DNA of 63,888 bases, counting the filler, from Aduncisulcus paluster (lineage: Eukaryota), in NCBI GenBank assembly GCA_024181965.1. It is 31 parts of 31 records of this genome, joined end to end, with 100 filler letters (N's around TTAATTAATTAA, not from the genome) between each part and the next. Parts side by side here need not be neighbours in the genome. Positions count along the whole stretch, not along the records: positions 61,185 to 62,669 come from BQXS01007810.1; 30 more parts are not named here. One strand, written 5' to 3'. Shown piece by piece: positions 1 through 63,888 of this stretch. The notes under the pieces were generated by a model. It was given only the letters and a program-made list of their open reading frames with translations. It ran no database searches and was not told the origin of the DNA. Positions within the stretch are counted from its first letter, which is position 1; every line of letters begins with the position of its first letter. Made by a program: the position numbers and the translations under genes.

Positions 1-756
1 CTTTTAATGTCAAATATGTTACAAATGCCCATGACATTATAGCAACAAAAACAGGTACCCATTTTGTTGCTGCTTCTATTTTATCTTCTTTATAAACTAT
101 TGTTTTTTTAATTGCAAATAAAAATAGTGCTGCAACTACACCCCCTAATATAGGTGATACAATCCATGAGAGTGCAATTTTTGCAACTGTGCCCCAAGCA
201 ACGATACTAAAGCCAGCAGCTGCAATACCTGCACCCATAACTCCACCAACAATCGAGTGAGTTGTAGATACAGGAGCTTTTGCCATTGTGGCTATATTTA
301 ACCAAACAGCTGCAGCAAGAAGAGNNNNNNNNNNNNNNNNNNNNNNNNNNNNNNNNNNNNNNNNNNNNNNNNNNNNNNNNNNNNNNNNNNNNNNNNNNNN
401 NNNNNNTCAATAATCCCTTTTTTAATAGTTTTTACAACATCTCCACCTGCAATAAGCGCACCACTTGCTTCAAAAATTGCAGCAATAACAATAGCCCCAC
501 CCATAGTAAGTGCTTTTGAGCCAACAGCTGGACCAACATTATTTGCTACATCATTAGCCCCAATATTCATAGCCATGTAAGCTCCAAATAAAGCTGCAAT
601 GGCTAAAAAAAGATTATTTGGAATTCCTCCAGTTGATATAAAGCTATAACTTAATACTACAACCATAAAAAAGAGTGCAAATCCTAATCTAATAAAATCA
701 ATACCACTACTTTTCATTGCTTCTTTCTCTAGTTTTTTCACTGTTAAAATCTCCAT
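1..756 (-). CDS. Inorganic phosphate transporter, PiT family (3' partial, N gap inside)
   Basis: Signature GANDVANNVG and hydrophobic helices; the frame after the gap continues with APVSTTHSIVGG. AT-rich, Campylobacterota-like. Confidence 0.9.
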
Positions 757-890
757 TTGTAATCTTCCTGTAACTTATTTTTGTTATAAAGTATACAATG
801 AAATAACTTAATGTAAATAATAAAAAAAGTGCTTAAAAGAGGGGCTTTGACTATAATATATAACTAAAATACATATTAAATAATTAAAAA

Positions 891-1416
891 TTATTTATAT
901 TTATCTTTATTTGTTAAATAAAAATATATTGAGTTTAATTCTTCGTTTGTTAAAAAATATTTAGGCATACTATTCCCATAAATTAATTTTTCACAAATTT
1001 GATTTTTTGAGAATTTTTTCTTAGGTTTTTCTTTTTTCGGATCTAGTGTAGCTATGAAGTTTTCATAAGTGATATTTGTAATATCTTCAGAGCGAATGGT
1101 ACAANNNNNNNNNNNNNNNNNNNNNNNNNNNNNNNNNNNNNNNNNNNNNNNNNNNNNNNNNNNNNNNNNNNNNNNNNNNNNNNNNNNNNNNNNNNNNNNN
1201 NNNNNNNNNNCAATTATATTTCACTTTATTTCGAACATGTGTAAAAGAAGTTATTGTTTTTCCTTTTGCATCATCTCCATGGCATTTCACACAACTTATG
1301 CCTCTAGGGTTTGCATAAAGCATTTTTCCATACTCAAATTTTGTGATAAAAGAGTTATTAAAACCATCTTTTGCATAGAGTAGGGATGTTAAAAATAAAA
1401 AAAGTAATTTAATCAT
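891..1416 (-). CDS. c-type cytochrome (N gap inside)
   Basis: Signal peptide and CVKCH heme motif. A frame after the gap gives SMPKYFLTNEELNSIYFYL and stops at 891-893. Confidence 0.75.
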
Positions 1417-1498
1417 AAATTGAATTTTATCATTAAAGAGCTTATTAGTAAATTTTAGATAAAATTAGTCATATTTACAATTTAATTTAGGAGTAAGT

Positions 1499-1709
1499 TT
1501 GATAACTTTAAAAGAAGCATTAAGCTTAAATAATGAAGAGATTTCATTGTTAAGAGACGAAATAGCTGCAAAAATAGAAGACACAAAAGTACTGGGTGCT
1601 TATGTCGAACAACTAACATCGAAAAAAGTTACAGGAAATACATCAGGAATACCAATTGCAATTAAAGACAATATAAATGTTGTAGGATATCCAATGACTT
1701 GTAGTAGTA
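1499..1709 (+). CDS. gatA: Asp/Glu-tRNA amidotransferase subunit A (5' fragment)
   Basis: MITLKEAL..., GIPIAIKDNI..MTCSS amidase N-terminus; AGGAG RBS upstream. Confidence 0.85.
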
Positions 1710-1809
1710 NNNNNNNNNNNNNNNNNNNNNNNNNNNNNNNNNNNNNNNNNNNNTTAATTAATTAANNNNNNNNNNNNNNNNNNNNNNNNNNNNNNNNNNN
1801 NNNNNNNNN

Positions 1810-3025
1810 TAATAGTTGGTTTTCTCATTGGCACCAGAAATGCTAAGGTTGTGTTTTTGCGAAACAGAATTTCGAAATAAAATATCCAGCCAATCTGTAT
1901 TTTGCTCTTCAAAGAACTTTACCTTCTCAAGAAATTCAGTGTAACTTATTTTTTTCGCATAAAAATCGTACAAAGCTCCCTCATAGGATACATGAGCAGG
2001 AGGCTGATTATAAAGCAATCCTCTCTCAACAGCTTCCTTTGATACATCAATTCTTTCTTTTGAATTCATCCTATTCAAATTTTTATAACTAGGACGTTCA
2101 TTAAAAGTAAAATTTGTTGAGTATTGGACTTTCGCCGGTCCTATTTTTCCTTTTTTCGTGGTAATAACAATTACACCATTGGCTGCTTTAACCCCGTAAA
2201 TAGCAGTGGCTGAGGCATCCTTTAACACGTCGATTCGCTCAATATCTTCAGGATTAAGCGAAGAAATCGCATTTCCAATCAGGTNNNNNNNNNNNNNNNN
2301 NNNNTATATTATCCAATGAGTTCAACTCTGTTGGAGATAATGGAACCGGATCTTCCAGAATTACACCATCAACCACCCAAACTGGCTCACGATTGCCTGA
2401 TATCGAAGAAGCTCCACGTATTCTAATTTTAGGAGCTACACCTGGAGTCGAAGTGTTGTTAACAACGGATAATCCTGCAATTTTCCCTTGCAGCATATTA
2501 TCAACCGATAAGGCACCTCCTTCTTTAATTTGCTCAGCATTAACGGTAATAACTGAAGAGGAAAGCTTTCGTTTTTCAATTTTCTGATAACCAGTAACTA
2601 CAATCTCCTTCAATTTTTCTGCAGCCGATTGTAAGGTCACATTTATTTCTGTTTTATCTCCGAGAATAATCTCCTGATTGATCATCCCAACAAAGCTATA
2701 AACCAATACTTCTGCCTTCGCAGGCACTACTATCTTATAGTTTCCATTTACATCGGTTGTAGTTCCCAAAAAGGAACCCTTAACTATAACTGTAACTCCA
2801 GGAAGAGCCAATCCATCATTATCAATCACTTTCCCGTTAATAGTTATCTTTTCTTTTTGTTCTTTGAGAATAGGCTCTAGTTCTCTGTCAACCACCATTA
2901 TCACCTCATCCTGAAATTTACATTCCATATTCGTATTCTCAAAGATTGCATCAAGTACTTTATCAACTCTCTTATCTGTAACATCAATATTGATAGCATC
3001 CAATTCAACAATTTTATCTTCGTTG
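1810..3025 (-). CDS. SusC/RagA TonB-dependent outer membrane protein (fragment)
   Basis: [44 protein letters not shown] plug motifs; Bacteroidota. Confidence 0.92.
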
Positions 3026-3125
3026 NNNNNNNNNNNNNNNNNNNNNNNNNNNNNNNNNNNNNNNNNNNNTTAATTAATTAANNNNNNNNNNNNNNNNNNN
3101 NNNNNNNNNNNNNNNNNNNNNNNNN

Positions 3126-4871
3126 TATCGGTTCCATCATAATTCCCACATTCATACCCATACTCATCAACAGGACATTTGGACAGACAATCATCACCAT
3201 ACCATCCATCTGAGCACACAATGGCAATATCATCCACAGTAGAATCAGTCCCAATTCCAATACAATGCTCATTGATACTTGAAAGAGCGAGGCCACAACA
3301 CATGGCATATAAGTCAGTAATTTCCTCATCGATGAGCACACAAGATAATGAGGATGAACTCACATCAGTGTAACATGATGAACAGCATGTTGCAGAATAC
3401 TCACCTGACCAAATCTCAGAGCAGACGATATTGGACGAAAGTGAGATGGAATCATCAGTACAGAAACAATCGTTATCAGCGAAGATAGAATACCCATCAC
3501 TTGTCAACGATGATAACGGTGATGTGAAGACAGACACGAAAGCATTCACTTCTTCAACATCATCCATGCCACAGATATTGTTGTCACGCAGATCAAGTGT
3601 GGTGAGAGTTGCAGAAAGTAAGAACAATGGAGATGGATCAGAGATGTTATTATCACTGGCATCAAGATACTCTAACATCGGGAACAGGATCGTGTAAGAG
3701 GTAGAAGCAGAACCAGAATCAACTTCATAAAGCCACATCAAATCATCCAACTCCATGCCACTCACATCAAGCTCGGTGAGATATGATCCAAAAATAGATG
3801 CAACATCAGAGAGCGGGATATCTGTATTTGCAACACGCAAAGAGGTCAGAACACCAGACAGAGACGAGATCTGGGTCAAGGCATCCACGGCTGTGTCGGA
3901 GATGTTCAGAGCAGTCAAATGGTTAAACACACTCAAGGAGTCAAGAACAGAGATATTACGCAAGGAAGTGTTTCCACTCAGATCGATGCATGAGATGTTC
4001 GTGAGATATTCAAGTCCAGATAGGTCAGTGATATCACCTCCAGAAACAACATCTGAGGAGAGATCAAGACATTCATCGGCAGACAATGTAATCCCTGCAA
4101 GATCACTCTCTGTCAGATCGTCACATGTGTAGTCATGACCATCAACAAGTGAACACAGAGTCGTAAGAATGTTGGAATCTGGGATTGTGACATATTGACA
4201 CGAGTCGCCATGGAAGCCAGAGAGAGCGCAATCACATGTATGGGAAGGAAGTAGACATGTTCCATACTCATACCCTCCACATTGGTGTTGGTTGGAAAAA
4301 TGAAGTGGACATTCATCCTGACATTCAACACCATACCACCCTTCAAGACACAATGTATCAGTAAAAATAATACTAGAACACTCCACTTTCACATTGTCCA
4401 TGGATGATTCAACACACGTGGGGAATGAGGCAGGTGGAGTGTAGTTATCCGATTCATCAAGATACAACACACATGAACTTGAGCCATCTCCATTATCTAC
4501 TTTGTAACTGTACAGATTACACTCCACACCCCATTGTTCGTGGGAAGTAGTGGTTGTGGTCACTCCACCATTGCCATCATCTTCTTCAACAGTTTCCGTC
4601 CACTCCCACACTTTACGACAGATCGTGTTGGAGGAAAGAGACGCGGCAGAAGAAGTATCTGAACAATGAATAACGGGATCACCAGCACCATCACCAGCAG
4701 TCTCAGAGGATGAACAGAAACCACAGGAAGAAGTGTCCTGTGAGGAAGATGTGATGGAAGGAGGCCTGGCGCTCGCATTAGCTCCAGGGAAGAAAACATA
4801 CAACGCAGAACCATCATCATACGCAACTCCATCAAGACAGATGGAATTGTAGCTGATGTCAAGTGTGGCCA
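3126..4871 (-). CDS. Eukaryotic leucine-rich-repeat plus EGF-like Cys-rich surface protein (fragment)
   Basis: LxxLxLxxNxIxD repeats (LEYLDASDNNISDPSPL, LTTLDLRDNNICG) flanked by EGF-like CxxGWYGxxC and CxCxxGFHGxxC motifs. Confidence 0.75.
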
Positions 4872-4971
4872 NNNNNNNNNNNNNNNNNNNNNNNNNNNNN
4901 NNNNNNNNNNNNNNNTTAATTAATTAANNNNNNNNNNNNNNNNNNNNNNNNNNNNNNNNNNNNNNNNNNNN

Positions 4972-5794
4972 GTCTACATCTATATCCGCGACGAATACCC
5001 GGCCTGCCGCGAGATCCTCGAGCGCGAGATCGCAAAGCTTCCGCCCGGTGGTCCGACCCTGCATCTGCGGCGCGGCGCCGGCGCCTATATCTGCGGCGAG
5101 GAATCCTCGCTGCTGGAATCGATCGAGGGCAAGCGCGGCCTGCCGCGGCACAAGCCGCCATATCCGTTCCAGGTCGGGCTGTTCGGCCTGCCGACGCTGA
5201 TCAACAACATCGAGACGTTGTGGTGGGTGCGCGACATCGTCGAGAAGGGCGCCGACTGGTGGAAGAGCCACGGCNNNNNNNNNNNNNNNNNNNNNNNNNN
5301 NNNNNNATCCCGGCGTCAAGCTCGCGCCCGCCGGCATCACCTTGCGCGAACTGATCGACGAGTTCTGCGGCGGCATGGCCGACGGCCACACCTTGCAGGC
5401 CTATCTGCCGGGCGGTGCATCCGGCGGCATCCTGCCGGCCTCGATGGATGACATCCCGCTCGATTTCGGCACGCTGGAGAAATACGGCTGCTTCATCGGT
5501 TCGGCCGCCGTCGTCGTGCTCTCGCAGGCTGATGACGTCAGGGAGGCCGCGCTGAACCTGATGAAGTTCTTCGAGGATGAGAGCTGCGGGCAATGCACGC
5601 CCTGCCGCGCCGGGACCGAGAAGGCGGCGCTGCTGATGCAGCGACCGGTCTGGGACAAGGAACTGCTCGACCAGTTGAGCCAGGCGATGCGCGATGCGTC
5701 GATTTGCGGCCTCGGTCAGGCCGCCTCCAATCCGCTGACATCAGTGATCAAGTATTTTCCGGACGGCTTTCGTCCGCAGCAAGCCGCCGAATAG
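4972..5794 (+). CDS. fdsB: NAD-dependent formate dehydrogenase beta subunit (NuoF-like), 5' partial
   Basis: RRGAGAYICGEESSLLESIEGKRG and ESCGQCTPCR..CGLGQA motifs; followed by the alpha subunit. Confidence 0.8.
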
Positions 5795-5830
5795 GCGGGC
5801 CGGGCAGGGCGAATTTCGACGAGGATTCGA

Positions 5831-6136
5831 ATGAGCAACCATCAGAACTCCGGCCAGACGATCAAGTTCGAGCTCGACGGGCAGCAAGTCGAAGCGCGGG
5901 CCGGCGAAACCATCTGGCAGGTCGCCAAGCGTCAGGGCACCGAGATCCCGCATCTCTGCTATTCGCCCGCGCCTGATTATCGGCCGGACGGCAATTGCCG
6001 CGCCTGCATGGTCGAGATCGAGGGCGAGCGCGTGCTGGCAGCGTCTTGCAAGCGCACGCCTGCGGTCGGCATGAAGGTGAAGTCGGCGAGCCAACGCGCG
6101 GTCGCGGCGCAGAAGATGGTGATGGAGTTGCTCGTC
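5831..6136 (+). CDS. fdsA: Formate dehydrogenase alpha subunit, N-terminal 2Fe-2S domain (partial)
   Basis: IPHLC..GNCRACMVEIEG..ASC 2Fe-2S motif. Confidence 0.8.
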
Positions 6137-6235
6137 NNNNNNNNNNNNNNNNNNNNNNNNNNNNNNNNNNNNNNNNNNNNTTAATTAATTAANNNNNNNN
6201 NNNNNNNNNNNNNNNNNNNNNNNNNNNNNNNNNNN

Positions 6236-7178
6236 NTGACGCCGCCGACGGTGTGGACGGTCGACTGCAGCACCACGCCATCCTGCGGCGCGCGGATCTC
6301 GATACGACGGAGCTGATCCTCGGCGGTCACCTTGCGCTCGACGAACTCGCCGATCTTGTCGTTGGTCTCGCGCAGGTCCTTCGAGACCTCCGACAGCATG
6401 TCCTTGTCGACCTGGATGATCTGCAGCTCGGTCTCGGTGATCTTGCCCTTGGCCTGGGCGCGCGAGGCGATGTACTGCGCGCGCTCGCCGGAGAGCCGCG
6501 CCGCGTCGCGCTCCAGCGTGGTCAGGCGGGTGAGCTGCACCNNNNNNNNNNNNNNNNNNNNNNNNNNNNNNNNNNNNNNNNNNNNNNNNNNNNNNNNNTC
6601 CTTGTCCTTGGCAGCCTCCTGCGCCTGCAGGCCGGAGATCTCCTCGTTGAGCTGGGTGACCCGCTCGCGCAACTGCGCCTTCTGGCCGGTGCGGCCGTTG
6701 ACCCGCACCTCGAACAGCTTGGTCTCGCTCGCCATGATATCGCGAACGTCGGGATCCCTGGCCTGCTCGGTGAGCTGCGGCGGAAACGCGATCTTGTCGA
6801 GGCCTTGCTGTTCGGCCTGGAGCCGGGCCGCGCGCGCGTAGGGCCGTTCAGCGTCTTGACCACGATCGCAAGGCTCGCCTTGACGACAGTCTCGTCGAGG
6901 CGCACGACGACGTCGCCCGCCTTGACCGTGTCGCCGTCGCGCGCCAGGATTTCGCCGACGACGCCGCCGGTCGGATGCTGCACCTTCTTGACGTTGGTAT
7001 CGACCACCACCGAGCCCGGCGCGATCAGCGCGCCCGAGATCGGCACCGTCGCCGCCCAGCCGCCGACACCACCGCCCAGCACCAGCACCACGGCGAGGCC
7101 GACCACGAGGTGCTTCCTGATCGAAGCATGTGCATTGCGCGGTTGATCGGTCATGCGGGCGCTCGTGCGGTCGCTCAT
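6236..7178 (-). CDS. Type I secretion membrane fusion protein, HlyD/PrtE family (partial, 1-bp frameshift near 6841)
   Basis: VKKVQHPTGGVVGEILARDGDTVKAGD in one frame, coiled coil and IRAPQDGVV in the next frame. Confidence 0.85.
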
Positions 7179-7310
7179 GACTTGGCCGCCCCGGCATCGG
7201 CGACGATCTTGATCGGCGTCGGCACCGGCGGCGCGGCGCGCTGAAGCACCTGCGCCAGCACGGTTTCCTTCGGGCCGAAGGTCTGCATGCGGCCGTCCTT
7301 CAGCACCAGC
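7175..7310 (-). CDS. Type I secretion ABC transporter (PrtD family), C-terminal fragment
   Basis: LVLKDGRMQTFGPKETVL tail; its stop overlaps the HlyD start (ATGA). Confidence 0.7.
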
Positions 7311-7410
7311 NNNNNNNNNNNNNNNNNNNNNNNNNNNNNNNNNNNNNNNNNNNNTTAATTAATTAANNNNNNNNNNNNNNNNNNNNNNNNNNNNNNNNNN
7401 NNNNNNNNNN

Positions 7411-8853
7411 TAGAGTTTTTCTCATTTTTATCAAATGAAAAAGAGAGCATCGAGCCTTTTAATGTAAAATATATGGATGAAATAGGTGAAATTGTAACTT
7501 CTTTAAATGATAATATAGTTAAAGTTATTGAAGGAATAGATAAAAATACAAAAGCTATTAGTGTTAGTGCTAATACCTGTAGGCAAGCTTCTTTGGGTAA
7601 TTTAGATGTTAGAATTAAAGCAGAAGCTGCAAATCCAGAAATCAATAATTTAATTTCAATAGTAAATGATTTATTAAGTTCAATGGAGCAAAATATAGAT
7701 AAGACATTAGTTACACTAGATGAATANNNNNNNNNNNNNNNNNNNNNNNNNNNNNNNNNNNNNNNNNNNNNNNNNNNNNNNNNNATCTTTTTGATCAAGT
7801 TGATCTATTGGGAGAAACACTTACAAAATTGAGTGGACAAAACCTTAAAAATGGTAAAGCTTTACAACAAACAGCGAATGTTTTTTCTCATAATGTTAAA
7901 CTTTTAAAAACATCATCTAATGAACAATCCGCATTGTTAGATGAAACAACTGGTTCTATTGAAGATATTATGAATAATATTAAAAGCACAAGTAATAATA
8001 GTAAAAATATGGAATCAATCGCTAACGAAGTTACTAAATACTCTACAGATGGGCATCATTTAGCAGAAGAAACAGCTGCTGCTATGAATAACATTTATGG
8101 AAAAGTAGATGCTATTTTGGATTCAATTGATACTATTAAACAAATATCTTTTCAAACAAATATTTTATCACTAAATGCTGCAGTTGAAGCTGCAACAGCA
8201 GGTGAGGCAGGAAAAGGTTTTGCTGTTGTAGCACAAGAGGTACGAAATCTTGCGACAAGAAGTGCCGAAGNNNNNNNNNNNNNNNNNNNNNNNNNNNNNN
8301 NNNNNNNNNNNNNNNNNNNNNNNNNNNNNNNNNNNNNNNNNNNNNNNNNNNNNNNNNNNNNNNNNNNNNNNNNNNNNNNNNNNNNNNNNNNNNNNNNNNN
8401 NNNNNNNNNNNNNNNNNNNNNNNNNNNNNNNNNNNNNNNNNNNNNNNNNNNNNNNNNNNNNNCTCAAAAAATCGAAGATTTAATAACAGTTGCATCTGAT
8501 GAATCAAAAAGAGGAAGTGAAATAGCTCAAAATATGATTGAAGGATACAATTTACTTAATGAACGAATTAAATCGACAATAGAACTTATAGAGATAGTTT
8601 CAAATGACAATAATATTCAAATGATAAAAATAGAAAACATTAATGAAATAATCAAAAATGTAGATAAAAATGCAAATGAAAATGTTAAAATTGTAAATGA
8701 AACAAATATTGTTGCAAGGCAATCAGAAAAAATAGCATCAAATATTGTTGCAGATGCAGGATCGAAAAAATTTGTAGGGAAAGAAAATATCAAAATTAGA
8801 AAAAAACTTCAAGACCCACATTTTAAAGGGGTAGATAGAAGAGAAAAGATAGA
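7411..8853 (+). CDS. Methyl-accepting chemotaxis protein (partial)
   Basis: [37 protein letters not shown] signalling hairpin, preceded by HAMP-like segments. Confidence 0.92.
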
Positions 8854-8953
8854 NNNNNNNNNNNNNNNNNNNNNNNNNNNNNNNNNNNNNNNNNNNNTTA
8901 ATTAATTAANNNNNNNNNNNNNNNNNNNNNNNNNNNNNNNNNNNNNNNNNNNN

Positions 8954-10192
<1,239 letters not shown>

Positions 10193-10702
10193 NNNNNNNN
10201 NNNNNNNNNNNNNNNNNNNNNNNNNNNNNNNNNNNNTTAATTAATTAANNNNNNNNNNNNNNNNNNNNNNNNNNNNNNNNNNNNNNNNNNNNCTACAAGG
10301 TTTTTACTCTACTCTATCCTTTTTTTTCTCTCAGACACCCTTTCTTCTTCAGTCTATGCCATAAATAAAATGGAAATTACCTTTTCTTATTCATCTGATA
10401 CTCTATCACTAAGATAGTGATAAGTTCTAAAAAATCTTACATACAATTCCTTTATTTCTAATGGCATTTCATCTGCTTACCCATTCTTTTCTCGAAGCCA
10501 AGCACTAATTACATTCGCTTCATCACCTATCGATAACGACAAAGAATACCATATCACATTTCCACAATACATTTCCTATCCGCCAACAGTCATTTCCGAA
10601 TTAACATCATAGTTCGAACCAACTACATAAGACATTGGAAGGACAAGCTGCCTCTCTTTCTTTCTTATTTGCCTCTTTCCCTCCAAAGAAGAAGGAGGAG
10701 AC

Positions 10703-11346
10703 AATCTGGTTTAAGAACAAAACCAAAACAGATCTCTTCCGTCGCAAACAAGCACAGCATTTCAAATTAAGACAAGAGTTGCAACGGATTCTCATGTACC
10801 TCAAAACCCAGAGCCTTGCCCTGGGCTATAAATATTCTGCCCCAACAGGGTATTCCTTAAAGCGGTGTTCCTTTCTCCTTAAGGAGAGGAAGAAATTACC
10901 AATAATAAAATCATACGAATGAACCTTCTCCATTCGGCATCATGAAAAAGATCATTAGAATTGAAGCAATGCCTTAGTAAGATCGGGAAGCTAAGAACTT
11001 GTTCGCAGATCACCCGACCGCACTTAGGTATTGCAATAAGAATCATGATCTTTTTAATGCAGCCTTGAGCTTTTTGCTTCGTTTTTGGGTCAAGCCAAAA
11101 ATGAAGAGCCCATCCGGCTTAAGGATAAAAAACAAGATCTCTTCCGTCGCAAACGACCACAGCATTCCAAATTAAAACAAGGGTTGCAACGGATTCACAT
11201 GTACCTCAAAATCCTGGGCTATAAATATTCTGCTCCTACAGGGAATTTCTTAAATGGTGTTCCTTTCTCCTTAAGGAGAGGAAGAAATTACCAATAATAA
11301 AATCATACGAATGAACCTTCTCCATTCGGCATCATGAAAAAGATCA
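10703..11346. repeat. Two diverged ~240 bp non-coding direct repeats (about 10703-10954 and 11111-11346)
   Basis: Shared blocks AGATCTCTTCCGTCGCAAAC, CCTGGGCTATAAATATTCTGC.CC.ACAGGG and TCCTTAAGGAGAG..AAAAGATCA, with substitutions and indels between copies. Confidence 0.8.
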
Positions 11347-11446
11347 NNNNNNNNNNNNNNNNNNNNNNNNNNNNNNNNNNNNNNNNNNNNTTAATTAATT
11401 AANNNNNNNNNNNNNNNNNNNNNNNNNNNNNNNNNNNNNNNNNNNN

Positions 11447-11543
11447 CAACAACGGCCTCGATCACGTTGTAGGTGATGGTGGCCGCGACAAACATGCGGA
11501 CCCTGCGGCCGAGCACCTCTCGCCGCTCTGGCGCGAGCACCAT
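11447..11543 (-). CDS. Cation (Cd/Co/Zn) transporter, 5' fragment
   Basis: MVLAPERREVLGRRVRMFVAATITYNVIEA; translationally coupled to the ArsR gene (TGATG). Confidence 0.6.
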
Positions 11544-11875
11544 CAGCAGCACCCCTCATCACTCACCGGGCAGCACGATGGATCCACCGTCAGCACCAAA
11601 TCCACCAAATCGTCCAAGGCGCGGCCGATCCGCTCGTCGGCCAGCTCGTAGCGGGTGCGCCGCCCCTCAGGAACAGCCACCACCAACCCGCAACCACGAA
11701 GGCAAGCAAGATGATTGGAGGTGATCTGCCGCGACACCCCCACCTCCTCGGCAAGTTCGGAGGGATAGCCCGGCCGCGCCCGCAGGCTCAGCAGGATCGC
11801 CGCACGCGTCGAATCCGACAATGCACACCCGAATCGTGTCAGGGCATCGCGATGAATCACGGTCTCCATGCCCAA
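11543..11875 (-). CDS. cmtR: ArsR/SmtB family Cd/Pb-sensing repressor, CmtR-like
   Basis: SNHLACLRGCGLVVAVPEGRRTRYEL with C-terminal Cys residues. Confidence 0.8.
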   Translation of the reverse strand: MGMETVIHRDALTRFGCALSDSTRAAILLSLRARPGYPSELAEEVGVSRQITSNHLACLRGCGLVVAVPEGRRTRYELADERIGRALDDLVDLVLTVDPSCCPVSDEGCC

Positions 11876-11876
11876 G

Positions 11877-11900
11877 ATAGTACAGATCTAGCTGTACTAT
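11877..11900. promoter_or_regulatory. Probable CmtR operator (9-6-9 inverted repeat)
   Basis: ATAGTACAG-ATCTAG-CTGTACTAT directly upstream of the cmtR start. Confidence 0.65.
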
Positions 11901-11902
11901 TC

Positions 11903-12776
11903 CTAGGCGGGCACCTCACCATGAGACACAGCGCGCGCCGCCTCCCCCGCCCGCAGGAAGCTCCCGGTTCGCTGCTTGCCCAGGATGCCGGTGGGCTGCC
12001 CGTCAATCACGACCGCCCGTCCGCCGATCAAGACGGTGCTGACTGTCGCATCGTTCCGGTTGACCATTCGCGATAGTCCTCCGTAGGCGGCAACCGAATG
12101 TTCCGCATACTCGGTCAGCGTTCCGTCGAGCTTNNNNNNNNNNNNNNNNNNNNNNNNNNNNNNNNNNNNNNNNNNNNNNNNNNNNNNNNNNNNNNNNNNN
12201 NNNNNNNNNNNNNNNNNNNNNNNNNNNNNNNNNNNNNNNNNNNNNNNNNNNNNNNNNNNNNNNNNTCACGAAAAGGTCTGCCCGATCACCGATTCGGAGA
12301 TGTCCGGCGTCGATCTGGTACCAGTCCGCGAGCTCGCCGGTAAGGCGGTGCACTGCCCGTTCGATGGTCATGAAGGGTTGTCCGGCTTGTTGCGCCTCGC
12401 GCACGTGGCGCAGGAGCCGAAGTCCGAAGTTGTAGAAGGCCATGTTGCGCAGATGGGCGCCGGCATCGGAGAAACCGATCTGAATCCCGGGATCTTGCGC
12501 CAGTTGCTTAAGCACCTCTGGCCGGTGGTTGGAAATCGTGGTGCGCCAACGGATTGCCGTGCCGTGTTCGAGCACCAAATCCAGGAAGGCGTCCACCGGG
12601 TGCAGGCCACCCCGATCCACGCCGACCTGCCCGAAGGACTTGCCGACCACCGACTGGTCCGGGCAGGCAACAATCTCCGCATCGAAAAAGTCTCTGTGCC
12701 ACACCCGTACACCGAACTTGCTCTCATACTCCTTACGGAACCTGCGCCGGTACTTCTCGTCGCGCAGCAGCTCATT
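11903..12776 (-). CDS. N-acyl-D-amino-acid deacylase / amidohydrolase (3' part)
   Basis: FSDAGAHLRNMAFY, AVHRLTGELA..GDRADL; after the gap LSRMVNRND..RTGSFLRAG. Confidence 0.8.
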
Positions 12777-12876
12777 NNNNNNNNNNNNNNNNNNNNNNNN
12801 NNNNNNNNNNNNNNNNNNNNTTAATTAATTAANNNNNNNNNNNNNNNNNNNNNNNNNNNNNNNNNNNNNNNNNNNN

Positions 12877-13859
12877 CGCAGGCCGATATGGGCCAACTGA
12901 ATCTCGTGACCGTGATGCGTCCGCCGACGCAGTACCGCATCGCACCCAGTGCCGCCGTTGCGCCACCACCGCCCGGGATCCTGATGGCCCCAGGGGGTCT
13001 TGGTATCCCGAAGATCGCGTTGGACGCCTATCAGAACGCCGAACGCATGATGGCCAAGGCCGAGCCCGGGTGCGGGGTGAGCTGGAACCTGCTGGCGGGC
13101 ATCGGCCGGATCGAATCGGGCCACGCCAACAACGGTGCCACCGACGTGAAGGGCCGTGTGATCCGTCCGATCTATGGCCCCACTCTCGACGGCACGCTGC
13201 CGGGCAACGAGGTCATCATCGACCACGAGGAGAGTCGGACTCAGGGCGCCCAGGTGTACGTCCGCGCCATCGGGCCCATGCAGTTCCTGCCGAGCACCTG
13301 GAGTCGCTACGCCTCCGACGGAGACGGCGACGGCAAGGCCGACCCACAGAACATTTTCGACGCGAGTCTGGCGGCCGCCCGCTATTTATGCAGCGGTGGA
13401 TTGAATTTGCGGGACCACTCGCAAGTGATGTCGGCCATCCTGCGCTACAACAACTCGGTGGCCTACGCGCAGAACGTGCTCGCCTGGGCCGCCGGCTACG
13501 CCACCGGAGTGATTCCACTCAACCTGCCGCCGCTGNNNNNNNNNNNNNNNNNNNNGGCCCAGCTGCCGATCGTCAACCCGTTGACTCCCGATCGGGTCAG
13601 TGTCGCGGGCCTACCCGGGGCCACACCGCCGGCACCCGAAGCGCCTCAGGCTCCGTGCATGTTCTTCTGCGCGCCGCAGCCGCCGCCCGCCGAGCCATTC
13701 AACCCGTTCGCGCCGCCGCCTCCTCCGGCCGAACCGTTCAATCCGTTCGCCCCCAACCAGGCGCCGCAGCCGTTCAATCCGTTCGCCCCGCCGCCGCCCC
13801 CGGTGGAGTTGGGCCCGGCTCCCGGACCTGCCCACACACCGGCAGCGCCAAAGCCCTAA
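12877..13859 (+). CDS. Mycobacterial lytic transglycosylase-domain protein (Rv1230c-like) with Pro-rich tail
   Basis: LAGIGRIESGHA, AIGPMQFLPSTW, RYNNSVAY; three PFNPFAP repeats; upstream of mrp. Confidence 0.85.
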
Positions 13860-13882
13860 CCGGTACGCCCTAGACTCGGGTA

Positions 13883-14299
13883 GTGACATCCGAGCTCACC
13901 ACGGCCGTGCGCAGCGCACTCGCCGGGGTTATCGACCCCGAACTTCGCCGTCCCATCACCGAGTTGGGGATGGTCAAGGACATCACGTTCGACGACGCCC
14001 ACAACGTCGAGATCGGGATCTACCTCACCACCTCCGGGTGTCCGAAGAAAGCCGAGATCTCCGAGCGGGTAAGCCAGGCCGCCGCCGATGTCGACGGCGT
14101 CGGCACCGTGCGCGTCCAGCTGGATGTCATGAACGACGAGCAGCGCACCGAGCTGCGCAAGCAGCTGCGCGGCGACAACCCCGAACCGGTCATCCCGTTC
14201 GCCCAGCCCGGCTCCCTGACCCGTGTGTACGCGGTGGCATCCGGGAAGGGCGGTGTCGGAAAGTCCAGTGTCACAGTGAACCTCGCGGCAGCGATGGCG
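13883..14299 (+). CDS. mrp: Mrp/NBP35 ATP-binding Fe-S carrier (partial)
   Basis: VIDPEL..GMVK..GCP N-domain and SGKGGVGKSS P-loop. Confidence 0.9.
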
Positions 14300-14399
14300 N
14301 NNNNNNNNNNNNNNNNNNNNNNNNNNNNNNNNNNNNNNNNNNNTTAATTAATTAANNNNNNNNNNNNNNNNNNNNNNNNNNNNNNNNNNNNNNNNNNNN

Positions 14400-14877
14400 A
14401 AAAGCAGGCGTTCATAAGGTTGGACTTGGATGTTTATTAGGCCTGGAAGATTGGCGCGTGGACACGTTCTATACAGCTTTACATCTGCAATATCTCGAAA
14501 AAAAATACTGGAAAAGTAAGTACTCTATCTCCTTCCCTCGTCTTCGTCCGCACACAGGTGGATTTCAGCCAAATTTTGAAACTTCGCAAAGAGATTTGCT
14601 TCAATTAATTGGTGCGTACAGATTGTTCAATCATCATGTAGAGATATCTCTCTCGACCAGAGAAAGTGAAAAATTCCGAGATAATGCCATGAAGTTGGGT
14701 GCTACTTCATTTAGTGCAGGTTCTAAAACCAATCCCGGAGGCTATTCCAATGCAGAAGAATCACTGGAACAATTCTCAATTAACGATGACCGATCTCCTT
14801 CAGATATTGCCAAGATGATTCAAAATAACGGATATGAAGTAATCTGGAAAGATTGGGACAATTTTATGCAATTGTAG
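14400..14877 (+). CDS. thiH: 2-iminoacetate synthase (3' part)
   Basis: [41 protein letters not shown]. Confidence 0.92.
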
Positions 14878-14881
14878 ATAC

Positions 14882-15602
14882 ATGAAAAATACACAGAAAG
14901 AACGATACAACAGACATATTCTGTTATCTGAAATTGGAGAAAAAGGACAAGAAAAATTATTAAATGCCAAAGTTCTGGTGATTGGTGCTGGCGGCTTAGG
15001 AGCTCCTGTCTTGCAATATCTCGTTGCTGCAGGAGTAGGTAATNNNNNNNNNNNNNNNNNNNNTTGGTATCGTTGATAGTGATGTTGTAAGCCTTTCGAA
15101 TCTTCAACGTCAAATTCTTTATCGAGAAAATCAAATTGGCTTATCAAAAGTTGAACAGTCTAAAAAAACATTACATCAATTAAATTCTAATATTAAATTG
15201 GATAGTTTTAATTGTACGCTTACAGAAAACAATGCAGAAGAACTAATCACGAAATACGATATTATTGTTGGAGCTACTGATAACTTCGATTCACGAAAAT
15301 GCATTGATATCATTACAAAAAAGCAAAAGAAAGCCTTTGTTCATGCATCGATAGGTGAATTTGAAGGACAAGTTTCAGTATTTAACTTTCAAAATGGTCC
15401 CTCTTATTTTGATTTATTTCCTGACACAGCTTTGGAGTCTAATTTACCTTTGGGTGTTCTGGGAGTATTGCCAGGAATTATTGGAAGTATGCAAGCCTGC
15501 GAAGTAATTAAAATCATATTAGGAATTGGTGAAATACTATCGGGTAAACTTTTAGTGTATGATGCATTGACATGCAATTCTCAAATTATCAATTTTGCAT
15601 AG
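14882..15602 (+). CDS. thiF: ThiF/MoeB/HesA adenylyltransferase (N gap inside)
   Basis: [47 protein letters not shown]. Confidence 0.82.
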
Positions 15603-15648
15603 AAACTTAATTGAAAAGCCATTGATTACTGTATCAATGGCTTTACTC

Positions 15649-16002
15649 TTATATGAAACTTTCTCCTGGTCTTTTCTTTTCCTCAGGATGTTTCACCTCA
15701 ATTACAGTATTTAAAACTGTATAGAATTCAACCCTAAAAACAACTGGTCCTGTTAATACTACATGATGATATCTTTCAGGAAAAATAACAATTGGATGGT
15801 TGGGATCTGCATCTAAAGCAGGACCATCTTCATCTTCCCAAACATATTGGCAGTGCCCTTTCTCAACAACAAGCAATCCGATTTTTCCTTTTGGTGCCAA
15901 ATGAGATTTCAAAATAGCCGGTTTTACCGTTTCTTCAGTCATACTTGGCGTACTACCAACTTTTATCGCACCATCGGGTAATTTTTCATTTTGATAATTC
16001 AT
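15649..16002 (-). CDS. DUF1971 / TehB-YeaR-like cupin protein
   Basis: TP..TEETV..AIL..H, PERYHHV..GPVVFRVEFY. Confidence 0.7.
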   Translation of the reverse strand: MNYQNEKLPDGAIKVGSTPSMTEETVKPAILKSHLAPKGKIGLLVVEKGHCQYVWEDEDGPALDADPNHPIVIFPERYHHVVLTGPVVFRVEFYTVLNTVIEVKHPEEKKRPGESFI

Positions 16003-16184
16003 ATGCTTATTTTTATTTATTCTTAATTCAAATGTAATTATTTTAATCAAATAATCTTTTCAATTTCAGATTTATTCAAGCTAAGTTTATTTAAACGAAT
16101 TCAACACAACAAGTAGCTATAAACTGCGTATACATTGGGACTAAACCATTTTATAATTCGTTAGTTATCATAGCAATATTTCTT

Positions 16185-16375
16185 ATGAGAAAATTATTCC
16201 TTTACATTCTAATTTCATTTATCTCATTTACAGCAGTCTCACAAAATAAAGTTGATAGTCTTAAGAATCTTCTTGACTCATCTGAGGATAAAGAGAAAGC
16301 ATACATATATTACCAGCTTTCTCGCGAGTTGTATTACAAAGACGTACTACAAGTAAAATATTATTCATTAAAAGC
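16185..16375 (+). CDS. Secreted TPR / sensor kinase-type protein, 5' fragment
   Basis: Signal peptide followed by QNKVDSLKNLL, typical of Bacteroidota TPR sensors. Confidence 0.45.
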
Positions 16376-16474
16376 NNNNNNNNNNNNNNNNNNNNNNNNN
16401 NNNNNNNNNNNNNNNNNNNTTAATTAATTAANNNNNNNNNNNNNNNNNNNNNNNNNNNNNNNNNNNNNNNNNNN

Positions 16475-16671
16475 NCATCCACATGATCCTGATGGAGATC
16501 GTGATGGTGGACCTGCTGCACTACCACGTCTACACCGGGTCGGTGGTGATCGTGTTCCTGGTGACGATGGCGGTCAGTGTGCCCGCTTCATGGTTGATCC
16601 ATCGGACTGTGCAGGTGCTGCTGGCCTGGGGCTCACGTCTGCGGAAATCGCTGGCGCAACGAACGCGGTGA
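16475..16671 (+). CDS. Acyltransferase-3 family membrane protein, C-terminal fragment
   Basis: IHMILMEIVM..VSVPASWLIHR. Confidence 0.5.
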
Positions 16672-17263
16672 GCAGGGTCCGTTCGTCTTCCGGACTGTCT
16701 TCGGGATAGGCGAGTAGCGAGACAATCACCCGGACATACCATTTCGCCTTGGTATGGGTTCCGCTATCGGTTGCGGTACGCTTGATGAAAGACGCCACCA
16801 TGGTGTTGATGACCTCGGAGTGCAAGCCGAGAGAGCCGCCGAAATACTCACCCGGCCGGAACCATGCGGACAGCGTCGGATCCGCGCGCACCAGCCGCAG
16901 CGCGGTGACCATCGCTTCGGTCAGGAGTTCGGTGGGATCGTCAATCCCGGCGACATGCTCGGTGACCTGCCGGGTGATCACACCGGCGGCCCGGTGGACA
17001 TACGCGATGTGCAATGCTTCGCGATTCTCGAAATACCGGTAGAGAGTGGCGCGGGAACACCCAGCGGCCCTGGCGATCTCGTTCATGCCGACGGCAGCCA
17101 CACCNNNNNNNNNNNNNNNNNNNNNNNNNNNNNNNNNNNNNNNNNNNNNNNNNNNNNNNNNNNNNNNNNNNNNNNNNNNNNNNNNNNNNNNNNNNNNNNN
17201 NNNNNNNNNNNNNNNNATCTTCTCCGCGGCCACCGATGTCCGGGTGTCGCCCAGCCAGCTCAT
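16574..17263 (-). CDS. TetR family regulator (Rv1255c-like)
   Basis: GMNEIARAAGCSRATLYRYFENREAL HTH; adjacent to the CYP130-like gene. Confidence 0.85.
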   Translation of the reverse strand: MSWLGDTRTSVAAEKXXXXXXXXXXXXXXXXXXXXXXXXXXXXXXXXXXXXXXGVAAVGMNEIARAAGCSRATLYRYFENREALHIAYVHRAAGVITRQVTEHVAGIDDPTELLTEAMVTALRLVRADPTLSAWFRPGEYFGGSLGLHSEVINTMVASFIKRTATDSGTHTKAKWYVRVIVSLLAYPEDSPEDERTLLTAFVAPAISADVSPRPAAPAQSDGSTMKRAH

Positions 17264-17302
17264 CTGAGCCCGTGCTCTCCGCGCCAGCGACTCATCGAAA
17301 CA

Positions 17303-18402
17303 TCATCGCACGCGGATGGGCACTGTCAGGGGCCTTCGTACATATGAACCGTCCGCCCAGCTGACTCCGTCGAGATCGACCTCGAAATCCGGTATGCGGG
17401 TGAGTAGTTCCTCGAGGGCTACCCGCGATTGCATGCGTGCGGCGGCGGCTCCCAGGCAATGGTGATTCCCGTGGCTGAAGGTGAGAATGTTGCGCGGTTT
17501 CCGCAGGATATCCAACTCGCCTGCGTCATTGCCATATTCACGTTCGTCCCGATTGGCGCTGCCATAGAGCAGGAGTGCCCGCCGCCCCGCCGGAATGGTG
17601 GTATCGCCGACGGTGACATCGCGGGTGACGGTGCGCGCCAGGCCTTGTACCGGGGATGTCAGGCGCAGAAATTCCTCCACCGCTCCCGGGATGAGCGATC
17701 GATCGTCGATCAGCTTGCGGCGTTGTTCAGGGTGTTGATGCAGCAGTTGTATTGCACCGCCGAGCATTNNNNNNNNNNNNNNNNNNNNNNNNNNNNNNNN
17801 NNNNNNNNNNNNNNNNNNNNNNNNNNNNNNNNNNNNNNNNNNNNNNNNNCGCCGAGCATTCCGGTGGTGGTGTCGTTGCCGCCCGTGACCATGGTGAAGG
17901 CGAAGCCGAGGATTTGCAGCGTCCCGGCGATATCGCCGTCGGCTCCGACTCCGGCAGCGACGAGATGCGACACGGTGTCGTCTTCGGGTTCGGCACGCCG
18001 CCGTTCGATGAGGCCGGAGAAGTACATCATGAGCTCGCCGACCGTCTGCGCCACCTCGCCCTGCATGGCCTCGATGTCGATCGCGCCGCCGGCCGCGGCC
18101 GCGACAATGTGGTCGGTCCAGCCGTCGAACTGGCTGCGGTCCTCCTCGGGCACCCCGAGATAGTGTGCAACCACCATGGACGGCAGCGGCTTGAAGAGTT
18201 CGACCACGATATCGCCCTCACCGCGCTCTTTCAGGCGCTCAAGACGCTCGACCACGAACTCGCGCACCTTCGGTTCGACGGCGGTGACCTGACGCGGGGT
18301 GAACCCCCGCGAAACCAGCTTGCGGAAGTCGGTGTGCGTGGGCGGGTCTTGCATCACGAACGGGGGGTTGTCGCCCATGCCGGTTTTCTCCAGGTCGCCG
18401 TA
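17303..18402 (-). CDS. Cytochrome P450, CYP130-like (5' partial, N gap inside)
   Basis: MQDPPTH, GGNDTT I-helix, EEFLRLTSPVQ, FSHGNHHCLG heme motif. Confidence 0.9.
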
Positions 18403-18649
18403 NNNNNNNNNNNNNNNNNNNNNNNNNNNNNNNNNNNNNNNNNNNNTTAATTAATTAANNNNNNNNNNNNNNNNNNNNNNNNNNNNNNNNNNNNNNNNNN
18501 NNTGCGTCGTGGCGGAGGGTGGCGGCGGCGCCGATTGCGCCGAGACACCGCCGCATCCAGCAACCGTCAGCAGAGCAGCCAACAACGATCGGACGACGAT
18601 ACGGTCACCGCCAGCAGCGAGGGTGGCTGTTGTCATCTGGCGCGCCCGG

Positions 18650-18892
18650 CTAGCTCAGGACCTCGACCCGGTAGTTCTCGATCACGGTGTTCGCCAAAAG
18701 CTTGTCGGCGGCGGCCTTCAATGCCGCCTCCGCCTTGGCCTTGTCGGTCGCGGCGAGCTCGATGTCGAACACCTTGCCCTGGCGAACGCTCGCGATGCCG
18801 TCGACGCCGAGCGATTTCAGCGCGCCCTCGATCGCCTTGCCCTGCGGATCGAGGATGCCCGACTTCAACGTAACAGTGACACGTGCCTTCAC
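18650..18892 (-). CDS. purS: Phosphoribosylformylglycinamidine synthase subunit PurS
   Basis: LDPQGKAI..VRQGK..LLANTVIENY. Confidence 0.95.
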   Translation of the reverse strand: MKARVTVTLKSGILDPQGKAIEGALKSLGVDGIASVRQGKVFDIELAATDKAKAEAALKAAADKLLANTVIENYRVEVLS

Positions 18893-18901
18893 GATAGCCC
18901 C

Positions 18902-19632
18902 TTAACTTTTCACCAGCACCGGGCCGCTTCCAGCGGGCCGCTCGTTTTCGATCAGGATGCCGAGCCGCTTCGCGACCTCGGTGTACGCTTCGAGCAGACC
19001 GCCGAGATCGCGGCGGAAACGGTCCTTGTCGAGCTTCTCGTTCGACTTGATGTCCCACAGCCGGCAGGAGTCCGGCGAGATCTCGTCGGCGACGATGATC
19101 CGCATCATCTCGTTCTCGAACAGCCGCCCGNNNNNNNNNNNNNNNNNNNNAAGTCGTTGACGCGGATGGCCAGCGCCATGATGTCGTCGATCTCCTGGGG
19201 CGTGGCCCAGCCGAACGCGGTGATGTGCTCTTCCGACACCATCGGGTCGTTGAGCTGGTCGTTCTTGTAATAGAACTCGATGATCGAGCGCGGCAGCTGG
19301 GTGCCCTCCTCGATCCCGAGCCGCTGCGACAGCGAGCCGGCGGCGACGTTCCGTACCACCACCTCGAGCGGCACGATCTCGACCTCGCGAATCAGCTGCT
19401 CGCGCATGTTGAGGCGACGGATGAAGTGGGTCGGCACCCCGATGTCGTTGAGGTGCTGAAACAGGTACTCCGAAATCCGGTTGTTGAGGACGCCCTTGCC
19501 CTCGATCACCTGGTGTTTCTTGGCATTGAACGCGGTCGCGTCGTCCTTGAAGTGCTGGATCAGGGTTCCCGGCTCGGGGCCTTCGTAAAGCACCTTGGCC
19601 TTGCCTTCATAAATGCGGCGTCGACGGCTCAT
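18902..19632 (-). CDS. purC: SAICAR synthase (N gap inside)
   Basis: [37 protein letters not shown]. Confidence 0.95.
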
Positions 19633-19803
19633 TGGGATGTACCGTGTTTTGTTGAAATCCATGAATTTGGGTGCTCCGGATGACTTGGGGTTACGACCCA
19701 CGANNNNNNNNNNNNNNNNNNNNNNNNNNNNNNNNNNNNNNNNNNNNTTAATTAATTAANNNNNNNNNNNNNNNNNNNNNNNNNNNNNNNNNNNNNNNNN
19801 NNN

Positions 19804-19991
19804 CGCCGCGCGTCGGCGTCGAAGCCGCCGTCGAAGGCGACTGGGCGCGCTGGCTCGGCGACGACGGTGCGTTCGTGGGCATGACCGGCTTCGGCGCGTC
19901 CGCGCCGGCCGACGTGCTCTACCGCGAGTTCGGCATCACGCCTACGGCAGTCGCCGCAACCGCAAAACAGCTCATCCAACGGGCGAATTGA
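19804..19991 (+). CDS. cbbT: Transketolase C-terminal fragment
   Basis: [27 protein letters not shown]; directly upstream of a class II aldolase. Confidence 0.7.
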
Positions 19992-20006
19992 AAGGAGGAC
20001 GCCACG

Positions 20007-20900
20007 ATGGCGCGGATCACCCTGAGGCAATTGCTGGACCACGCCGCGGAGCGCGGCTACGGCGTGCCGGCCTTCAACATCAACAACATGGAGCAGGGCC
20101 TCGCGATCATGGAGGCGGCGGCCGCCTGCGATGCGCCGGTCATCATCCAGGCGTCGCGCGGCGCGCGGTCCTATGCCAACGACATCATGCTGGCGAAGAT
20201 GATCGATGCGCTGGAGGAGATGTATCCGCAGATCCCGCTCTGCCTGCATCTCGATCACGGCAATGAAGAGGCGACCTGCGCCACCGCGATCCGCTACGGC
20301 TTCACCTCGGTGATGATGGACGGCTCGCTCAAGGCCGACGCCAAGACCGCAGCCGACTATGACTATAATGTCGACATCACCCGCCGCGTGGTCGATATGG
20401 CGCACTGGGTCGGCGCGTCGGTCGAAGGNNNNNNNNNNNNNNNNNNNNCCCCGACCAGGTGGTCGATTTCGTCCGCGCCACCAAGGTCGATGCGCTCGCG
20501 ATCGCGATGGGCACCTCGCACGGCGCCTACAAATTCACGCGCAAGCCGGACGGCGAGATTTTGGCGATGCGCGTGGTCGAGGAGATCCACACCCGGCTGC
20601 CCAATACGCATCTGGTGATGCACGGCTCGTCCTCGGTGCCGCAGGCGCTGCAGGACGTGTTCAACCGGTTCGGCGGCGAGATGCCGCAGACCTGGGGCGT
20701 GCCGGTCGAGGAGATCGTGCGCGGCATCAAGCACGGCGTGCGCAAGGTCAACATCGACACCGATTGCCGGCTGGCGATGGCCGCGGCCTTCCGCAAGGTC
20801 GCCGTGCAGTCGAAGAGCGAGTTCGATCCGCGCAAGTTCCTGAAGCCCGCGATGGATGCGCTGCGCGAACTCTGCCGCGACCGCTTCGAGCAATTCGGCA
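20007..20900 (+). CDS. cbbA: Fructose-bisphosphate aldolase class II (Calvin-cycle type), partial
   Basis: [43 protein letters not shown]. Confidence 0.9.
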
Positions 20901-21120
20901 NNNNNNNNNNNNNNNNNNNNNNNNNNNNNNNNNNNNNNNNNNNNTTAATTAATTAANNNNNNNNNNNNNNNNNNNNNNNNNNNNNNNNNNNNNNNNNNNN
21001 GTTAGATATGAATAGCTCTTATAAATCTCAACTAACAAAAGAACTAAGAGAAGAGAGTATACTTTCTAAAGATAACAAACCAACTGATCCATTCTTGTGT
21101 ATATGGTTGAGGGGATAAAA

Positions 21121-21468
21121 ATGAAAAAAGAAAATTTATTGATAGTGATTTCAACGGATAATGTTGATAGTATATTAAAGTTTCCATTACTTTATGGTGG
21201 AGTTTCACTTCCAAGAGGGTATTGGAAACGAGTACATATAATGTTTTGGGGTTCGTCTATAAAGTCTGTGGTTAAAACAAAAAAGATACAGAAAAAAGTA
21301 AAAGAGATGAGGAAAGATGGTGTAGAATTTAGCTCTTGTATTGTTTGTGCAGAAGAGTATAAAGCTGTCAAAAAACTAGAAAAAGTAGGAATAGTTTGTA
21401 ATCATACAGGGGAGCTTTTAAATAAAGCATTACAAAATGATAAGAAATGGTCTACTCTTACTGTGTAA
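21121..21468 (+). CDS. DsrE-family protein
   Basis: W..VHIMFWGSS..GVEFSSCIVCA pattern. Confidence 0.65.
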   Translation: MKKENLLIVISTDNVDSILKFPLLYGGVSLPRGYWKRVHIMFWGSSIKSVVKTKKIQKKVKEMRKDGVEFSSCIVCAEEYKAVKKLEKVGIVCNHTGELLNKALQNDKKWSTLTV

Positions 21469-21532
21469 ACACACTATCATTTTACAATAAAATAAGATAA
21501 CATATATCTATAACAAAATAAAAGGATAAAAA

Positions 21533-22111
21533 ATGAAAGTTCTTTTAACAGGCTCTACTGGATATATAGGTAGACGATTAANNNNNNNNNNNNNNNNNNN
21601 NNNNNNNNNNNNNNNNNNNNNNNNNNNNNNNNNNNNNNNNNNNNNNNNNNNNNNNNNNNNNNAGTATTGAACTAAAACTTTTTGTTAGAAATAAAAATAG
21701 TCTTTCAAAAGAGGTGTTAAGAGATATAGAAGTTATAGAGGGGGATACATTTGATAAAGACAAACTACGACTTGCTTTGAAAGATGTAGATACAGCTTAC
21801 TATATGGTTCACTCTTTAAATAGAGAAAACTATAAAGACTTAGACAAAATATCAGCACAAAATTTTATAGATGTGGCAGAAGAGTGTGGTGTAAAAAGGG
21901 TGATATATCTAGGTGGTTTGGGAGTGAAAAACGACCTTACGAGTGAACATCTTTTAAGTCGAATAGAAACAGGAGAAGTACTTAGCTCATCTTCTACAGT
22001 ACAAACTATATGGATAAGAGCAGGGGTAATTATAGGGTCTGGTAGTACTAGTTTTGAGATTATTAGAAATCTTACTGAAAAACTTCCTATCATGACAACA
22101 CCAAAATGGGT
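21533..22111 (+). CDS. NAD(P)H-binding SDR oxidoreductase (YbjT-like), partial
   Basis: MKVLLTGSTGYIG, AYYMVHSL, IYLGGLG, SEHLLSR, IIGSGSTSFE. Confidence 0.85.
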
Positions 22112-22348
22112 NNNNNNNNNNNNNNNNNNNNNNNNNNNNNNNNNNNNNNNNNNNNTTAATTAATTAANNNNNNNNNNNNNNNNNNNNNNNNNNNNNNNNN
22201 NNNNNNNNNNNCGGTCTACACGCCGAAGTCTGCGGCCGCGACCATCGCCTGATGAGCCCTGACCTGGCGGGCGTCGGGCTGCGCCCGCCAGGTCAGCACC
22301 ACCCCTGCAGCCCGAAAGCCCAAGCCCAACAGCCCGAAAGGAACAGCC

Positions 22349-22810
22349 ATGAGCACCAATCAGACCGACGAAACCACCGACGCCCTACACCCCGTCGACC
22401 CCCGCAAGGCCCGCGAGCACGCCGCGGACTACCTCGGTTTCCTCGCCGGGGTGTCCTTCAGCCTCGGCAGCAACGAGACATGGGAGCTCCCCAACCCGGC
22501 GTTCCTCGATGTCGAGCAGCGCAAGCGGTACCGCGACTACCAGCGGGACCTGAAGAACGTGGATACCGAGCTCGTCGATCATCCGCTCATCGACGGCAAG
22601 AAGATCGAGCGAGATATCTACCCGTATGTCAAGGACGGCAAGGACTTCGATCCCGACGAGCAGCTGTGCATCGCGCTCATGGGCAACAAGATCTACGCCA
22701 AGTTCCTCGCCGCTGGCGGTGTTCCCGGTCAGATCGATACGCACTGGAAGATGATGCAGCGCCAGCTGGAGGAGNNNNNNNNNNNNNNNNNNNNCTCCAA
22801 AAGTAATTGA
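22349..22810 (+). CDS. Mycobacteriophage-type tail assembly chaperone (prophage)
   Basis: Lies after a major-tail-like tail end (YTPKSAAATIA*) and before an overlapping out-of-frame ORF; AAAGGAA RBS. Confidence 0.7.
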   Translation: MSTNQTDETTDALHPVDPRKAREHAADYLGFLAGVSFSLGSNETWELPNPAFLDVEQRKRYRDYQRDLKNVDTELVDHPLIDGKKIERDIYPYVKDGKDFDPDEQLCIALMGNKIYAKFLAAGGVPGQIDTHWKMMQRQLEEXXXXXXXSKSN

Positions 22811-23234
22811 GGCCCTGGCTCTTTGGTGCCGTTGGCCCGATGAGATCGAAGCCGACCTCCGGTTTAGGGGAGTGCGGATCGCGGACTGGCACCAGGGCAC
22901 ACGCGATCAGCGCGGTGCTCTGGTGCTGTCCAGTCGTCAACTACTGGCGTTGATACGCAGTCTGCCCGAAGACTCGGAGTTCAAAACCCATGCGCCGCCG
23001 CCGTTTGGCCGCGACGGCGACTGGACGCAAATGCAGAAGATCATCGCTGAAACCCACAACGAGCTGGCGGCATATCGCGCCAGTAAGTACGCGGGGACAC
23101 CGCACGAGTACATGTACACGAAATACTCATCGCCCCTCGAGGCCCGCGAGCGGGACAAACGGATGGCCGCTGAGAACGCATACGTCGAATCAGCGCGAGA
23201 TGAGTTGCTAGAGGACGTGTTTCCCGATCAATGA
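22797..23234 (+). CDS. Tail assembly chaperone, frameshifted C-terminal extension
   Basis: Open frame PKVIEALALWCRWPDEIEADL..RIADWHQG starts at CTCCAAAA with no RBS. It is followed by AGGAGGTG plus ATG at 23249, the probable tape measure start. Confidence 0.7.
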   Translation, partial: PKVIEALALWCRWPDEIEADLRFRGVRIADWHQGTRDQRGALVLSSRQLLALIRSLPEDSEFKTHAPPPFGRDGDWTQMQKIIAETHNELAAYRASKYAGTPHEYMYTKYSSPLEARERDKRMAAENAYVESARDELLEDVFPDQ

Positions 23235-23361
23235 GCAGGAGGTGAACCATGCCCGTCGAGANNNNNNNNNNNNNNNNNNNNNNNNNNNNNNNNNNNNNNN
23301 NNNNNTTAATTAATTAANNNNNNNNNNNNNNNNNNNNNNNNNNNNNNNNNNNNNNNNNNNN

Positions 23362-23581
23362 GCTTGCCTTCGTCCAGCGGATCGAGCAGACGCAGGATCG
23401 ACTCGTCCTGTGTGTCGGCGAACCATTCGCGCGGTTGCGGGGACATGCTCGTGGTCGGCAGGTACTGGAAGAACTCCTGCGGTTCACCGGCCACACCGGT
23501 CGCGCGCAGGGATTCGACCAGCAGGGTGCTGCCGCTGCGCTGGGACGCGAGCACCAGATATGCGGTGGGATGGTCGGACAT
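23362..23581 (-). CDS. stf0: Trehalose 2-sulfotransferase (5' part)
   Basis: [36 protein letters not shown]. Confidence 0.92.
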
Positions 23582-23657
23582 GCGCAGTAGCCTAACGGTA
23601 ATTGTTTTGCATTCGAATAATTGGGTTCGCCATGAATTGCAATCACATCGAACAAAA

Positions 23658-25127
23658 CTATTGTTCGATACCGCGTTCGTCCGCGATGGCGGAACGGTTA
23701 GCTCCCGGTCTGCCGTGGATGCGTAGGAATGTCTCGGTGTACCGAGCGGAAATGCGTGTGCCCGCAAAATCGGAGGGGATCACGTCGAAGGTCTGCTCGC
23801 GCCAGTCGTTCAGGCGCAGCGACAGATCGTTGGCGATGGCTTCGGACTGCTCGTTGGCGTCGAGTCCGAGCAGGTTATGTGCCTCTTCGGGGTCGGACCG
23901 GAGGTCGTAGANNNNNNNNNNNNNNNNNNNNNNNNNNNNNNNNNNNNNNNNNNNNNNNNNNNNNNNNNNNNNNNNNNNNNNNNNNNNNNNNNNNNNNNNN
24001 NNNNNNNNNNNNNNNNNNNNNNNNNNNNNNNNNNNNNNNNNNNGGTGTGGTCGAGGGCCGGTGATGTGGGTGGCGACCGCGCGGCCCGGTGGGCTGTCGG
24101 CAATGTCCCACGGAAGATCCAGAACGGGCCGCGGTGCGTAATTCTCGATATAGCTGTAATTCTTTGTTCGAATAGCTCGAATAGGGTCGAAGGAATCGTG
24201 ATAAGTCTTAGTGGTAAATACCTCGGAACGGACTTCTTCGGGTTCGCCCGATGGCTTATTTATATTGCCGGCGTGGGAAACGCCCTGAACCTCTTCGGGA
24301 ATGTCGACGCCGAGTAGTTCCAAAAGGGTGGGCAGCAGATCGACCCCGCTGAAGAGCTCGTCGTACCGACGCGGCTCAGTGGAGCGGCCGCGCGGGGGGC
24401 GCACGATCAACGAGATGCCGGTGCCGGCGTCGTACAGGGTGGACTTGGCCCGTGGCAATGCCGGGCCGTGGTCGGTCATGAAGACCACCCAGGTGTTCTG
24501 GTCCAATCCCGTCTCGGTCAATACCTCGAGCAGTTCACCGACTTTGGCGTCGGCCACCGTGATGGAGCCGTAGAACTCGGCAAGGTCATCGCGCACCTCA
24601 GGGGTGTCGGGCAGATAGTCGGGGACATTCACTGTCTCGGCATCGGAGGGTTCATAGCGTTCCGGGGGAAAGGGGCGGTGCGTCTCGAAAAATCCAGCGG
24701 TGAGCNNNNNNNNNNNNNNNNNNNNNNNNNNNNNNNNNNNNNNNNNNNNNNNNNNNNGTTGGAGACGTCGTACTCGTCGAATCCCAGCTTCGCCGGATAG
24801 GCCGATTCATGCTGCATTCCGAACAGTGCTGTGTGCCAGCCCGATCCGGACAAAATGTGTGGGAGTGTGCGCACCCCGGCGCGGTATTCCCAGCCGTGAT
24901 GTGCCAGACCGATAAGGCCATTGCTTTGTGGATATCGCCCGGTGAAAAGGGAACCGCGCGACGGCGAACATAGCGGTGCGGTGGCGTGTGCGCGGGTGAA
25001 CAGGATGCCTTCGGCGGCAAGCTGGTCCAGATGTGGGCTGGACACATCGGGGTGCCCGTAGACGCCCAGGTAGCGACCGAGGTCATGCCAATGGACGATC
25101 AGAACATTGTCCCGTGACGCTTCGGCC
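23658..25127 (-). CDS. Formylglycine-dependent sulfatase (Rv0296c-like), N gaps inside
   Basis: [18 protein letters not shown] (CxPxR), [13 protein letters not shown]; upstream of stf0. Confidence 0.9.
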
Positions 25128-25227
25128 NNNNNNNNNNNNNNNNNNNNNNNNNNNNNNNNNNNNNNNNNNNNTTAATTAATTAANNNNNNNNNNNNNNNNN
25201 NNNNNNNNNNNNNNNNNNNNNNNNNNN

Positions 25228-26199
25228 AAAGCATTTGGGTAGCTGTAATAACAGGTTTTGAAGCCATATTTGCTTTTTTAATAAGTTTTTTCTGAATCGT
25301 TGGTACATCATAGTAAGGAACTTCTATTCCTAAATCACCACGAGCAACCATCAATCCATCAGAATTATCTAAAATCTCATCAATATTTTCAACCGCATCA
25401 AACTTTTCGATTTTTGCAATAAGTTTACCATCATAACCATCAAGTAAAGATCTAGCTTTTATCATATCTTTTGCATTTTGAACAAAAGAGATAGCAAAAT
25501 AGTCTACTTTGTTTTCTACACCCCATTTGATATCTTTTTCATCTTTTTTAGTAATAACATTTATATCAATTTTAGTATTTGGAAAGTTTATCCCTTTTCT
25601 TGAACCCAAAGTACCATGGTTTTCAACACGAGCAACAACCTCTTTACCAGTTTTAATAACCTTAGCTCGAATTACTCCATCGTATAAATAAATATATTCA
25701 CCCTCTTTTACTTTGTCAAGAAGCTCAGGATAGTTAATAGATACTACAAATTTTTTACNNNNNNNNNNNNNNNNNNNNNNNNNNNNNNNNNNNNNNNNNN
25801 NNNNNNNNNNNNNNNNNNNNNNNNNNNNNNNNNNNNNNNNNNCAAATTTTTTACTCTCTTCTCTATATCCTACAATCTCCTCTTTGATAAATCTAATTTC
25901 ATCATTTCTATGAAGATCAAAATCCTCTTTAAGTTCACCAATTCGAACCTTTGGTCCAGAAATATCTTGTAAGATACCCACTGTTGTATCAAGGTTTTTC
26001 ATAGCTTTTCTAATGTTTTTTATAGTTTGCCCATGATACTCATGTGTACCATGTGAAAAGNNNNNNNNNNNNNNNNNNNNNNNNNNNNNNNNNAGTTCAA
26101 TCTAAATAAATTTGCACCAGCTTTAATTAAACTTTCAATAATCTCTACAGTATCACTTGCAGGTCCAATAGTTGCTAATATTTTAGTTCTTTTATTCAT
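25228..26199 (-). CDS. pyk: Pyruvate kinase (3' partial)
   Basis: [40 protein letters not shown]. Confidence 0.95.
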
Positions 26200-26265
26200 T
26201 AAATTTCCTTTAAATCTTTTATATATTATAGCGAAGTTTTGTTACCCTAAAGTTACAAAAAAATA

Positions 26266-26829
<564 letters not shown>

Positions 26830-26929
26830 NNNNNNNNNNNNNNNNNNNNNNNNNNNNNNNNNNNNNNNNNNNNTTAATTAATTAANNNNNNNNNNNNNNN
26901 NNNNNNNNNNNNNNNNNNNNNNNNNNNNN

Positions 26930-27104
26930 CATCCGTGGGACGCTCCGCCGCCAGCCGCTCCAGCAGCAGCGTGTTCGCCCGCTTGTCACCAGCCGCACCG
27001 AGCGCCTTGGGGTCGTCGAACCCGATCTCGGCACGCACCTGCAACAACAGCTGTCCGGCTTCGTGGGCGAGTTCTGCGGCAAGTGCGGCATCGGAAAGAG
27101 TCAC
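26930..27104 (-). CDS. cysQ: 3'(2'),5'-bisphosphate nucleotidase (5' fragment)
   Basis: [24 protein letters not shown], matching the mycobacterial CysQ N-terminus. Confidence 0.75.
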
Positions 27105-27159
27105 CCGGTCAGTATTACCCGATCAGGATTTGTCACACCCCGTCGGCATACTCGCGCCC

Positions 27160-28022
27160 ATGACCGCAGGCATCCAATACGGAATCGTCCTGACAACGGG
27201 AGATGCCGCCGACGTCGCCGAGCTGGCGCCCCTCGCCGAAGAAGCGGGATGGGATGCGATCTTCGGCTGGGAACCGGTCTGGGGGGTCGACGCCTGGGTC
27301 GCCTTGACCGCCGCGGCCATGCGCACCAGCCGGATCAAGCTCGGCACCATGCTCACTCCCCTGTCGCGCCGCAAACCGTGGGACCTGGCATCGACCACCG
27401 CGACGCTGGATCGACTCTCCGGCGGACGAGTCATCCTGTCCGTGGGAATGGGTGCACTGNNNNNNNNNNNNNNNNNNNNAATTGGCTGGCCTTCGAGCGC
27501 GACCAGGGCCGCAAGACCCGCGCCGAGCTACTCGATGAGGGCCTCGACGTCCTGTTCGGGTTGTGGGAGGGCCAACCCTTCAGCTATCAGGGCAAGCACT
27601 ACCAGGTCACCCCGACAACGCATCTGGTGCCCGATCCCCCGGCCCAGCGACCACGCATCACCACCTGGTGTGTGGGTCTGCTCGGAGCGAATAGATCCAT
27701 GGCTCGCGCCGCCCGCTGCGACGGACTGCTGCCCAACATCGCCACCGCCGACGGACAGTTCGACTTCCATCCACCACTGGACCGCTGGCTCGGGGCCGCG
27801 CGGGAAATTCATTCACTGCGAAGCGAATTGGGGTACGACAACAACTACGACGTGGTATACGAGACAACCACCGACTGGAACGATCTCGAGGTCACCCGCG
27901 AGCAGGTCGCGACCCTGCGCGATGTCGGCTACACCTGGTACCTGGACTCGGACTGGCACACCGAACATCAGAATCCGCTCGGCGCGTTGCGCGCCCGCAT
28001 CGAGAACGGGCCACCGCGCTAG
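27160..28022 (+). CDS. LLM-class flavin-dependent oxidoreductase (N gap inside)
   Basis: AEEAGWD, TSRIKLGTMLTPL, TLDRLSGGRVILSVG, GQPFSYQGKHY. Confidence 0.88.
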
Positions 28023-28782
28023 GCGNNNNNNNNNNNNNNNNNNNNNNNNNNNNNNNNNNNNNNNNNNNNTTAATTAATTAANNNNNNNNNNNNNNNNNNN
28101 NNNNNNNNNNNNNNNNNNNNNNNNNGGATCTTTCACACTCTCACACGAATATTTCACTCATGTATGGCACCATGGATGATGATTTCTGAGGCTATGTGTA
28201 ATATTGGACAATGTCTGTTCAGAGCAGACTGTTCTCTCTTGATGAACGATCTCGATAGATGAAACGGTTTAGCCCCCATTATAATGTGTAATATTTATTG
28301 ATTTGTCATAATTTATTTTCGGCTTCTGCTCAATTTGGTCCAGTAGTGGCTTGGTTTCAGCTTTTCTTTCCTTTTCTTTCCCTTTGGCTTCTTTTGGTGA
28401 TGTGGTATATGTTTATGGGTCTGATGTGAATATTATTCATTTATATCTCCCATTATTATGCAATAAATACAAGTTCGTGGTCACTCTCTTCTTCTTCCTC
28501 TTCGTATTCTTCCGTTTTCAACTTCTTCATAATATCCATGAACAAATTTCTCACTTGGAAGAGATTGAAAACAATCATTTTGATTTCAAATCGAGAAGTC
28601 TCAAACTTTCAGGTGACAATAAAGTGATTTCTCGACAAATCAGGATAGCAATATAAATATTTCCTTTAAATCGAGCTCGTGTTTAATTTTATTAATAATC
28701 TTAAACTTCTTCATTCTAAAAAAATATTGATTTATTGATATATAGCTTCGTTTTGCTTCCCCAATTATTTATACCTTTTATA

Positions 28783-30394
28783 ATGTCAAAATTCCTTCAA
28801 AACATATTTATATTGTATTTTATTATTGTTTTATGTTTTTGTGGCTTTGTTGTCCCGATGGATGATGATTTCATTGAGAATTGTACAATTTGTGATATTT
28901 CGAAACCCTCTCAATTTAGAATTGAATCAGAAGATAAAATTCAAATTAGTTTAACCTTCGACACCAATGAAAGTCCATTTTCTGACATTGATTATAGTCT
29001 AAGCAATTTGTTTGAAATTGAGAATGGCTTTTGTCCTATTGAGCAAGATGGTCATTCTATCAATGATACTGGAGATATCATGCAATATAATGACATTAAT
29101 AGTGATGATTCCGATACAGAAATTGATTTTATAAATATTCTAACCACTTTCACCTTGCCATCAAAGTCCAAAATAATCTGGATATGTTTTCTTGGATTGG
29201 GGAACACAATATTATTGGGAATTTTGTCAATGATTTTTGCAACTTTAGAAGCAATTTTTAAATTTATGATTGAATTATATTGGATCTCTATATTTATCTA
29301 TTGTGGATTTGTATTGTATTGGTTCCCTTTCATCCTGTCCATTTCAGATCTATATCGGGGATGGATATGTTTTGGATGTTTGATATCTGGTCTTCTCTTC
29401 ATTATAGCATTATGTTTGCTCGTTTTCTCCATAACAGATTCTATACGCAGCTCTCATGACTTTCCTGATTTTCCTAATATTAAATTTGAAGTTGAAGCGA
29501 TTGAAGTGGCGATTTCTTTCATCATTTGTGGGATATCCATTGGGCATGGTGTGTTTTATCATCCTATTTTCTATTGCTTTCCAATATTATTGGTACTGGA
29601 TATGTTTTCTTGGATTGGGGAACACAATATTATTGGGAATTTTGTCAATGATTTTTGCAACTTTAGAAGCAATTTTTAAATTTATGATTGAATTATATTG
29701 GATCTCTATATTTATCTATTGTGGATTTGTATTGTATTGGTTCCCTTTCATCCTGTCCATTTCAGATCTATATCGGGGATGGATATGTTTTGGATGTTTG
29801 ATATCTGGTCTTCTCTTCATTATAGCATTATGTTTGCTCGTTTTCTCCATAACAGATTCTATACGCAGCTCTCATGACTTTCCTGATTTTCCTAATATTA
29901 AATTTGAAGTTGAAGCGATTGAAGTGGCGATTTCTTTCATCATTTGTGGGATATCCATTGGGCATGGTGTGTTTTATCATCCTATTTTCTATTGCTTTCC
30001 AATATTATTGGTATTCTTAAACATATTCTTTTCTATGGCTCCCTATTCGCTTACTTTCAGACATTCTGAGAACACCATTGTTGTCAAACGTATTACAAGA
30101 ACTCCAATTTTATTTTCCATCGCTATCGTGTTCCCTTGCATTGTATTGTCTTTGACTGGATATTCAACACTTTCACTCCCTGCTCTTGTGATCGCACCCA
30201 TCTTTGTGGCCTTCTCGTTGATCAACCTCATAGGAAGCTTTAAGAAGCTAAGGATGGTGATCGTTATAAATTTCGTGGTTCTTTTGATCTTCTCGTTGAT
30301 TGTATATCTTGTACAACATTTCGTTTCTTCAATGGTATTGCTATGTTTCATCTTAATAGAGTTAGGATTATTCATTTCTGTATTAGGTAAATGA
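28783..30394 (+). CDS. Eukaryotic multi-pass membrane protein, split by an exact 418-bp tandem duplication
   Basis: Signal peptide, acidic ectodomain and many TM helices. Collapsing 29178-29595/29596-30013 restores one ORF. Confidence 0.6.
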
Positions 30395-30624
30395 ATGAGA
30401 AAATGAAAGCTTTAGAGAGGAATATTGATGAGAGGAATATTGATGAGATTGAGATTGAAAGCCTGAAGATGAAAACTCAAACTATCCTTTTTTCATGATT
30501 GAAAAGGAGATAAATATGATACAGTGGTCGTTGAATTGATCGATTAAAGGTGAATGAACAAGATGAATTCTAAAAATAGATTATTCCTTCCATAATTTCC
30601 AATTTGATCATATTAATGAATTCT

Positions 30625-32175
30625 TTACACATTCATTATAACAGGAGATTCTGGAATAGGTAAAATCTGTCTGATTCCCATTGGATGTTGATCTCTTTCA
30701 AATCCAAATTCAATCTCTAAGTCCGGACTCTCGCTATTTTCCGAATTTTCAAAGAATATTTTAACTGAAATACCTTCCAAGACACTAAAACAGAGTGCCA
30801 ATATGGTTGATGTTAATGCCGCCTTCCAATCTATTTTGGAAAGCCAGGAACCAATAGAAAATACAACTGAGAGGGAGTCTAAAAGAGTAAATAAAGATAT
30901 GAATATCGGATGCCCTAATAATGTTAAATTATGAGATGTTTTTCGGATTATAATAATCGTTTCGACCATTATATTGAGTAACGTATCACAACCAATCACT
31001 ATTAGAGTGGTTTTGACACATGGAGTTGTATTGTGAATGCCATACAGATATATAAACAAACAAACAGAAAATCCAATTGCTTGCGCTATCATAGTTAAAA
31101 AAGGTATCCCAATTGAAGAATTGAATAAAATAATTTCTTCTTCAAAGTTAAAATGTAACAGCACAAAATGGCCTATCGTCAAAGCTATCAGAATGGGTAA
31201 TAAACCAAGAATAATGCACGCAATACTATCTTTGATATACCCCCAAATGAGAAGCATAATGCACACCGCTACAGAATTCAATATCAAACATATCAGAGCA
31301 GCAACCTTTTCATTATCCTCATTATTCAAGCCAAATGCCACAATGAAGATCGAACAAATACATAAAATGCTTGGAAGATAAAGAAACTGTTGATTCAGAA
31401 AAAACCCTGCAAGAGAAGTACAACCACACATAAAAAACCCAATGAAATGCATGAGAACTGAGATAGTCTTCTGATCCATATTGATCATCACAATTATTCC
31501 AATAATTCCATTTAGAATTCCAACTATTAATCCAACAATAGTTAACCATCCTGGACCTGCGATAATCAACCCTTTGATAAACAACGGAATGAAAATTCCA
31601 GACATGAATGAAGAAATATAACCAGAAAAATTCAACACTACCCCCTCACAACAGCAACCAAAAACAAACGGCCAGAAGAGTCCAAAAAAGACAATCCACC
31701 ACAAATCTTCATCAATAAAGAGACAAAAGGATGACTTATATTCACCATTATCACTGGATTCTTTCACAGGAGAATTGACTTGATGACGAGAAATCTGAGT
31801 TGAGTTATAATCGATTGAATTATTTTGATATTTTAACACTTTTGAATGTTCAACGGCAGTAGTATTAGCATCATCAAGTTCATTAATATTGTCATTAATA
31901 TTGTCAATGAAGGGACCAAATTGTCTTTTGTTATTTTCTACGGAGGACTTGAGATTATGTTTTGTTGAATAAGATAGTTTATGAATATTATGATGAAATC
32001 CACCCCTCAAATCATTTTTATCCTGCTGTGACCATGATTCAGGGTGAGTTTTATGAATCCTCTCAGAATAAGCAATATCAGAGGAATTGGCAGTATTGAC
32101 AAGGAGGAAAAACATTAAAATACAAAATAATAATATTCGAAGATGCATTTTATGATATTCTACATTAGGATTCAC
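30625..32175 (-). CDS. Eukaryotic multi-pass membrane protein, unknown function
   Basis: 516-aa ORF with a signal-like N-terminus and about 10 hydrophobic segments. Confidence 0.6.
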   Translation of the reverse strand: MNPNVEYHKMHLRILLFCILMFFLLVNTANSSDIAYSERIHKTHPESWSQQDKNDLRGGFHHNIHKLSYSTKHNLKSSVENNKRQFGPFIDNINDNINELDDANTTAVEHSKVLKYQNNSIDYNSTQISRHQVNSPVKESSDNGEYKSSFCLFIDEDLWWIVFFGLFWPFVFGCCCEGVVLNFSGYISSFMSGIFIPLFIKGLIIAGPGWLTIVGLIVGILNGIIGIIVMINMDQKTISVLMHFIGFFMCGCTSLAGFFLNQQFLYLPSILCICSIFIVAFGLNNEDNEKVAALICLILNSVAVCIMLLIWGYIKDSIACIILGLLPILIALTIGHFVLLHFNFEEEIILFNSSIGIPFLTMIAQAIGFSVCLFIYLYGIHNTTPCVKTTLIVIGCDTLLNIMVETIIIIRKTSHNLTLLGHPIFISLFTLLDSLSVVFSIGSWLSKIDWKAALTSTILALCFSVLEGISVKIFFENSENSESPDLEIEFGFERDQHPMGIRQILPIPESPVIMNV

Positions 32176-32640
32176 ACATAATCGTCTTGTGGAAATAGGA
32201 TAATTATTATGATTTGTGCTGCAGTGAAATAGCGATAAAATGTAAAACGGGATAAATTATAAAAATATGGTCGCAAATATCAATATTTAAATTGAAAATG
32301 ATGACAAAATTGAATCCTGTACTTGTCAGAACTTCTGATAATTTGAAATTATTGAAACAACAGTCTTCAGCCGTCCAACAATATTTCATTGTTTTCGCGA
32401 TAAACTGAGAAATTCAAATATAATTGAGTTTCGAAAAAACAAATTATGCGAAAAGGGATATAATTCTTTTCATTGGTTTTGGTATTGGACATACCGAACG
32501 CTGCGTACGCTCACAGCTTCTCTCAGTATTCACGAAATACTTTGACTGTGATGAGTAATTTTTATTTACATGGTAAAATTTTCTTTGACATTTTCAGGTG
32601 ATGAAAACATTTCTCCCTTAATAACCATAGATTTTGAAAT

Positions 32641-33234
32641 ATGGCAAGTTCTTGCTGTTTTGCTCACCTAATTAGAATGAAACGTCCATATATTGAATCT
32701 TTAATTCAGGCAAGAAAGAGTTGCCGACGTTTTGAAAAACATTCTGATGAATTTCCTGGTAAGAAAGAAGCCATCACAGCCATCTGCCAAGCCGCGAATA
32801 GTGCCCCAAGTGCAGGGAATCTTCAGGCTTATAAGTGTCTTGTGATTCACAAAAAAGAAAGAATCAAGCGATTAGCTCATTATTGTCAAGCATTCGTCCG
32901 AGATGCCGATTTCGTATTGATGTTTTTCTCTGACAGCGCTTCCTCATCTCGTAAATATCGTCACCATGGTGCATTATTTGCGACTCAAGATGCGACGATA
33001 GCTGCAACATATGCCCAATTGGTTGGTGAAGAGTATGGGCTTGGTTCATGTTGGATTGGAATTTTCAATGATGCTATCACCTCCACATTTTCGATTGGTG
33101 ATCTTTCTCCAATTGCATTAATCCCATTTGGGATTAAAGAAGGGAAAAAAACGGGGATTAAACTCCCTGACAGTCCTGTTGAAGGCACTAAGCACCGAAA
33201 AGCTCTTACAGAGGTCTTTGTCATGGATGAATAA
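32641..33234 (+). CDS. Nitroreductase family protein
   Basis: RKSCRRF, APSAGNLQ, DATIAA..QL..GLGSCWIG. Confidence 0.85.
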   Translation: MASSCCFAHLIRMKRPYIESLIQARKSCRRFEKHSDEFPGKKEAITAICQAANSAPSAGNLQAYKCLVIHKKERIKRLAHYCQAFVRDADFVLMFFSDSASSSRKYRHHGALFATQDATIAATYAQLVGEEYGLGSCWIGIFNDAITSTFSIGDLSPIALIPFGIKEGKKTGIKLPDSPVEGTKHRKALTEVFVMDE

Positions 33235-33361
33235 CAAAATCCATATCTATTTCCTTGAATANNNNNNNNNNNNNNNNNNNNNNNNNNNNNNNNNNNNNNN
33301 NNNNNTTAATTAATTAANNNNNNNNNNNNNNNNNNNNNNNNNNNNNNNNNNNNNNNNNNNN

Positions 33362-33624
33362 ACTTGAACTGGCGTTTTATCAGTAAAAACATGGCGTTCA
33401 GCATCACTCTTAGAAGAAATTATGGCCTTAGAATCATCTTTTTCCTTTGAAATTTCATTATCGGACAATAAATCAGACTTTTCCTTTTCATCAGATTCTT
33501 TGGCATTTTCACCATGACTGGCATCACTATCATGGCGTTCAGTTGGTAAATCACCAACAATTTCAAATTCTTCATCATTTTCACCTGTATTGGCGTTTTT
33601 CAATTGGCTTCTTGTTTGTACCAT
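33362..33624 (-). CDS. Gag-like ORF start of retrotransposon family E
   Basis: MVQTRSQ start about 65 bp after the LTR end; identical copy at 60905-61084. Confidence 0.5.
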
Positions 33625-33689
33625 TTTAACAGAAAAATTTTGGCGTCAATTATACAATAAACTTTAGTTTGATAGGATTTTGATCAAAA

Positions 33690-33842
33690 TGTGGCCAAAC
33701 TAACTATAATGCGGTCCAATTTATTAATAAACAGATCTCGAGCGAACCAATCTATTTTTAGAATGTCCCTGAGAATGGTCACCACAATAGTATAATACTA
33801 TCACCTAGTAGGAAATGAAGATAAAAATCATTATTGACCACA
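33690..33842 (-). mobile_element. 5' LTR, family E (153 bp; alternative start gives 97 bp, 33690-33786)
   Basis: Sense TGTGGTCAA...TTGGCCACA termini, ATTCTCA, CTAAAAATAG, AATAAATTGG; second copy at 60687-60839. Confidence 0.65.
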
Positions 33843-33874
33843 ATATGGAAGTCAAAGTCAAGGAACAAATTAAC

Positions 33875-33964
33875 TGTAAGCTAAGCCAAATTTATTTAAA
33901 TAAACGGTTCTATAAATAGGACATCCCTGAGAATGTCTGTAGATAAGGATCAATGTCCGTAACA
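33875..33964 (-). mobile_element. Solo LTR, family A (90 bp) with 5-bp TSD
   Basis: TGT..ACA termini, identical to 36392-36481, flanked by TTAAC at 33870-33874 and 33965-33969. Confidence 0.85.
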
Positions 33965-33999
33965 TTAACTAAAAAAATAATTTGAAGAATATCTTCCAT

Positions 34000-34491
34000 T
34001 TATTCGAGCTCTTCAAATTCCTCTTCTTCATCGAGATCAACAGCTACAGAAGAGGTTTGCATTGTGGCTGACAAATCTGAGCCTTGAGAGATAAGAGTTA
34101 AGCTGGCTCCTGGACAGATACTTTGTGTAAAATTCAAGTAGTTTATAATCTGGCCATTCTGAAATAATTGCACCAAATTTTCCATCGTTCCGAATCTCTT
34201 CAAGAATAATATCCTTTCTATCTGCTTCAGGTAGTCTTCTGTTGCTCTTGACAGTCTTTTTTTCGTACTCATAGTGACACAGTGCATCCAGCAATCTGAC
34301 AGCAATCTTCTTTGAAAGAAACTCAATGGCGGCAGAGTAAACCTTTGAAGTGTCTAAAAATGCTTCAATATTGGTTGAAGTGACTGAGGTTTCTCCAGAA
34401 ATAATCGGGGGGAGAGAAGAAGAGATCATCTCTTTAAGCTCTGAGTATCGACGTTTCGTGGCTTTTAAAACCAACTTAACGTTTCTATTGA
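34000..34491 (-). CDS. Hypothetical, possibly Gag-like ORF (differs by a 1-bp indel from the copy at 60080-60616)
   Basis: Near-identical to 60080-60616 with A7 versus A6 near 34257-34263; LPP..EAFL..KVY weakly resembles the Gag-like motif. Confidence 0.4.
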
Positions 34492-34591
34492 NNNNNNNNN
34501 NNNNNNNNNNNNNNNNNNNNNNNNNNNNNNNNNNNTTAATTAATTAANNNNNNNNNNNNNNNNNNNNNNNNNNNNNNNNNNNNNNNNNNNN

Positions 34592-35653
34592 GCTTCAACT
34601 GTGGACTCCTTTGAAGGTCTTCAACATGCTGTGAACCTCACATCTTTATCCATCTCTGGCACTTCATCTAGTTCTGTGTCCATTGGGAATACTGATCTCG
34701 CATACCTTCCTTTGTCATTAACTGATTTAACTCTTGAGGCTGTCTATCTTGATGCTGATAGTGATTTGTCATCATTTACAGCTCTCACGACACTCTCTTT
34801 GAATGACAACACAGATTATGATATCACTGAGTCTGGTCTTTTCCCATCGCCATCATCTCTCACTTCTTTCAGTGCCAACAACACTTCAATCTCTTTGTTG
34901 TTCCATCTTGTTGCTAGCATGCCCAATCTGACCGATCTTTCTCTGAACAACAATAATATCTCTGATCCTTCCCCATTGTATGCTTTGTCCAGCAGTGGTT
35001 CTTGGAGTAGCCTTGACTTGTCATATAATCATATCTGTGGTGATAATGGTGATACTGCGATTGAAACTTTCCTTGCATCTAAGTTTTCTCTTTCTACTGC
35101 AGATGTGAATGCTAGTGGTCAAGCCTGTATATGTTCCTCTGATGACCTTGGATCGACCCCCCTCGATGTCAACAAGGTCTGTGCTGAGACCAAACCTGGG
35201 TCTAACACATGGTATGTTGTATGTGCCAGTGATTCATACACGTCATACACCGATGCATCAACATTTGCATGCATTTCCCCAGATAATGGTGATGGTACAT
35301 TTGGATGTTCTGGCGGGTGTGAGTATGGGCAAGAGTGCAGATATGACTCAACCTCAACTTCAACATCGTGTCAGCAAGTGATCGTCGATGAGAACTTGCA
35401 TGCCTGTGTTGCTGACATGTTTGTGGATTCTGTTGGCGATCCTGCTTATACACATCGAACAGATTCCACGCCTTCCCTTTTCAGCGTGGCTTCTCTAAAA
35501 ACTCTGGTTTCTGTGGCTATTAACAATCAATATTATCCTCAGATTCAATATAATGATTCATCTCTTCCTATCGATGATTTATCAGGTATTGAGCACCTTG
35601 GTGGGATTAAATTGATTGGTTTCTCCAGTGTTTTTTCTGGTTCTGGCGTATAT
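34592..35653 (+). CDS. Eukaryotic LRR/Cys-rich surface protein (fragment), paralogue of 3126-4871
   Basis: LTDLSLNNNNISDPSPL..LDLSYNHICG shared with the first LRR protein. Confidence 0.75.
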
Positions 35654-35753
35654 NNNNNNNNNNNNNNNNNNNNNNNNNNNNNNNNNNNNNNNNNNNNTTA
35701 ATTAATTAANNNNNNNNNNNNNNNNNNNNNNNNNNNNNNNNNNNNNNNNNNNN

Positions 35754-36180
35754 TTGAATCCAGAAAATCGATCCCCCTTTTAATGTCAATGTATGTGAAA
35801 TGACATTCCTCGAGTCCAAGCCATATAACTTTCTTTTCATGGTCCTTCCTGTTATAAATTGTTACCCCTCTCGTATCCACGATACAGATTGTAACTTTAG
35901 CACACTCCGCTAGCACCAGTATATCATTTGAATCGGCAAAATAATTGGATCCAAGTGCGTCGGTCATATTCCGCTGACCATTCAGATAGGTCATCGTTTT
36001 CACCATAATACCAAGTTTGCGTGCTAGTCCTTTGTGTATTTTACCATTTATATGGCACGTAAATGAAAAATAGAGACATAGACAATCTGTGCCTGGAACA
36101 ACGATATATGCAGGATCAACGTCAAATACACGTTTAAAAGATGCAATAAGTGCTCGACTTGGGCCTAGGTGTATATCCAT
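35754..36180 (-). CDS. OTU-like cysteine protease domain protein (tentative)
   Basis: VPGTDCLCLYFS (Cys loop), FADSNDILVLAECAKVTICIV (variable loop), IWLGLEECHF (His loop). Confidence 0.45.
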
Positions 36181-36391
36181 TGTAATATTTTGCAGGAAAA
36201 ATTCAACATGGTTCCTTACTACTCGGATACCAAAGAATTAACAAGAATGGATTATAATAACAAAGACCCCGGGGGTTCAACGTAATATATTTATTTGGTA
36301 AATGAATAGATTCTATGCAGATCGGACCTGAGTTGAAAGCAATCGTTGACAGTTCAAAGAGAGAGAATAAATGAAGAATTTATTATTCTGT

Positions 36392-36481
36392 TGTAAGCTA
36401 AGCCAAATTTATTTAAATAAACGGTTCTATAAATAGGACATCCCTGAGAATGTCTGTAGATAAGGATCAATGTCCGTAACA
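36392..36481 (-). mobile_element. 3' LTR, family A (90 bp) with polypurine tract
   Basis: Identical to 33875-33964; sense-strand AAGGAAGAAGGAGTAG (36482-36497) immediately precedes TGTTACGG. Confidence 0.85.
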
Positions 36482-36523
36482 CTACTCCTTCTTCCTTGCA
36501 GCTGTGCTGTGAAATTATAAAAT

Positions 36524-36597
36524 TAGACGGACAGGGATTCGAACCCCGATCCACTAGGCAGTACACCGGCGTACTACCAATTGAGCTATCCTATGCC
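36524..36597 (-). ncRNA. Degenerate tRNA-like Pol III unit inside element A
   Basis: A-box TAGCTCAATTGG, B-box GGTTCGAATCC in a CGGGG/CCCTG T-stem, TTTT after it; acceptor and anticodon stems poorly paired. Confidence 0.7.
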
Positions 36598-37216
36598 TTT
36601 TCTATATTTTTCTATATTTTATATAAGCCTTTTTGCTCCTCTTGACCTTCCTCCTTACGGCACATGTATACCTCATTTTTCTACTATGAATTTATAAATA
36701 TGTATGTTGGAATATATACCATCATAATTGTATGTTATTTATGTGGATAACGTCTTCTAACTTCTGTGAGATTATCTCTCTTGATAAGACGGGTATTAAA
36801 TTTTTAATTTAATATTTAGCATACANNNNNNNNNNNNNNNNNNNNNNNNNNNNNNNNNNNNNNNNNNNNTTAATTAATTAANNNNNNNNNNNNNNNNNNN
36901 NNNNNNNNNNNNNNNNNNNNNNNNNGTTGCACCACTTGTAGTTTGAACTGTAGCTGGCATTTGTACAATAATATTATTGTTAGCTGTTCTACAGAATTTA
37001 TGCTTGGAGCAAATTTACTATTTTGAAATAAAATATAAATTCCCAGTTTTTGGATTTGAAACCAAACCGGAACCAAAAAATAAAACATTCTTAATCCTTT
37101 AATATAATAAGATGATAACTTCAAAATAATAAATAATAATAATAGTTTCTGTCAATAATAAATAAACAACATTGTAATACCATCATACTAACAATATCAG
37201 ACATTTGCCAAACAAC

Positions 37217-37425
37217 TGGTTATTTCCATGGAAGTAGAGATAGTCGTTCAACTGCAATAATTTCTTCTGACATAGTAAATACAAGGGAGTTGGTGTTGGC
37301 GGCGGCAGGGCACGGCCGGACCGGTGATGATCCGGAAATCAAAGAATATAATAAATTGTGTTACCGTTGGAATTGCCCATAGTATATAAACGTTGTTTTT
37401 ATTTAATGGAAGTCGAGAACAACCA
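37217..37425 (+). mobile_element. Possible 5' LTR, family G (start uncertain)
   Basis: TGGTTATT...AACAACCA termini and AATAAATTG; followed by the palindrome ATAAAATGCATTTTAT and an open hydrophilic ORF. Single copy only. Confidence 0.4.
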
Positions 37426-37429
37426 TAAA

Positions 37430-38061
37430 ATGCATTTTATCAGTTCTAAACATGATCAAAAATCCGAACTTGAAACCGCCAAGAATCCTATGTCCCTAAC
37501 CGTTATTGAAAGGAATGGAAAGTTGTTATTGGATGATGAGGCCCATGAGCCCAAGGATAAGGTCGCAGGAGATCTTGAATTAACTGCTAAGCCAGTTGTA
37601 CAAGTCCCAGACAAGGGCGAGGTCCCAGGTGATCTCTCAGGAGCTTCTCACGGAAGAATAGCAAGGAGAAATTGTAAGCCTTGTTCTTCTATTGGAGTTC
37701 CTGATGTGCTTCACACCATGCCCACCCGGAAGGGGAATGTGGCACCAGGTCACCCAGAAACTCCAAGCAGTTCTACTATGGTAATTAAGAGGCCAGGAAC
37801 CTCTCATGAATGGAGTGTGTGCTCGGTCACAAAGAAGATGTCACACAAGAAGAAGTCTCCAGAGAAGAGACGGAGCAAGGAAGCTGCAAGGGCTAAACCT
37901 TCTTCCCAAGAGAAGAAACATGATCTCGAAGACTCAAAGTCTGAGAAAACTGCCAAGCACAGTAAAGATGAGTCTCAAAGTGATTCATTTGAAATGGAGT
38001 CAGAGCCCAAGGGGTCTGAGAGAGTGAAGGAGGCTGAAACCCAGATGGCGGTAGATAAGCC
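37430..38061 (+). CDS. Hydrophilic ORF, possibly the low-complexity N-terminus of a Gag (partial)
   Basis: Open to the scaffold end, K/E/S-rich, directly after the LTR-like sequence and palindrome. Confidence 0.35.
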
Positions 38062-38487
38062 NNNNNNNNNNNNNNNNNNNNNNNNNNNNNNNNNNNNNNN
38101 NNNNNTTAATTAATTAANNNNNNNNNNNNNNNNNNNNNNNNNNNNNNNNNNNNNNNNNNNNTAATAATAAAATAGAAATAATATTAATAAAACAAAATAA
38201 TAAATAATAATATGTTAGAGATTCACGAAAACAAGATGGTCACCACAAAATATTGAAAATATTGTATGTCATAATTTTTCGTTAGTTAGATATTAACTTC
38301 TTGTCAATCCATAATCACCCTGTTTTATTCACTGGTTCTCTCGCTGGCTGTTCTTTTTTGTTCTTGTCGTCATTTCCTCCTTGAAACTCACTTCATGTTC
38401 GATGATTGTGGTGACATTCTTTGTTTAAATTATCATATTATCGTTTTATTATTGTTCGTGTTCTCATCATAGACATTTTAGAACATC

Positions 38488-41400
38488 ATGGATCCAAAAT
38501 CAAGCTCAGAACGTAGCCAAGATATTGTATGTTTCTGAAAGTTTTTGAATTTATACATTTTATGATGTTTTATATAATTAATTTGAAAAATAATGCCCAT
38601 ATTGCTTTCATAACCCATTTTCTGTTTCGGGTGTTTATTATTGCTTCATTTCCACCAAAATCTCAATTAATTTATTAGATTCAAGAAGTTAAATCAGAGT
38701 TTATTCATGAAGGTGACGAATCTAGCTCTCCAATTCCTCGGGATTCCCCGAATGTTAAGAGTCCTGATATAACTGTTATTGAAGCCAAGAATAGGACCAA
38801 GGAAGAAGGTGATAATGGGTATGATCAGTGTTCTGCAGCACAAAAGATGATGAAAGGAGAGCGTAATTGGGAAGAATTTGGAGAGGTGGCTTATTGGGAA
38901 AGATTTATACCACAATTTACAAATATTTCCCTTCCTTTCTCCACATCTACTCCCATTAAAGGTGCTTATATTTGTATTGGAGGAGGAAAATATTTCTGTC
39001 CACCCTCACACCTTATCTTCTCTCTTACATCTTCAAAGGGGGAGAAAATGTTTAAAAAATATGAATTTCCTGAATTAGAAAATGATAGCTGGTTCTTTCT
39101 CCCTATTGATCTTTCTGATGTTATTCTGTGTGAGATTAAAGGGAAAGGGAGAAAGAAAGAGTCTTTTAGAATCTACTCCCTTGTTTTCATAAGTAGAGAA
39201 GAAACTCCTGAAGAAATCAAAGCTTGTGAAGCTAGAGAGAAACTATGGTCTGAAGCTCCAGTTGTGAAACCAGAGTTTCTTATGGAAGGATGGAAAGATT
39301 CTATTCCCATTCCACATGATGATCCAAAGCTTGTATATCCTTCATTCTCAATGGCTAAGGGAAAGAATGATGTGTTTCGTAAGGAATTTGAGGAGTATGA
39401 TCAGAGTTCAAGAGCACAAAAAATGTTAAGAGGGGAATGTGATGTTCACTTATCCCATCTTTCCATTCCTTTCCCATCACCTTGTCCAATGAAAGGTGCT
39501 TATATATGTGTGAATAAGAATGCTAGTTCTCCCTCTCTTCTCTTCACTTTCACTGATTGTGATGGTAAGAAGATATTCAAGAAGTATGAATTCACAAGAC
39601 CTAAACATTACTATGAATGGCACTTCCTTCCCATTGATATGGATAATGTTGTATTGTGTGAGATTGAAGGGAAAGGAAGTTGGTGGTGGAAGAATAGTCG
39701 ATACTTTGTCATCCTCTCCCTCGTATTCTTTCGAGAAGAAACCCCTGAAGAACGTTGTATTCGAGAATCCATTGAGGAACAATGGTCTAAAGCTGTATGT
39801 TCATTATATTTTATTGGTTTAATATTTTCACATTTCTTTGTTTTATTATTTGATACGATTCACGCTAATCTTGTTTTACAATATTATCTCTTGATTTGTT
39901 TCTAATACCATTATATATCTCTTTTTTCAAAAATGATATATAGCCCACCATTGAATCAGAGTTTGTGAATTCTGGCGATCCATCTGCCATCCCCATTCCA
40001 CGTGGTAATGCAGCCGTTAATAATCCTTCTTTTGAGATGGTCAAGGGAAAGAATGATTCGAAGAGTAAGGAATCTGAGGAGTATGACCAAAGTGAAAAAG
40101 CTCAAGAAATGTTGAAAGGTGAAGGAGAAGTGACATTATCCCATCTTTCCATTCCTTTCCCATCACCTAGTCCTATGAAAGGTGCTTATATCTGTGTGAA
40201 TAAGAATACTAGTTCACCCTCTCTTCTCTTCACTTTCACTGATTGTGATGGTAAGAAGACATGCAAGAAGTATGAATTGACAAGACCTGAACATTACTAT
40301 GAATGGCACTTCCTTCCTATTGATTTGTATAATGTTGTATTGTGTGAGATTGAAGGGAAAGGAAGGCGGGATAATAAGAATAGTCGATGTTTTGCAATCA
40401 ATTCTTTAGTTTTTCTTAAACAACGTATTTTATTGGGAACTGTTGAATATATATATAAGGGAGACTATTCATGCATTCCAATCCCTCGAGATGATCCAAC
40501 ATTTATCAGTCCAGAATTTTTTGCAATTAAAGCAAGAATTAATGGAAGAATGGAAATAGAATATGAAAGTTTATATTATCAGAGCGATTGTGCACAAGCG
40601 ATGATGATGATGAAAGGAGAGGGTGTTATTTTAGGTAATTCTGAGTTTTATTTTATTTCCATTCCTTTCAAATCATCAACACCTATAAAATGTGCCTATG
40701 TCTGTTTATCATCTCGTAAATCTCCATCTCTTACATTCACATTCACTTCTTCAAATGGAAGCAAAATATCATATTTATATAAATTTGATGCTAAATCCAC
40801 AGATCGTTGGTTTAAGCTTTCAATTGGTCTCTCTGATGTTATTTCATGTGATATCAAAGGAGATGAAGAAGTAAGGGAATATTTTGAAATTATTTCCCTT
40901 GCTTTTTATCGAGAAGGAACTCCTGATGAAGAGATTGCTCGAGAAAAACAAAGAATATATCTTAAAGAACTATGGTTTAAATCCCCACCTGTGATACCAA
41001 TGTCTGTAACCCAAGAAATTGTAGATTCCCTTGATGATACCTCAATCTTAAATCCTTCATTTTCAGATGTTACATGTAAGAATGATGTATGTTGTAAGGA
41101 ATCTGAGCGGTATGATCAGAGTTTGGAAGCACAAAAAATGTTAAAGGGGGAAGGTGACATAGTTTTATCCCATATTTCTATCCCTTTTCCATCACTTAAT
41201 TCAATTAAAGGTGCATATATTTCTGTTTCTAAATATTATCTCCCTGCTCTTCTCTTCACTTTCACTCTTTCGAATGGAAAGAAGATATCCAAGAGGTATG
41301 AATTCACAGAACCTGAACATGATTATAGATCTTTCTTTCTTCCTATTGATCTTCCAAAGGTTGTTTTATGTGAGATTCAGGGAAAAGGATCATGGGAATA

Positions 41401-42517
41401 TGAGAAGAGTCGATTTTTTGCAATAATCTCCCTTATTTTTATTAAAGGTGAAGATATTCCTCCCCTTTCTTCAGATTCCACAAAGCTTATCAAACATGAC
41501 TCTTTCACTCTCACTTCCTCTGCAACCATGACTCCTCAGTGCATCATTGGTCATGGTGGATTTGGTGAAGTTCTTCTTGTTGAAGTCGATGGTATTCCTA
41601 TTCCTTGTGTTCTGAAGAAAATGCTCCATGAAGCTGATGAAAGGGTTGTTAAAGAATGTCGAAAGGAGTTCAAGATGCAACGAAAGTTATTTAACAACCC
41701 CAAATGTTTCAATCGTATCCCTCGTCCTTTGTACATTCTTGACCTGCTTGATGCAGATTTACAGGGAGTATATGGATTCCTTATGGAGTTTTGTATTGGA
41801 GGCAGTGTGAATTCCTTTGCCAAGAGATGGTGTGTTGTTGAGAAGTCTACGAGTCAAGGGGAAGAAGGAGAGGAAGAAGATCTATCCGATTCCTTTTCGT
41901 CTTCAGAAGAAGATAGTGACGATCACAAACAGTTTGATCCCATGACACTGAACCCTGTTAAAGTGAGTGCTCTCTGTGTTGGCATGATTGAGTGTCTTGA
42001 TGATGTGTTTAGAGCAAAGAAGAGTCTTGTCCATCGAGATGTTAAACCAGACAACTTCCTTGTTCGTGTTGATCATGATTCAAATAAATGTACTATTGTT
42101 CTCTCTGATCTTGGAATGGTCCAAGTCTTAAATTCTCTTTCATCACGACTATCTTCAAGTGGGGTAACCAAAGTGTCTTCTCACTCCTCAAAGATTGCTG
42201 AAAAGGGGGCAAAACCTGAACCTCAACGTTCCATCTGTGGAACACTTGTGTATAATTCGTATGAAGCTCTTCGAGGGTATCAGACTCAAAAGAGTGATGC
42301 TTACTCTCTTGGAATGTCTATTCTTGCTCTGTTCATGGCAGATAACCCTTTCATAAATCTGCCTGGTTTAAGAGGAATTTGCAATCGATCGGACTTTGTT
42401 CTAGAACTATGTCGAATTCTCAAAGGTGATATGGGTCCAACATTAAAAGAATCACATCTCTTCAAATCCTTATTGTCAATTGAAAAGGGTGAATTCCGAT
42501 CTGTTCATGCATGTTGA
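38488..42517 (+). CDS. Spliced eukaryotic Ser/Thr-type protein kinase with five tandem ~150-aa repeats, 3' end truncated by an LTR
   Basis: Phase-0 GTATGT..AG introns at 38527-38678 and 39795-39943 join all exons in frame; repeats PIPRDxP..YDQS..SHLSIPF..KGAYIC..FLPIDL..CEI; kinase motifs GHGGFGEV, VLKK, HRDVKPDN, DLG, SDAYSLG. Confidence 0.85.
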
Positions 42518-42589
42518 AATATGATGTGATCTATTTTTAGACCACAAATCTGATGTTCATTTATTATAGTAAATTGCATACGCATTACA
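42512..42589 (+). mobile_element. 5' LTR, family F (78 bp)
   Basis: TGTTG...TTACA, CTATTTTTAG, AGTAAATTG; supplies the kinase stop codon; followed by a palindrome and a Gag-like ORF. Confidence 0.65.
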
Positions 42590-42606
42590 GTATTAATACT
42601 TTCGCG

Positions 42607-42923
42607 ATGGAAGGATCAATGGCTCTTCTACAACCTCCATTTCTTACTAAGTTCGATCGAAACTCATGGTTAAAGTTTCACCGAGATTACGCGATTTATG
42701 TCGCAAGAGGAGGCGATGCTGACTTTAGAACCTTAATTGATCCATTCGTATTACAGAGTCTTTATTTGACGACTGGATGTACACCGGATGAGACGCCTGA
42801 TAGTTTTAAAGCAAAGGTGACAAAAAAGTTTTCTGCTTCTAGCACTCAAGGATTTTACGACGAATTAAAGAAGCTGAAGCTGTATAAACTATCTCAATCC
42901 GCCCTTGTTACCTACACTGCTCG
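42607..42923 (+). CDS. Gag-like ORF of family F (partial)
   Basis: PPFLTKFDRNSWLKFHRDYAIYVARGG motif shared with the ORFs at 57904-58264 and 58453-58812. Confidence 0.6.
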
Positions 42924-43663
42924 NNNNNNNNNNNNNNNNNNNNNNNNNNNNNNNNNNNNNNNNNNNNTTAATTAATTAANNNNNNNNNNNNNNNNNNNNN
43001 NNNNNNNNNNNNNNNNNNNNNNNGTTTTCAAATCCAGGTTTCGGGTTTGGGGTCAAATATGGATGGTACTTCCTTCCTTTTGGCTTTGATCATGCTGACA
43101 TAAAATTGGATGTTATTTCCTGTGATATTGAAGGAAAAGGACAATGGGGTGAAAAAACAAGCAGAACTTTCTTTATCTTTTCCCTTGTATTTGTTAAGCC
43201 AGATGACATCGTGGCAGGAGAAGGAGAAGAAGAAGAAGAAAAATAAGGTATGATAAAAAGACCCCTCTTTACATAAGGTTGTTGACTGTTTTCCAGTTTA
43301 AAAGTGAAAAGATTGGTATAATTGGTGTCATTAGCTGCTGATGACTCATCAGAATGGCTCTATGAATGAATAAAATAATGGATGTAAGAGATACTTAAAC
43401 GAAACTTAAACCTAATGACATCATATCAAAAGATGATACTCATCTCGAGAGACATCCATCTCCCATTGAGGTTGAGAAGTCACCGTGTCAGTGGAATAGT
43501 AGCCTGCACAATATCATGTTGTATTGGTTTCTATTGAGTGAGAGAACTCGAGATGAGTAGATATTGACAAAAATGAGTGAAAAATGTTTTTGAATGAAGA
43601 TATATTGTTATAAATCCACAATAACATGTGAAACTATGGAATAAACATGGAAATATAATTTTC

Positions 43664-43933
43664 GTGTTCTAAAAATAGCATTTCTAAAAATAGAATTCAC
43701 AAATACAAAATTGTGTAAAACAACAAGAAATAAGAGAATACGTAAGTTTTTTTTATTATTTCTGTCTTCAATAACCCAATCAATTCATCTCCAACCTCTG
43801 TTTGAAAATTTATAAAAATCACTTTAACACAATGTAATATGCAGAATTCTGACAATTTATTTGGTAAAATGACGAGAATAGCGCAGTTTCAGATTTCAAA
43901 AATCTATTTTTAGAATTTCTATTTTTAGAGCAC
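43664..43933. mobile_element. MITE-like element with ~33-bp terminal inverted repeats
   Basis: GTGTTCTAAAAATAGCATTTCTAAAAATAGAATT versus AATCTATTTTTAGAATTTCTATTTTTAGAGCAC; non-coding interior. Confidence 0.5.
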
Positions 43934-43995
43934 AAAACATAACTTTGTTCGTATCCCTCGAATTTTCCATGATTTTAGATCATTATAAAGATGAG

Positions 43996-46900
43996 TTAGC
44001 AAAAGAGACCATGAACTTCCGAAAAACTATCTTCCTCTTCCTCACCTTCTTCTTCCATCCTCTCCCTCCATGCATATTCGTCATATCCTTCGAATGGATA
44101 TGTCTTTGGATCAAACAACATTTCAACACCGCCACCTGTGCGTTCAATCAGGTCATACACGGATTGTCTCAAAGATCGTTCCTCATCAAATGGCATCCTA
44201 ACAAGCATGTGTTGGGGAGGGGTGTATTGGATGAGGGAAGAGTACGTGATTCGCTGTGGAGCTCCTGTACAAAGGCGATGATCTTCATCCGCGATTGCTA
44301 AATGTCGAGCGCTTTCATTTGCCTCTTCCTTTTCCTTGATATCTCCTAGTTCTCCTTGGAATTGGAGTGAATTCATTTCACATGATAAGTTACCACCTTT
44401 GACATCTTCGAAATTCATTTGATCTCCGGTCAACACATTGAAATATTCTATTTTCTCTCTTGAACAACATTGAATATTTAAAATAAACCCCATTCCAAAG
44501 CAAATATGACAAAAATAGCAATCCTTTGGTGTTGTTTCAAGATAAGGGAGAAGAAACAAAACTGGAATAGAATAGAAAATACCTAGAGAATAATCTTGAT
44601 AAATACAACGGGCAATATTTAAAAAATAAATGTAAAGATCATCATCAATACGAAAATCATAGAAAGTACTGGCTTCCATCATCCATGGTGACATGTCATA
44701 TTTGGGTGAAATATGCCGTATTAAAGATGAACTATACGATATCATCGAAATTAACTCAGCAAAATACTTATGTCCCCACAAATTACAATTAGTTTGGATC
44801 ACTTCCAACCACCCATCAAGAAGATCTTTTACCCTCTCAAATACTTCAATGGCTTGTGAAGGAATAAACACAAATTACGAAAAAATCTCAAAAAGGAAAA
44901 ATGAAAGTCCACATCAATCTTATCTCCAAAAAACTCTCTCTTNNNNNNNNNNNNNNNNNNNNTCATATTTGGGTGAAATATGCCGTATTAAAGATGAACT
45001 ATACGATATCATCGAAATTAACTCAGCAAAATACTTATGTCCCCACAAATTACAATTAGTTTGGATCACTTCCAACCACCCATCAAGAAGATCTTTTACC
45101 CTCTCAAATACTTCAATGGCTTGTGAAGGAATAAAACACAAATTACGAAAAAATCTCAAAAAGGAAAAATGAAAGTCCACATCAATCTTATCTCCAAAAA
45201 ACTCTCTCTTAACAACATCAAGAACAGGGTGGAAGAGAGGCCAAGCTTCAGAACAGAGGGCTTCATTCGGGATTTTATCTTGTGGATTGTCAAGAACACA
45301 TCCAAGAACGACCATTAAATATCCACAACATTCTGGATACAAGGATAAATATTCAGAAAACTTATTGATCAGCATGAGAAATGAACGTTTGACTATCAAT
45401 GATTGAGATCCAGCCATATAACGTAAAGATAAAGATATATCGAGTGGAATATTACCAAGTGATCTCTTCTCCTTTCTTCCTCTCTTAAGAATTCTTTGGA
45501 AAACTATAAATACATTGGCGGTAAAGGCTTTAGAAACCTTATTAGCCAACTTGGATGAGTAATATTTGCATATTTTACAATACTCTCCAGCAACATCTCC
45601 TTCCAACACTTCCTCACATCTTGATAAATGACCAATGAAAGTGTCAATGAGATCATTCAGATCAGGAATAGGGAGACAGATAGCATTTCCAGAAATATCA
45701 TGTCTAACAAACAACTGTAAACACTGAACACAAAGAACAATCTCTCTCTTGTGCTCTTCAATCTCACTCTTTGATTGGAATGCAAGGAAGACAGAAAGAA
45801 TATCATCTCGATGGTAGAGTTTGGAAGTGGATTCTGAGACAGGGGATTTGTTGAGAGTTTCAACTAATTCTGACCATTTTTTCAGAGAAGGATAACAATT
45901 ACTAAGATATCTTGTATAATCTTCACTCCAACCCCCATTCTTCTTGCACCATTCCATGTTGGTATCATATTTGGGAGATATGTGAGGAACAAGAGATGGA
46001 ACAGTGGAGAACATGGAAAATCGTCTGGACCAGTATTTGGTTCCCCAATTACCATCATCTTTCCCTTCTTCACTCTTCTTCTTTATCATCTCAAACCAAC
46101 CATCAAGAAGACCATCTTTAATACAATCATGCACTTCAACAGCTTGGGAAGGAATACAACTCAAATTAGCAAAGAACAATAAACAACGAATTACAGCATC
46201 ATCATCAAATGTAATACCTTTGGAAGCAGTGTCCTTAATCACATCCAAGACAGGATGGAAGACAAACCAGAGTTGTGAGGAACGATCTTTATGAGGTTTG
46301 GAATTATGGTTGTCAATTGTGATATTCTTCAAGATATTTATCCACAAGAAAAAGAACTTCTTGTCAGGATACTTCTTCATCCAAGGTAAGATGTGAGGGA
46401 GAAGAAGGGAAAAGAGGGAGTCCTTGGTGGGATCATCTTTTTTAATGGTTATAATGCTTGATTTATGAAGATATTTTGACAAAATAGAACAGATAATTAA
46501 AATGTCTTCCACAAGTTGATTTTCCAAGCGATAAATAATTCCTGATGGTAAGATCTTTGATAATAAAGGAATAATTACACCAAATACTTGAAATTGAAGA
46601 TATTCACATTGCATCATAGATGTACGAATGATTCGGAATACACTCATTGTGATAAGATTATTAATAGTTTCTTCATTCGTAATTTCTTCTCGGAAATAGC
46701 ACTCCACTCTGAGTATCTGAGTTAAAATTGGTGGAATAAACTGAGAAATTTGCTGTGAATCAAGCAAAATAGTATTATTATTTCCTTTAGAGGGACTAAA
46801 AGCCGTGTGCTTGATCAATAAGGAGATGCACTCAAAACATGTTATGAGAAGTTCTTCATTTGCTCTAATTATTGAATTATGGCAAGAATATGCATCAATT

Positions 46901-47025
46901 GTAGCTTGAAAACGTCGAAATACCCTCTTAAAAATCGACGATATGCTTTTTTCTGAAGATAGTTTGATTTTTTCAGCTAATTTGTTGAGTTCAACAAGTT
47001 TGAAGGGGGTTGAAAGAAATTTCAT
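43996..47025 (-). CDS. Large helical-repeat (ARM/HEAT-like) eukaryotic hypothetical protein; duplication artefact at the N gap
   Basis: Internal repeat FHPVLDV..NL.CIPSQA.EV..DGW..HISPKY; the ORFs 44920-47025 and 43996-44871 overlap through duplicated sequence. Confidence 0.6.
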
Positions 47026-47428
47026 GAAAATAATTCAAGCAACCAATACAATAATTTGATTTCAATTACTGAAGGAGAATCAGTTCAAATATAGGACGTA
47101 ACAGGTTCAATAATAAAATTAATAATTAATTATTAATTCAGAATAAATTGTGGTTTAACCACAGTAGTTATTGAACAAAATCCACAGATATTGCCTTTGA
47201 CAATTCACTGAATTTGGCAAATGAACAAAAACTGAGGGTTTTCTCAATGCAGTCGTGACGGCTGGAATTAGCCGCCAACCGTCAGACGGCTATGGCCGTG
47301 CACGGCTTTATCTCCAAAAACTATCGAAGAAATGGAAAATTTTTATTTGAAACTGTTATGTGCTTCAAAAGAGAATAATAAGTTATAAATAAATGGACAA
47401 TATAAATAAAAATAAACGCACAAAAAGA

Positions 47429-48865
47429 TTATTCTTTCCAGATTTCCACCAATTGCCGAAGATTCTTATTATCTTTGTATAAACAATGCCGTTCCCTCTC
47501 CAAACTTGATATTTTCTTAGCAAAAACCTTACAATCAGATGTGACTTCTGTTATTTTCCCCTTTAATTCGAGTCTCTGGCGATCCCATTCTTTTTCAATT
47601 TGTTCAATATATGCGAGCTTATCTTTCAATCTTTTGCTCAAAATCTCAATTTGTTCACCTTTTTCAATAGATTTTGCCTCAATTTCTTTTTTTTCATCTC
47701 TAAATCTTTCCGTGGCCAAGTCAAGTTTATGTTTGAGTTCATCACATATTCGATCACACTTTCTTTTCTCTTCTCCTACACCTTCAAGGGATATTTTTAA
47801 TTTATGCTCCAATTCTTCTATATTTCTTTCACATTTTCTTTTTTCTCCTTCAACTTCTTGAAGAGATATCTTCAGTTTGTCAACCATATCTTCCAACTTG
47901 CCTCTTTGGGAAGCTCTCTGTTCCAATTCATATTTAATCTCTGTTTCTTTCCTTTCCAGTAATGTAAGCGTACGTTCTGCAGCCATGGCTCTATCCTCAG
48001 CTCGCTGAGTGGATCTTAGCTGCTCTTGAAGTTGATGGCGCATTTCTTGAGATTCTCTCTGAAGCGACGAAACTCTCCTTTCCAACTCTTCTTTTGTACT
48101 CACCGAATCACGTTGGAGAACAGATACTCGCCTGAATAAATCATCCCGCTCGTCAGATATCTTTGAAACACGGAGTCTCCATTCACGACGCTGCTCTTCT
48201 TTCTCAGCATCAAGAGCCTCAAGTTCCTGAATTTTAGCTGTTAATTCGCCATGTTCTTTCTGTTTAAATTTGAGTAATTCTTTATATTTTTCTTCGAGAG
48301 CAGAGAATTTTCCTTTAAGTAGATCCTTCTCCTGCGAGTGTGAAGAAAGGGAATCTTCAAGAGATCTTCCTAATTCTGCAATTTTAGTGGAAGATTCACC
48401 TTCTATTCGCTTCAAATTAGCTTCTAATTCAAAATTACGAGTTCGATAACTTTCAAGTTGAGTTTCAAGTTGATGGAGAATTTGGGCATTTTCAACTTTA
48501 ACTTCTGCAACAGCATCAGCTTTAGCCTTTTCAATATCTGTGGATGTTGATAATTTGTCAATTAGTTTTTCTATTTCCTCACTTCGCGATTGAAGTTGGG
48601 ATTGAAGAGATTTTCTTTCTTGAGCAAATAGTCTCTCTAACTCAGCGTTCGCAAGTTTTGCTGCCTCTAGATCAGAAGTTAATTCAATATTTTTTTGTCT
48701 AATAGCTAAAAATTGGGTTTTAAGGACAGAAAAATTTTGCTTCATTATTTCTTGCTCTTTCGTCATTTGTGCCAATAAATCATCTCTTTCTTCATAGTTA
48801 GGGTGAGCAATCCCTGAAATATCGAGAGTTTCCATCCGGATTTTTATCAAAAGAGAGAATTTCAT
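47429..48865 (-). CDS. Long coiled-coil protein (possibly centriolar, CEP83-like)
   Basis: 478-aa heptad-rich E/K/L ORF; family assignment is a weak impression only. Confidence 0.6.
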   Translation of the reverse strand: MKFSLLIKIRMETLDISGIAHPNYEERDDLLAQMTKEQEIMKQNFSVLKTQFLAIRQKNIELTSDLEAAKLANAELERLFAQERKSLQSQLQSRSEEIEKLIDKLSTSTDIEKAKADAVAEVKVENAQILHQLETQLESYRTRNFELEANLKRIEGESSTKIAELGRSLEDSLSSHSQEKDLLKGKFSALEEKYKELLKFKQKEHGELTAKIQELEALDAEKEEQRREWRLRVSKISDERDDLFRRVSVLQRDSVSTKEELERRVSSLQRESQEMRHQLQEQLRSTQRAEDRAMAAERTLTLLERKETEIKYELEQRASQRGKLEDMVDKLKISLQEVEGEKRKCERNIEELEHKLKISLEGVGEEKRKCDRICDELKHKLDLATERFRDEKKEIEAKSIEKGEQIEILSKRLKDKLAYIEQIEKEWDRQRLELKGKITEVTSDCKVFAKKISSLERERHCLYKDNKNLRQLVEIWKE

Positions 48866-49607
48866 TCGATGTCGGGAAATCTTTCGTCATATTCCATATT
48901 AGCAACCCAAATTGAAAAGATTCAACAAAAATAACTTTATTTAAAACATTCAATTAAATATAACTATTGTAGATTACATTATACAGCCTTTCCATTTTTN
49001 NNNNNNNNNNNNNNNNNNNTTTTTGTCTAATAGCTAAAAATTGGGTTTTAAGGACAGAAAAATTTTGCTTCATTATTTCTTGCTCTTTCGTCATTTGTGC
49101 CAATAAATCATCTCTTTCTTCATAGTTAGGGTGAGCAATCCCTGAAATATCGAGAGTTTCCATCCGGATTTTTATCAAAAGAGAGAATTTCATTCGATGT
49201 CGGGAAATCTTTCGTCATATTCCATATTAGCAACCCAAATTGAAAAGATTCAACAAAAATAACTTTATTTAAAACATTCAATTAAATATAACTATTGTAG
49301 ATTACATTATACAGCCTTTCCATTTTTCTCGGGCGAATAATCTCTAATATATAGATAATATATTTTAAACCATAATGTGTTATAAAAAAATTTAGAATTA
49401 AATTTCTTGTAATGTTGCTAGATTAGCTGATAATAGTCTTCGGTATCAATATTTGAGATGATAAGGTTGAAGAATATTAAATAGGTGAAATAGTAATACG
49501 AATACTAGTATATTTCGATTATCCCTGTTTTCGCAGACATTATCGTTTTCAACAGAGATAAACAGGTAATTTGCCTGTTTTCCTGACAAAAGTAATATAA
49601 ATCATTT

Positions 49608-52600
49608 ATGGAAATACGAAAACAGCTTGAAGAAAGGAAAAAGAAAATAGTTAGCACCATAGGGGATAATGAAGTAGAGTTAAATCCAGCTTCCACATCA
49701 TTTTCTAAATTTACAGCCCCTTACTCGTTGACAATTGGTGAACTAGATGCAGAAAGCATAGAAAAGACAGAAAGACTTATAGATATGCAACGAAGATACT
49801 ATATTATTGACGAAATCAAATATCATAAGAAAGCGGTTGCTCATGTATGTATGAAGGCTGATAATGCAATTAAATCGGCAGAAAATGCGGCTAAACGGTT
49901 TTCTAAAAGTATTAATCATGAAGGTGCATTCGCCGATCAGAGTAGGGAAGCTAAAGCCATGTTCTCTGCCCTTCGAAAAGCTAAAAAGACAATCAAAGTG
50001 GCATCCAAGGTTAGAAAGGCGCAAGTTGAAGAAGGTTTTGGTAAATTAGTTCCTGACAAACTTCGAATGATCACTTCTAAAACATTACATTCTACCTCCA
50101 CTGCAAAGCGTCCAATCAAGATCCATATTCATAAACTTGGATCACCCGGCGCTCGTCTTCCCCGTGGACGGTTTGTGTGTTCCGTTAGCATGCTTACAAA
50201 GCTTGGACTCGATGGAAGTATTATAGAGTGGAGCAAAGGTCGATACCCTTATAACATCCACGGTATCACCCCTCATTTCAAGTATTCTGGCTCATATGAA
50301 GAAGAAAGCATGAATATTAGTAGAGTTCTTCATACATCCGTGCCATCCAAAATTAGAACTCCCCCCACTGCATGCCTATTAATAGAACTTTTGTATATCG
50401 TACCAACTCCTCAAACTTATTCCAATTCCTCCAAAAGAGCACTTGCTGCTGCGAACAAACGAGATTCCTCTGACCCTTCATCTCGTCGAGTCGCCTCTTC
50501 TCTTCCCATTCCAGATTCATTCCCATCCGTTTCTTCTGCAGCTGCCCCTACTTCTTCCTCGACAATGTTTCTCTCTGTCGGATGGTGTGTCTTCCCTCTT
50601 CTCTCAGTGGGTCTAGATGTTATTGAAGGCGGTTATCGTGTCCCCATGGTTAGAGGAAGCCTTGATCCCACTGTGTGTTTATTCTCAGAGTATCAGTCAC
50701 TTTTCGAGAGAGATCTTGACCATTGGCTCGGTAATCTATACATTTCAGTCACTCACACGCCTCAACAGACTGCTCTGAAGGTCCCTCGGTACCTGCGAGA
50801 TGTTCGCCATGGTACGAAAGAGGAGGACATCAAGAGAGTTGTACTGATGAGAGACATGCTCTTGGAAGAGGAGAGAGAGAGGAAGGCAAAGATGTATGAA
50901 GGATATGTGACAGTTGATGATAATGAGTCTGAACAGACCGGGAGTCCACACAAAAGTAATAATAGCTCATTAATATTCTTCCGCGATGAGAATGGAAGGA
51001 CTCCTGATGTTGACGATGACAATGAAGCTGTTATTTCCTTCCTTCCCTCCCGTACAGCACTCAGAAGGTCTCTTGTGAGCCACCTTCTTCGTTTGGAACA
51101 AGAAAGGGACTATGAGACAAGAGATGTGGATGGAATGGAGGAAGATTATGAGTATGAGGAATGCTACACGACAAGATTTGCAGGCGTCAGTGAGGAGGCT
51201 GACCAATGGGATGCCGAGGCTGAGTCTTCAACACATTCGAGTGCTGAAGATAACCACAGTGCCGAGGGGAGTGGCGAAGATAGCGTTAGAACAAGGCGAT
51301 CTACACGCTCCACTTCTCAGAGGTCAGGCCATCACCTTGTCCCATCTATTCCTGTCCAAGGAATGGCTATAAATAGCATCGGAGAAGAATCTGAGAAACA
51401 AAAGACTGACAGTTCCAAACATAGCATAGCTGACTCTAAAAGTGTTCAGCAAGGACAAGGTGGATGCAAGCGTCCTAATCCCCGTGATCCAAACTCTATT
51501 CCCTTTTTTACTCTCAAGAAAGAAATGATTCGTTCTATTGGATCATTTCCTAACGTTCATATCACCCCCTCCGGCACAAATACCCATCGATTAGCCCCTC
51601 TGTTCTCGTGTATGGCAAAAGCTAAGAAACAGGAAGAGGATGAGGAGTATCAACGTACTCACATATCCATGCACAACAATGTTTATTCCCTTTTCCAACC
51701 TGAAGTGCCAGCTTTGACTCTCAAAGAACTTCGAAAAGAGAAAGGATTATCACAGCAACAGCAAACTCAAACAAAACAGGGCACTGGAATACAGTTCTCT
51801 GACACTGTGCGTGTCCCAAAGGCTGCTGTTGAACGTAGGGAGGCAGGCGAGCGTGTAAGCAGTGGATCCTTCCTTACAAGCGGTTTGTTGGGAGATTTTG
51901 CCCTTCTTTTCCCCTCTACTGGTGTTTTCTGGTCCTCTATATTCCTGCTGATTACCTCTCTTCTCCTTCACAACTTCCTCAAGGGATTCTTCCAATATTT
52001 GTACCTCAAGCTTCGAGGAGTCTATGTGCATCAAGTCTCCCTTGCATTCCTTGTTACATATGTCCTCATGGAGTATGAAGGGAGGGTCTACGATGTCATG
52101 TTTGAGGTATTTAATGTATTAATCGGAGCTCTCAGTGGAATGGTCTTGTTCCTCGCTTTGTTGATTCCCTTGTATTTATTCACAAAGCATAAGTTAAAAC
52201 ATACTCATTCTCATATTAGAAGTCATGTACCCAGTGTTATATGGAGATTCTGTGCCTCAATAGGTTTATGGATGGTCATTGATCCTTTACTAGTCATTCT
52301 GTATGGAATGTTGTGTTATTGGCTCCATCCGAATGCTGTGAGTGATTTGCGTCGTATTACCGTTGTATTCGAGTATCGACAAGGTGATTCAAGTGCAGGA
52401 TTTATGTTCTTAGTGATTATCTATATCCTTACGTTCGCTGTTAATATGGCTCTCTTCATATGGTACCTTCTTCGTGTTCATAATAGCGGTCAGTTGCACG
52501 ATGCTGTCCTAAAACTTACTGATGTGAGTGGAACAAGGACTTTCATCCCACCCGACGATAGTGTTACTCTTTCAGAGTTTGTTGACATACTACGAGAGAG

Positions 52601-53282
52601 TGAGAAGTGGAGAGGCAGCGGTGGGGCCAGGCGTAAATGTGTTGTTACAGAGTATGTCAGAAGATTACCCAAAGACGTAATCATTGATCCTGCTTGCGTT
52701 AAGGCCTGTCTACAAAATCAGGAAGCCATGAATAGTCGGCCTTCATCTCGTGTCAAGTCCGCCAAGAGTTCCTCCCGTGAAGAAGCCTACATTCAAGTTC
52801 GGCAGGATGATTCAGGTTCAAGGGGAGATTCGAGATCAGGATCGAGATATGGGTCTAGAAATGATTCTTTGTACTCCCGAGGAGGATCGAGACTGAGTGA
52901 TCATGTTTTGCTTGAGGAAAAAGAGCGTGTGAGGCGTCCTGATGGCTCTGGTTCTTCCCGATCTGGGACTATCAAAAGGAGAGGCGGCAACAAAGCCAAT
53001 ATGTTCCAAAGTGTTCACCGAAAGAAGAAGAAATGTCGATGCGGCGATGGAGTTCGATTTGAAGAAGAGGAAAAAGATGTTATTGTATCAATTTATACAC
53101 TCCATCCTGTTGTTCCTTCTCACGAGATTAAATATAGAGATCTCATGGATGGAACTCGGACTATATACCGGCAATTCCTCAAGCAAAGTGATGGTTGTCT
53201 TCGTGAGATTCGAGGAGGGGGAAATATCCTCATGCTTCACGATCATGCCTCATCAACAGGGTCAGAAGGAACTAGTTTTTAA
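49608..53282 (+). CDS. Large membrane protein, OFCC1-like (tentative)
   Basis: 1224-aa ORF with GWCVFPL..GGYRVPMVRG..DHWLGNLY, four to five C-terminal TM helices and a KWRG motif. Confidence 0.55.
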   Translation: MEIRKQLEERKKKIVSTIGDNEVELNPASTSFSKFTAPYSLTIGELDAESIEKTERLIDMQRRYYIIDEIKYHKKAVAHVCMKADNAIKSAENAAKRFSKSINHEGAFADQSREAKAMFSALRKAKKTIKVASKVRKAQVEEGFGKLVPDKLRMITSKTLHSTSTAKRPIKIHIHKLGSPGARLPRGRFVCSVSMLTKLGLDGSIIEWSKGRYPYNIHGITPHFKYSGSYEEESMNISRVLHTSVPSKIRTPPTACLLIELLYIVPTPQTYSNSSKRALAAANKRDSSDPSSRRVASSLPIPDSFPSVSSAAAPTSSSTMFLSVGWCVFPLLSVGLDVIEGGYRVPMVRGSLDPTVCLFSEYQSLFERDLDHWLGNLYISVTHTPQQTALKVPRYLRDVRHGTKEEDIKRVVLMRDMLLEEERERKAKMYEGYVTVDDNESEQTGSPHKSNNSSLIFFRDENGRTPDVDDDNEAVISFLPSRTALRRSLVSHLLRLEQERDYETRDVDGMEEDYEYEECYTTRFAGVSEEADQWDAEAESSTHSSAEDNHSAEGSGEDSVRTRRSTRSTSQRSGHHLVPSIPVQGMAINSIGEESEKQKTDSSKHSIADSKSVQQGQGGCKRPNPRDPNSIPFFTLKKEMIRSIGSFPNVHITPSGTNTHRLAPLFSCMAKAKKQEEDEEYQRTHISMHNNVYSLFQPEVPALTLKELRKEKGLSQQQQTQTKQGTGIQFSDTVRVPKAAVERREAGERVSSGSFLTSGLLGDFALLFPSTGVFWSSIFLLITSLLLHNFLKGFFQYLYLKLRGVYVHQVSLAFLVTYVLMEYEGRVYDVMFEVFNVLIGALSGMVLFLALLIPLYLFTKHKLKHTHSHIRSHVPSVIWRFCASIGLWMVIDPLLVILYGMLCYWLHPNAVSDLRRITVVFEYRQGDSSAGFMFLVIIYILTFAVNMALFIWYLLRVHNSGQLHDAVLKLTDVSGTRTFIPPDDSVTLSEFVDILRESEKWRGSGGARRKCVVTEYVRRLPKDVIIDPACVKACLQNQEAMNSRPSSRVKSAKSSSREEAYIQVRQDDSGSRGDSRSGSRYGSRNDSLYSRGGSRLSDHVLLEEKERVRRPDGSGSSRSGTIKRRGGNKANMFQSVHRKKKKCRCGDGVRFEEEEKDVIVSIYTLHPVVPSHEIKYRDLMDGTRTIYRQFLKQSDGCLREIRGGGNILMLHDHASSTGSEGTSF

Positions 53283-54003
53283 ACATTTATTTATTCACAT
53301 TTTAATTTTAAATATTTATATTGCAATCAACAAACATTTCCAGACTCTGGAAATTTTCAAACTTTTTTTTGTAAGATCCTTGGGTGTATCTAATGAATAG
53401 TAACAATAAAATCACTTTATTGTTCTTTTAGCTTCGTTAATACGAATTTCTTCATTTTGAATAACTTATTCATATTGAATATTATCATATTATTTCATTT
53501 CAGACAATTGGATCAAAAACATTTTGAACTCAAATGAATTATTTTTCAAAAACAAAAAGGCATAAAATATATTTTATTTTCAATACTTTATCATAATACC
53601 AGCCAAGATCTTTCATTTCTTGTTAACAAAGGACTAACTCCAAGTTGGAGTCTCCAACCCAGTGTATTAGATCAATAATAAGAACCAACTGTCATCGCAT
53701 TATGCAAATATTGATGTTGTATTTGATACTGGATAAAATAACTTTGTATTTCCACTATGATCTGAGATAATAATTTTCGAATATTTTATTCAAATTAGAT
53801 CAAATAATTGAATTATATATATCTATTTGTCATGGCAATTCAAATGACTGGGTCAGATAAATCTATATTTAGATCTAATAACGACACATTGTTGGTGGAA
53901 CGATCTACGAGAAAAAAAAAAAAAATAAAACTATTTATATTAATGAATGTTAAACCCTGTCCTCTCTTCCTCTCTCTTTTTTTTCTTTTGTTTCGATCTA
54001 AAT

Positions 54004-56004
54004 TTAGAAATAAAGATCTCTGACCCCCTTAATTTTGATCATGTCAAGCTTCTTCATGAACGACTTTTTGCGAGATTCAGACGGGATATTCTCCATTTCC
54101 TTTCCAATCAGCTCCCATCCGATCTTCTGTGTTTCTGGGGAAGCATAATCAATGAGATACTCAGCCAACGTGAGCAAGGCATTTGGCTGGCAATAGTTCC
54201 CAATGGCCCCACTCTTAGCAAAGTTCATGAACACCTCTCCAGTCCTGCCACTTCTGTAGCATCCAGTGCAGAAGGAAGGAATGAACCCTTTCTTCATCAA
54301 GTCACGGACGACCTCATCAAGAGAACGGTGGTCAGAGAGCTCGAACTGTCCCTCGTCCTCTGTGGTCCCAACTTTTGTCTGCACCTCCTTCTCTTCCTCG
54401 CCCTTGCTGTAAGCACCAGGGTCAGTGCGGGAGGCAGCACTCAGCTGACTCACTCCAAGTTGAAGGAGTTCATCACGCATGGCTTCAGACTACACGGGTG
54501 GAGAGGATAATCCCCGTATATGGGAGAGACACACGCAGCACAGCAACGATCTTCTTGAACTGCTTGTCATTGACAGGGTAAGGCACAACATGGGACAATG
54601 GGGCATCCTTTGCAGGCTGGATACGAGGCACGGAGACAGTGTGAGGCCCTGTTCCCCAGTTCTTGTCCAGGTGAGCACCATGCATGATCATGGCAAGGGT
54701 GTCCCATTTGTAATCGTAGAGCCCATACAACACACCCAGACCCACATCGTCAATGCCTCCCTTGTTGGAACGATCCATGTTGGTGATACGGAAGTCGTAG
54801 TCAGCTTTAGGCCCTGACGAATGTACCTTGGCAAAGGTGGGACGATGGTATGACTCCTGGAAGAGAGCAACCGTTCCAATGCTATCGGTGGCCTTGAGAC
54901 GCTTCATATCACTCACGGAGAGAGTAGGAACCTCAACATTAATCCGACGGATCGAACTACCCTTCTCATCACGGACAGCATTGGTGGCAACCATTGCATC
55001 AACAAAGGAGTCGAAGGGATACTTGGGACTCTCACCACAAAGCATTAACGTACGTTTGTGACCTTGTTTCACAATAGCTCGGGCATCAGCAGCAACCTGA
55101 CTACTATCAAGAACAGTCCTTGGGGAATCTTTGTTGTGACAGCTGAATCCACAATATAAACAACCGTTAATGCACTCATTTGCAGTGTATAAAGGTGCAA
55201 ACATGACAACACGCTTTCCATAGATTTTCTCTTTGATGAATTTGGCAGTCTTGTAGAGTTCTTCCATCAATTCTGGATGTTCTTCTTCATCAATGTTCAA
55301 AAGAAGAGCCGTTTCCTCGATTGACAGACCTTGAATGAACTCAGATCCAAATTGACACCCTACAGGAATCTTGAATTGAGCAGCATCCTTGGCCTTCTTA
55401 AGAATACGTTTCACGGTATCTACATCGGTGGAAGCAAGCTCTGTACTAACGAGGGCCCTACTAATTCTCNNNNNNNNNNNNNNNNNNNNGGTGCAAACAT
55501 GACAACACGCTTTCCATAGATTTTCTCTTTGATGAATTTGGCAGTCTTGTAGAGTTCTTCCATCAATTCTGGATGTTCTTCTTCATCAATGTTCAAAAGA
55601 AGAGCCGTTTCCTCGATTGACAGACCTTGAATGAACTCAGATCCAAATTGACACCCTACAGGAATCTTGAATTGAGCAGCATCCTTGGCCTTCTTAAGAA
55701 TACGTTTCACGGTATCTACATCGGTGGAAGCAAGCTCTGTACTAACGAGGGCCCTACTAATTCTCTCTTCGTCAATAATATCCTTGGGATGAACGGTTTC
55801 TGGGTGAGGATCTTTTTCTATACTCCAGAAAGTTCCAGGATGTTTCCAAGCACGTTTCAATGGTCGTTTCATTCCCTCAATTGTAACTGGACCAGGAATA
55901 GTGATTCCTGTGGGAGTACTTTGAGAGAAAGAATGGGAAACTCCAGAAACAAGTGATTCTGGAATTATTTCTGATATAGAAGGTTTTAATATGGATGAAA
56001 GCAT
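54004..56004 (-). CDS. hydG: [FeFe]-hydrogenase maturase HydG with N-terminal extension (dup artefact at the N gap; 1-bp frameshift near 54492)
   Basis: VMFAPLY..CINGCLYC radical-SAM motif, FQESYH, GPHTVSVPRI, and C-terminal PSFCTGCYR-x20-C (CX2CX22C) diagnostic of HydG; ends GVRDLYF. Confidence 0.92.
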
Positions 56005-56670
56005 AATAAAATGATAGATTCAATCTTCCAAAGTTATTCAAGAAGCAAATCAGACGGGAAACATGGATTGGCAATTGGATTTTGTCTTAATTAAAGAAAT
56101 TGAAAAGTTAATTGTCAAAAGGAAGATAAAAATAATTTTGAAAACAAAAATACTTATTTTAACTACGATTGACATAACCAAAGCCCAGTTGAAGTCGGAT
56201 TGTACCAATCTTGGAAAAAAGACACCTCTTCTTCATAGAATGCCGATTCCTGTGGTTTTTATCCAATGGCCATTTGTAAAATTTTGCAAACAGTTCAATG
56301 CAAACAAAATGTGGCAACAATCCTCAAGGATGCCTCATCCAGTGGGAAATAGCTTATTCGAATATTTTATACATTTATCTTCCTCGTCTCAAACTTTTTT
56401 CATTTTTATTTTACATTTTAAAACTGATTCTATACGTTTTATACGTGTCAAACAATGAATGAAATAACTCTTTCATTTGTCAGCATTGATTGTCTATTTC
56501 ACGAGAATTGACAAGAAAATAGTATGTATATAAAAAATATTGCAATAATTTCCTCGAATAATGAATTAATCGCCAATCACAATTTTTCTCTACCCTCCAC
56601 TGACATCTCCAATTCTCTAGTATCCTCCCATTTCTAGAAGTTTCAACAATTATTTTTTTAAATATATACA

Positions 56671-57626
56671 ATGGGAAATAATATCTCTATTGCCTGTTGT
56701 AGCCCAGACATCCTGACCCCCAAGGGAATTAAGAAATCGCTGATTTCTTACGAAAACTCTGACATTATTCATCCCTCAGGAGCCAAAGTCAAAATAGACC
56801 AAACCTCTGGGGATATTTTGCACATACTGCAAATCCCATACCATCAACGAGCTGAGTCAAAACTTGCTGAGTCGATTTCCTTCGAAGTGTTATATCTTCC
56901 CCTTCCATGCTCTTCAACAAATCCTTCCTCTGATTTAATCGCATTCCCGGACCACCCCTCCACAGCATTGGTAATTTCCATCCCTGAGCACCCTCAAGAT
57001 GAAAGAATCCTCTCGAGATCCCACTCAAGGTCTGAACTACAAAAAACCAAAGGATGTTGTATATCCCACCTTGATTTACTCATTATTGGTGGGCCTTTGC
57101 AACCTAGAGTGCTTGAACTAGTCATAAATCTGATTGATTCTCCATCAGTTCCAACTGAAAGTAGCCATAATGAGGACAAAGTAACGTTTACGCTCCTTAT
57201 TCCAAAATTAAAAGAAACTGTACACAAGTGGATGCGTATCAACACCAACTATTCGAATGTTTTCTCAATTGGGTTATCCTGTATGGATAAATGGGAAAAG
57301 AATCAGGATCCCTGCTCCTTTTGTTCCATTGGAGACATATTAATTCATGGAACAATGCCAAGTGGAACAAAATGCGAAGATATTCGTCGTCCTCCTCAAA
57401 AGCTCTCCTCATTCTCTGAATCTCACTTGATGAAAACTACCGTTTCGGTCGAACAACAAAAAGCAATTGGGCGAAAAAGAAAGGCAAAAAGGTTAAAAAT
57501 CACTCCCGTCCACCCATTACCTCAGCCAATTCCTCCCGTCAAGCCCCAACCGAAAGTTGATGTCGTAGTTCCTCCCGTCAAGCCCCAACTGAAAGTTGAT
57601 GTTGGGGAACCAATTGACCCATCCAC
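56671..57626 (+). CDS. Eukaryotic hypothetical protein with predicted N-terminal acylation signal (partial)
   Basis: MGNNISIACC (Gly2 plus Cys pair); Pro-rich tail with two PPVKPQ repeats. Confidence 0.55.
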
Positions 57627-57803
57627 NNNNNNNNNNNNNNNNNNNNNNNNNNNNNNNNNNNNNNNNNNNNTTAATTAATTAANNNNNNNNNNNNNNNNNN
57701 NNNNNNNNNNNNNNNNNNNNNNNNNNCCGTGAATACCCGACGGGGAAGATAAAGTGAGTTCTTTTAATTAAGCAAACTTTATTTCTTTGTACTGTAAGAA
57801 GGG

Positions 57804-57903
57804 TGTTACGGATAATTATTTTAATGTTTCTCACATATCTATTTTTAGATCCAACTGTTCGTTCTATTTTTATTTAATAAATTGTACCAATCATAGTACA
57901 ACA
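57804..57903 (+). mobile_element. 3' LTR, family D (97-100 bp) with polypurine tract
   Basis: AAGAAGGG then TGTTACGGA..TTTCTCA..CTATTTTTAG..AATAAATTGTACC..ACA; cuts the Gag-like ORF on the opposite strand. Confidence 0.7.
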
Positions 57904-58264
57904 CCTTGGCTTTGCCGCCGTCGGAACATGCATCGAATTCAGCGAGAAAACCTTCACAGTATGTCATCATAGATTCAACAGTGCAAGCAGAGACTTTGGG
58001 GAGACTTCTGATGGCTCTCTTCAACTGAGGAACAGTAGTACCGAAAGACTTAGTAACCTCCTTGATAAAACGTTTCAGAGCACCAGGAACAGTAAGATCA
58101 GTCATAGATACACGCTTTTTAAGAACACGAAGACAAGTTGGAGAAATCAATTTGTTGAGTGACTGAGTACCACCTTCAGCTTCATAAACCATGAATTCTT
58201 TGATGAAACATCTCCAATCAGACTTGAGAGGCTTGGATAAGTAAGGAATTTTTGAGAACTGCAT
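57904..58264 (-). CDS. Gag-like ORF, interrupted by LTR D
   Basis: IPYLSKPLKSDWRCFIKEFMVYEAEGG motif. Confidence 0.6.
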
Positions 58265-58349
58265 AATCAATTATAACGAGCAAAAATAGTCAGTATTAAT
58301 AAGACAATAATTTTGTTAGTACAAAATAATATTATTTTGTGATCAGCAC

Positions 58350-58437
58350 TGTGAGTTTCTCATGGTCTAATTATAGAACCATGCCCCGTCTTCATTTCTA
58401 ATAAATTGTACCACTGTTGTTTCTATAGATTTTGACA
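58350..58437 (+). mobile_element. 5' LTR, family B (88 bp)
   Basis: TGTGAG...TTTGACA; exact reverse complement of 61553-61640 and 61952-62039 with different flanks. Confidence 0.85.
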
Positions 58438-58452
58438 ATATATATATTTAGC

Positions 58453-58812
58453 ATGAAGAACAGTAAGATCGTGTCCATTGGTGTTAAAAAACTCAAAGAA
58501 AGGGAATTACCAGCACCATACTTAGAATCTCTCGATTCCGACACTTGGGAACGTTTTCTTGCGGAATATGACCACTACCGTTCCCTTGGAGGGAAAAGAT
58601 TCTGGCCGACACTTTGCTCTGCCGCAGCTTTGAGGATAATTGCGATTATTGCTAAGGTCACTGACTTTACTATCTCAAAAAACCGGATCAGAGCCAGAAA
58701 GAGAATTACTGCGATATTTCGCGGAAGTTCAAAACAATCCATCTCGGATCAGCTGAAAGGAACAAGAATGCGACCTGAACTCACTATGAAGGCGATATCC
58801 GAATATATCGGC
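58453..58812 (+). CDS. Gag-like ORF of family B (partial)
   Basis: PAPYLESLDSDTWERFLAEYDHYRSLGG motif; starts 15 bp after the LTR. Confidence 0.6.
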
Positions 58813-58912
58813 NNNNNNNNNNNNNNNNNNNNNNNNNNNNNNNNNNNNNNNNNNNNTTAATTAATTAANNNNNNNNNNNNNNNNNNNNNNNNNNNNNNNN
58901 NNNNNNNNNNNN

Positions 58913-59757
58913 ATCACCTTGGTTTCCAAAGCTGAGCCACTGGTAACCTTTTGGTCCAGGATCGCCGTCACAACCATTCTGGTGTGATGAGACTCTGTCA
59001 CACTAAGAGAGAACGTTGGGTTATCGATATAGTCTCTCAGGATCTCCTGCAGTTTCCTGCTGGTCCCAGAGGCTGTACACGAGATCAGGGCTGGTGCTGC
59101 CTTCGTCTTCTTGATGTGCACATCCAGCCTTGTGGCCCATTCTCTCAATTTGACAGATGTTGTGTCTTCGAGCATTGGCGGAGGAGTGGGATCTTGTGTC
59201 ACCACGACCAGAGGAACTTGAGGGGTGTGAGACACACTTGCCCTGTCACCTTCGGCCTTGTCCTTCTTCATGGAGTGAATCTCCTTCGCCAGCTTGAGGA
59301 TAGTCTCCTCTAATGTCGCCAGTCTCTTGTCAGACTTGGTGCTTTGATCCACAGAGATATCGTTACCTCCCAGGTCCTCGTTAGACTCTTCTTCATCCTT
59401 CACAGAGGCTCTTCGAGCTTTTTCAGGTTTCTTCCCTTCAGTGGCCCGAGGGGTGGAGTGCTTCTCCGGGGTAGCCGTCTTCTTGTCATCCGGCACCTCT
59501 GTCGTCCTCTCGGAGACTTCGCCCATGGCTTTGATGTCCTCAGCCGTTTGTTCGGCTGCCTTTTGAGCAACTTCCTCAGCCATCTTCTTCTTCAGAGCCT
59601 CTAACTCTGTGGCTTGAGCCTTGAGAGCTTCCACCTCCTCGTCCGTCAACTTGTGAGACCGGGGAGACTCTGGGAGGTCCTCGGGGGCCTCCTCAAACGA
59701 CACCAGCTCGAGCAAGGAAGCGTCATCCGCAAGGCTCGTCGATCTCCTCTTGGGATC
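58913..59757 (-). CDS. Gag-like/hydrophilic ORF fragment, 5' end replaced by LTR C
   Basis: Charged low-complexity region, then PPPMLEDTTSVKLREW; abrupt GC change at the LTR junction. Confidence 0.45.
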
Positions 59758-59858
59758 TGTTAACTTGGTACAATTTACTAAAATAAATCGGAACAATATG
59801 ATCTATAAATAGAACATGAGAAATACATATGAAAACGATAACAAACAATATAATAACA
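59758..59858 (-). mobile_element. 3' LTR, family C (101 bp) with polypurine tract
   Basis: TGTTA..TAACA termini; sense GGAGGGAGGAAAAAGGGAAG directly upstream; TTTCTCA, CTATTTATAG, AGTAAATTGTACC. Confidence 0.75.
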
Positions 59859-60079
59859 CTTCCCTTTTTCCTCCCTCCTTTTTCAGAAGTTTCCTTTGTT
59901 TCCAACATTTTCTAAAACGTTAAATATCTTGGGNNNNNNNNNNNNNNNNNNNNNNNNNNNNNNNNNNNNNNNNNNNNTTAATTAATTAANNNNNNNNNNN
60001 NNNNNNNNNNNNNNNNNNNNNNNNNNNNNNNNNAACATAAAGAATTTTATTATTATGTGATTTATGTTTTGCTTACAAA

Positions 60080-60616
60080 ATGGAATCAAACCCTCCCATT
60101 TCAGGTTTGGACAGCTTCAAGACTATCAATAGAAACGTTAAGTTGGTTTTAAAAGCCACGAAACGTCGATACTCAGAGCTTAAAGAGATGATCTCTTCTT
60201 CTCTCCCCCCGATTATTTCTGGAGAAACCTCAGTCACTTCAACCAATATTGAAGCATTTTTAGACACTTCAAAGGTTTACTCTGCCGCCATTGAGTTTCT
60301 TTCAAAGAAGATTGCTGTCAGATTGCTGGATGCACTGTGTCACTATGAGTACGAAAAAAGACTGTCAAGAGCAACAGAAGACTACCTGAAGCAGATAGAA
60401 AGGATATTATTCTTGAAGAGATTCGGAACGATGGAAAATTTGGTGCAATTATTTCAGAATGGCCAGATTATAAACTACTTGAATTTTACACAAAGTATCT
60501 GTCCAGGAGCCAGCTTAACTCTTATCTCTCAAGGCTCAGATTTGTCAGCCACAATGCAAACCTCTTCTGTAGCTGTTGATCTCGATGAAGAAGAGGAATT
60601 TGAAGAGCTCGAATAA
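60080..60616 (+). CDS. Hypothetical ORF, second copy of 34000-34491
   Basis: Reverse-complement near-identity with scaffold 33362-34491. Confidence 0.45.
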   Translation: MESNPPISGLDSFKTINRNVKLVLKATKRRYSELKEMISSSLPPIISGETSVTSTNIEAFLDTSKVYSAAIEFLSKKIAVRLLDALCHYEYEKRLSRATEDYLKQIERILFLKRFGTMENLVQLFQNGQIINYLNFTQSICPGASLTLISQGSDLSATMQTSSVAVDLDEEEEFEELE

Positions 60617-60686
60617 ATGGAAGATATTCTTCAAATTATTTGGCTTAGCTTACAGTTAATTTGTTCCTTGACTTTGACTTCCATAT

Positions 60687-60839
60687 TGTGGTCAATAATG
60701 ATTTTTATCTTCATTTCCTACTAGGTGATAGTATTATACTATTGTGGTGACCATTCTCAGGGACATTCTAAAAATAGATTGGTTCGCTCGAGATCTGTTT
60801 ATTAATAAATTGGACCGCATTATAGTTAGTTTGGCCACA
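60687..60839 (+). mobile_element. 5' LTR, family E (second copy), followed by a palindrome and the MVQTRSQ ORF
   Basis: Same sequence as 33690-33842. Confidence 0.65.
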
Positions 60840-61184
60840 TTTTGATCAAAATCCTATCAAACTAAAGTTTATTGTATAATTGACGCCAAAATTTTTCTGT
60901 TAAAATGGTACAAACAAGAAGCCAATTGAAAAACGCCAATACAGGTGAAAATGATGAAGAATTTGAAATTGTTGGTGATTTACCAACTGAACGCCATGAT
61001 AGTGATGCCAGTCATGGTGAAAATGCCAAAGAATCTGATGAAAAGGAAAAGTCTGATTTATTGTCCGATAATGAAATTTCAAAGNNNNNNNNNNNNNNNN
61101 NNNNNNNNNNNNNNNNNNNNNNNNNNNNTTAATTAATTAANNNNNNNNNNNNNNNNNNNNNNNNNNNNNNNNNNNNNNNNNNNN

Positions 61185-61551
61185 CAAAAGGTTTTCCAAT
61201 GTCAAAACGCTTCTTAACATTCTTTTTAACCTCTTCTTGGTTCTCCCTCGCAGATTCCTGGATTTCCAGAATCCTTTCCGTGATATCATCGACGTAAGAT
61301 TTCAAAAACGATGGAGTCAGATCGGAAATGTGCTTGTCGAAACAGAAAGGAACAGCCTCATTAGCAGTCAAATCCTTCCCAAAAATCATTTCGTAAGGTC
61401 TTTTTTTCGTGGTTCTATGAATTCTCATATTCAAATAAAACCTTATTACCGGTATTAATTCCGATAAAACGTACTCCTTCTTGGGTATTGTCGACTTCAT
61501 CTTTAGCAAAGACCTCTTAATAACTCCATTCAAACGTTCAACAATCCCCAT
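61185..61551 (-). CDS. Retroviral-type DDE integrase, C-terminal part, interrupted by LTR B
   Basis: GIVERLNGVIK (catalytic Glu helix), LNMRIHRTTKKRPYEMIFG, then ..ARENQ..KKRFD..F as in Ty3/Gypsy integrases. Confidence 0.8.
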
Positions 61552-61552
61552 C

Positions 61553-61640
61553 TGTCAAAATCTATAGAAACAACAGTGGTACAATTTATTAGAAATGAAG
61601 ACGGGGCATGGTTCTATAATTAGACCATGAGAAACTCACA
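61553..61640 (-). mobile_element. 3' LTR, family B with polypurine tract
   Basis: Sense GGGGGGAAC (61641-61649) precedes TGTGAG. Confidence 0.85.
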
Positions 61641-61951
61641 GTTCCCCCCAGAACCAAGACTCGTCTCAGTTACAAATAAATAAAAAATAAAAATTAAAAA
61701 AAAAAAAAAAAAAAAGAAAAAGAACATGGAACGGGAGAGAAGACCTCAGCCTTAAGAACTCCCAACCATACGTAGGGGTGACCGCAGAACACCTAGAGCA
61801 GACCTCAGCCCGCTGATCAACCTCAGCTGATCATATTCCCAACAACACGCAGAANNNNNNNNNNNNNNNNNNNNAGTCCCGAAATATTCTGGACCTTATC
61901 ATAATACTTCGGTATGTAATCATGAAAATAATTAAAAAAACCAAGAATACT

Positions 61952-62039
61952 TGTCAAAATCTATAGAAACAACAGTGGTACAATTTATTAGAAATGAAGA
62001 CGGGGCATGGTTCTATAATTAGACCATGAGAAACTCACA
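61952..62039 (-). mobile_element. 3' LTR, family B (another insertion flank)
   Basis: Identity with 61553-61854 starts exactly at the LTR end; the flanks differ. Confidence 0.85.
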
Positions 62040-62265
62040 GTTCCCCCCAGAACCAAGACTCGTCTCAGTTACAAATAAATAAAAAATAAAAATTAAAAAA
62101 AAAAAAAAAAAAAAAGAAAAAGAACATGGAACGGGAGAGAAGACCTCAGCCTTAAGAACTCCCAACCATACGTAGGGGTGACCGCAGAACACCTAGAGCA
62201 GACCTCAGCCCGCTGATCAACCTCAGCTGATCATATTCCCAACAACACGCAGAAGGGGATGATAT

Positions 62266-62341
62266 AAAATGGCGGAGGTGGGGTTCGAACCCACGTCTTC
62301 CACACCGCAGCATGAAGGACTAACGTCTCGGCCAAATATTG
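62266..62341 (-). ncRNA. Degenerate tRNA-like Pol III unit inside element B
   Basis: A-box-like TGGCCGAGACG, perfect T-arm GTGGG-TTCGAAC-CCCAC, 3' CTCCGCCA then TTTT; 5' acceptor strand does not pair. Confidence 0.7.
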
Positions 62342-62769
62342 TTCAAATAATTTTTATGTTGAACGTATCAATGAAAAATACTTCTTGTTCCTTCTTCTTA
62401 TTTAAAATTAAGAAGTGAAATAAAAGAACAACATATAATTAACATAGATAGAGTGTATTTTCCCCACTTCTACCCCTCTCAGAGCGAAGGCTCGATGGAA
62501 GGAAAGGGAAAAATACGATCTGAAATAGAAAGATATTTCAATGAAAAAGATGTAATATCTTTAAAGTATAACGCTTATCACTAGTGTAATTGATAATTGT
62601 TAACCGAATCGCGACTCGGTTCGTGTGTGAAAAAAGCAAAAAGTCGAAAAATTTGAATTAGCAAAATTANNNNNNNNNNNNNNNNNNNNNNNNNNNNNNN
62701 NNNNNNNNNNNNNTTAATTAATTAANNNNNNNNNNNNNNNNNNNNNNNNNNNNNNNNNNNNNNNNNNNN

Positions 62770-63888
62770 CGGCGCCAGCCCCGACGTGATGACGTCGTCG
62801 GTGACGGCGCCGCTCGAGGTGCAGTTCGGCCAGATGCCGAATCTGAATCAGATGAGTTCGGTGAGTTCGGCCGGCTCGTCGGTCATCACGCTGCAATTCG
62901 GCCTGTCGATTTCGCTCGACGTCGCCGAGCAGGAGGTGCAGGCCGCGATCAATGCCGCGGGCAATCTCTTGCCGTCGGACCTGCCGGCACCGCCGATCTA
63001 CGCCAAGGTCAATCCGGCTGACGCGCCGATCCTCACCCTCGGCCTGACCTCGAAGACGATGCCGCTGACGCAGGTGCAGGATTTCGTCGACACAAGGCTG
63101 GCTCAGAAGATCTCGCAGCTGCCCGGCGTCGGCCTCGTCAGCATCAGCGGCGGCCAGCGGCCCGCGGTACGCATCCAGGCCGACATCCGCAAGCTCGCGG
63201 CCTATGGCCTCAACATCGACGACCTCCGCANNNNNNNNNNNNNNNNNNNNNNNNNNNNNNNNNNNNNNNNNNNNNNNNNNNNNNNNNNNNNNNNNNNNNN
63301 NNNNNNNNNNNCACCATCAATGCCAACGACCAGATCCGCAATGCCAGCGACTACCGCTCGCTGATCGTCGCCTACAAAAACGGTTCGCCGGTCCGCCTCA
63401 GCGACGTCGGCAACGTCGTCGACGGCGCGCAGAACGACAAGCTCGGCGCCTGGATGAACGAGACGCCGGCAATCATCCTCAATATCCAGCGCCAGCCCGG
63501 CGCCAACGTGATCTCGGTGGTGCAGGGCATCAAGGACCTGCTGCCGCAATTGCAGGCCACGCTGCCGGCGGCGATCGACCTGAACATCCTGACCGACCGG
63601 ACCGTCACGATCCGCGCCTCGGTCCGCGACGTCGAATACGAGCTGTCGCTCGCGGTAATCCTGGTCGTGCTTGTCATCTTCGTGTTCCTGCGCTCGACCC
63701 GCGCCACGCTGATCCCGAGCCTGTCGGTGCCGCTGTCGCTGGTCGGCACGCTTGGGGCGATGTATCTGTTCGGCTTCAGCCTGAACAATTTGTCGCTGAT
63801 GGCGCTGACCATCGCCACCGGCTTCGTGGTCGACGACGCCATCGTCGTGATCGAAAACATCTCGCGATACATCGAAGAGGGCGAGTCT
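62770..63888 (+). CDS. mdtB: RND multidrug efflux permease MdtB/MuxB (internal fragment)
   Basis: [54 protein letters not shown]. Confidence 0.88.

Follow-up and report, generated by a model that had tools for sequence, protein, structure and literature searches.

TRIM elements have LTRs of 100–250 bp, and Pol III type-2 units share an A-box/B-box consensus. LTR elements that carry Pol III units derived from small-RNA genes, namely Cassandra, Helenus and Ajax, form a recently defined class for which the route by which such units enter the LTR is unsettled. In the paper describing them (Kojima 2024, PMC10886601), Helenus (TRIMp3) is a short, non-autonomous LTR-type element with a 5-bp TSD, its LTR copies far outnumber its internal parts, and a non-working tRNA-derived sequence whose A and B boxes are conserved lies inside both LTRs, where it is the proposed promoter. 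Its hosts there are fungi, animals and plants, and the word 'protist' is absent from that paper (PMC10886601). Cassandra and Ajax, as described there, are LTR-type elements with a 5S-derived Pol III unit inside the LTRs whose promoter and terminator set the start and end of the transcript, and for TRIM families the ratio of LTRs to internal parts is given as about 4:1 to 7:1 (PMC10886601). Here we describe a locus in the fornicate metamonad Aduncisulcus paluster, a free-living relative of Giardia, at which a tRNA-derived unit precedes a candidate polypurine tract (PPT) and a short LTR-like repeat. We put a probability of about one half on the reading that the unit is a captured, 5'-truncated copy of a tRNA or pre-tRNA that rides as a passenger in a short-LTR retroelement, within its non-coding 3' end.

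The window, by which we mean the whole stretch of DNA analysed (63,888 bases), strings together 58 short unplaced contigs with N runs between them. Most of these N runs are a linker of 100 bases (N44-TTAATTAATTAA-N44), the others being shorter; features read across an N run have no real linkage. A. paluster strain NY0171 is a free-living fornicate cultured with food bacteria, and its draft genome comprises 29.4 Mb in 25,863 contigs from 69.9 Gbp of sequence, or ~2,400-fold (PMC9933649). Many contigs of the window (1–28025 and 62770–63888) are bacterial contaminants with a G+C of 26–32% or 60–69% and with genes for a TonB-dependent receptor, a methyl-accepting chemotaxis protein, AcrB, ArsR/TetR regulators, a sulfatase and others. 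The remaining contigs have a G+C of 33–44% and long ORFs, mostly without Pfam families; a HydG maturase (54488–55468) is 57% identical to HydG of Carpediemonas membranifera and 100% identical to EukProt Carplike_NY0171. Identical (100%) stretches of 276–300 bp occur at 29178–29895, 48692–49319 and 55194–55765. Two of these pairs (48692–48991 = 49020–49319 and 55194–55469 = 55490–55765) each flank a 20-N gap and look like overlapping contig ends left unmerged; both copies of the third (29178–29477 = 29596–29895) lie within one contig with no gap between them. On the plus strand of 38679–42514 there is a long ORF with ~686-bp tandem repeats (3–5 diverged copies) followed by a protein kinase domain. 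The tRNA-derived unit is on a contig of 1,072 bp (35754–36825), and the 90-bp repeat is the sole sequence that this contig has in common with the other 57.

Read on the minus strand, this contig has the arrangement given by the original prediction: an A box, a B box within a T arm, TTTT, about 20 bp of further sequence, a polypurine tract and an LTR (Table 1). The two boxes start 43 nt apart, which is the canonical spacing, and are followed by a T run, so that the sequence features of a Pol III type-2 unit are all present. An A box and a B box with a gap of 25–45 nt are found together at a single place in the window and never in 100 shuffles, which argues that the unit is tRNA-derived and not a product of chance. 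The B-box consensus alone (GGTTCGANNCC) has three matches in the window against 0.36 expected, two of them being both strands of one other site. The T arm of the unit is perfect (CGGGG/TTCGAAT/CCCTG).

Table 1. Features of the unit-bearing contig and of the second copy of the repeat, in window coordinates.
Feature	Position	Strand	Remark
Non-coding AT-rich sequence upstream of unit	36599..36825	minus	stops in all three minus-strand frames
tRNA-derived unit, 72 nt	36524..36595	minus	canonical tRNA length; not a functional tRNA
A box TAGCTCAATTGG	36588→36577	minus	sequence
B box GGTTCGAATCC	36545→36535	minus	sequence
TTTT	36522→36519	minus	starts 2 nt past unit
Spacer, 21 nt, from TTTT to polypurine run	36498..36518	minus	sequence
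Polypurine run AAGGAAGAAGGAG, 13 nt, candidate PPT	36485..36497	minus	TAG (3 nt) before TG of repeat
90-bp LTR-type repeat, 5' TGTTACGG...GCTTACA 3'	36392..36481	minus	without TSD
Second copy of repeat, 100% identical over 90 bp	33875..33964	minus	other contig
Orphan host ORF downstream of repeat	35755..36180 or 36237	minus	not a recognisable transposon gene

The unit is tRNA-derived but non-decoding. When the canonical cloverleaf is imposed on it, 3 of 7 acceptor pairs, 2 of 4 D pairs and 2 of 5 anticodon pairs form in addition to all five T pairs, at an energy of +1.2 kcal/mol versus −25.0 kcal/mol for the MFE fold, which consists of two hairpins, one with an 8-bp stem (GGUAGUAC/GUACUGCC). 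ARAGORN found no tRNA gene (0) in the unit, and no Rfam family matched at gathering thresholds; the Rfam tRNA model scored 15.3 bits against a gathering threshold of 29, with an E value of 2.9 in a 501-nt search, and over 34.5 kb the tRNA match of the unit was beyond E = 10. Canonical boxes on degenerate stems had been predicted, and these pair counts and subthreshold scores bear this out. The notion that this is a working tRNA gene, only oddly structured, draws on the canonical length, the presence of U33, the intact boxes and the terminator; it is effectively refuted by the pairing and energies just given, by ACT at the anticodon position and by the negative ARAGORN and Rfam results. The one model that ARAGORN returned at relaxed thresholds, Ser(act) with a 12-nt 'intron' at positions 32–33, is artificial, and we rejected it. 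A metagenome scan with the 22-nt T arm and acceptor strand of the unit gave one match, which is not a tRNA (ARAGORN 0) and was set aside as irrelevant. The bins over the unit (36510–36617) are uncovered in the public run X2, which is guessed to be RNA, and this has no bearing on expression.

Another tRNA-like 3' half lies at 62335→62270, likewise on the minus strand. Its T arm is perfect (GTGGG/TTCGAAC/CCCAC) and is followed by the acceptor strand CTCCGCC, an A and then TTTT, with no matching 5' acceptor strand; ARAGORN was negative on it, Rfam gave only a weak match to a tmRNA 3' end, and there is no 90-bp repeat near it.

The 90-bp repeat behaves as a short LTR. It has TG..CA ends, starting with TG at 36481, and its second copy has TTAAC on both sides (33870–33874 and 33965–33969), which makes that copy a solo LTR with a 5-bp TSD. 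The ends of the repeat are confirmed by run X1, in which contigs with differing continuations break exactly at 36392 and 36478/36481. At the copy beside the unit the flanks are TCTGT and CTACT, and on the unit side AAGGAAGAAGGAG supplies the polypurine tract that stands directly upstream of the 3' LTR in LTR elements. Purine runs of at least 13 nt number 47 on both strands of 34.5 kb, so the probability that one adjoins a repeat boundary by chance, on either side, is ~0.01. Because the run lies 3 nt from TG on the unit side, the minus strand is taken as sense and the repeat at 36392–36481 as the 3' LTR. We also considered the plus strand as sense, in which case the unit would be an antisense, over-long PBS left by read-through of a primer tRNA; this was rejected because the unit is 42 nt from the repeat, TGG (the CCA complement) is absent and the polypurine run would go unexplained.

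The two copies of the 90-bp repeat are the only pair of this family in the window, and a two-LTR 'Element A' read across them would span 33875–36481. They are in direct orientation and 2,517 bp apart in the window; they lie on different unplaced contigs linked by N runs, and 'Element A' is therefore an artefact of concatenation. Its palindromic PBS was probably the hairpin-prone stretch 36389→36362 (−3.3 kcal/mol), which becomes flank under the favoured orientation. None of the 118 window ORFs of at least 110 aa matched an RT, integrase, protease or gag family, and the element is possibly non-autonomous or has a partner elsewhere in the genome.

Several further observations concern the repeat. 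The contig at 60034–61084 is the same locus as 33362–34491 in opposite orientation, 100% identical except that it lacks 83 bp (33892–33974), and of the solo LTR it retains no more than the initial 17 nt. Either a deletion in an allele or a paralogue or a collapse during assembly would account for this. A supposed older repeat relic at 33720–33790 was rejected, with a local alignment score of 25 against a shuffle maximum of 29. The final 23 nt of the repeat had 0 matches in a metagenome scan, and the 30-nt flank that adjoins other repeat copies in X1 is absent from the window at up to 3 mismatches. TGG-containing motifs ~20 nt from the repeat in X1 flanks are maybe primer sites and maybe chance, and were given no weight.

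We used summed depths of Logan contigs from the public runs X1 and X2 as a guide to which sequences travel together, bearing in mind that summed contig depth is not copy number and that X1 is only guessed to be DNA, from its uniform low depths and with the ~2,400-fold sequencing of the published draft in view. Five apparently single-copy contigs have depths of 2,103–2,359 in X1, and the 90-bp repeat bins sum to 224–268 thousand. The three bins over the unit (36510–36617) sum to 39.9–41.6 thousand, and the 28 nt on the side of the unit that faces the repeat (36482–36509) come by arithmetic to about 39–52 thousand. Upstream of the unit, the contigs over 36599–36710 and over 36759–36825, the latter with 161 nt beyond the contig end, stand at 17.2 and 17.5 thousand, ~7.5x the depth of the apparently single-copy contigs, which points to about 7–8 copies with the same upstream sequence; for the stretch that holds the unit, the summed depth is put at about 8-fold that of apparently single-copy stretches. 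No loose ends are listed in X1 at the unit borders or at 36482. At a variant cut-off of 10% of depth, no variants are listed across 36482–36617 in X1, and with no variation among copies, constraint on the boxes is not measurable.

Several lines of evidence suggest that the unit probably belongs to the element rather than to host flank, namely the absent TSD, the purine run and the X1 depths. The copy of the repeat at 36392–36481 is devoid of a TSD though identical to the TSD-flanked copy, so one of its sides should be element interior; this argument falls if the 1,072-bp contig is a chimera formed at the 90-bp repeat, as it could be. The contrary reading, which we consider unlikely, is that an element with 90-bp LTRs landed a few dozen bases past a tRNA pseudogene belonging to another repeat and that the polypurine run is coincidental. 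Such a landing may have a parallel in known LTR elements that insert downstream of tRNA genes, since Skipper-2 of dictyostelids is placed 7–136 bp downstream of them (PMC5006619) and the repeat here begins 42 nt past the unit, a comparison that counts against our preferred reading. The TTTT directly past the unit is as in genomic Pol III genes, and the tRNA-like half at 62335→62270, with no LTR nearby, indicates that tRNA relics occur outside the element. Set against this are the missing TSD at a copy 100% identical to the other, the ~0.01 probability of purine-run adjacency by chance, the equal X1 depth of spacer and unit with no loose end from an empty site at 36482, and the one other complete repeat copy in the window, which has no tRNA-like sequence near it. 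We thus favour placement of the unit within the element, and the sequence at 36599–36825 is then probably element interior, which runs for at least 344 bp in the window to the contig end plus 161 nt in the X1 contig.

Just upstream of the unit, where a contig breaks off at 36598/36599, the summed depth in X1 drops from ~40 to ~22 thousand; this step (36599–36630) also bears on the extent of the LTR, being near the 2:1 of LTR to interior. It would fit a subfamily with a longer LTR of ~240 bp (~36628→36392) that holds the unit near its 5' end in the manner of Helenus and Cassandra. Pol III would then start at the unit of the 5' LTR, read through its weak T4 and stop at the T4 of the 3' LTR, the unit serving as promoter plus R region, and the longer LTR would have originated by a shift of plus-strand priming to an upstream purine-rich stretch. 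Such a second stretch exists just upstream (AAGGAGGAAGG, 36656→36646, purine-rich on to about 36629), and Cassandra draws on its 5S unit for promoter and terminator in the same manner (PMC10886601). We nevertheless regard this longer LTR as improbable. Taken alone, the 90-bp repeat already runs from TG to CA, is flanked by a TSD in its solo copy and has sharp limits in X1. There is no TG after the upstream purine stretch, which would leave the longer repeat with two unlike ends, and T4 directly past the promoter would need read-through.

On the other side of the repeat, the ORF has no Pfam family and three hits among 1.84 billion representative proteins. One protein (P0001, 185 aa) is 100% identical to it and begins at an internal Met, another (P0002, 242 aa) has 38% identity, and the two have a C-terminal Cys/His motif in common. 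In X1 the ORF is represented by two variants of near-equal depth with 11 differences per 197 nt. Between the LTR and the ORF is a second short repeat (36204–36302), whose X1 bins sum to 42–50 thousand; most of its copies in X1 differ at 36248 and 36269, and other copies run into oligo-A past the minus-strand end (loose end 36204). Within it, on the minus strand, is TGGTATCCGAGTAG, which we take to resemble a primer-binding site.

The most reasonable explanation for the unit, in our view, is capture of a truncated tRNA precursor. Acceptor pairs 5–7 are intact while the outer four (1–4) are all broken, and the Rfam tRNA alignment begins at model position 5, a pattern that argues for 5' truncation and not for random decay. 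CCA is absent and the T run comes 2 nt past the discriminator base, which fits a copy of a primary transcript or a gene and not of a mature tRNA. The source would have been the product of a host tRNA gene, with the first four acceptor-stem bases missing from the copy, and its template was probably a Pol III transcript not yet processed, with the oligo-U trailer in place; the TTTT after the unit may be a fossil of that trailer, or may be terminator-like. Pre-tRNAs are packaged in retroviral particles, according to PMC4378196. A template switch in minus-strand synthesis could have inserted the pre-tRNA copy in sense orientation, whereupon the unit would have become fixed in the non-coding 3' end of the retroelement, upstream of the PPT, and would since have been copied along with it. 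The RNA of the unit would fold as two hairpins and not as a cloverleaf. Because the boxes are intact at canonical spacing, it is still conceivable that each copy binds TFIIIC/Pol III, giving an RNA of ~75–80 nt. We read this capacity, from the sequence, as a leftover in a passenger that the element would not need; a unit at the 3' end, facing the 3' LTR and with TTTT directly after it, cannot promote the genomic RNA.

Some points count against a captured passenger. One copy of the unit and one junction are readable, and a full element with two LTRs, a PBS and a TSD is not seen; damage to the D stem and anticodon stem is not explained by truncation; and the depth drop upstream of the unit fits a longer LTR as well.

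The original prediction also assigned the unit a selected role. It might, for instance, supply or process the primer that the element could not take from a host tRNA, or serve as a putative insulator. Complementarity between the unit and the 92 nt that follow the repeat extends over at most 6 nt, a length that 204 of 300 shuffles reach, and no site in the window besides its own antisense is complementary to the 3' end of the unit plus CCA. Self-priming by the unit was therefore rejected, and so with it was the supply of a primer. Recognition by RNase P/Z, likewise proposed, is disfavoured, as the outer four acceptor pairs are all broken; cleavage of this kind, if any, would sever the PPT and 3' LTR from the genomic RNA. 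A 3'-end module of the mascRNA type was rejected as well, since the match to RF01684 is confined to the T arm (15.6 bits against a gathering threshold of 42.5) and the outer acceptor pairs are broken.

There remains a broader version in which the unit is a selected cis-element, either at the DNA level, as a TFIIIC/Pol III boundary or a safe landing pad for new copies, or at the RNA level, as a tRNA mimic near the 3' end of the genomic RNA, to which tRNA-binding factors would be drawn to aid packaging or reverse transcription. Three stems are broken where boxes and T arm are intact, the unit belongs to a PPT-adjoining block common to more copies than the sequence further upstream, and the MFE lies below that of most shuffles (z-score −2.1, with 5 of 200 shuffles as good), so that the 8-bp hairpin could hint at a selected RNA shape. 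We judge this version, at either level, a long shot. It was through its boxes that the unit came to be recognised, and this ascertainment weakens the argument from their intactness to selection; the copies offer no variation from which constraint could be measured, and there is no complementarity to any candidate primer site. On the whole it is doubtful that the module is a working retroelement part in this metamonad, whether it would serve an extended LTR as Pol III promoter, terminator and R region or act as a portable TFIIIC site.

What the locus would mean depends on which of these readings holds. If the unit is only a passenger, as we think most likely, it belongs to the ordinary natural history of transposons. 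A unit just outside the LTR, at the polypurine tract, would also be a natural intermediate for entry into the LTR, and such an element would extend the class of Cassandra, Helenus and Ajax to Metamonada. Were the longer LTR real, fungi, animals and plants would no longer be the only known hosts of TRIMp3-type elements, and this first case beyond them would have been met while a shift of the priming site draws an internal unit into the LTR; were the unit a portable TFIIIC site, the element would carry its own boundary or landing pad. In practical terms, such units give rise to false or pseudo tRNA calls and help to fragment the assembly of this small, repeat-broken genome.

Comparison with known systems places the locus near several of them. 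A tRNA-derived SINE likewise is multi-copy and has a tRNA-like head with A and B boxes; it was rejected here because TTTT comes directly past the head and no A-rich or LINE-like tail precedes the 90-bp repeat, and the about 7–8 copies with common upstream sequence are unlike dispersed SINE copies. Skipper-2 (PMC5006619) is similar in that a Pol III unit is followed, after a few dozen bases, by the boundary of an LTR. Skipper-2 and other tRNA-gene targeters insert beside working host tRNA genes, with TSDs (PMC5006619), whereas the A. paluster unit is a non-working tRNA with no TSD at its repeat and is apparently co-amplified with that repeat. With TRIM/SMART elements (PMC3281118) the locus has in common very short terminal repeats, a non-coding visible interior and a 5-bp TSD; the interior here is longer than in the smallest TRIMs, and the full structure is not seen. 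In the literature we found no such element with its tRNA-like sequence outside the LTR, which is weak evidence for its absence in print.

The likeness to Cassandra and Ajax is that of an LTR-type element with a unit derived from a Pol III gene, complete with promoter and terminator; from its position the A. paluster unit cannot set transcript ends as in Cassandra unless the LTR is longer than it appears. With Helenus the locus shares the short LTR-type repeat, the 5-bp TSD, the non-working tRNA-derived sequence with its boxes and the excess of LTR copies over internal parts. It differs in that the unit occurs once, upstream of the polypurine run and followed by TTTT, and in that repeat (36392–36481) and unit (36524–36595) are separate where Helenus has its unit inside the LTRs; the host is moreover a fornicate metamonad. 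The closest class is TRIMp3 (Helenus/Cassandra), and we do not file the element as a member of Helenus. Since the unit is most likely a hitchhiker, the locus looks like a variation on these known elements and not like a new mechanism.

Follow-up and report, generated by a model that had tools for sequence, protein, structure and literature searches.

Priming of reverse transcription is a defining step of retroelement biology. LTR retrotransposons normally bind a host tRNA at a primer-binding site (PBS) after the 5′ LTR to start copying, and the known primers are, to our knowledge, few: a tRNA's 3′ end, a half-tRNA and the self-primer of Tf1. What, then, would start the copying in elements in which the place of the PBS is taken by a perfect palindrome? 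This question is raised by a contig of Aduncisulcus paluster on which the 5′ LTR remnants of two such elements abut. We propose, at a probability of about 0.5, that in these elements the tRNA-complementary PBS has been replaced by a perfect palindrome of 10–20 nt, whose first base(s) are also the last of the 5′ LTR and through which a dimer of the genomic RNA would prime itself.

The window, that is, the whole stretch of 63,888 bases that was analysed, consists of 31 separate contigs of about 1–15 kb, chained by linkers of the form N44-TTAATTAATTAA-N44, and is not a single locus. The first 28 kb are mainly bacterial contigs (GC 0.60–0.68 or AT-rich, with bacterial-looking ORFs). The eukaryotic part, 28126–62669, holds all of the palindrome junctions, and the contigs that bear the elements are fragmentary, at about 1 kb each. 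Perfect palindromes of at least 12 nt occur 19 times in the 33,464 non-N bases of the eukaryotic part, or 0.57 per kb, and six of the 19 are those that a first-pass annotation of this DNA had listed. The window palindromes are 83–100% A+T, and five different ones are found within this one genome. The genome announcement for A. paluster (PMC9933649) does not discuss transposons.

Two palindromes on the focal contig

The element on the plus strand, B, is represented by the last 88 nt of its LTR (58350..58437), with a TATA-like box, AATAAATTG and the end ...TTTTGACA. This piece matches 61553-61642 and 61951-62041 at 100%, and loose ends of the public-run contigs (X1 and X2) fall at 58348/58350 and at 58437. 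The LTR end is thus defined independently of the palindrome: the two further B copies match 58348-58437/58438 and then diverge, and contigs of both X1 and X2 also leave the B stretch at 58437. At exactly this point begins a 12-nt perfect palindrome, AATATATATATT (58437..58448, plus strand), whose first base is the last A of the LTR and which lies in the position of a PBS. The gag ATG follows 5 nt past it, opening an ORF (58453..58812, plus strand) that encodes a Gag N-terminal domain and runs off the contig; it matches the gag-N profile described below at E 4e-33, and its homologues are full Gag-Pol polyproteins. A single X1 contig (record 8, 58410-58764) spans the LTR end, the palindrome and the start of gag. 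The summed depth of run contigs is greater over the LTR parts than over gag, depth not being copy number.

The 88-nt B remnant abuts a 12-nt remnant of the 5′ LTR of a second element, which lies on the minus strand (58338..58349, ...GTGCTGATCACA). The remainder of this LTR is outside the focal contig, and an X1 contig that extends past 58349 reads, on the minus strand, ...AAATTGTCCTGCTCATT and then GTGCTGATCACA, in the pattern ...AAATTG...GATCACA that is typical of LTR ends in this genome. Since the X1 contig shows the LTR end ...GATCACA, the palindrome of the minus-strand element starts with the ACA of the LTR. This palindrome, ACAAAATAATATTATTTTGT (58321..58340, minus strand), is 20 nt long and a perfect reverse complement of itself, and it shares its first three bases, read on the minus strand, with the end of the LTR. 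Beyond it lies an ORF for a Gag N-terminal domain (57905..58264, minus strand), identified by hmmsearch with the gag-N profile (E 1.9e-32) and by alignment with B and with the element F described below.

The gag ORF of the minus-strand element is interrupted by an inserted LTR of another family, K. The K LTR (57804..57900, plus strand; 97 nt, TGTTACGG...TAGTACA) begins with TGT, ends with ACA and sits after AAGAAGGG; its bounds are marked by X1 and X2 contigs that leave the sequence at 57797 and at 57900/57901. This 3′ or solo copy, with a purine run before it and target DNA without a palindrome after it, provides a control end: no palindrome of at least 8 nt touches the end of the K LTR in the window. 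In an X2 contig the same K LTR end runs on into AAATAATTATTTT..., and a perfect palindrome of 14 nt arises in which the last A of the LTR is included. K joins B and the minus-strand element as the third family whose independently fixed LTR end falls on the first base(s) of a palindrome.

Other junctions and control ends in the window

For the elements F and E, the LTR ends are inferred from a common pattern, in which a TATA-like box and AATAAATTG are followed after about 20–35 nt by CACA (AATAAA...CACA). The putative F LTR (42525..42589, plus strand; 65 nt, TGTGATC...CATTACA) is a single copy with bounds taken from this end pattern; its end pattern and palindrome match those of five loci among the relatives considered below (L005, L050, L021, L062 and L018). 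Its 12-nt perfect palindrome, AGTATTAATACT (42589..42600, plus strand), stands 6 nt ahead of the gag ATG at 42607, and the Gag N-terminal ORF (42607..42923, plus strand; gag-N profile E 5.9e-34) runs off the contig. The putative E LTR (60662..60839, plus strand; TGTTCC...GGCCACA), likewise with inferred bounds, has the TATA-like box and AATAAATTG and is followed by a 14-nt perfect palindrome, ATTTTGATCAAAAT (60839..60852, plus strand), bracketed by a U5-leader stem of 8–9 bp. A profile search detected no gag domain, within the contig, in the ORF downstream. The identical palindrome at 33677-33690 on the other strand belongs to the sole other E copy, the reverse-complement contig 33362-34491; the two E cases are therefore one sequence in two reverse-complement contigs, and we count them once.

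The six stretches picked out by the first-pass annotation are all perfect palindromes, of 12–20 nt, at the positions given here. Its further claim, that each overlaps the last base(s) of an LTR, holds for B and the minus-strand element, where the ends are independently defined, and for E and F with inferred ends; E had been counted twice, and the claim does not extend to the palindrome of element G (37425-37440), which lies 19 nt inside an ORF and about 46 nt past the likely LTR end. Another 16-nt perfect palindrome, ACAATAATATTATTGT (36965..36980, plus strand), absent from that list, is found at the start of the contig of G, directly after ...GGCATTTGTACA (...TTTGTACA). It fits the LTR-end layout, and its core is the same as that of locus L056.

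Control ends are provided by LTR ends that no internal region follows. Two further B-family copies lie on the minus strand: one (61553..61854) has an end that abuts an integrase fragment, and the other (61952..62254) sits 12 nt downstream of a tRNA-like fragment, and no palindrome follows either. In these two, in K and in a copy of family H at 33875, no palindrome of at least 8 nt touches the LTR end. The same is true of an H copy at 36392, to which no 5′ or 3′ role is assigned. The integrase fragment (61186..61551, minus strand) is of the Ty3/gypsy type and corresponds to positions 1071–1180 of the polyprotein profile (hmmsearch E 4.7e-13; match 61210-61548). Two LTRs of the window sit 12–40 nt from tRNA-like fragments.

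Identity of the elements

The B, minus-strand and F ORFs are homologous to one another, with 26% identity to B and 16 invariant columns, and a profile built from the three gag-N domains found 90 proteins. In 7/7 of the long homologues scanned with Pfam (1283–1387 aa), gag-N is the N-terminus of a polyprotein with reverse transcriptase (RT), RNase H and integrase. After gag-N, these seven have a zinc knuckle (5/7), an aspartic protease (4/7), the RT, RNase H and integrase (7/7), and a chromodomain at the integrase's C-terminal end (5/7). The order Gag-protease-RT-RNase H-integrase, with the integrase after the RT, is that of Gypsy; it is read from the homologues, the window itself containing only gag-N pieces and one integrase piece. 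The earlier view that these are LTR retrotransposons is thereby borne out, and for B, F and the minus-strand element the ORFs are linked to RT and integrase through the long gag-N homologues. Names such as ‘Tf2-6 polyprotein’ among the homologues are automatic source labels.

Pfam found no family in nine of ten window ORFs (B, the minus-strand element, F, E, G, the integrase piece and others), the only match being a kinase ORF. The ORFs of E and G are of low complexity and run off their contigs, and a profile search gave no link to RT or integrase within these contigs. An AlphaFold model of the gag-N domain has a mean pLDDT of 81 with a confident core, and a Foldseek comparison with the PDB gave no match at E ≤ 0.001; the rows for the MLV capsid and Arc, at E 6–9, are no evidence of structural similarity. 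Among the metagenome relatives, TGT starts and purine tracts, in accord with LTR ends of the form TG...CA, are present in L046, L052, L001 and L002. Judged by their sequences, the elements are Ty3/gypsy LTR retrotransposons of the chromovirus type, with one Gag-Pol ORF, LTRs of about 65–330 nt, TG...CA ends and a polypurine tract.

Conservation in metagenome relatives

The relatives considered here are the best 80 of 427 confirmed metagenome loci from a polyprotein alignment search, and 17 of these 80 carry gag-N. In 15 of the 17, a perfect palindrome of at least 10 nt lies within 120 nt upstream of the gag ATG. These 15 palindromes are 10–16 nt long and all begin at CA, as in ...CCAC|AGTGTCGACACT, ...TCAC|AGTGACGTCACT and ...CCAC|AGTTAGCTAACT. 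As for the remaining two, the contig of L009 is cut at its 5′ end and L004 has only an 8-nt palindrome at this place. The F palindrome, AGTATTAATACT, is identical in the window and in six loci, L005 and L050 included.

The palindrome extends beyond the loci in which gag-N is detected. Considering all of the best 80 of 427, a palindrome of at least 10 nt is found within 150 nt upstream of the ATG of a long ORF in 50/80, and most of the other loci have a palindrome after an LTR downstream of pol, in contigs that are circularly permuted or 5′-truncated. A non-coding palindrome of at least 10 nt in a CA context is present in 66 of the same 80, CA-context palindromes being denser in these loci outside coding sequence (1.21 per kb) than inside it (0.28 per kb). 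Among the remaining 14 loci, 13 have no junction or have a palindrome that is not in a CA context, and the palindrome of L007 falls under the ORF mask. The GC content of these loci ranges from 0.35 to 0.64, and the palindromes follow the composition of the host, GC-rich ones being found in GC-rich relatives. Since GC-rich hosts carry the same layout, AT-richness does not account for it.

Six elements have both LTR ends defined (L027, L046, L048, L052, L056 and L069), so that the same LTR sequence can be compared at its two ends. At the 5′ LTR, 6/6 have a perfect palindrome of 12–18 nt overlapping the last 1–4 bases of the LTR; at the 3′ LTR, 0/6 have one of at least 10 nt, L027 having an 8-mer. 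This contrast, together with a density across the loci of only 0.52 perfect palindromes of at least 12 nt per kb, rules out chance. None of the control ends of the window is touched by a palindrome of even 8 nt. The LTR pairs are identical in L048 (100% over 294 nt) and L052 (100% over 91 nt) and 98.6% identical in L046, whose LTR is just 73 nt long and whose target duplication is of 4 bp (CGGC). The ORFs run to 1291–2216 aa, the intact polyprotein ORFs being of 1291–1809 aa, and purine tracts stand ahead of the 3′ LTRs. Given identical LTR pairs and intact ORFs, these elements look young and intact, and the missing tRNA site is therefore not a product of decay.

Altogether there are 36 distinct palindromes of 10–20 nt, the commonest length being 12 nt, and 12 of the 36 have in common the outer bases AGT...ACT. 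The sequence thus varies over many families and hosts with symmetry and position kept, as the first-pass annotation had noticed on fewer cases. The distance from the palindrome to the LTR end is fixed at 0 in the defined cases; the gag ATG lies 3–16 nt past the palindrome in many elements, within a full range of 3 to more than 100 nt. The layout occurs across a large clade from protists and environmental DNA, and the idea of a radiation private to this protist has to be given up.

Searches for a conventional primer site

A TGG within 5 nt of the LTR end is found in 0/11 of the defined or inferred 5′ junctions, which upholds the first-pass reading that a TGG-type PBS is missing beside the LTR. 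ARAGORN, also with introns allowed, found no tRNA genes in the window and none in the two contigs with tRNA-like pieces; Rfam gave only hits below threshold, at 15.3 bits for tRNA against a gathering score of 29 and at 12–13 bits for tmRNA. Self-priming of the Tf1 type was also considered and rejected: the longest complement of the site in the LTR is 5–7 nt in 9/9 elements, a length equalled by 84–299 of 300 shuffles. A second box of the GalEa type was found in 0/18 elements (at most 2 mismatches, within the next 110 nt).

By computation, the palindromes form homodimer duplexes at -7.4 to -19.3 kcal/mol, and the hairpin that a palindrome makes by itself lies at 0 to -3.8; the AT-only 12-mers (B, K) form weak computed duplexes, of -7 to -8 kcal/mol. 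Single-strand folds of the region are unexceptional when compared with shuffles (z -2.4 to +1.4); in only 1/13 is an equally good fold reached by fewer than 10 of the 200 shuffles. Retroviral primer sites are bracketed by a U5-leader stem, and in the predicted folds of E, L002, L003, L046 and L050 the palindrome is bracketed by such a stem. In the minimum-energy folds of these five and of L007, the palindrome forms a 4-bp mini-hairpin atop a longer U5-leader stem. The observations thus establish where the palindrome lies, that it is conserved, that its arms covary, that it is specific to the 5′ LTR, and that a tRNA-type (TGG) or Tf1-type site is absent.

A proposed mechanism and its rivals

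In retroviral reverse transcription, the inner boundary of the LTR is set by the position of the 3′ end of the minus-strand primer. The palindrome begins exactly at this boundary and therefore occupies the position of the primer site. Its arms covary, over 36 palindromes of which five are in one genome, which argues that pairing is the selected feature. The freedom of the sequence within one genome, together with the identity of AGTATTAATACT across loci, argues against a single host primer or protein as the partner. Selection thus appears to act on self-complementarity and not on a particular sequence. From the PBS position, the conserved symmetry and the free sequence across families and hosts, non-canonical priming is the leading reading.

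We propose that the palindrome in one genomic RNA would pair with that of a second, co-packaged copy to give a duplex of 10–20 bp. Cleavage of the RNase-H type at the palindrome's 3′ edge, on the model of Tf1 self-priming, would then leave a 3′-OH, with the last base of the primer paired with the final A of the LTR, and no host tRNA would be needed to make minus-strand strong-stop DNA from this 3′-OH. The final A of the LTR is always inside the palindrome, which would fit retention of one primer nucleotide; in HIV-1, one primer nucleotide is retained. A precedent for the proposed cut would be that of RNase H in an RNA duplex of Tf1. The Tf1 cleavage site is itself described as a proposed one (PMC4600332). 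The action of the palindrome as RNA, in trans and as a primer is the part that we infer. Several considerations count against it. Under the standard scheme, a palindromic site would carry a cost, as it would let plus-strand strong-stop DNA anneal to itself; the AT-only duplexes are weak, and the H copy at 36392 would be a case without a palindrome if it is a 5′ LTR; and dimerisation alone could explain the conservation.

This last point leads to the view that the palindrome is only a signal for dimerisation and packaging of the genomic RNA, like the retroviral dimerisation initiation site (DIS) or the PAL sequences of Ty1, the primer being something else. A kept symmetry with a free sequence fits a pairing signal, the computed intermolecular duplex is far stabler than the hairpin, and palindromes do dimerise retroviral RNA and have been proposed to do so for Ty1 (PMC4974528; PMC5874298). 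We nevertheless consider it unlikely, since every defined case has its palindrome starting precisely on the final LTR base(s), a boundary that the 3′ end of the primer sets, and since in many elements the gag ATG, 3–16 nt further on, leaves no space for another primer site, with no TGG adjacent; moreover, the known DIS palindromes sit in hairpin loops and are present besides a PBS (PMC5445492). Alternatively, the palindrome might be the tip of an intramolecular U5-leader hairpin recognised by RT or integrase, in the manner of the GalEa or Tf1 structures. The mini-hairpins on U5-leader stems in the minimum-energy folds of six elements are in accord with this, and the authors of the GalEa paper propose a hairpin at the same place (PMC5445492). 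The folds, however, are no stabler than shuffles, the hairpin of the palindrome alone is worth little by computation, and the downstream second copy of the GalEa type is found in none of the 18 elements; a hairpin, besides, does not require a loopless perfect palindrome. It seems to us less probable than a dimerisation signal.

A role at the DNA level is more improbable still, either as the site of a dimeric protein of the host or element acting in transcription, integration or silencing, or as an initiator or translation element for gag. Perfect palindromes are typical for dimeric DNA-binding proteins, AGT...ACT recurs in a third of the distinct palindromes (12/36), and the ATG is near in many elements, but the half-site varies freely even in one genome, and identical palindromes are found in different hosts. 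The ATG lies at distances of 3 to more than 100 nt and the LTR end at a fixed 0, and transcription starting at the palindrome would give an RNA without R-U5. That this is chance, the palindromes being AT-rich low complexity beside arbitrary LTR ends, or the elements being decayed ones that have lost an ordinary PBS, has next to nothing left to recommend it. The high A+T of the window palindromes, the E and F ends picked by eye and the fragmentary contigs of about 1 kb would allow it; the low density of palindromes of at least 12 nt in both the window (0.57 per kb) and the loci (0.52 per kb), the GC-rich palindromes at the same place in GC-rich relatives, the 6/6 to 0/6 contrast between the two LTR ends, and the identical LTR pairs with intact ORFs all speak against it.

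Returning to priming by the dimer, it is tempting to go further and regard it as a third way to start reverse transcription, beside priming by tRNA and Tf1-type self-priming. In it, paired co-packaged RNAs would serve as primers for one another once cut at the palindrome's 3′ edge; it would be the ancestral mode of a large chromovirus clade with hosts in Metamonada, Jakobida and many uncultured lineages, with convergence in the fungal Copia elements of the GalEa type. We offer this wider proposal tentatively, and regard it as somewhat doubtful. There is also a practical side: such elements will be missed or wrongly scored by LTR-finding software in which a tRNA-complementary site is a requirement, and LTRs of 65–100 nt are below the usual length cut-offs.

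Comparison with known systems

The first-pass annotation had looked to the Troyka and Unicorn lineages for a parallel. Troyka resembles the present elements in being non-standard Gypsy-like LTR elements, but it is defined by CG...CG termini and 3-bp duplications, against TG...CA ends here and a 4-bp duplication in L046, and a term search of the Troyka paper (PMC12440569) gave 0 occurrences of palindrom-, primer, tRNA or Unicorn. The analogy is therefore abandoned, and the nearest precedent lies in fungal GalEa, with its ‘Conserved Hairpin Site’.

Among chromoviruses, Tf1, Tf2, Tj1 and sushi are similarly without a tRNA PBS; in these, a site of about 11 nt pairs with RNA of the element itself, and the primer is proposed to arise by an RNase H cut (PMC4600332, PMC6317226, PMC5006619). 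The difference lies in the partner: the Tf1 site pairs with the first bases of the mRNA, in the LTR, whereas the present site is complementary to itself and has an LTR complement of at most 7 nt in 9/9. The Skipper elements of dictyostelids are protist chromoviruses that also lack a TGG site and are thought to prime unconventionally, and some of their relatives target tRNA genes, a likeness to the two LTRs here that lie 12–40 nt from tRNA-like fragments; Skipper, however, is described with a degenerate polypyrimidine stretch and no palindrome (PMC5006619). The retroviral DIS and Ty1 PAL resemble the present sites as short palindromes towards the 5′ end of the genomic RNA, which pair two genomes, but they are present alongside a tRNA PBS and have no fixed place at the LTR boundary (PMC4974528; PMC5874298).

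The GalEa elements, a Ty1/copia group, were described by Donnart et al. (2017) as having no tRNA PBS but two boxes, CHSeq1 and CHSeq2, of which CHSeq1 is palindromic; the authors report no Tf1-type complement and no model that fits (PMC5445492). Both groups have a short conserved site after the 5′ LTR that is palindromic with the final A of the LTR included (ACTGATCAGT or ACTAATTAGT in GalEa; AGT...ACT and others here), and both have TGT...CA LTR borders and a single ORF (PMC5445492). They differ in that GalEa is Copia while the present elements have the Gypsy domain order and a chromodomain; in that GalEa has a second, inversely complementary box of 9 nt, 12–41 bp downstream, of which there is no counterpart in the 18 elements searched here; and in that the GalEa box is near-invariant, with two sequences in 85% of families (PMC5445492), against 36 palindromes of 10–20 nt here.

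Our search of the literature covered what lies outside subscription journals, Repbase Reports and supplements, and no palindromic primer site in Gypsy or chromovirus elements came to light in it. On palindromic primer sites, the literature so covered yielded only the GalEa paper and a paper on bivalve TRIMs that cites it (PMC6934838). As far as sequence comparison can tell, what we describe is a GalEa-like palindromic site at the primer position that lacks the second box and belongs to a large clade of protist chromoviruses. Such a palindrome had been noted once before, in a fungal Copia group, and was left unexplained (PMC5445492). It is now the mark of an entire Gypsy chromovirus clade, in protists unrelated to one another, its arms covary, and it is tied to the 5′ LTR end only; taken together, these three points turn a curiosity into a general and testable element.

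tRNA-Like Fragments and LTR Copies

Two tRNA-like fragments, at 62267-62345 and 36529-36591 (both on the minus strand), retain a T arm, GGGTTCGAACCC or GGGGTTCGAATCCC, followed by the 3′ acceptor strand. LTRs on the same strand lie downstream of them, 12 nt from the fragment at 62267-62345 and about 40 nt from that at 36529-36591. This proximity suggests that the elements concerned target tRNA genes. ARAGORN called no tRNA gene at either fragment, and their Rfam tRNA score of 15.3 bits is below the threshold of 29.

The H family of LTRs, about 90 nt long (TGTTACGG...GCTTACA), is represented at 33875-33964 and at 36392-36481 (minus strand), the copies in these two contigs being 99% identical. 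After the copy at 36392, an imperfect inverted repeat, AGAAT..ATTCT, takes the place of a perfect palindrome. The whole H LTR is present in the contig at 33362-34491; its reverse-complement twin at 60034-61084 holds only the last 14-17 nt.

Assembly and Origin of the Window

The 31 contigs (window 1-63888) are chained through N44-TTAATTAATTAA-N44 linkers. Within them, 20-N gaps are flanked by exact or near-exact direct duplications, at 29178-29895, 44696-45210, 48692-49319, 55194-55765, and 61553-62254, which give rise to false ORF repeats. Most of these look like scaffolding artefacts; the pair at 61553 and 61952, which is 98-99% identical, may be two genuine copies of the B-family LTR.

In the first 28 kb, some contigs have a GC content of 0.60-0.68, and others are AT-rich with ORFs that, judged by eye, look bacterial (efflux pump, chemotaxis receptor, RNA polymerase beta, and similar). 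These contigs are contaminants; the culture was grown with bacteria. A protein kinase gene lies at 39303-41446 (Pfam Pkinase, E = 1.4e-12). Upstream of the kinase domain it contains three internal repeats, each about 200-300 nt long, with 75-85% identity.

Related Metagenome Elements

Many related metagenome loci (L003, L005, L008, L011, L012, L050, and others) have identical contig ends of 55-145 nt and are therefore circular in the assembly graph. Such circles are expected if the two LTRs of an element collapse during assembly, and likewise if 1-LTR circles or tandem elements had been sequenced.

Perfect palindromes additional to that at the 5′ LTR end occur in L069, L072, L073, and L079 (for example, L069:358-367), and at L046:3901-3912, L002:1158-1167, and L001:142-177. 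Those internal to LTRs measure 10-36 nt and lie close to the LTR 5′ ends. One element family has a conserved TCTAGCTAGA 18 nt downstream of the first palindrome.

L046 is a complete element: its purine tract reads GAAGAGAGGGAG, and the target duplication, CGGC, spans 4 bp. Its LTRs (L046:3895-3967 and L046:8362-8434) are 73 nt each, which places them under the customary cut-offs of LTR finders and among the shortest known.

Follow-up and report, generated by a model that had tools for sequence, protein, structure and literature searches.

Modules derived from tRNA genes that carry signals for RNA polymerase III (Pol III) have recently been recognised in the long terminal repeats (LTRs) of miniature retrotransposons known as Helenus. 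Helenus/TRIMp3 elements are described as non-autonomous LTR retrotransposons whose tRNA-derived part conserves the promoter boxes and is not functional as a tRNA (PMC10886601, Kojima 2024). Here we describe two tRNA-derived units, designated A and B, that lie ahead of the 3' LTRs of two retroelement families in draft contigs of the protist Aduncisulcus paluster, with emphasis on unit B. Of the kinds described so far, Helenus/TRIMp3 comes closest to this locus: both are LTR retroelements, both contain tRNA-derived sequence that preserves its A and B boxes but probably encodes no working tRNA, and both show 5-bp target duplications and a polypurine tract. There are also differences. In Helenus the tRNA-like part lies within the LTRs and can start a transposable Pol III transcript, whereas here it is internal and closed by TTTT; unit B stands 230 nt and unit A 42 nt ahead of the LTR, and the LTRs carry TATA-like and AATAAA motifs. 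A primer site complementary to a tRNA is present in Helenus, whereas none follows the 5' LTR here and only the polypurine tract is found. Helenus elements are non-coding and 311-1263 bp long; here at least 630 nt without an ORF precede the 3' LTR of family B, and the contig ends before any 5' LTR is reached.

Several other systems resemble the locus in part. As in tRNA-derived SINEs (SINE2), A and B boxes survive in a head of tRNA origin whose helices have decayed, but unit B lacks a tail, a LINE-derived 3' part and a target duplication of its own, and it sits in another element. Pol III-directed integration, as in Ty3 and Tj1, likewise places LTR elements close to tRNA-type Pol III units in compact protist and fungal genomes, and DGLT-A of Dictyostelium also integrates in this way. 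The targets of such integration, however, lie outside the element, a few bp from the LTR end, whereas the order here is unit, purine tract, 3' LTR.

Two systems bear on priming. In the cyclisation of Ty1 (CYC5:CYC3) and in the 5'-3' bipartite primer site of Ty3 (bridged by tRNA-iMet), a 3' untranslated element near the polypurine tract and U3 complements sequence just past the primer-site region, much as a segment of unit B does; the yeast pairing is proven by compensatory mutants and involves a host tRNA, whereas here there is one putative 9-nt complement and the partner would be encoded by the element (PMC4974528). Self-priming of the Tf1 type is known for chromoviruses, and Tf1/Sushi-type chromoviruses and Tj1 share with the present element a chromodomain Ty3/gypsy organisation, probable here, and the lack of a primer site for a tRNA 3' end (PMC4600332, PMC6317226). 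Tf1 self-priming needs an RNA 5' end that matches the primer site; here the corresponding complements are 7-8 nt long, at chance level, and a 12-nt palindrome abuts the LTR.

In the open-access literature that we searched, main texts only, we found no description of an internal tRNA-like unit ahead of a polypurine tract. As a rough control, we examined 77 metagenome Ty3/gypsy loci (223,700 nt) related to the A. paluster chromovirus polyprotein P0004, all of them distant (28-50% identity). They held no B-box match, which suggests that such units are not general in the Ty3/gypsy superfamily, and no tRNA was detected in the 23 loci scanned for tRNAs.

The window and its contigs

The window, by which we mean the whole 63,888-nt stretch of DNA that was analysed, is a pseudo-molecule of 31 short contigs (1.0-14.6 kb) rather than one piece of a chromosome, and the contigs are joined by linkers of the form N44-TTAATTAATTAA-N44. 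Many of them are bacterial contaminants, with a GC content of 0.6-0.69 or with fragments of a TonB receptor, an MCP, an RND pump or rpoB. The remainder is AT-rich eukaryotic DNA with long orphan ORFs, and the nearest named proteins for the protist ORFs come from A. paluster (67-73% identity). The sole published draft of this organism is an Illumina-only MaSuRCA assembly from a culture containing food bacteria (PMC9933649), which agrees with the type of DNA analysed here.

The contig that carries unit B spans 61185-62669 and contains a 20-N gap at 61855-61874. Across this gap a block is duplicated, 61553-61854 being equal to 61952-62254 at 99.7% identity. As evidence of contiguity and depth we used the Logan unitigs and contigs of one DNA run (X1), of which 82 contigs were placed; overlapping unitigs were summed and some bins are thereby inflated, so that we rely only on the similarity of depths and derive no copy numbers. 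Six contigs of a second run (X2), presumed to be RNA, were also placed; they leave 62280-62669 uncovered, which speaks neither for nor against expression.

A tRNA-derived unit upstream of a 3' LTR

Unit B occupies 65 nt of the minus strand (62270-62334), from TGGCCGAG through CTCCGCC and an A, and so matches a class-I tRNA in length when counting starts at position 8. The A-box-like TGGCCGAG lies at 62334-62327. A central hairpin with a UGCG loop is predicted at 62295-62320, the place expected for an anticodon arm, and its 5' strand, CTTCATGCT (62317-62309), is complementary to the leader of family B. A perfect T arm, GTGGG-TTCGAAC-CCCAC, follows at 62278-62294; it contains the B box GGTTCGAACCC, and its inner 12 nt form a perfect palindrome. 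The unit closes with CTCCGCCA (62277-62270), that is, CTCCGCC with a discriminator-like A, and then comes TTTT (62266-62269), as in a Pol III terminator. The A box, perfect T arm, CTCCGCCA end and TTTT that a preliminary description of this DNA had reported are thus all present on the minus strand, which is the sense strand of the element, and a tRNA-derived origin of the sequence is supported by the A box, the B box, their spacing and a twin of the same geometry, unit A.

Upstream of the unit is AT-rich non-coding sequence (62342-62669, minus strand), with a purine tract at 62399-62381 and no ORF of at least 75 aa on either strand. Downstream, a 3' non-coding stretch of 213 nt (62042-62254, minus strand), of which a second assembled copy lies at 61643-61854, includes a T21 run (62115-62095), and the eight-purine tract GGGGGGAA (62048-62041) stands before the 3' LTR. 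The end of unit B is 222 nt from this purine tract and 230 nt from LTR B, so the distance of about 230 bp given earlier was correct, as was the placement of the unit upstream of the polypurine tract and the 3' LTR on the element's sense strand. Beside unit B we found neither an A-rich or simple-repeat tail nor a flanking direct repeat of the SINE type; TTTTATATCATCCCC follows it.

The LTRs and the element of family B

Three copies of LTR B were found. The 3' copy (61952-62039, minus strand) is 88 nt long, reads TGTGAG...TTTTGACA and is followed by the flank AGTATTC. A second assembled 3' copy (61553-61642, minus strand) is joined to an integrase fragment (61554-61186) of another element, which indicates that insertions are nested here. 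The 5' copy (58350-58437, plus strand) is on a separate contig (57727-58812). The three copies show 0 mismatches to a 34-nt probe and 100% identity over 90-91 nt, and they have three different right flanks.

The LTRs of families A, B, C, D and E (86-97 nt) have TGT...ACA ends and share the core CTAwwwATAGAwCC ... AATAAATTG.ACC. Because of this common core we regard A and B as sister families, contrary to the earlier statement that the element bearing unit B is unrelated to the one bearing unit A. A solo copy of LTR A (33964-33875, minus strand) is flanked by a 5-bp GTTAA duplication, which fixes the short boundaries of that LTR. In four families (A2, B, D and E) a purine tract stands before the LTR. 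Terminal repeats, TG...CA ends and a polypurine tract are therefore all observed, the target duplication being seen for solo LTR A only, and the window holds no complete element of these families. To our knowledge, LTRs of 88-97 nt are among the shortest known.

After the 5' copy of LTR B, ATATATATATTTAGC comes next, and an ORF of which 120 aa lie on this contig opens with the ATG at 58453, 15 nt past the LTR. These 120 aa share 68% identity with the N-terminus of the 1342-aa A. paluster polyprotein P0004, whose domains (PF00078, PF17917/PF17919, PF00665 and PF00385) correspond to reverse transcriptase (RVT_1), RNase H, integrase (rve) and chromodomain. On the strength of this match family B is probably of the Ty3/gypsy chromovirus type. 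In a Pfam search of 79 ORFs of the window, the element contigs yielded no reverse transcriptase or protease domain, and the sole rve match was weak (relative P0003, 24 bits, under its cut-off).

A second unit in a sister family

The preliminary description had held that a unit of different sequence stands in the same place and orientation in family A, and this proved to be so. Unit A (36524-36588, minus strand) has the A box TAGCTCAATTGG and a T arm with the B box GGTTCGAATCC (36548-36532), and ends in TCCGTCT and an A, then ATTTT. It is followed on the same strand by the purine tract AAGGAAGAAGGAG (36497-36485) and then by copy 2 of LTR A (36481-36392), the end of the unit being about 25-26 nt before the purine tract and 42 nt before the LTR. 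Further purine tracts are found ahead of unit B (62399-62381) and unit A (36658-36628), at distances of 39-46 nt.

The two units align without gaps, with roughly half of the positions identical, and share their geometry: the A box 40 nt before the T stem, a T stem of 5/5 pairs, and TTTT 8-9 nt after the stem. Both carry an internal Pol III promoter, by the box consensus of PMC10886601, together with an oligo-T terminator, and both lie on the sense strand in AT-rich sequence without ORFs, upstream of a purine tract and an LTR. The full Pol III composite appeared in none of 300 simulated windows (first-order Markov), the B box alone occurring 0.32 times per window. By our own arithmetic, the chance that two units fall on the right strand no more than 250 nt upstream of about four purine-tract-plus-LTR junctions in about 33 kb is of the order of 10^-4. 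A sensitive blastn comparison of the 3' regions of A and B found only motifs of up to 10 nt in common, and no unit was seen in the approximately 80 nt that precede the 3' LTRs of D (57806-57891) and E (59765-59852). This absence, and a sample of two units, both from short Illumina-type draft contigs, count against our best explanation.

tRNA likeness and RNA structure

Units A and B are not tRNAs: ARAGORN called no tRNA gene in the window, Rfam at the gathering score gave no match there, and the canonical cloverleaf is broken. With the relaxed Rfam tRNA model, unit A scored 15.3 bits, well short of the threshold of 29 bits (E = 1 in 181 nt), and unit B gave only tmRNA-like matches over the T arm and 3' end (12.9-15.3 bits). 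This weak likeness to covariance models (over 34.5 kb, unit B had E = 0.23 and unit A was not listed) counts against our reading. In the A/B alignment folded onto the canonical cloverleaf, 3/14 cells are paired in the acceptor (0/7 in unit B), 3/8 in the D stem and 4/10 in the anticodon stem, as against 10/10 in the T stem, where two pairs are changed on both sides. Decay has therefore been very uneven and has spared exactly the Pol III elements.

The 3' acceptor strand of unit B had been described as free. No canonical acceptor pair is formed (0/7), and to that extent the description stands; in the predicted minimum-energy fold, however, CUCCGCCA pairs with UGGCCGAG (7/8 Watson-Crick), giving a three-helix shape without a D arm, and CTCCGCCA can pair with TGGCCGAG. 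The energy of this fold corresponds to z = -1.96 relative to shuffles, 7/200 of which fold as well. The predicted fold of unit A differs and the central hairpins are in different registers, so no RNA structure common to A and B is supported beyond the T arm.

Unit B and the boundaries of the element

Unit B is most likely inside the mobile element, which would be a chromovirus with very small LTRs or a non-coding derivative of such an element. It ends 15 nt before a block that is assembled beside two different downstream flanks, and a 116-nt unitig without differences spans 62180-62295, bridging the 3' stretch and the unit. The unitig depths listed over 62137-62669 are alike (5516, 6564, 5854 and 5351), and the summed depth over the LTR core is 46,000-73,000, about 8-13 times that of the neighbouring sequence. 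For family A, the limits of the LTR given by the solo copy with its GTTAA duplication place unit A outside the LTR and internal to a 3' LTR; copy 2 of LTR A is not itself a solo LTR, since its flanks lack a matching duplication (AGTAG vs ACAGA). A position outside the element would require that truncation right next to a tRNA-like unit had happened in two separate elements.

Related copies vary. A 2584-nt contig (depth 1102) differs from the window by 11 letters and 5 gaps over 62137-62244. By eye, from 30 letters, it keeps the hairpin, with a stem two pairs shorter on both strands, and seems to have neither T arm nor acceptor strand nor TTTT, which would make the T arm dispensable for at least this copy. 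Five contigs run across the LTR start into other sequence. Both observations count against constancy of the arrangement.

The leader, the palindrome and priming

The leader of family B (58437-58458, plus strand) consists of the palindrome AATATATATATT (58437-58448) and then AGCATGAAG (58450-58458), which spans the ATG of the polyprotein ORF. The palindrome was confirmed at its reported place, directly after a 100% identical copy of LTR B. A 12-nt palindrome stands exactly at the LTR end in 2/2 5' LTR junctions (B at 58437; C at 33689, equal to 60840), and 19 such palindromes outside the linkers occur in 28126-62669. The view that one family has both unusual features holds insofar as the palindrome and unit B are each real, but they are on different contigs of a linker-joined pseudo-molecule, and their assignment to one family depends on the identity of 88 LTR bases. 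The further proposal that palindrome and tRNA mimic are parts of one mechanism is not sustained, the link being one family and two separate contigs.

No primer site of the tRNA type (TGG-type) follows the 5' copy of LTR B; ATATATATATTTAGCATG is found there instead. The complement of CTCCGCC(A), TGGCGGAG, for which a search had been suggested, does not occur within 40 nt downstream of the 5' LTR or, in a search of the window, near any LTR; exact copies occur at 18510 (on a bacterial contig), at 59176 (inside an ORF) and in unit B itself. The last 26-30 nt of unit B form a duplex of -4.2 kcal/mol with the leader, which 466-499 of 500 shuffles match or beat. A tRNA-style 3'-end primer is thus not supported. 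Complements of the Tf1 type between LTR and leader are also at chance level, with 7 nt in B (510/2000 shuffles) and 8 nt in C (189/2000), and neither abuts the LTR.

A different contact emerged from the hairpin. CTTCATGCT is a perfect 9-nt complement of AGCATGAAG, two bases past the palindrome, and this length was reached in 3/2000 shuffles. Within the window the 9-mer AGCATGAAG occurs only in the leader and in the hairpin of unit B, and cross-family controls (unit B with leader C, unit A with leader B, unit A with leader C) gave complements of only 4-5 nt. The duplex of the whole unit with the leader is predicted at -23.6 kcal/mol, which 3/500 shuffles match. No relevant partner for the hairpin of unit A or for the leader of family C was found in the search. 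The CTTCATGCT/AGCATGAAG contact leaves room for a role of unit B in replication and may be read as a weak hint that the unit takes part in it.

Discussion

We put the probability at roughly 0.45, somewhat short of an even chance, that unit B is a decayed copy of a tRNA gene that would have retained a Pol III/TFIIIC function inside the 3' non-coding zone of a chromovirus-type element. The proposal is that a worn tRNA-gene copy resides in the 3' non-coding part of a Ty3/gypsy chromovirus with 88-nt LTRs in a fornicate protist. The unit has lost its acceptor, D and anticodon helices and kept the signals for Pol III and TFIIIC: the A box, the B box in an intact T arm, canonical spacing, and TTTT after position 73. 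The copy may have entered through a template switch of reverse transcriptase to a Pol III transcript or through an insertion of the SINE kind, and would have stayed because the region between the coding part and the polypurine tract tolerates foreign sequence; marker genes are routinely put "upstream of the ppt" in such elements (PMC4600332). If selection maintains both boxes and the T arm, as we suppose, the cassette should still bind TFIIIC and Pol III and would give a tRNA-like RNA of about 70 nt with an oligo-U end. Its 3' end would not act as a tRNA-type primer. It counts against the proposal that Pol III would terminate at TTTT and the T21 run, short of the LTR, so that the cassette could not drive a transposable transcript.

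The same sequence might instead be a passenger without function, recently copied from a pseudo-tRNA or a SINE-like Pol III transcript into a dispensable 3' region in two families, the T arm being intact because the source already held little beyond the Pol III boxes. Position, sense orientation and the missing 5' acceptor strand would then be explained without function; the related 2584-nt contig seems to have lost the T arm, no unit was seen within about 80 nt of LTRs D and E, and the tRNA-like parts of Helenus are also judged non-functional as tRNAs (PMC10886601). Two sister families nevertheless keep the geometry and a T stem paired in 10/10 cells while the other helices are all broken, and the leader complement is specific to one family. 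We think that this uneven decay, as read from the alignment, favours a retained Pol III/TFIIIC function over an inert passenger, which we consider unlikely. The complement also raises the prospect that unit B is an RNA partner of the 5' leader, with CUUCAUGCU pairing with AGCAUGAAG past the palindrome, in the genomic RNA or through a small Pol III RNA of the element's own, so as to close the RNA into a circle for strand transfer or to serve, once the UGCG loop is cut, as a half-tRNA-like primer. In its favour are the rarity of the 9-nt match (11/12 with flanks), both in shuffles and in the window, the shorter matches in the controls, the stable duplex of the whole unit, the end of the complement at the first loop base, and a leader without a tRNA-type primer site whose complement to the LTR is, by contrast, at chance; 5'-3' pairing and half-tRNA primers have precedents (PMC4974528 and PMC6317226, respectively). 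The match is, however, a single post-hoc instance in which 6/9 bases are ATG and AAG, its two pieces are on different contigs, and the site starts 12 nt after the LTR end, where a minus-strand primer must abut U5. We judge this pairing quite unlikely, and more doubtful still a fuller model in which, in a lineage of protist chromoviruses, a 12-nt palindrome at U5 and an element-encoded Pol III tRNA-like RNA, its anticodon-arm remnant on the leader, would act together as a bridge or half-tRNA-like primer, host tRNA primers having been abandoned.

Other readings place the unit outside the short-LTR element or take it as an artefact. A host tRNA pseudogene could have been reached by Pol III-directed insertion, as with Ty3, Tj1 and DGLT-A, or the true LTR could be long, as in Helenus, and include the unit. 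Nested insertions abound in the region, and the purine tracts 39-46 nt upstream of both units are placed as before a long LTR; LTR elements of compact genomes often target tRNA genes (PMC4600332). Both units, however, are on the internal side of the purine tract and 3' LTR in the same orientation, when a targeted gene would be outside the LTR end; a 5' truncation within 16-25 nt of the unit would be needed twice; three B copies, each with a right flank of its own, and GTTAA at the solo LTR A define the LTR as short; and the depth over the unit shows no doubling of the kind that a repeated long LTR requires. We accordingly give these two readings very little credence. A literal priming model built on the preliminary description, in which a tRNA mimic primes reverse transcription through its unpaired CTCCGCC(A) together with the palindrome, agrees with the canonical acceptor pairing of 0/7, with the leader without a tRNA-type site and with the palindromes at 2/2 junctions. 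For the sequence at hand it nonetheless appears nearly excluded by the missing complement after the 5' LTR and near every other LTR, by a 3'-end duplex no better than that of shuffles, and by the ability of the 3' strand to pair with TGGCCGAG. The least probable account is chance resemblance, or a chimeric assembly of a bacterial tRNA or tmRNA piece with protist DNA. Bacterial contaminant contigs are many, the best Rfam matches are tmRNA-like and the contig of unit B has a gap with duplicated flanks, but the composite is absent from all 300 simulated windows, an independent contig set bridges 62180-62295 without differences, and the twin unit A is on another contig.

A module placed internally, in the 3' untranslated part of chromovirus-type elements, would extend the Helenus theme to elements with very short LTRs and no tRNA primer site, in a barely studied free-living relative of Giardia. 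In practical terms, such units give rise to tRNA-like false leads and to assembly breaks when protist genomes are drafted. Should the leader complement prove real, this would be a rare retroelement that supplies its own tRNA-like partner for 5'-3' communication or priming, and such a partner, if true, would bear on the evolution of tRNA priming and self-priming.

Composition and assembly of the window

In all, 31 contigs make up the window, a pseudo-molecule with linkers of the form N44-TTAATTAATTAA-N44 between them (for example, at 57627-57726 and 62670-62769); the adjacency of neighbouring contigs is meaningless. Bacterial contamination accounts for many of the contigs in 1-28025 and 62770-63888, some with high GC and others with low; they carry fragments of an RND efflux pump, a TonB-dependent receptor, an MCP, rpoB, pyruvate kinase and an M17 peptidase. 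Diverged tandem repeats of approximately 690-1030 nt (65-84% identity) occupy 38923-41446. They lie partly within an 857-aa ORF, which has a protein kinase domain at its end, and partly ahead of it.

Within contigs, exact duplicates of 250-310 nt lie on both sides of 20-N gaps (regions 44696-45210, 48692-49327, 55194-55765 and 61553-62254), and these are unmerged overlaps of the kind that the assembler used typically leaves. At the gap at 61855-61874 the duplicate is shifted by 77 nt, an offset that would fit a single element present twice with different flanks. A 4001-nt contig from sequencing run X2 holds the flank 61875-61952 and is unlike our sequence from the start of LTR B onward, which points to a form with an empty site or to a further copy of this flank.

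Insertions and their variants

Two homologous gag-like ORF starts point away from one another, at 57848-58270 (minus strand) and 58453-58812 (plus strand), with LTR B between them, and the end of the former is cut by LTR D (57806-57891); the ORF pair and the two LTRs are a nest of insertions. An integrase fragment (61554-61186, minus strand) starts mid-domain, right at the end of LTR B. Set against P0003, the A. paluster relative, it has 38 additional residues that are missing from this database protein, possibly owing to a mis-predicted intron in the latter.

The solo LTR A (33870-33969) is flanked by a target duplication, GTTAA. A contig at 60034-61084, identical in other respects, lacks 83 nt (33892-33974) that cover most of this LTR, its junction lying at 60638-60641 with a 4-nt overlap. 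The shorter form is either an allele with a deletion or a variant of the assembly, and not a clean empty site.

Sequences near the tRNA-like units and 5' LTRs

Upstream of each tRNA-like unit is a second purine-rich tract on the minus strand, 46 nt away in family B (62381-62399) and 39 nt away in family A (36628-36658), a parallel between the families.

Perfect 12-nt palindromes, AATATATATATT and TTTTGATCAAAA, begin exactly at the LTR end in both of the 5' LTRs seen, occupying the expected position of the primer-binding site (58437-58448 in family B; 33678-33689, equivalent to 60840-60851, in family C). In family C, U5 and the leader share an 8-nt complement, TTAGTTTG / CAAACTAA. This pairing would place the palindrome in the loop of a putative hairpin, where it would resemble a dimerisation site.
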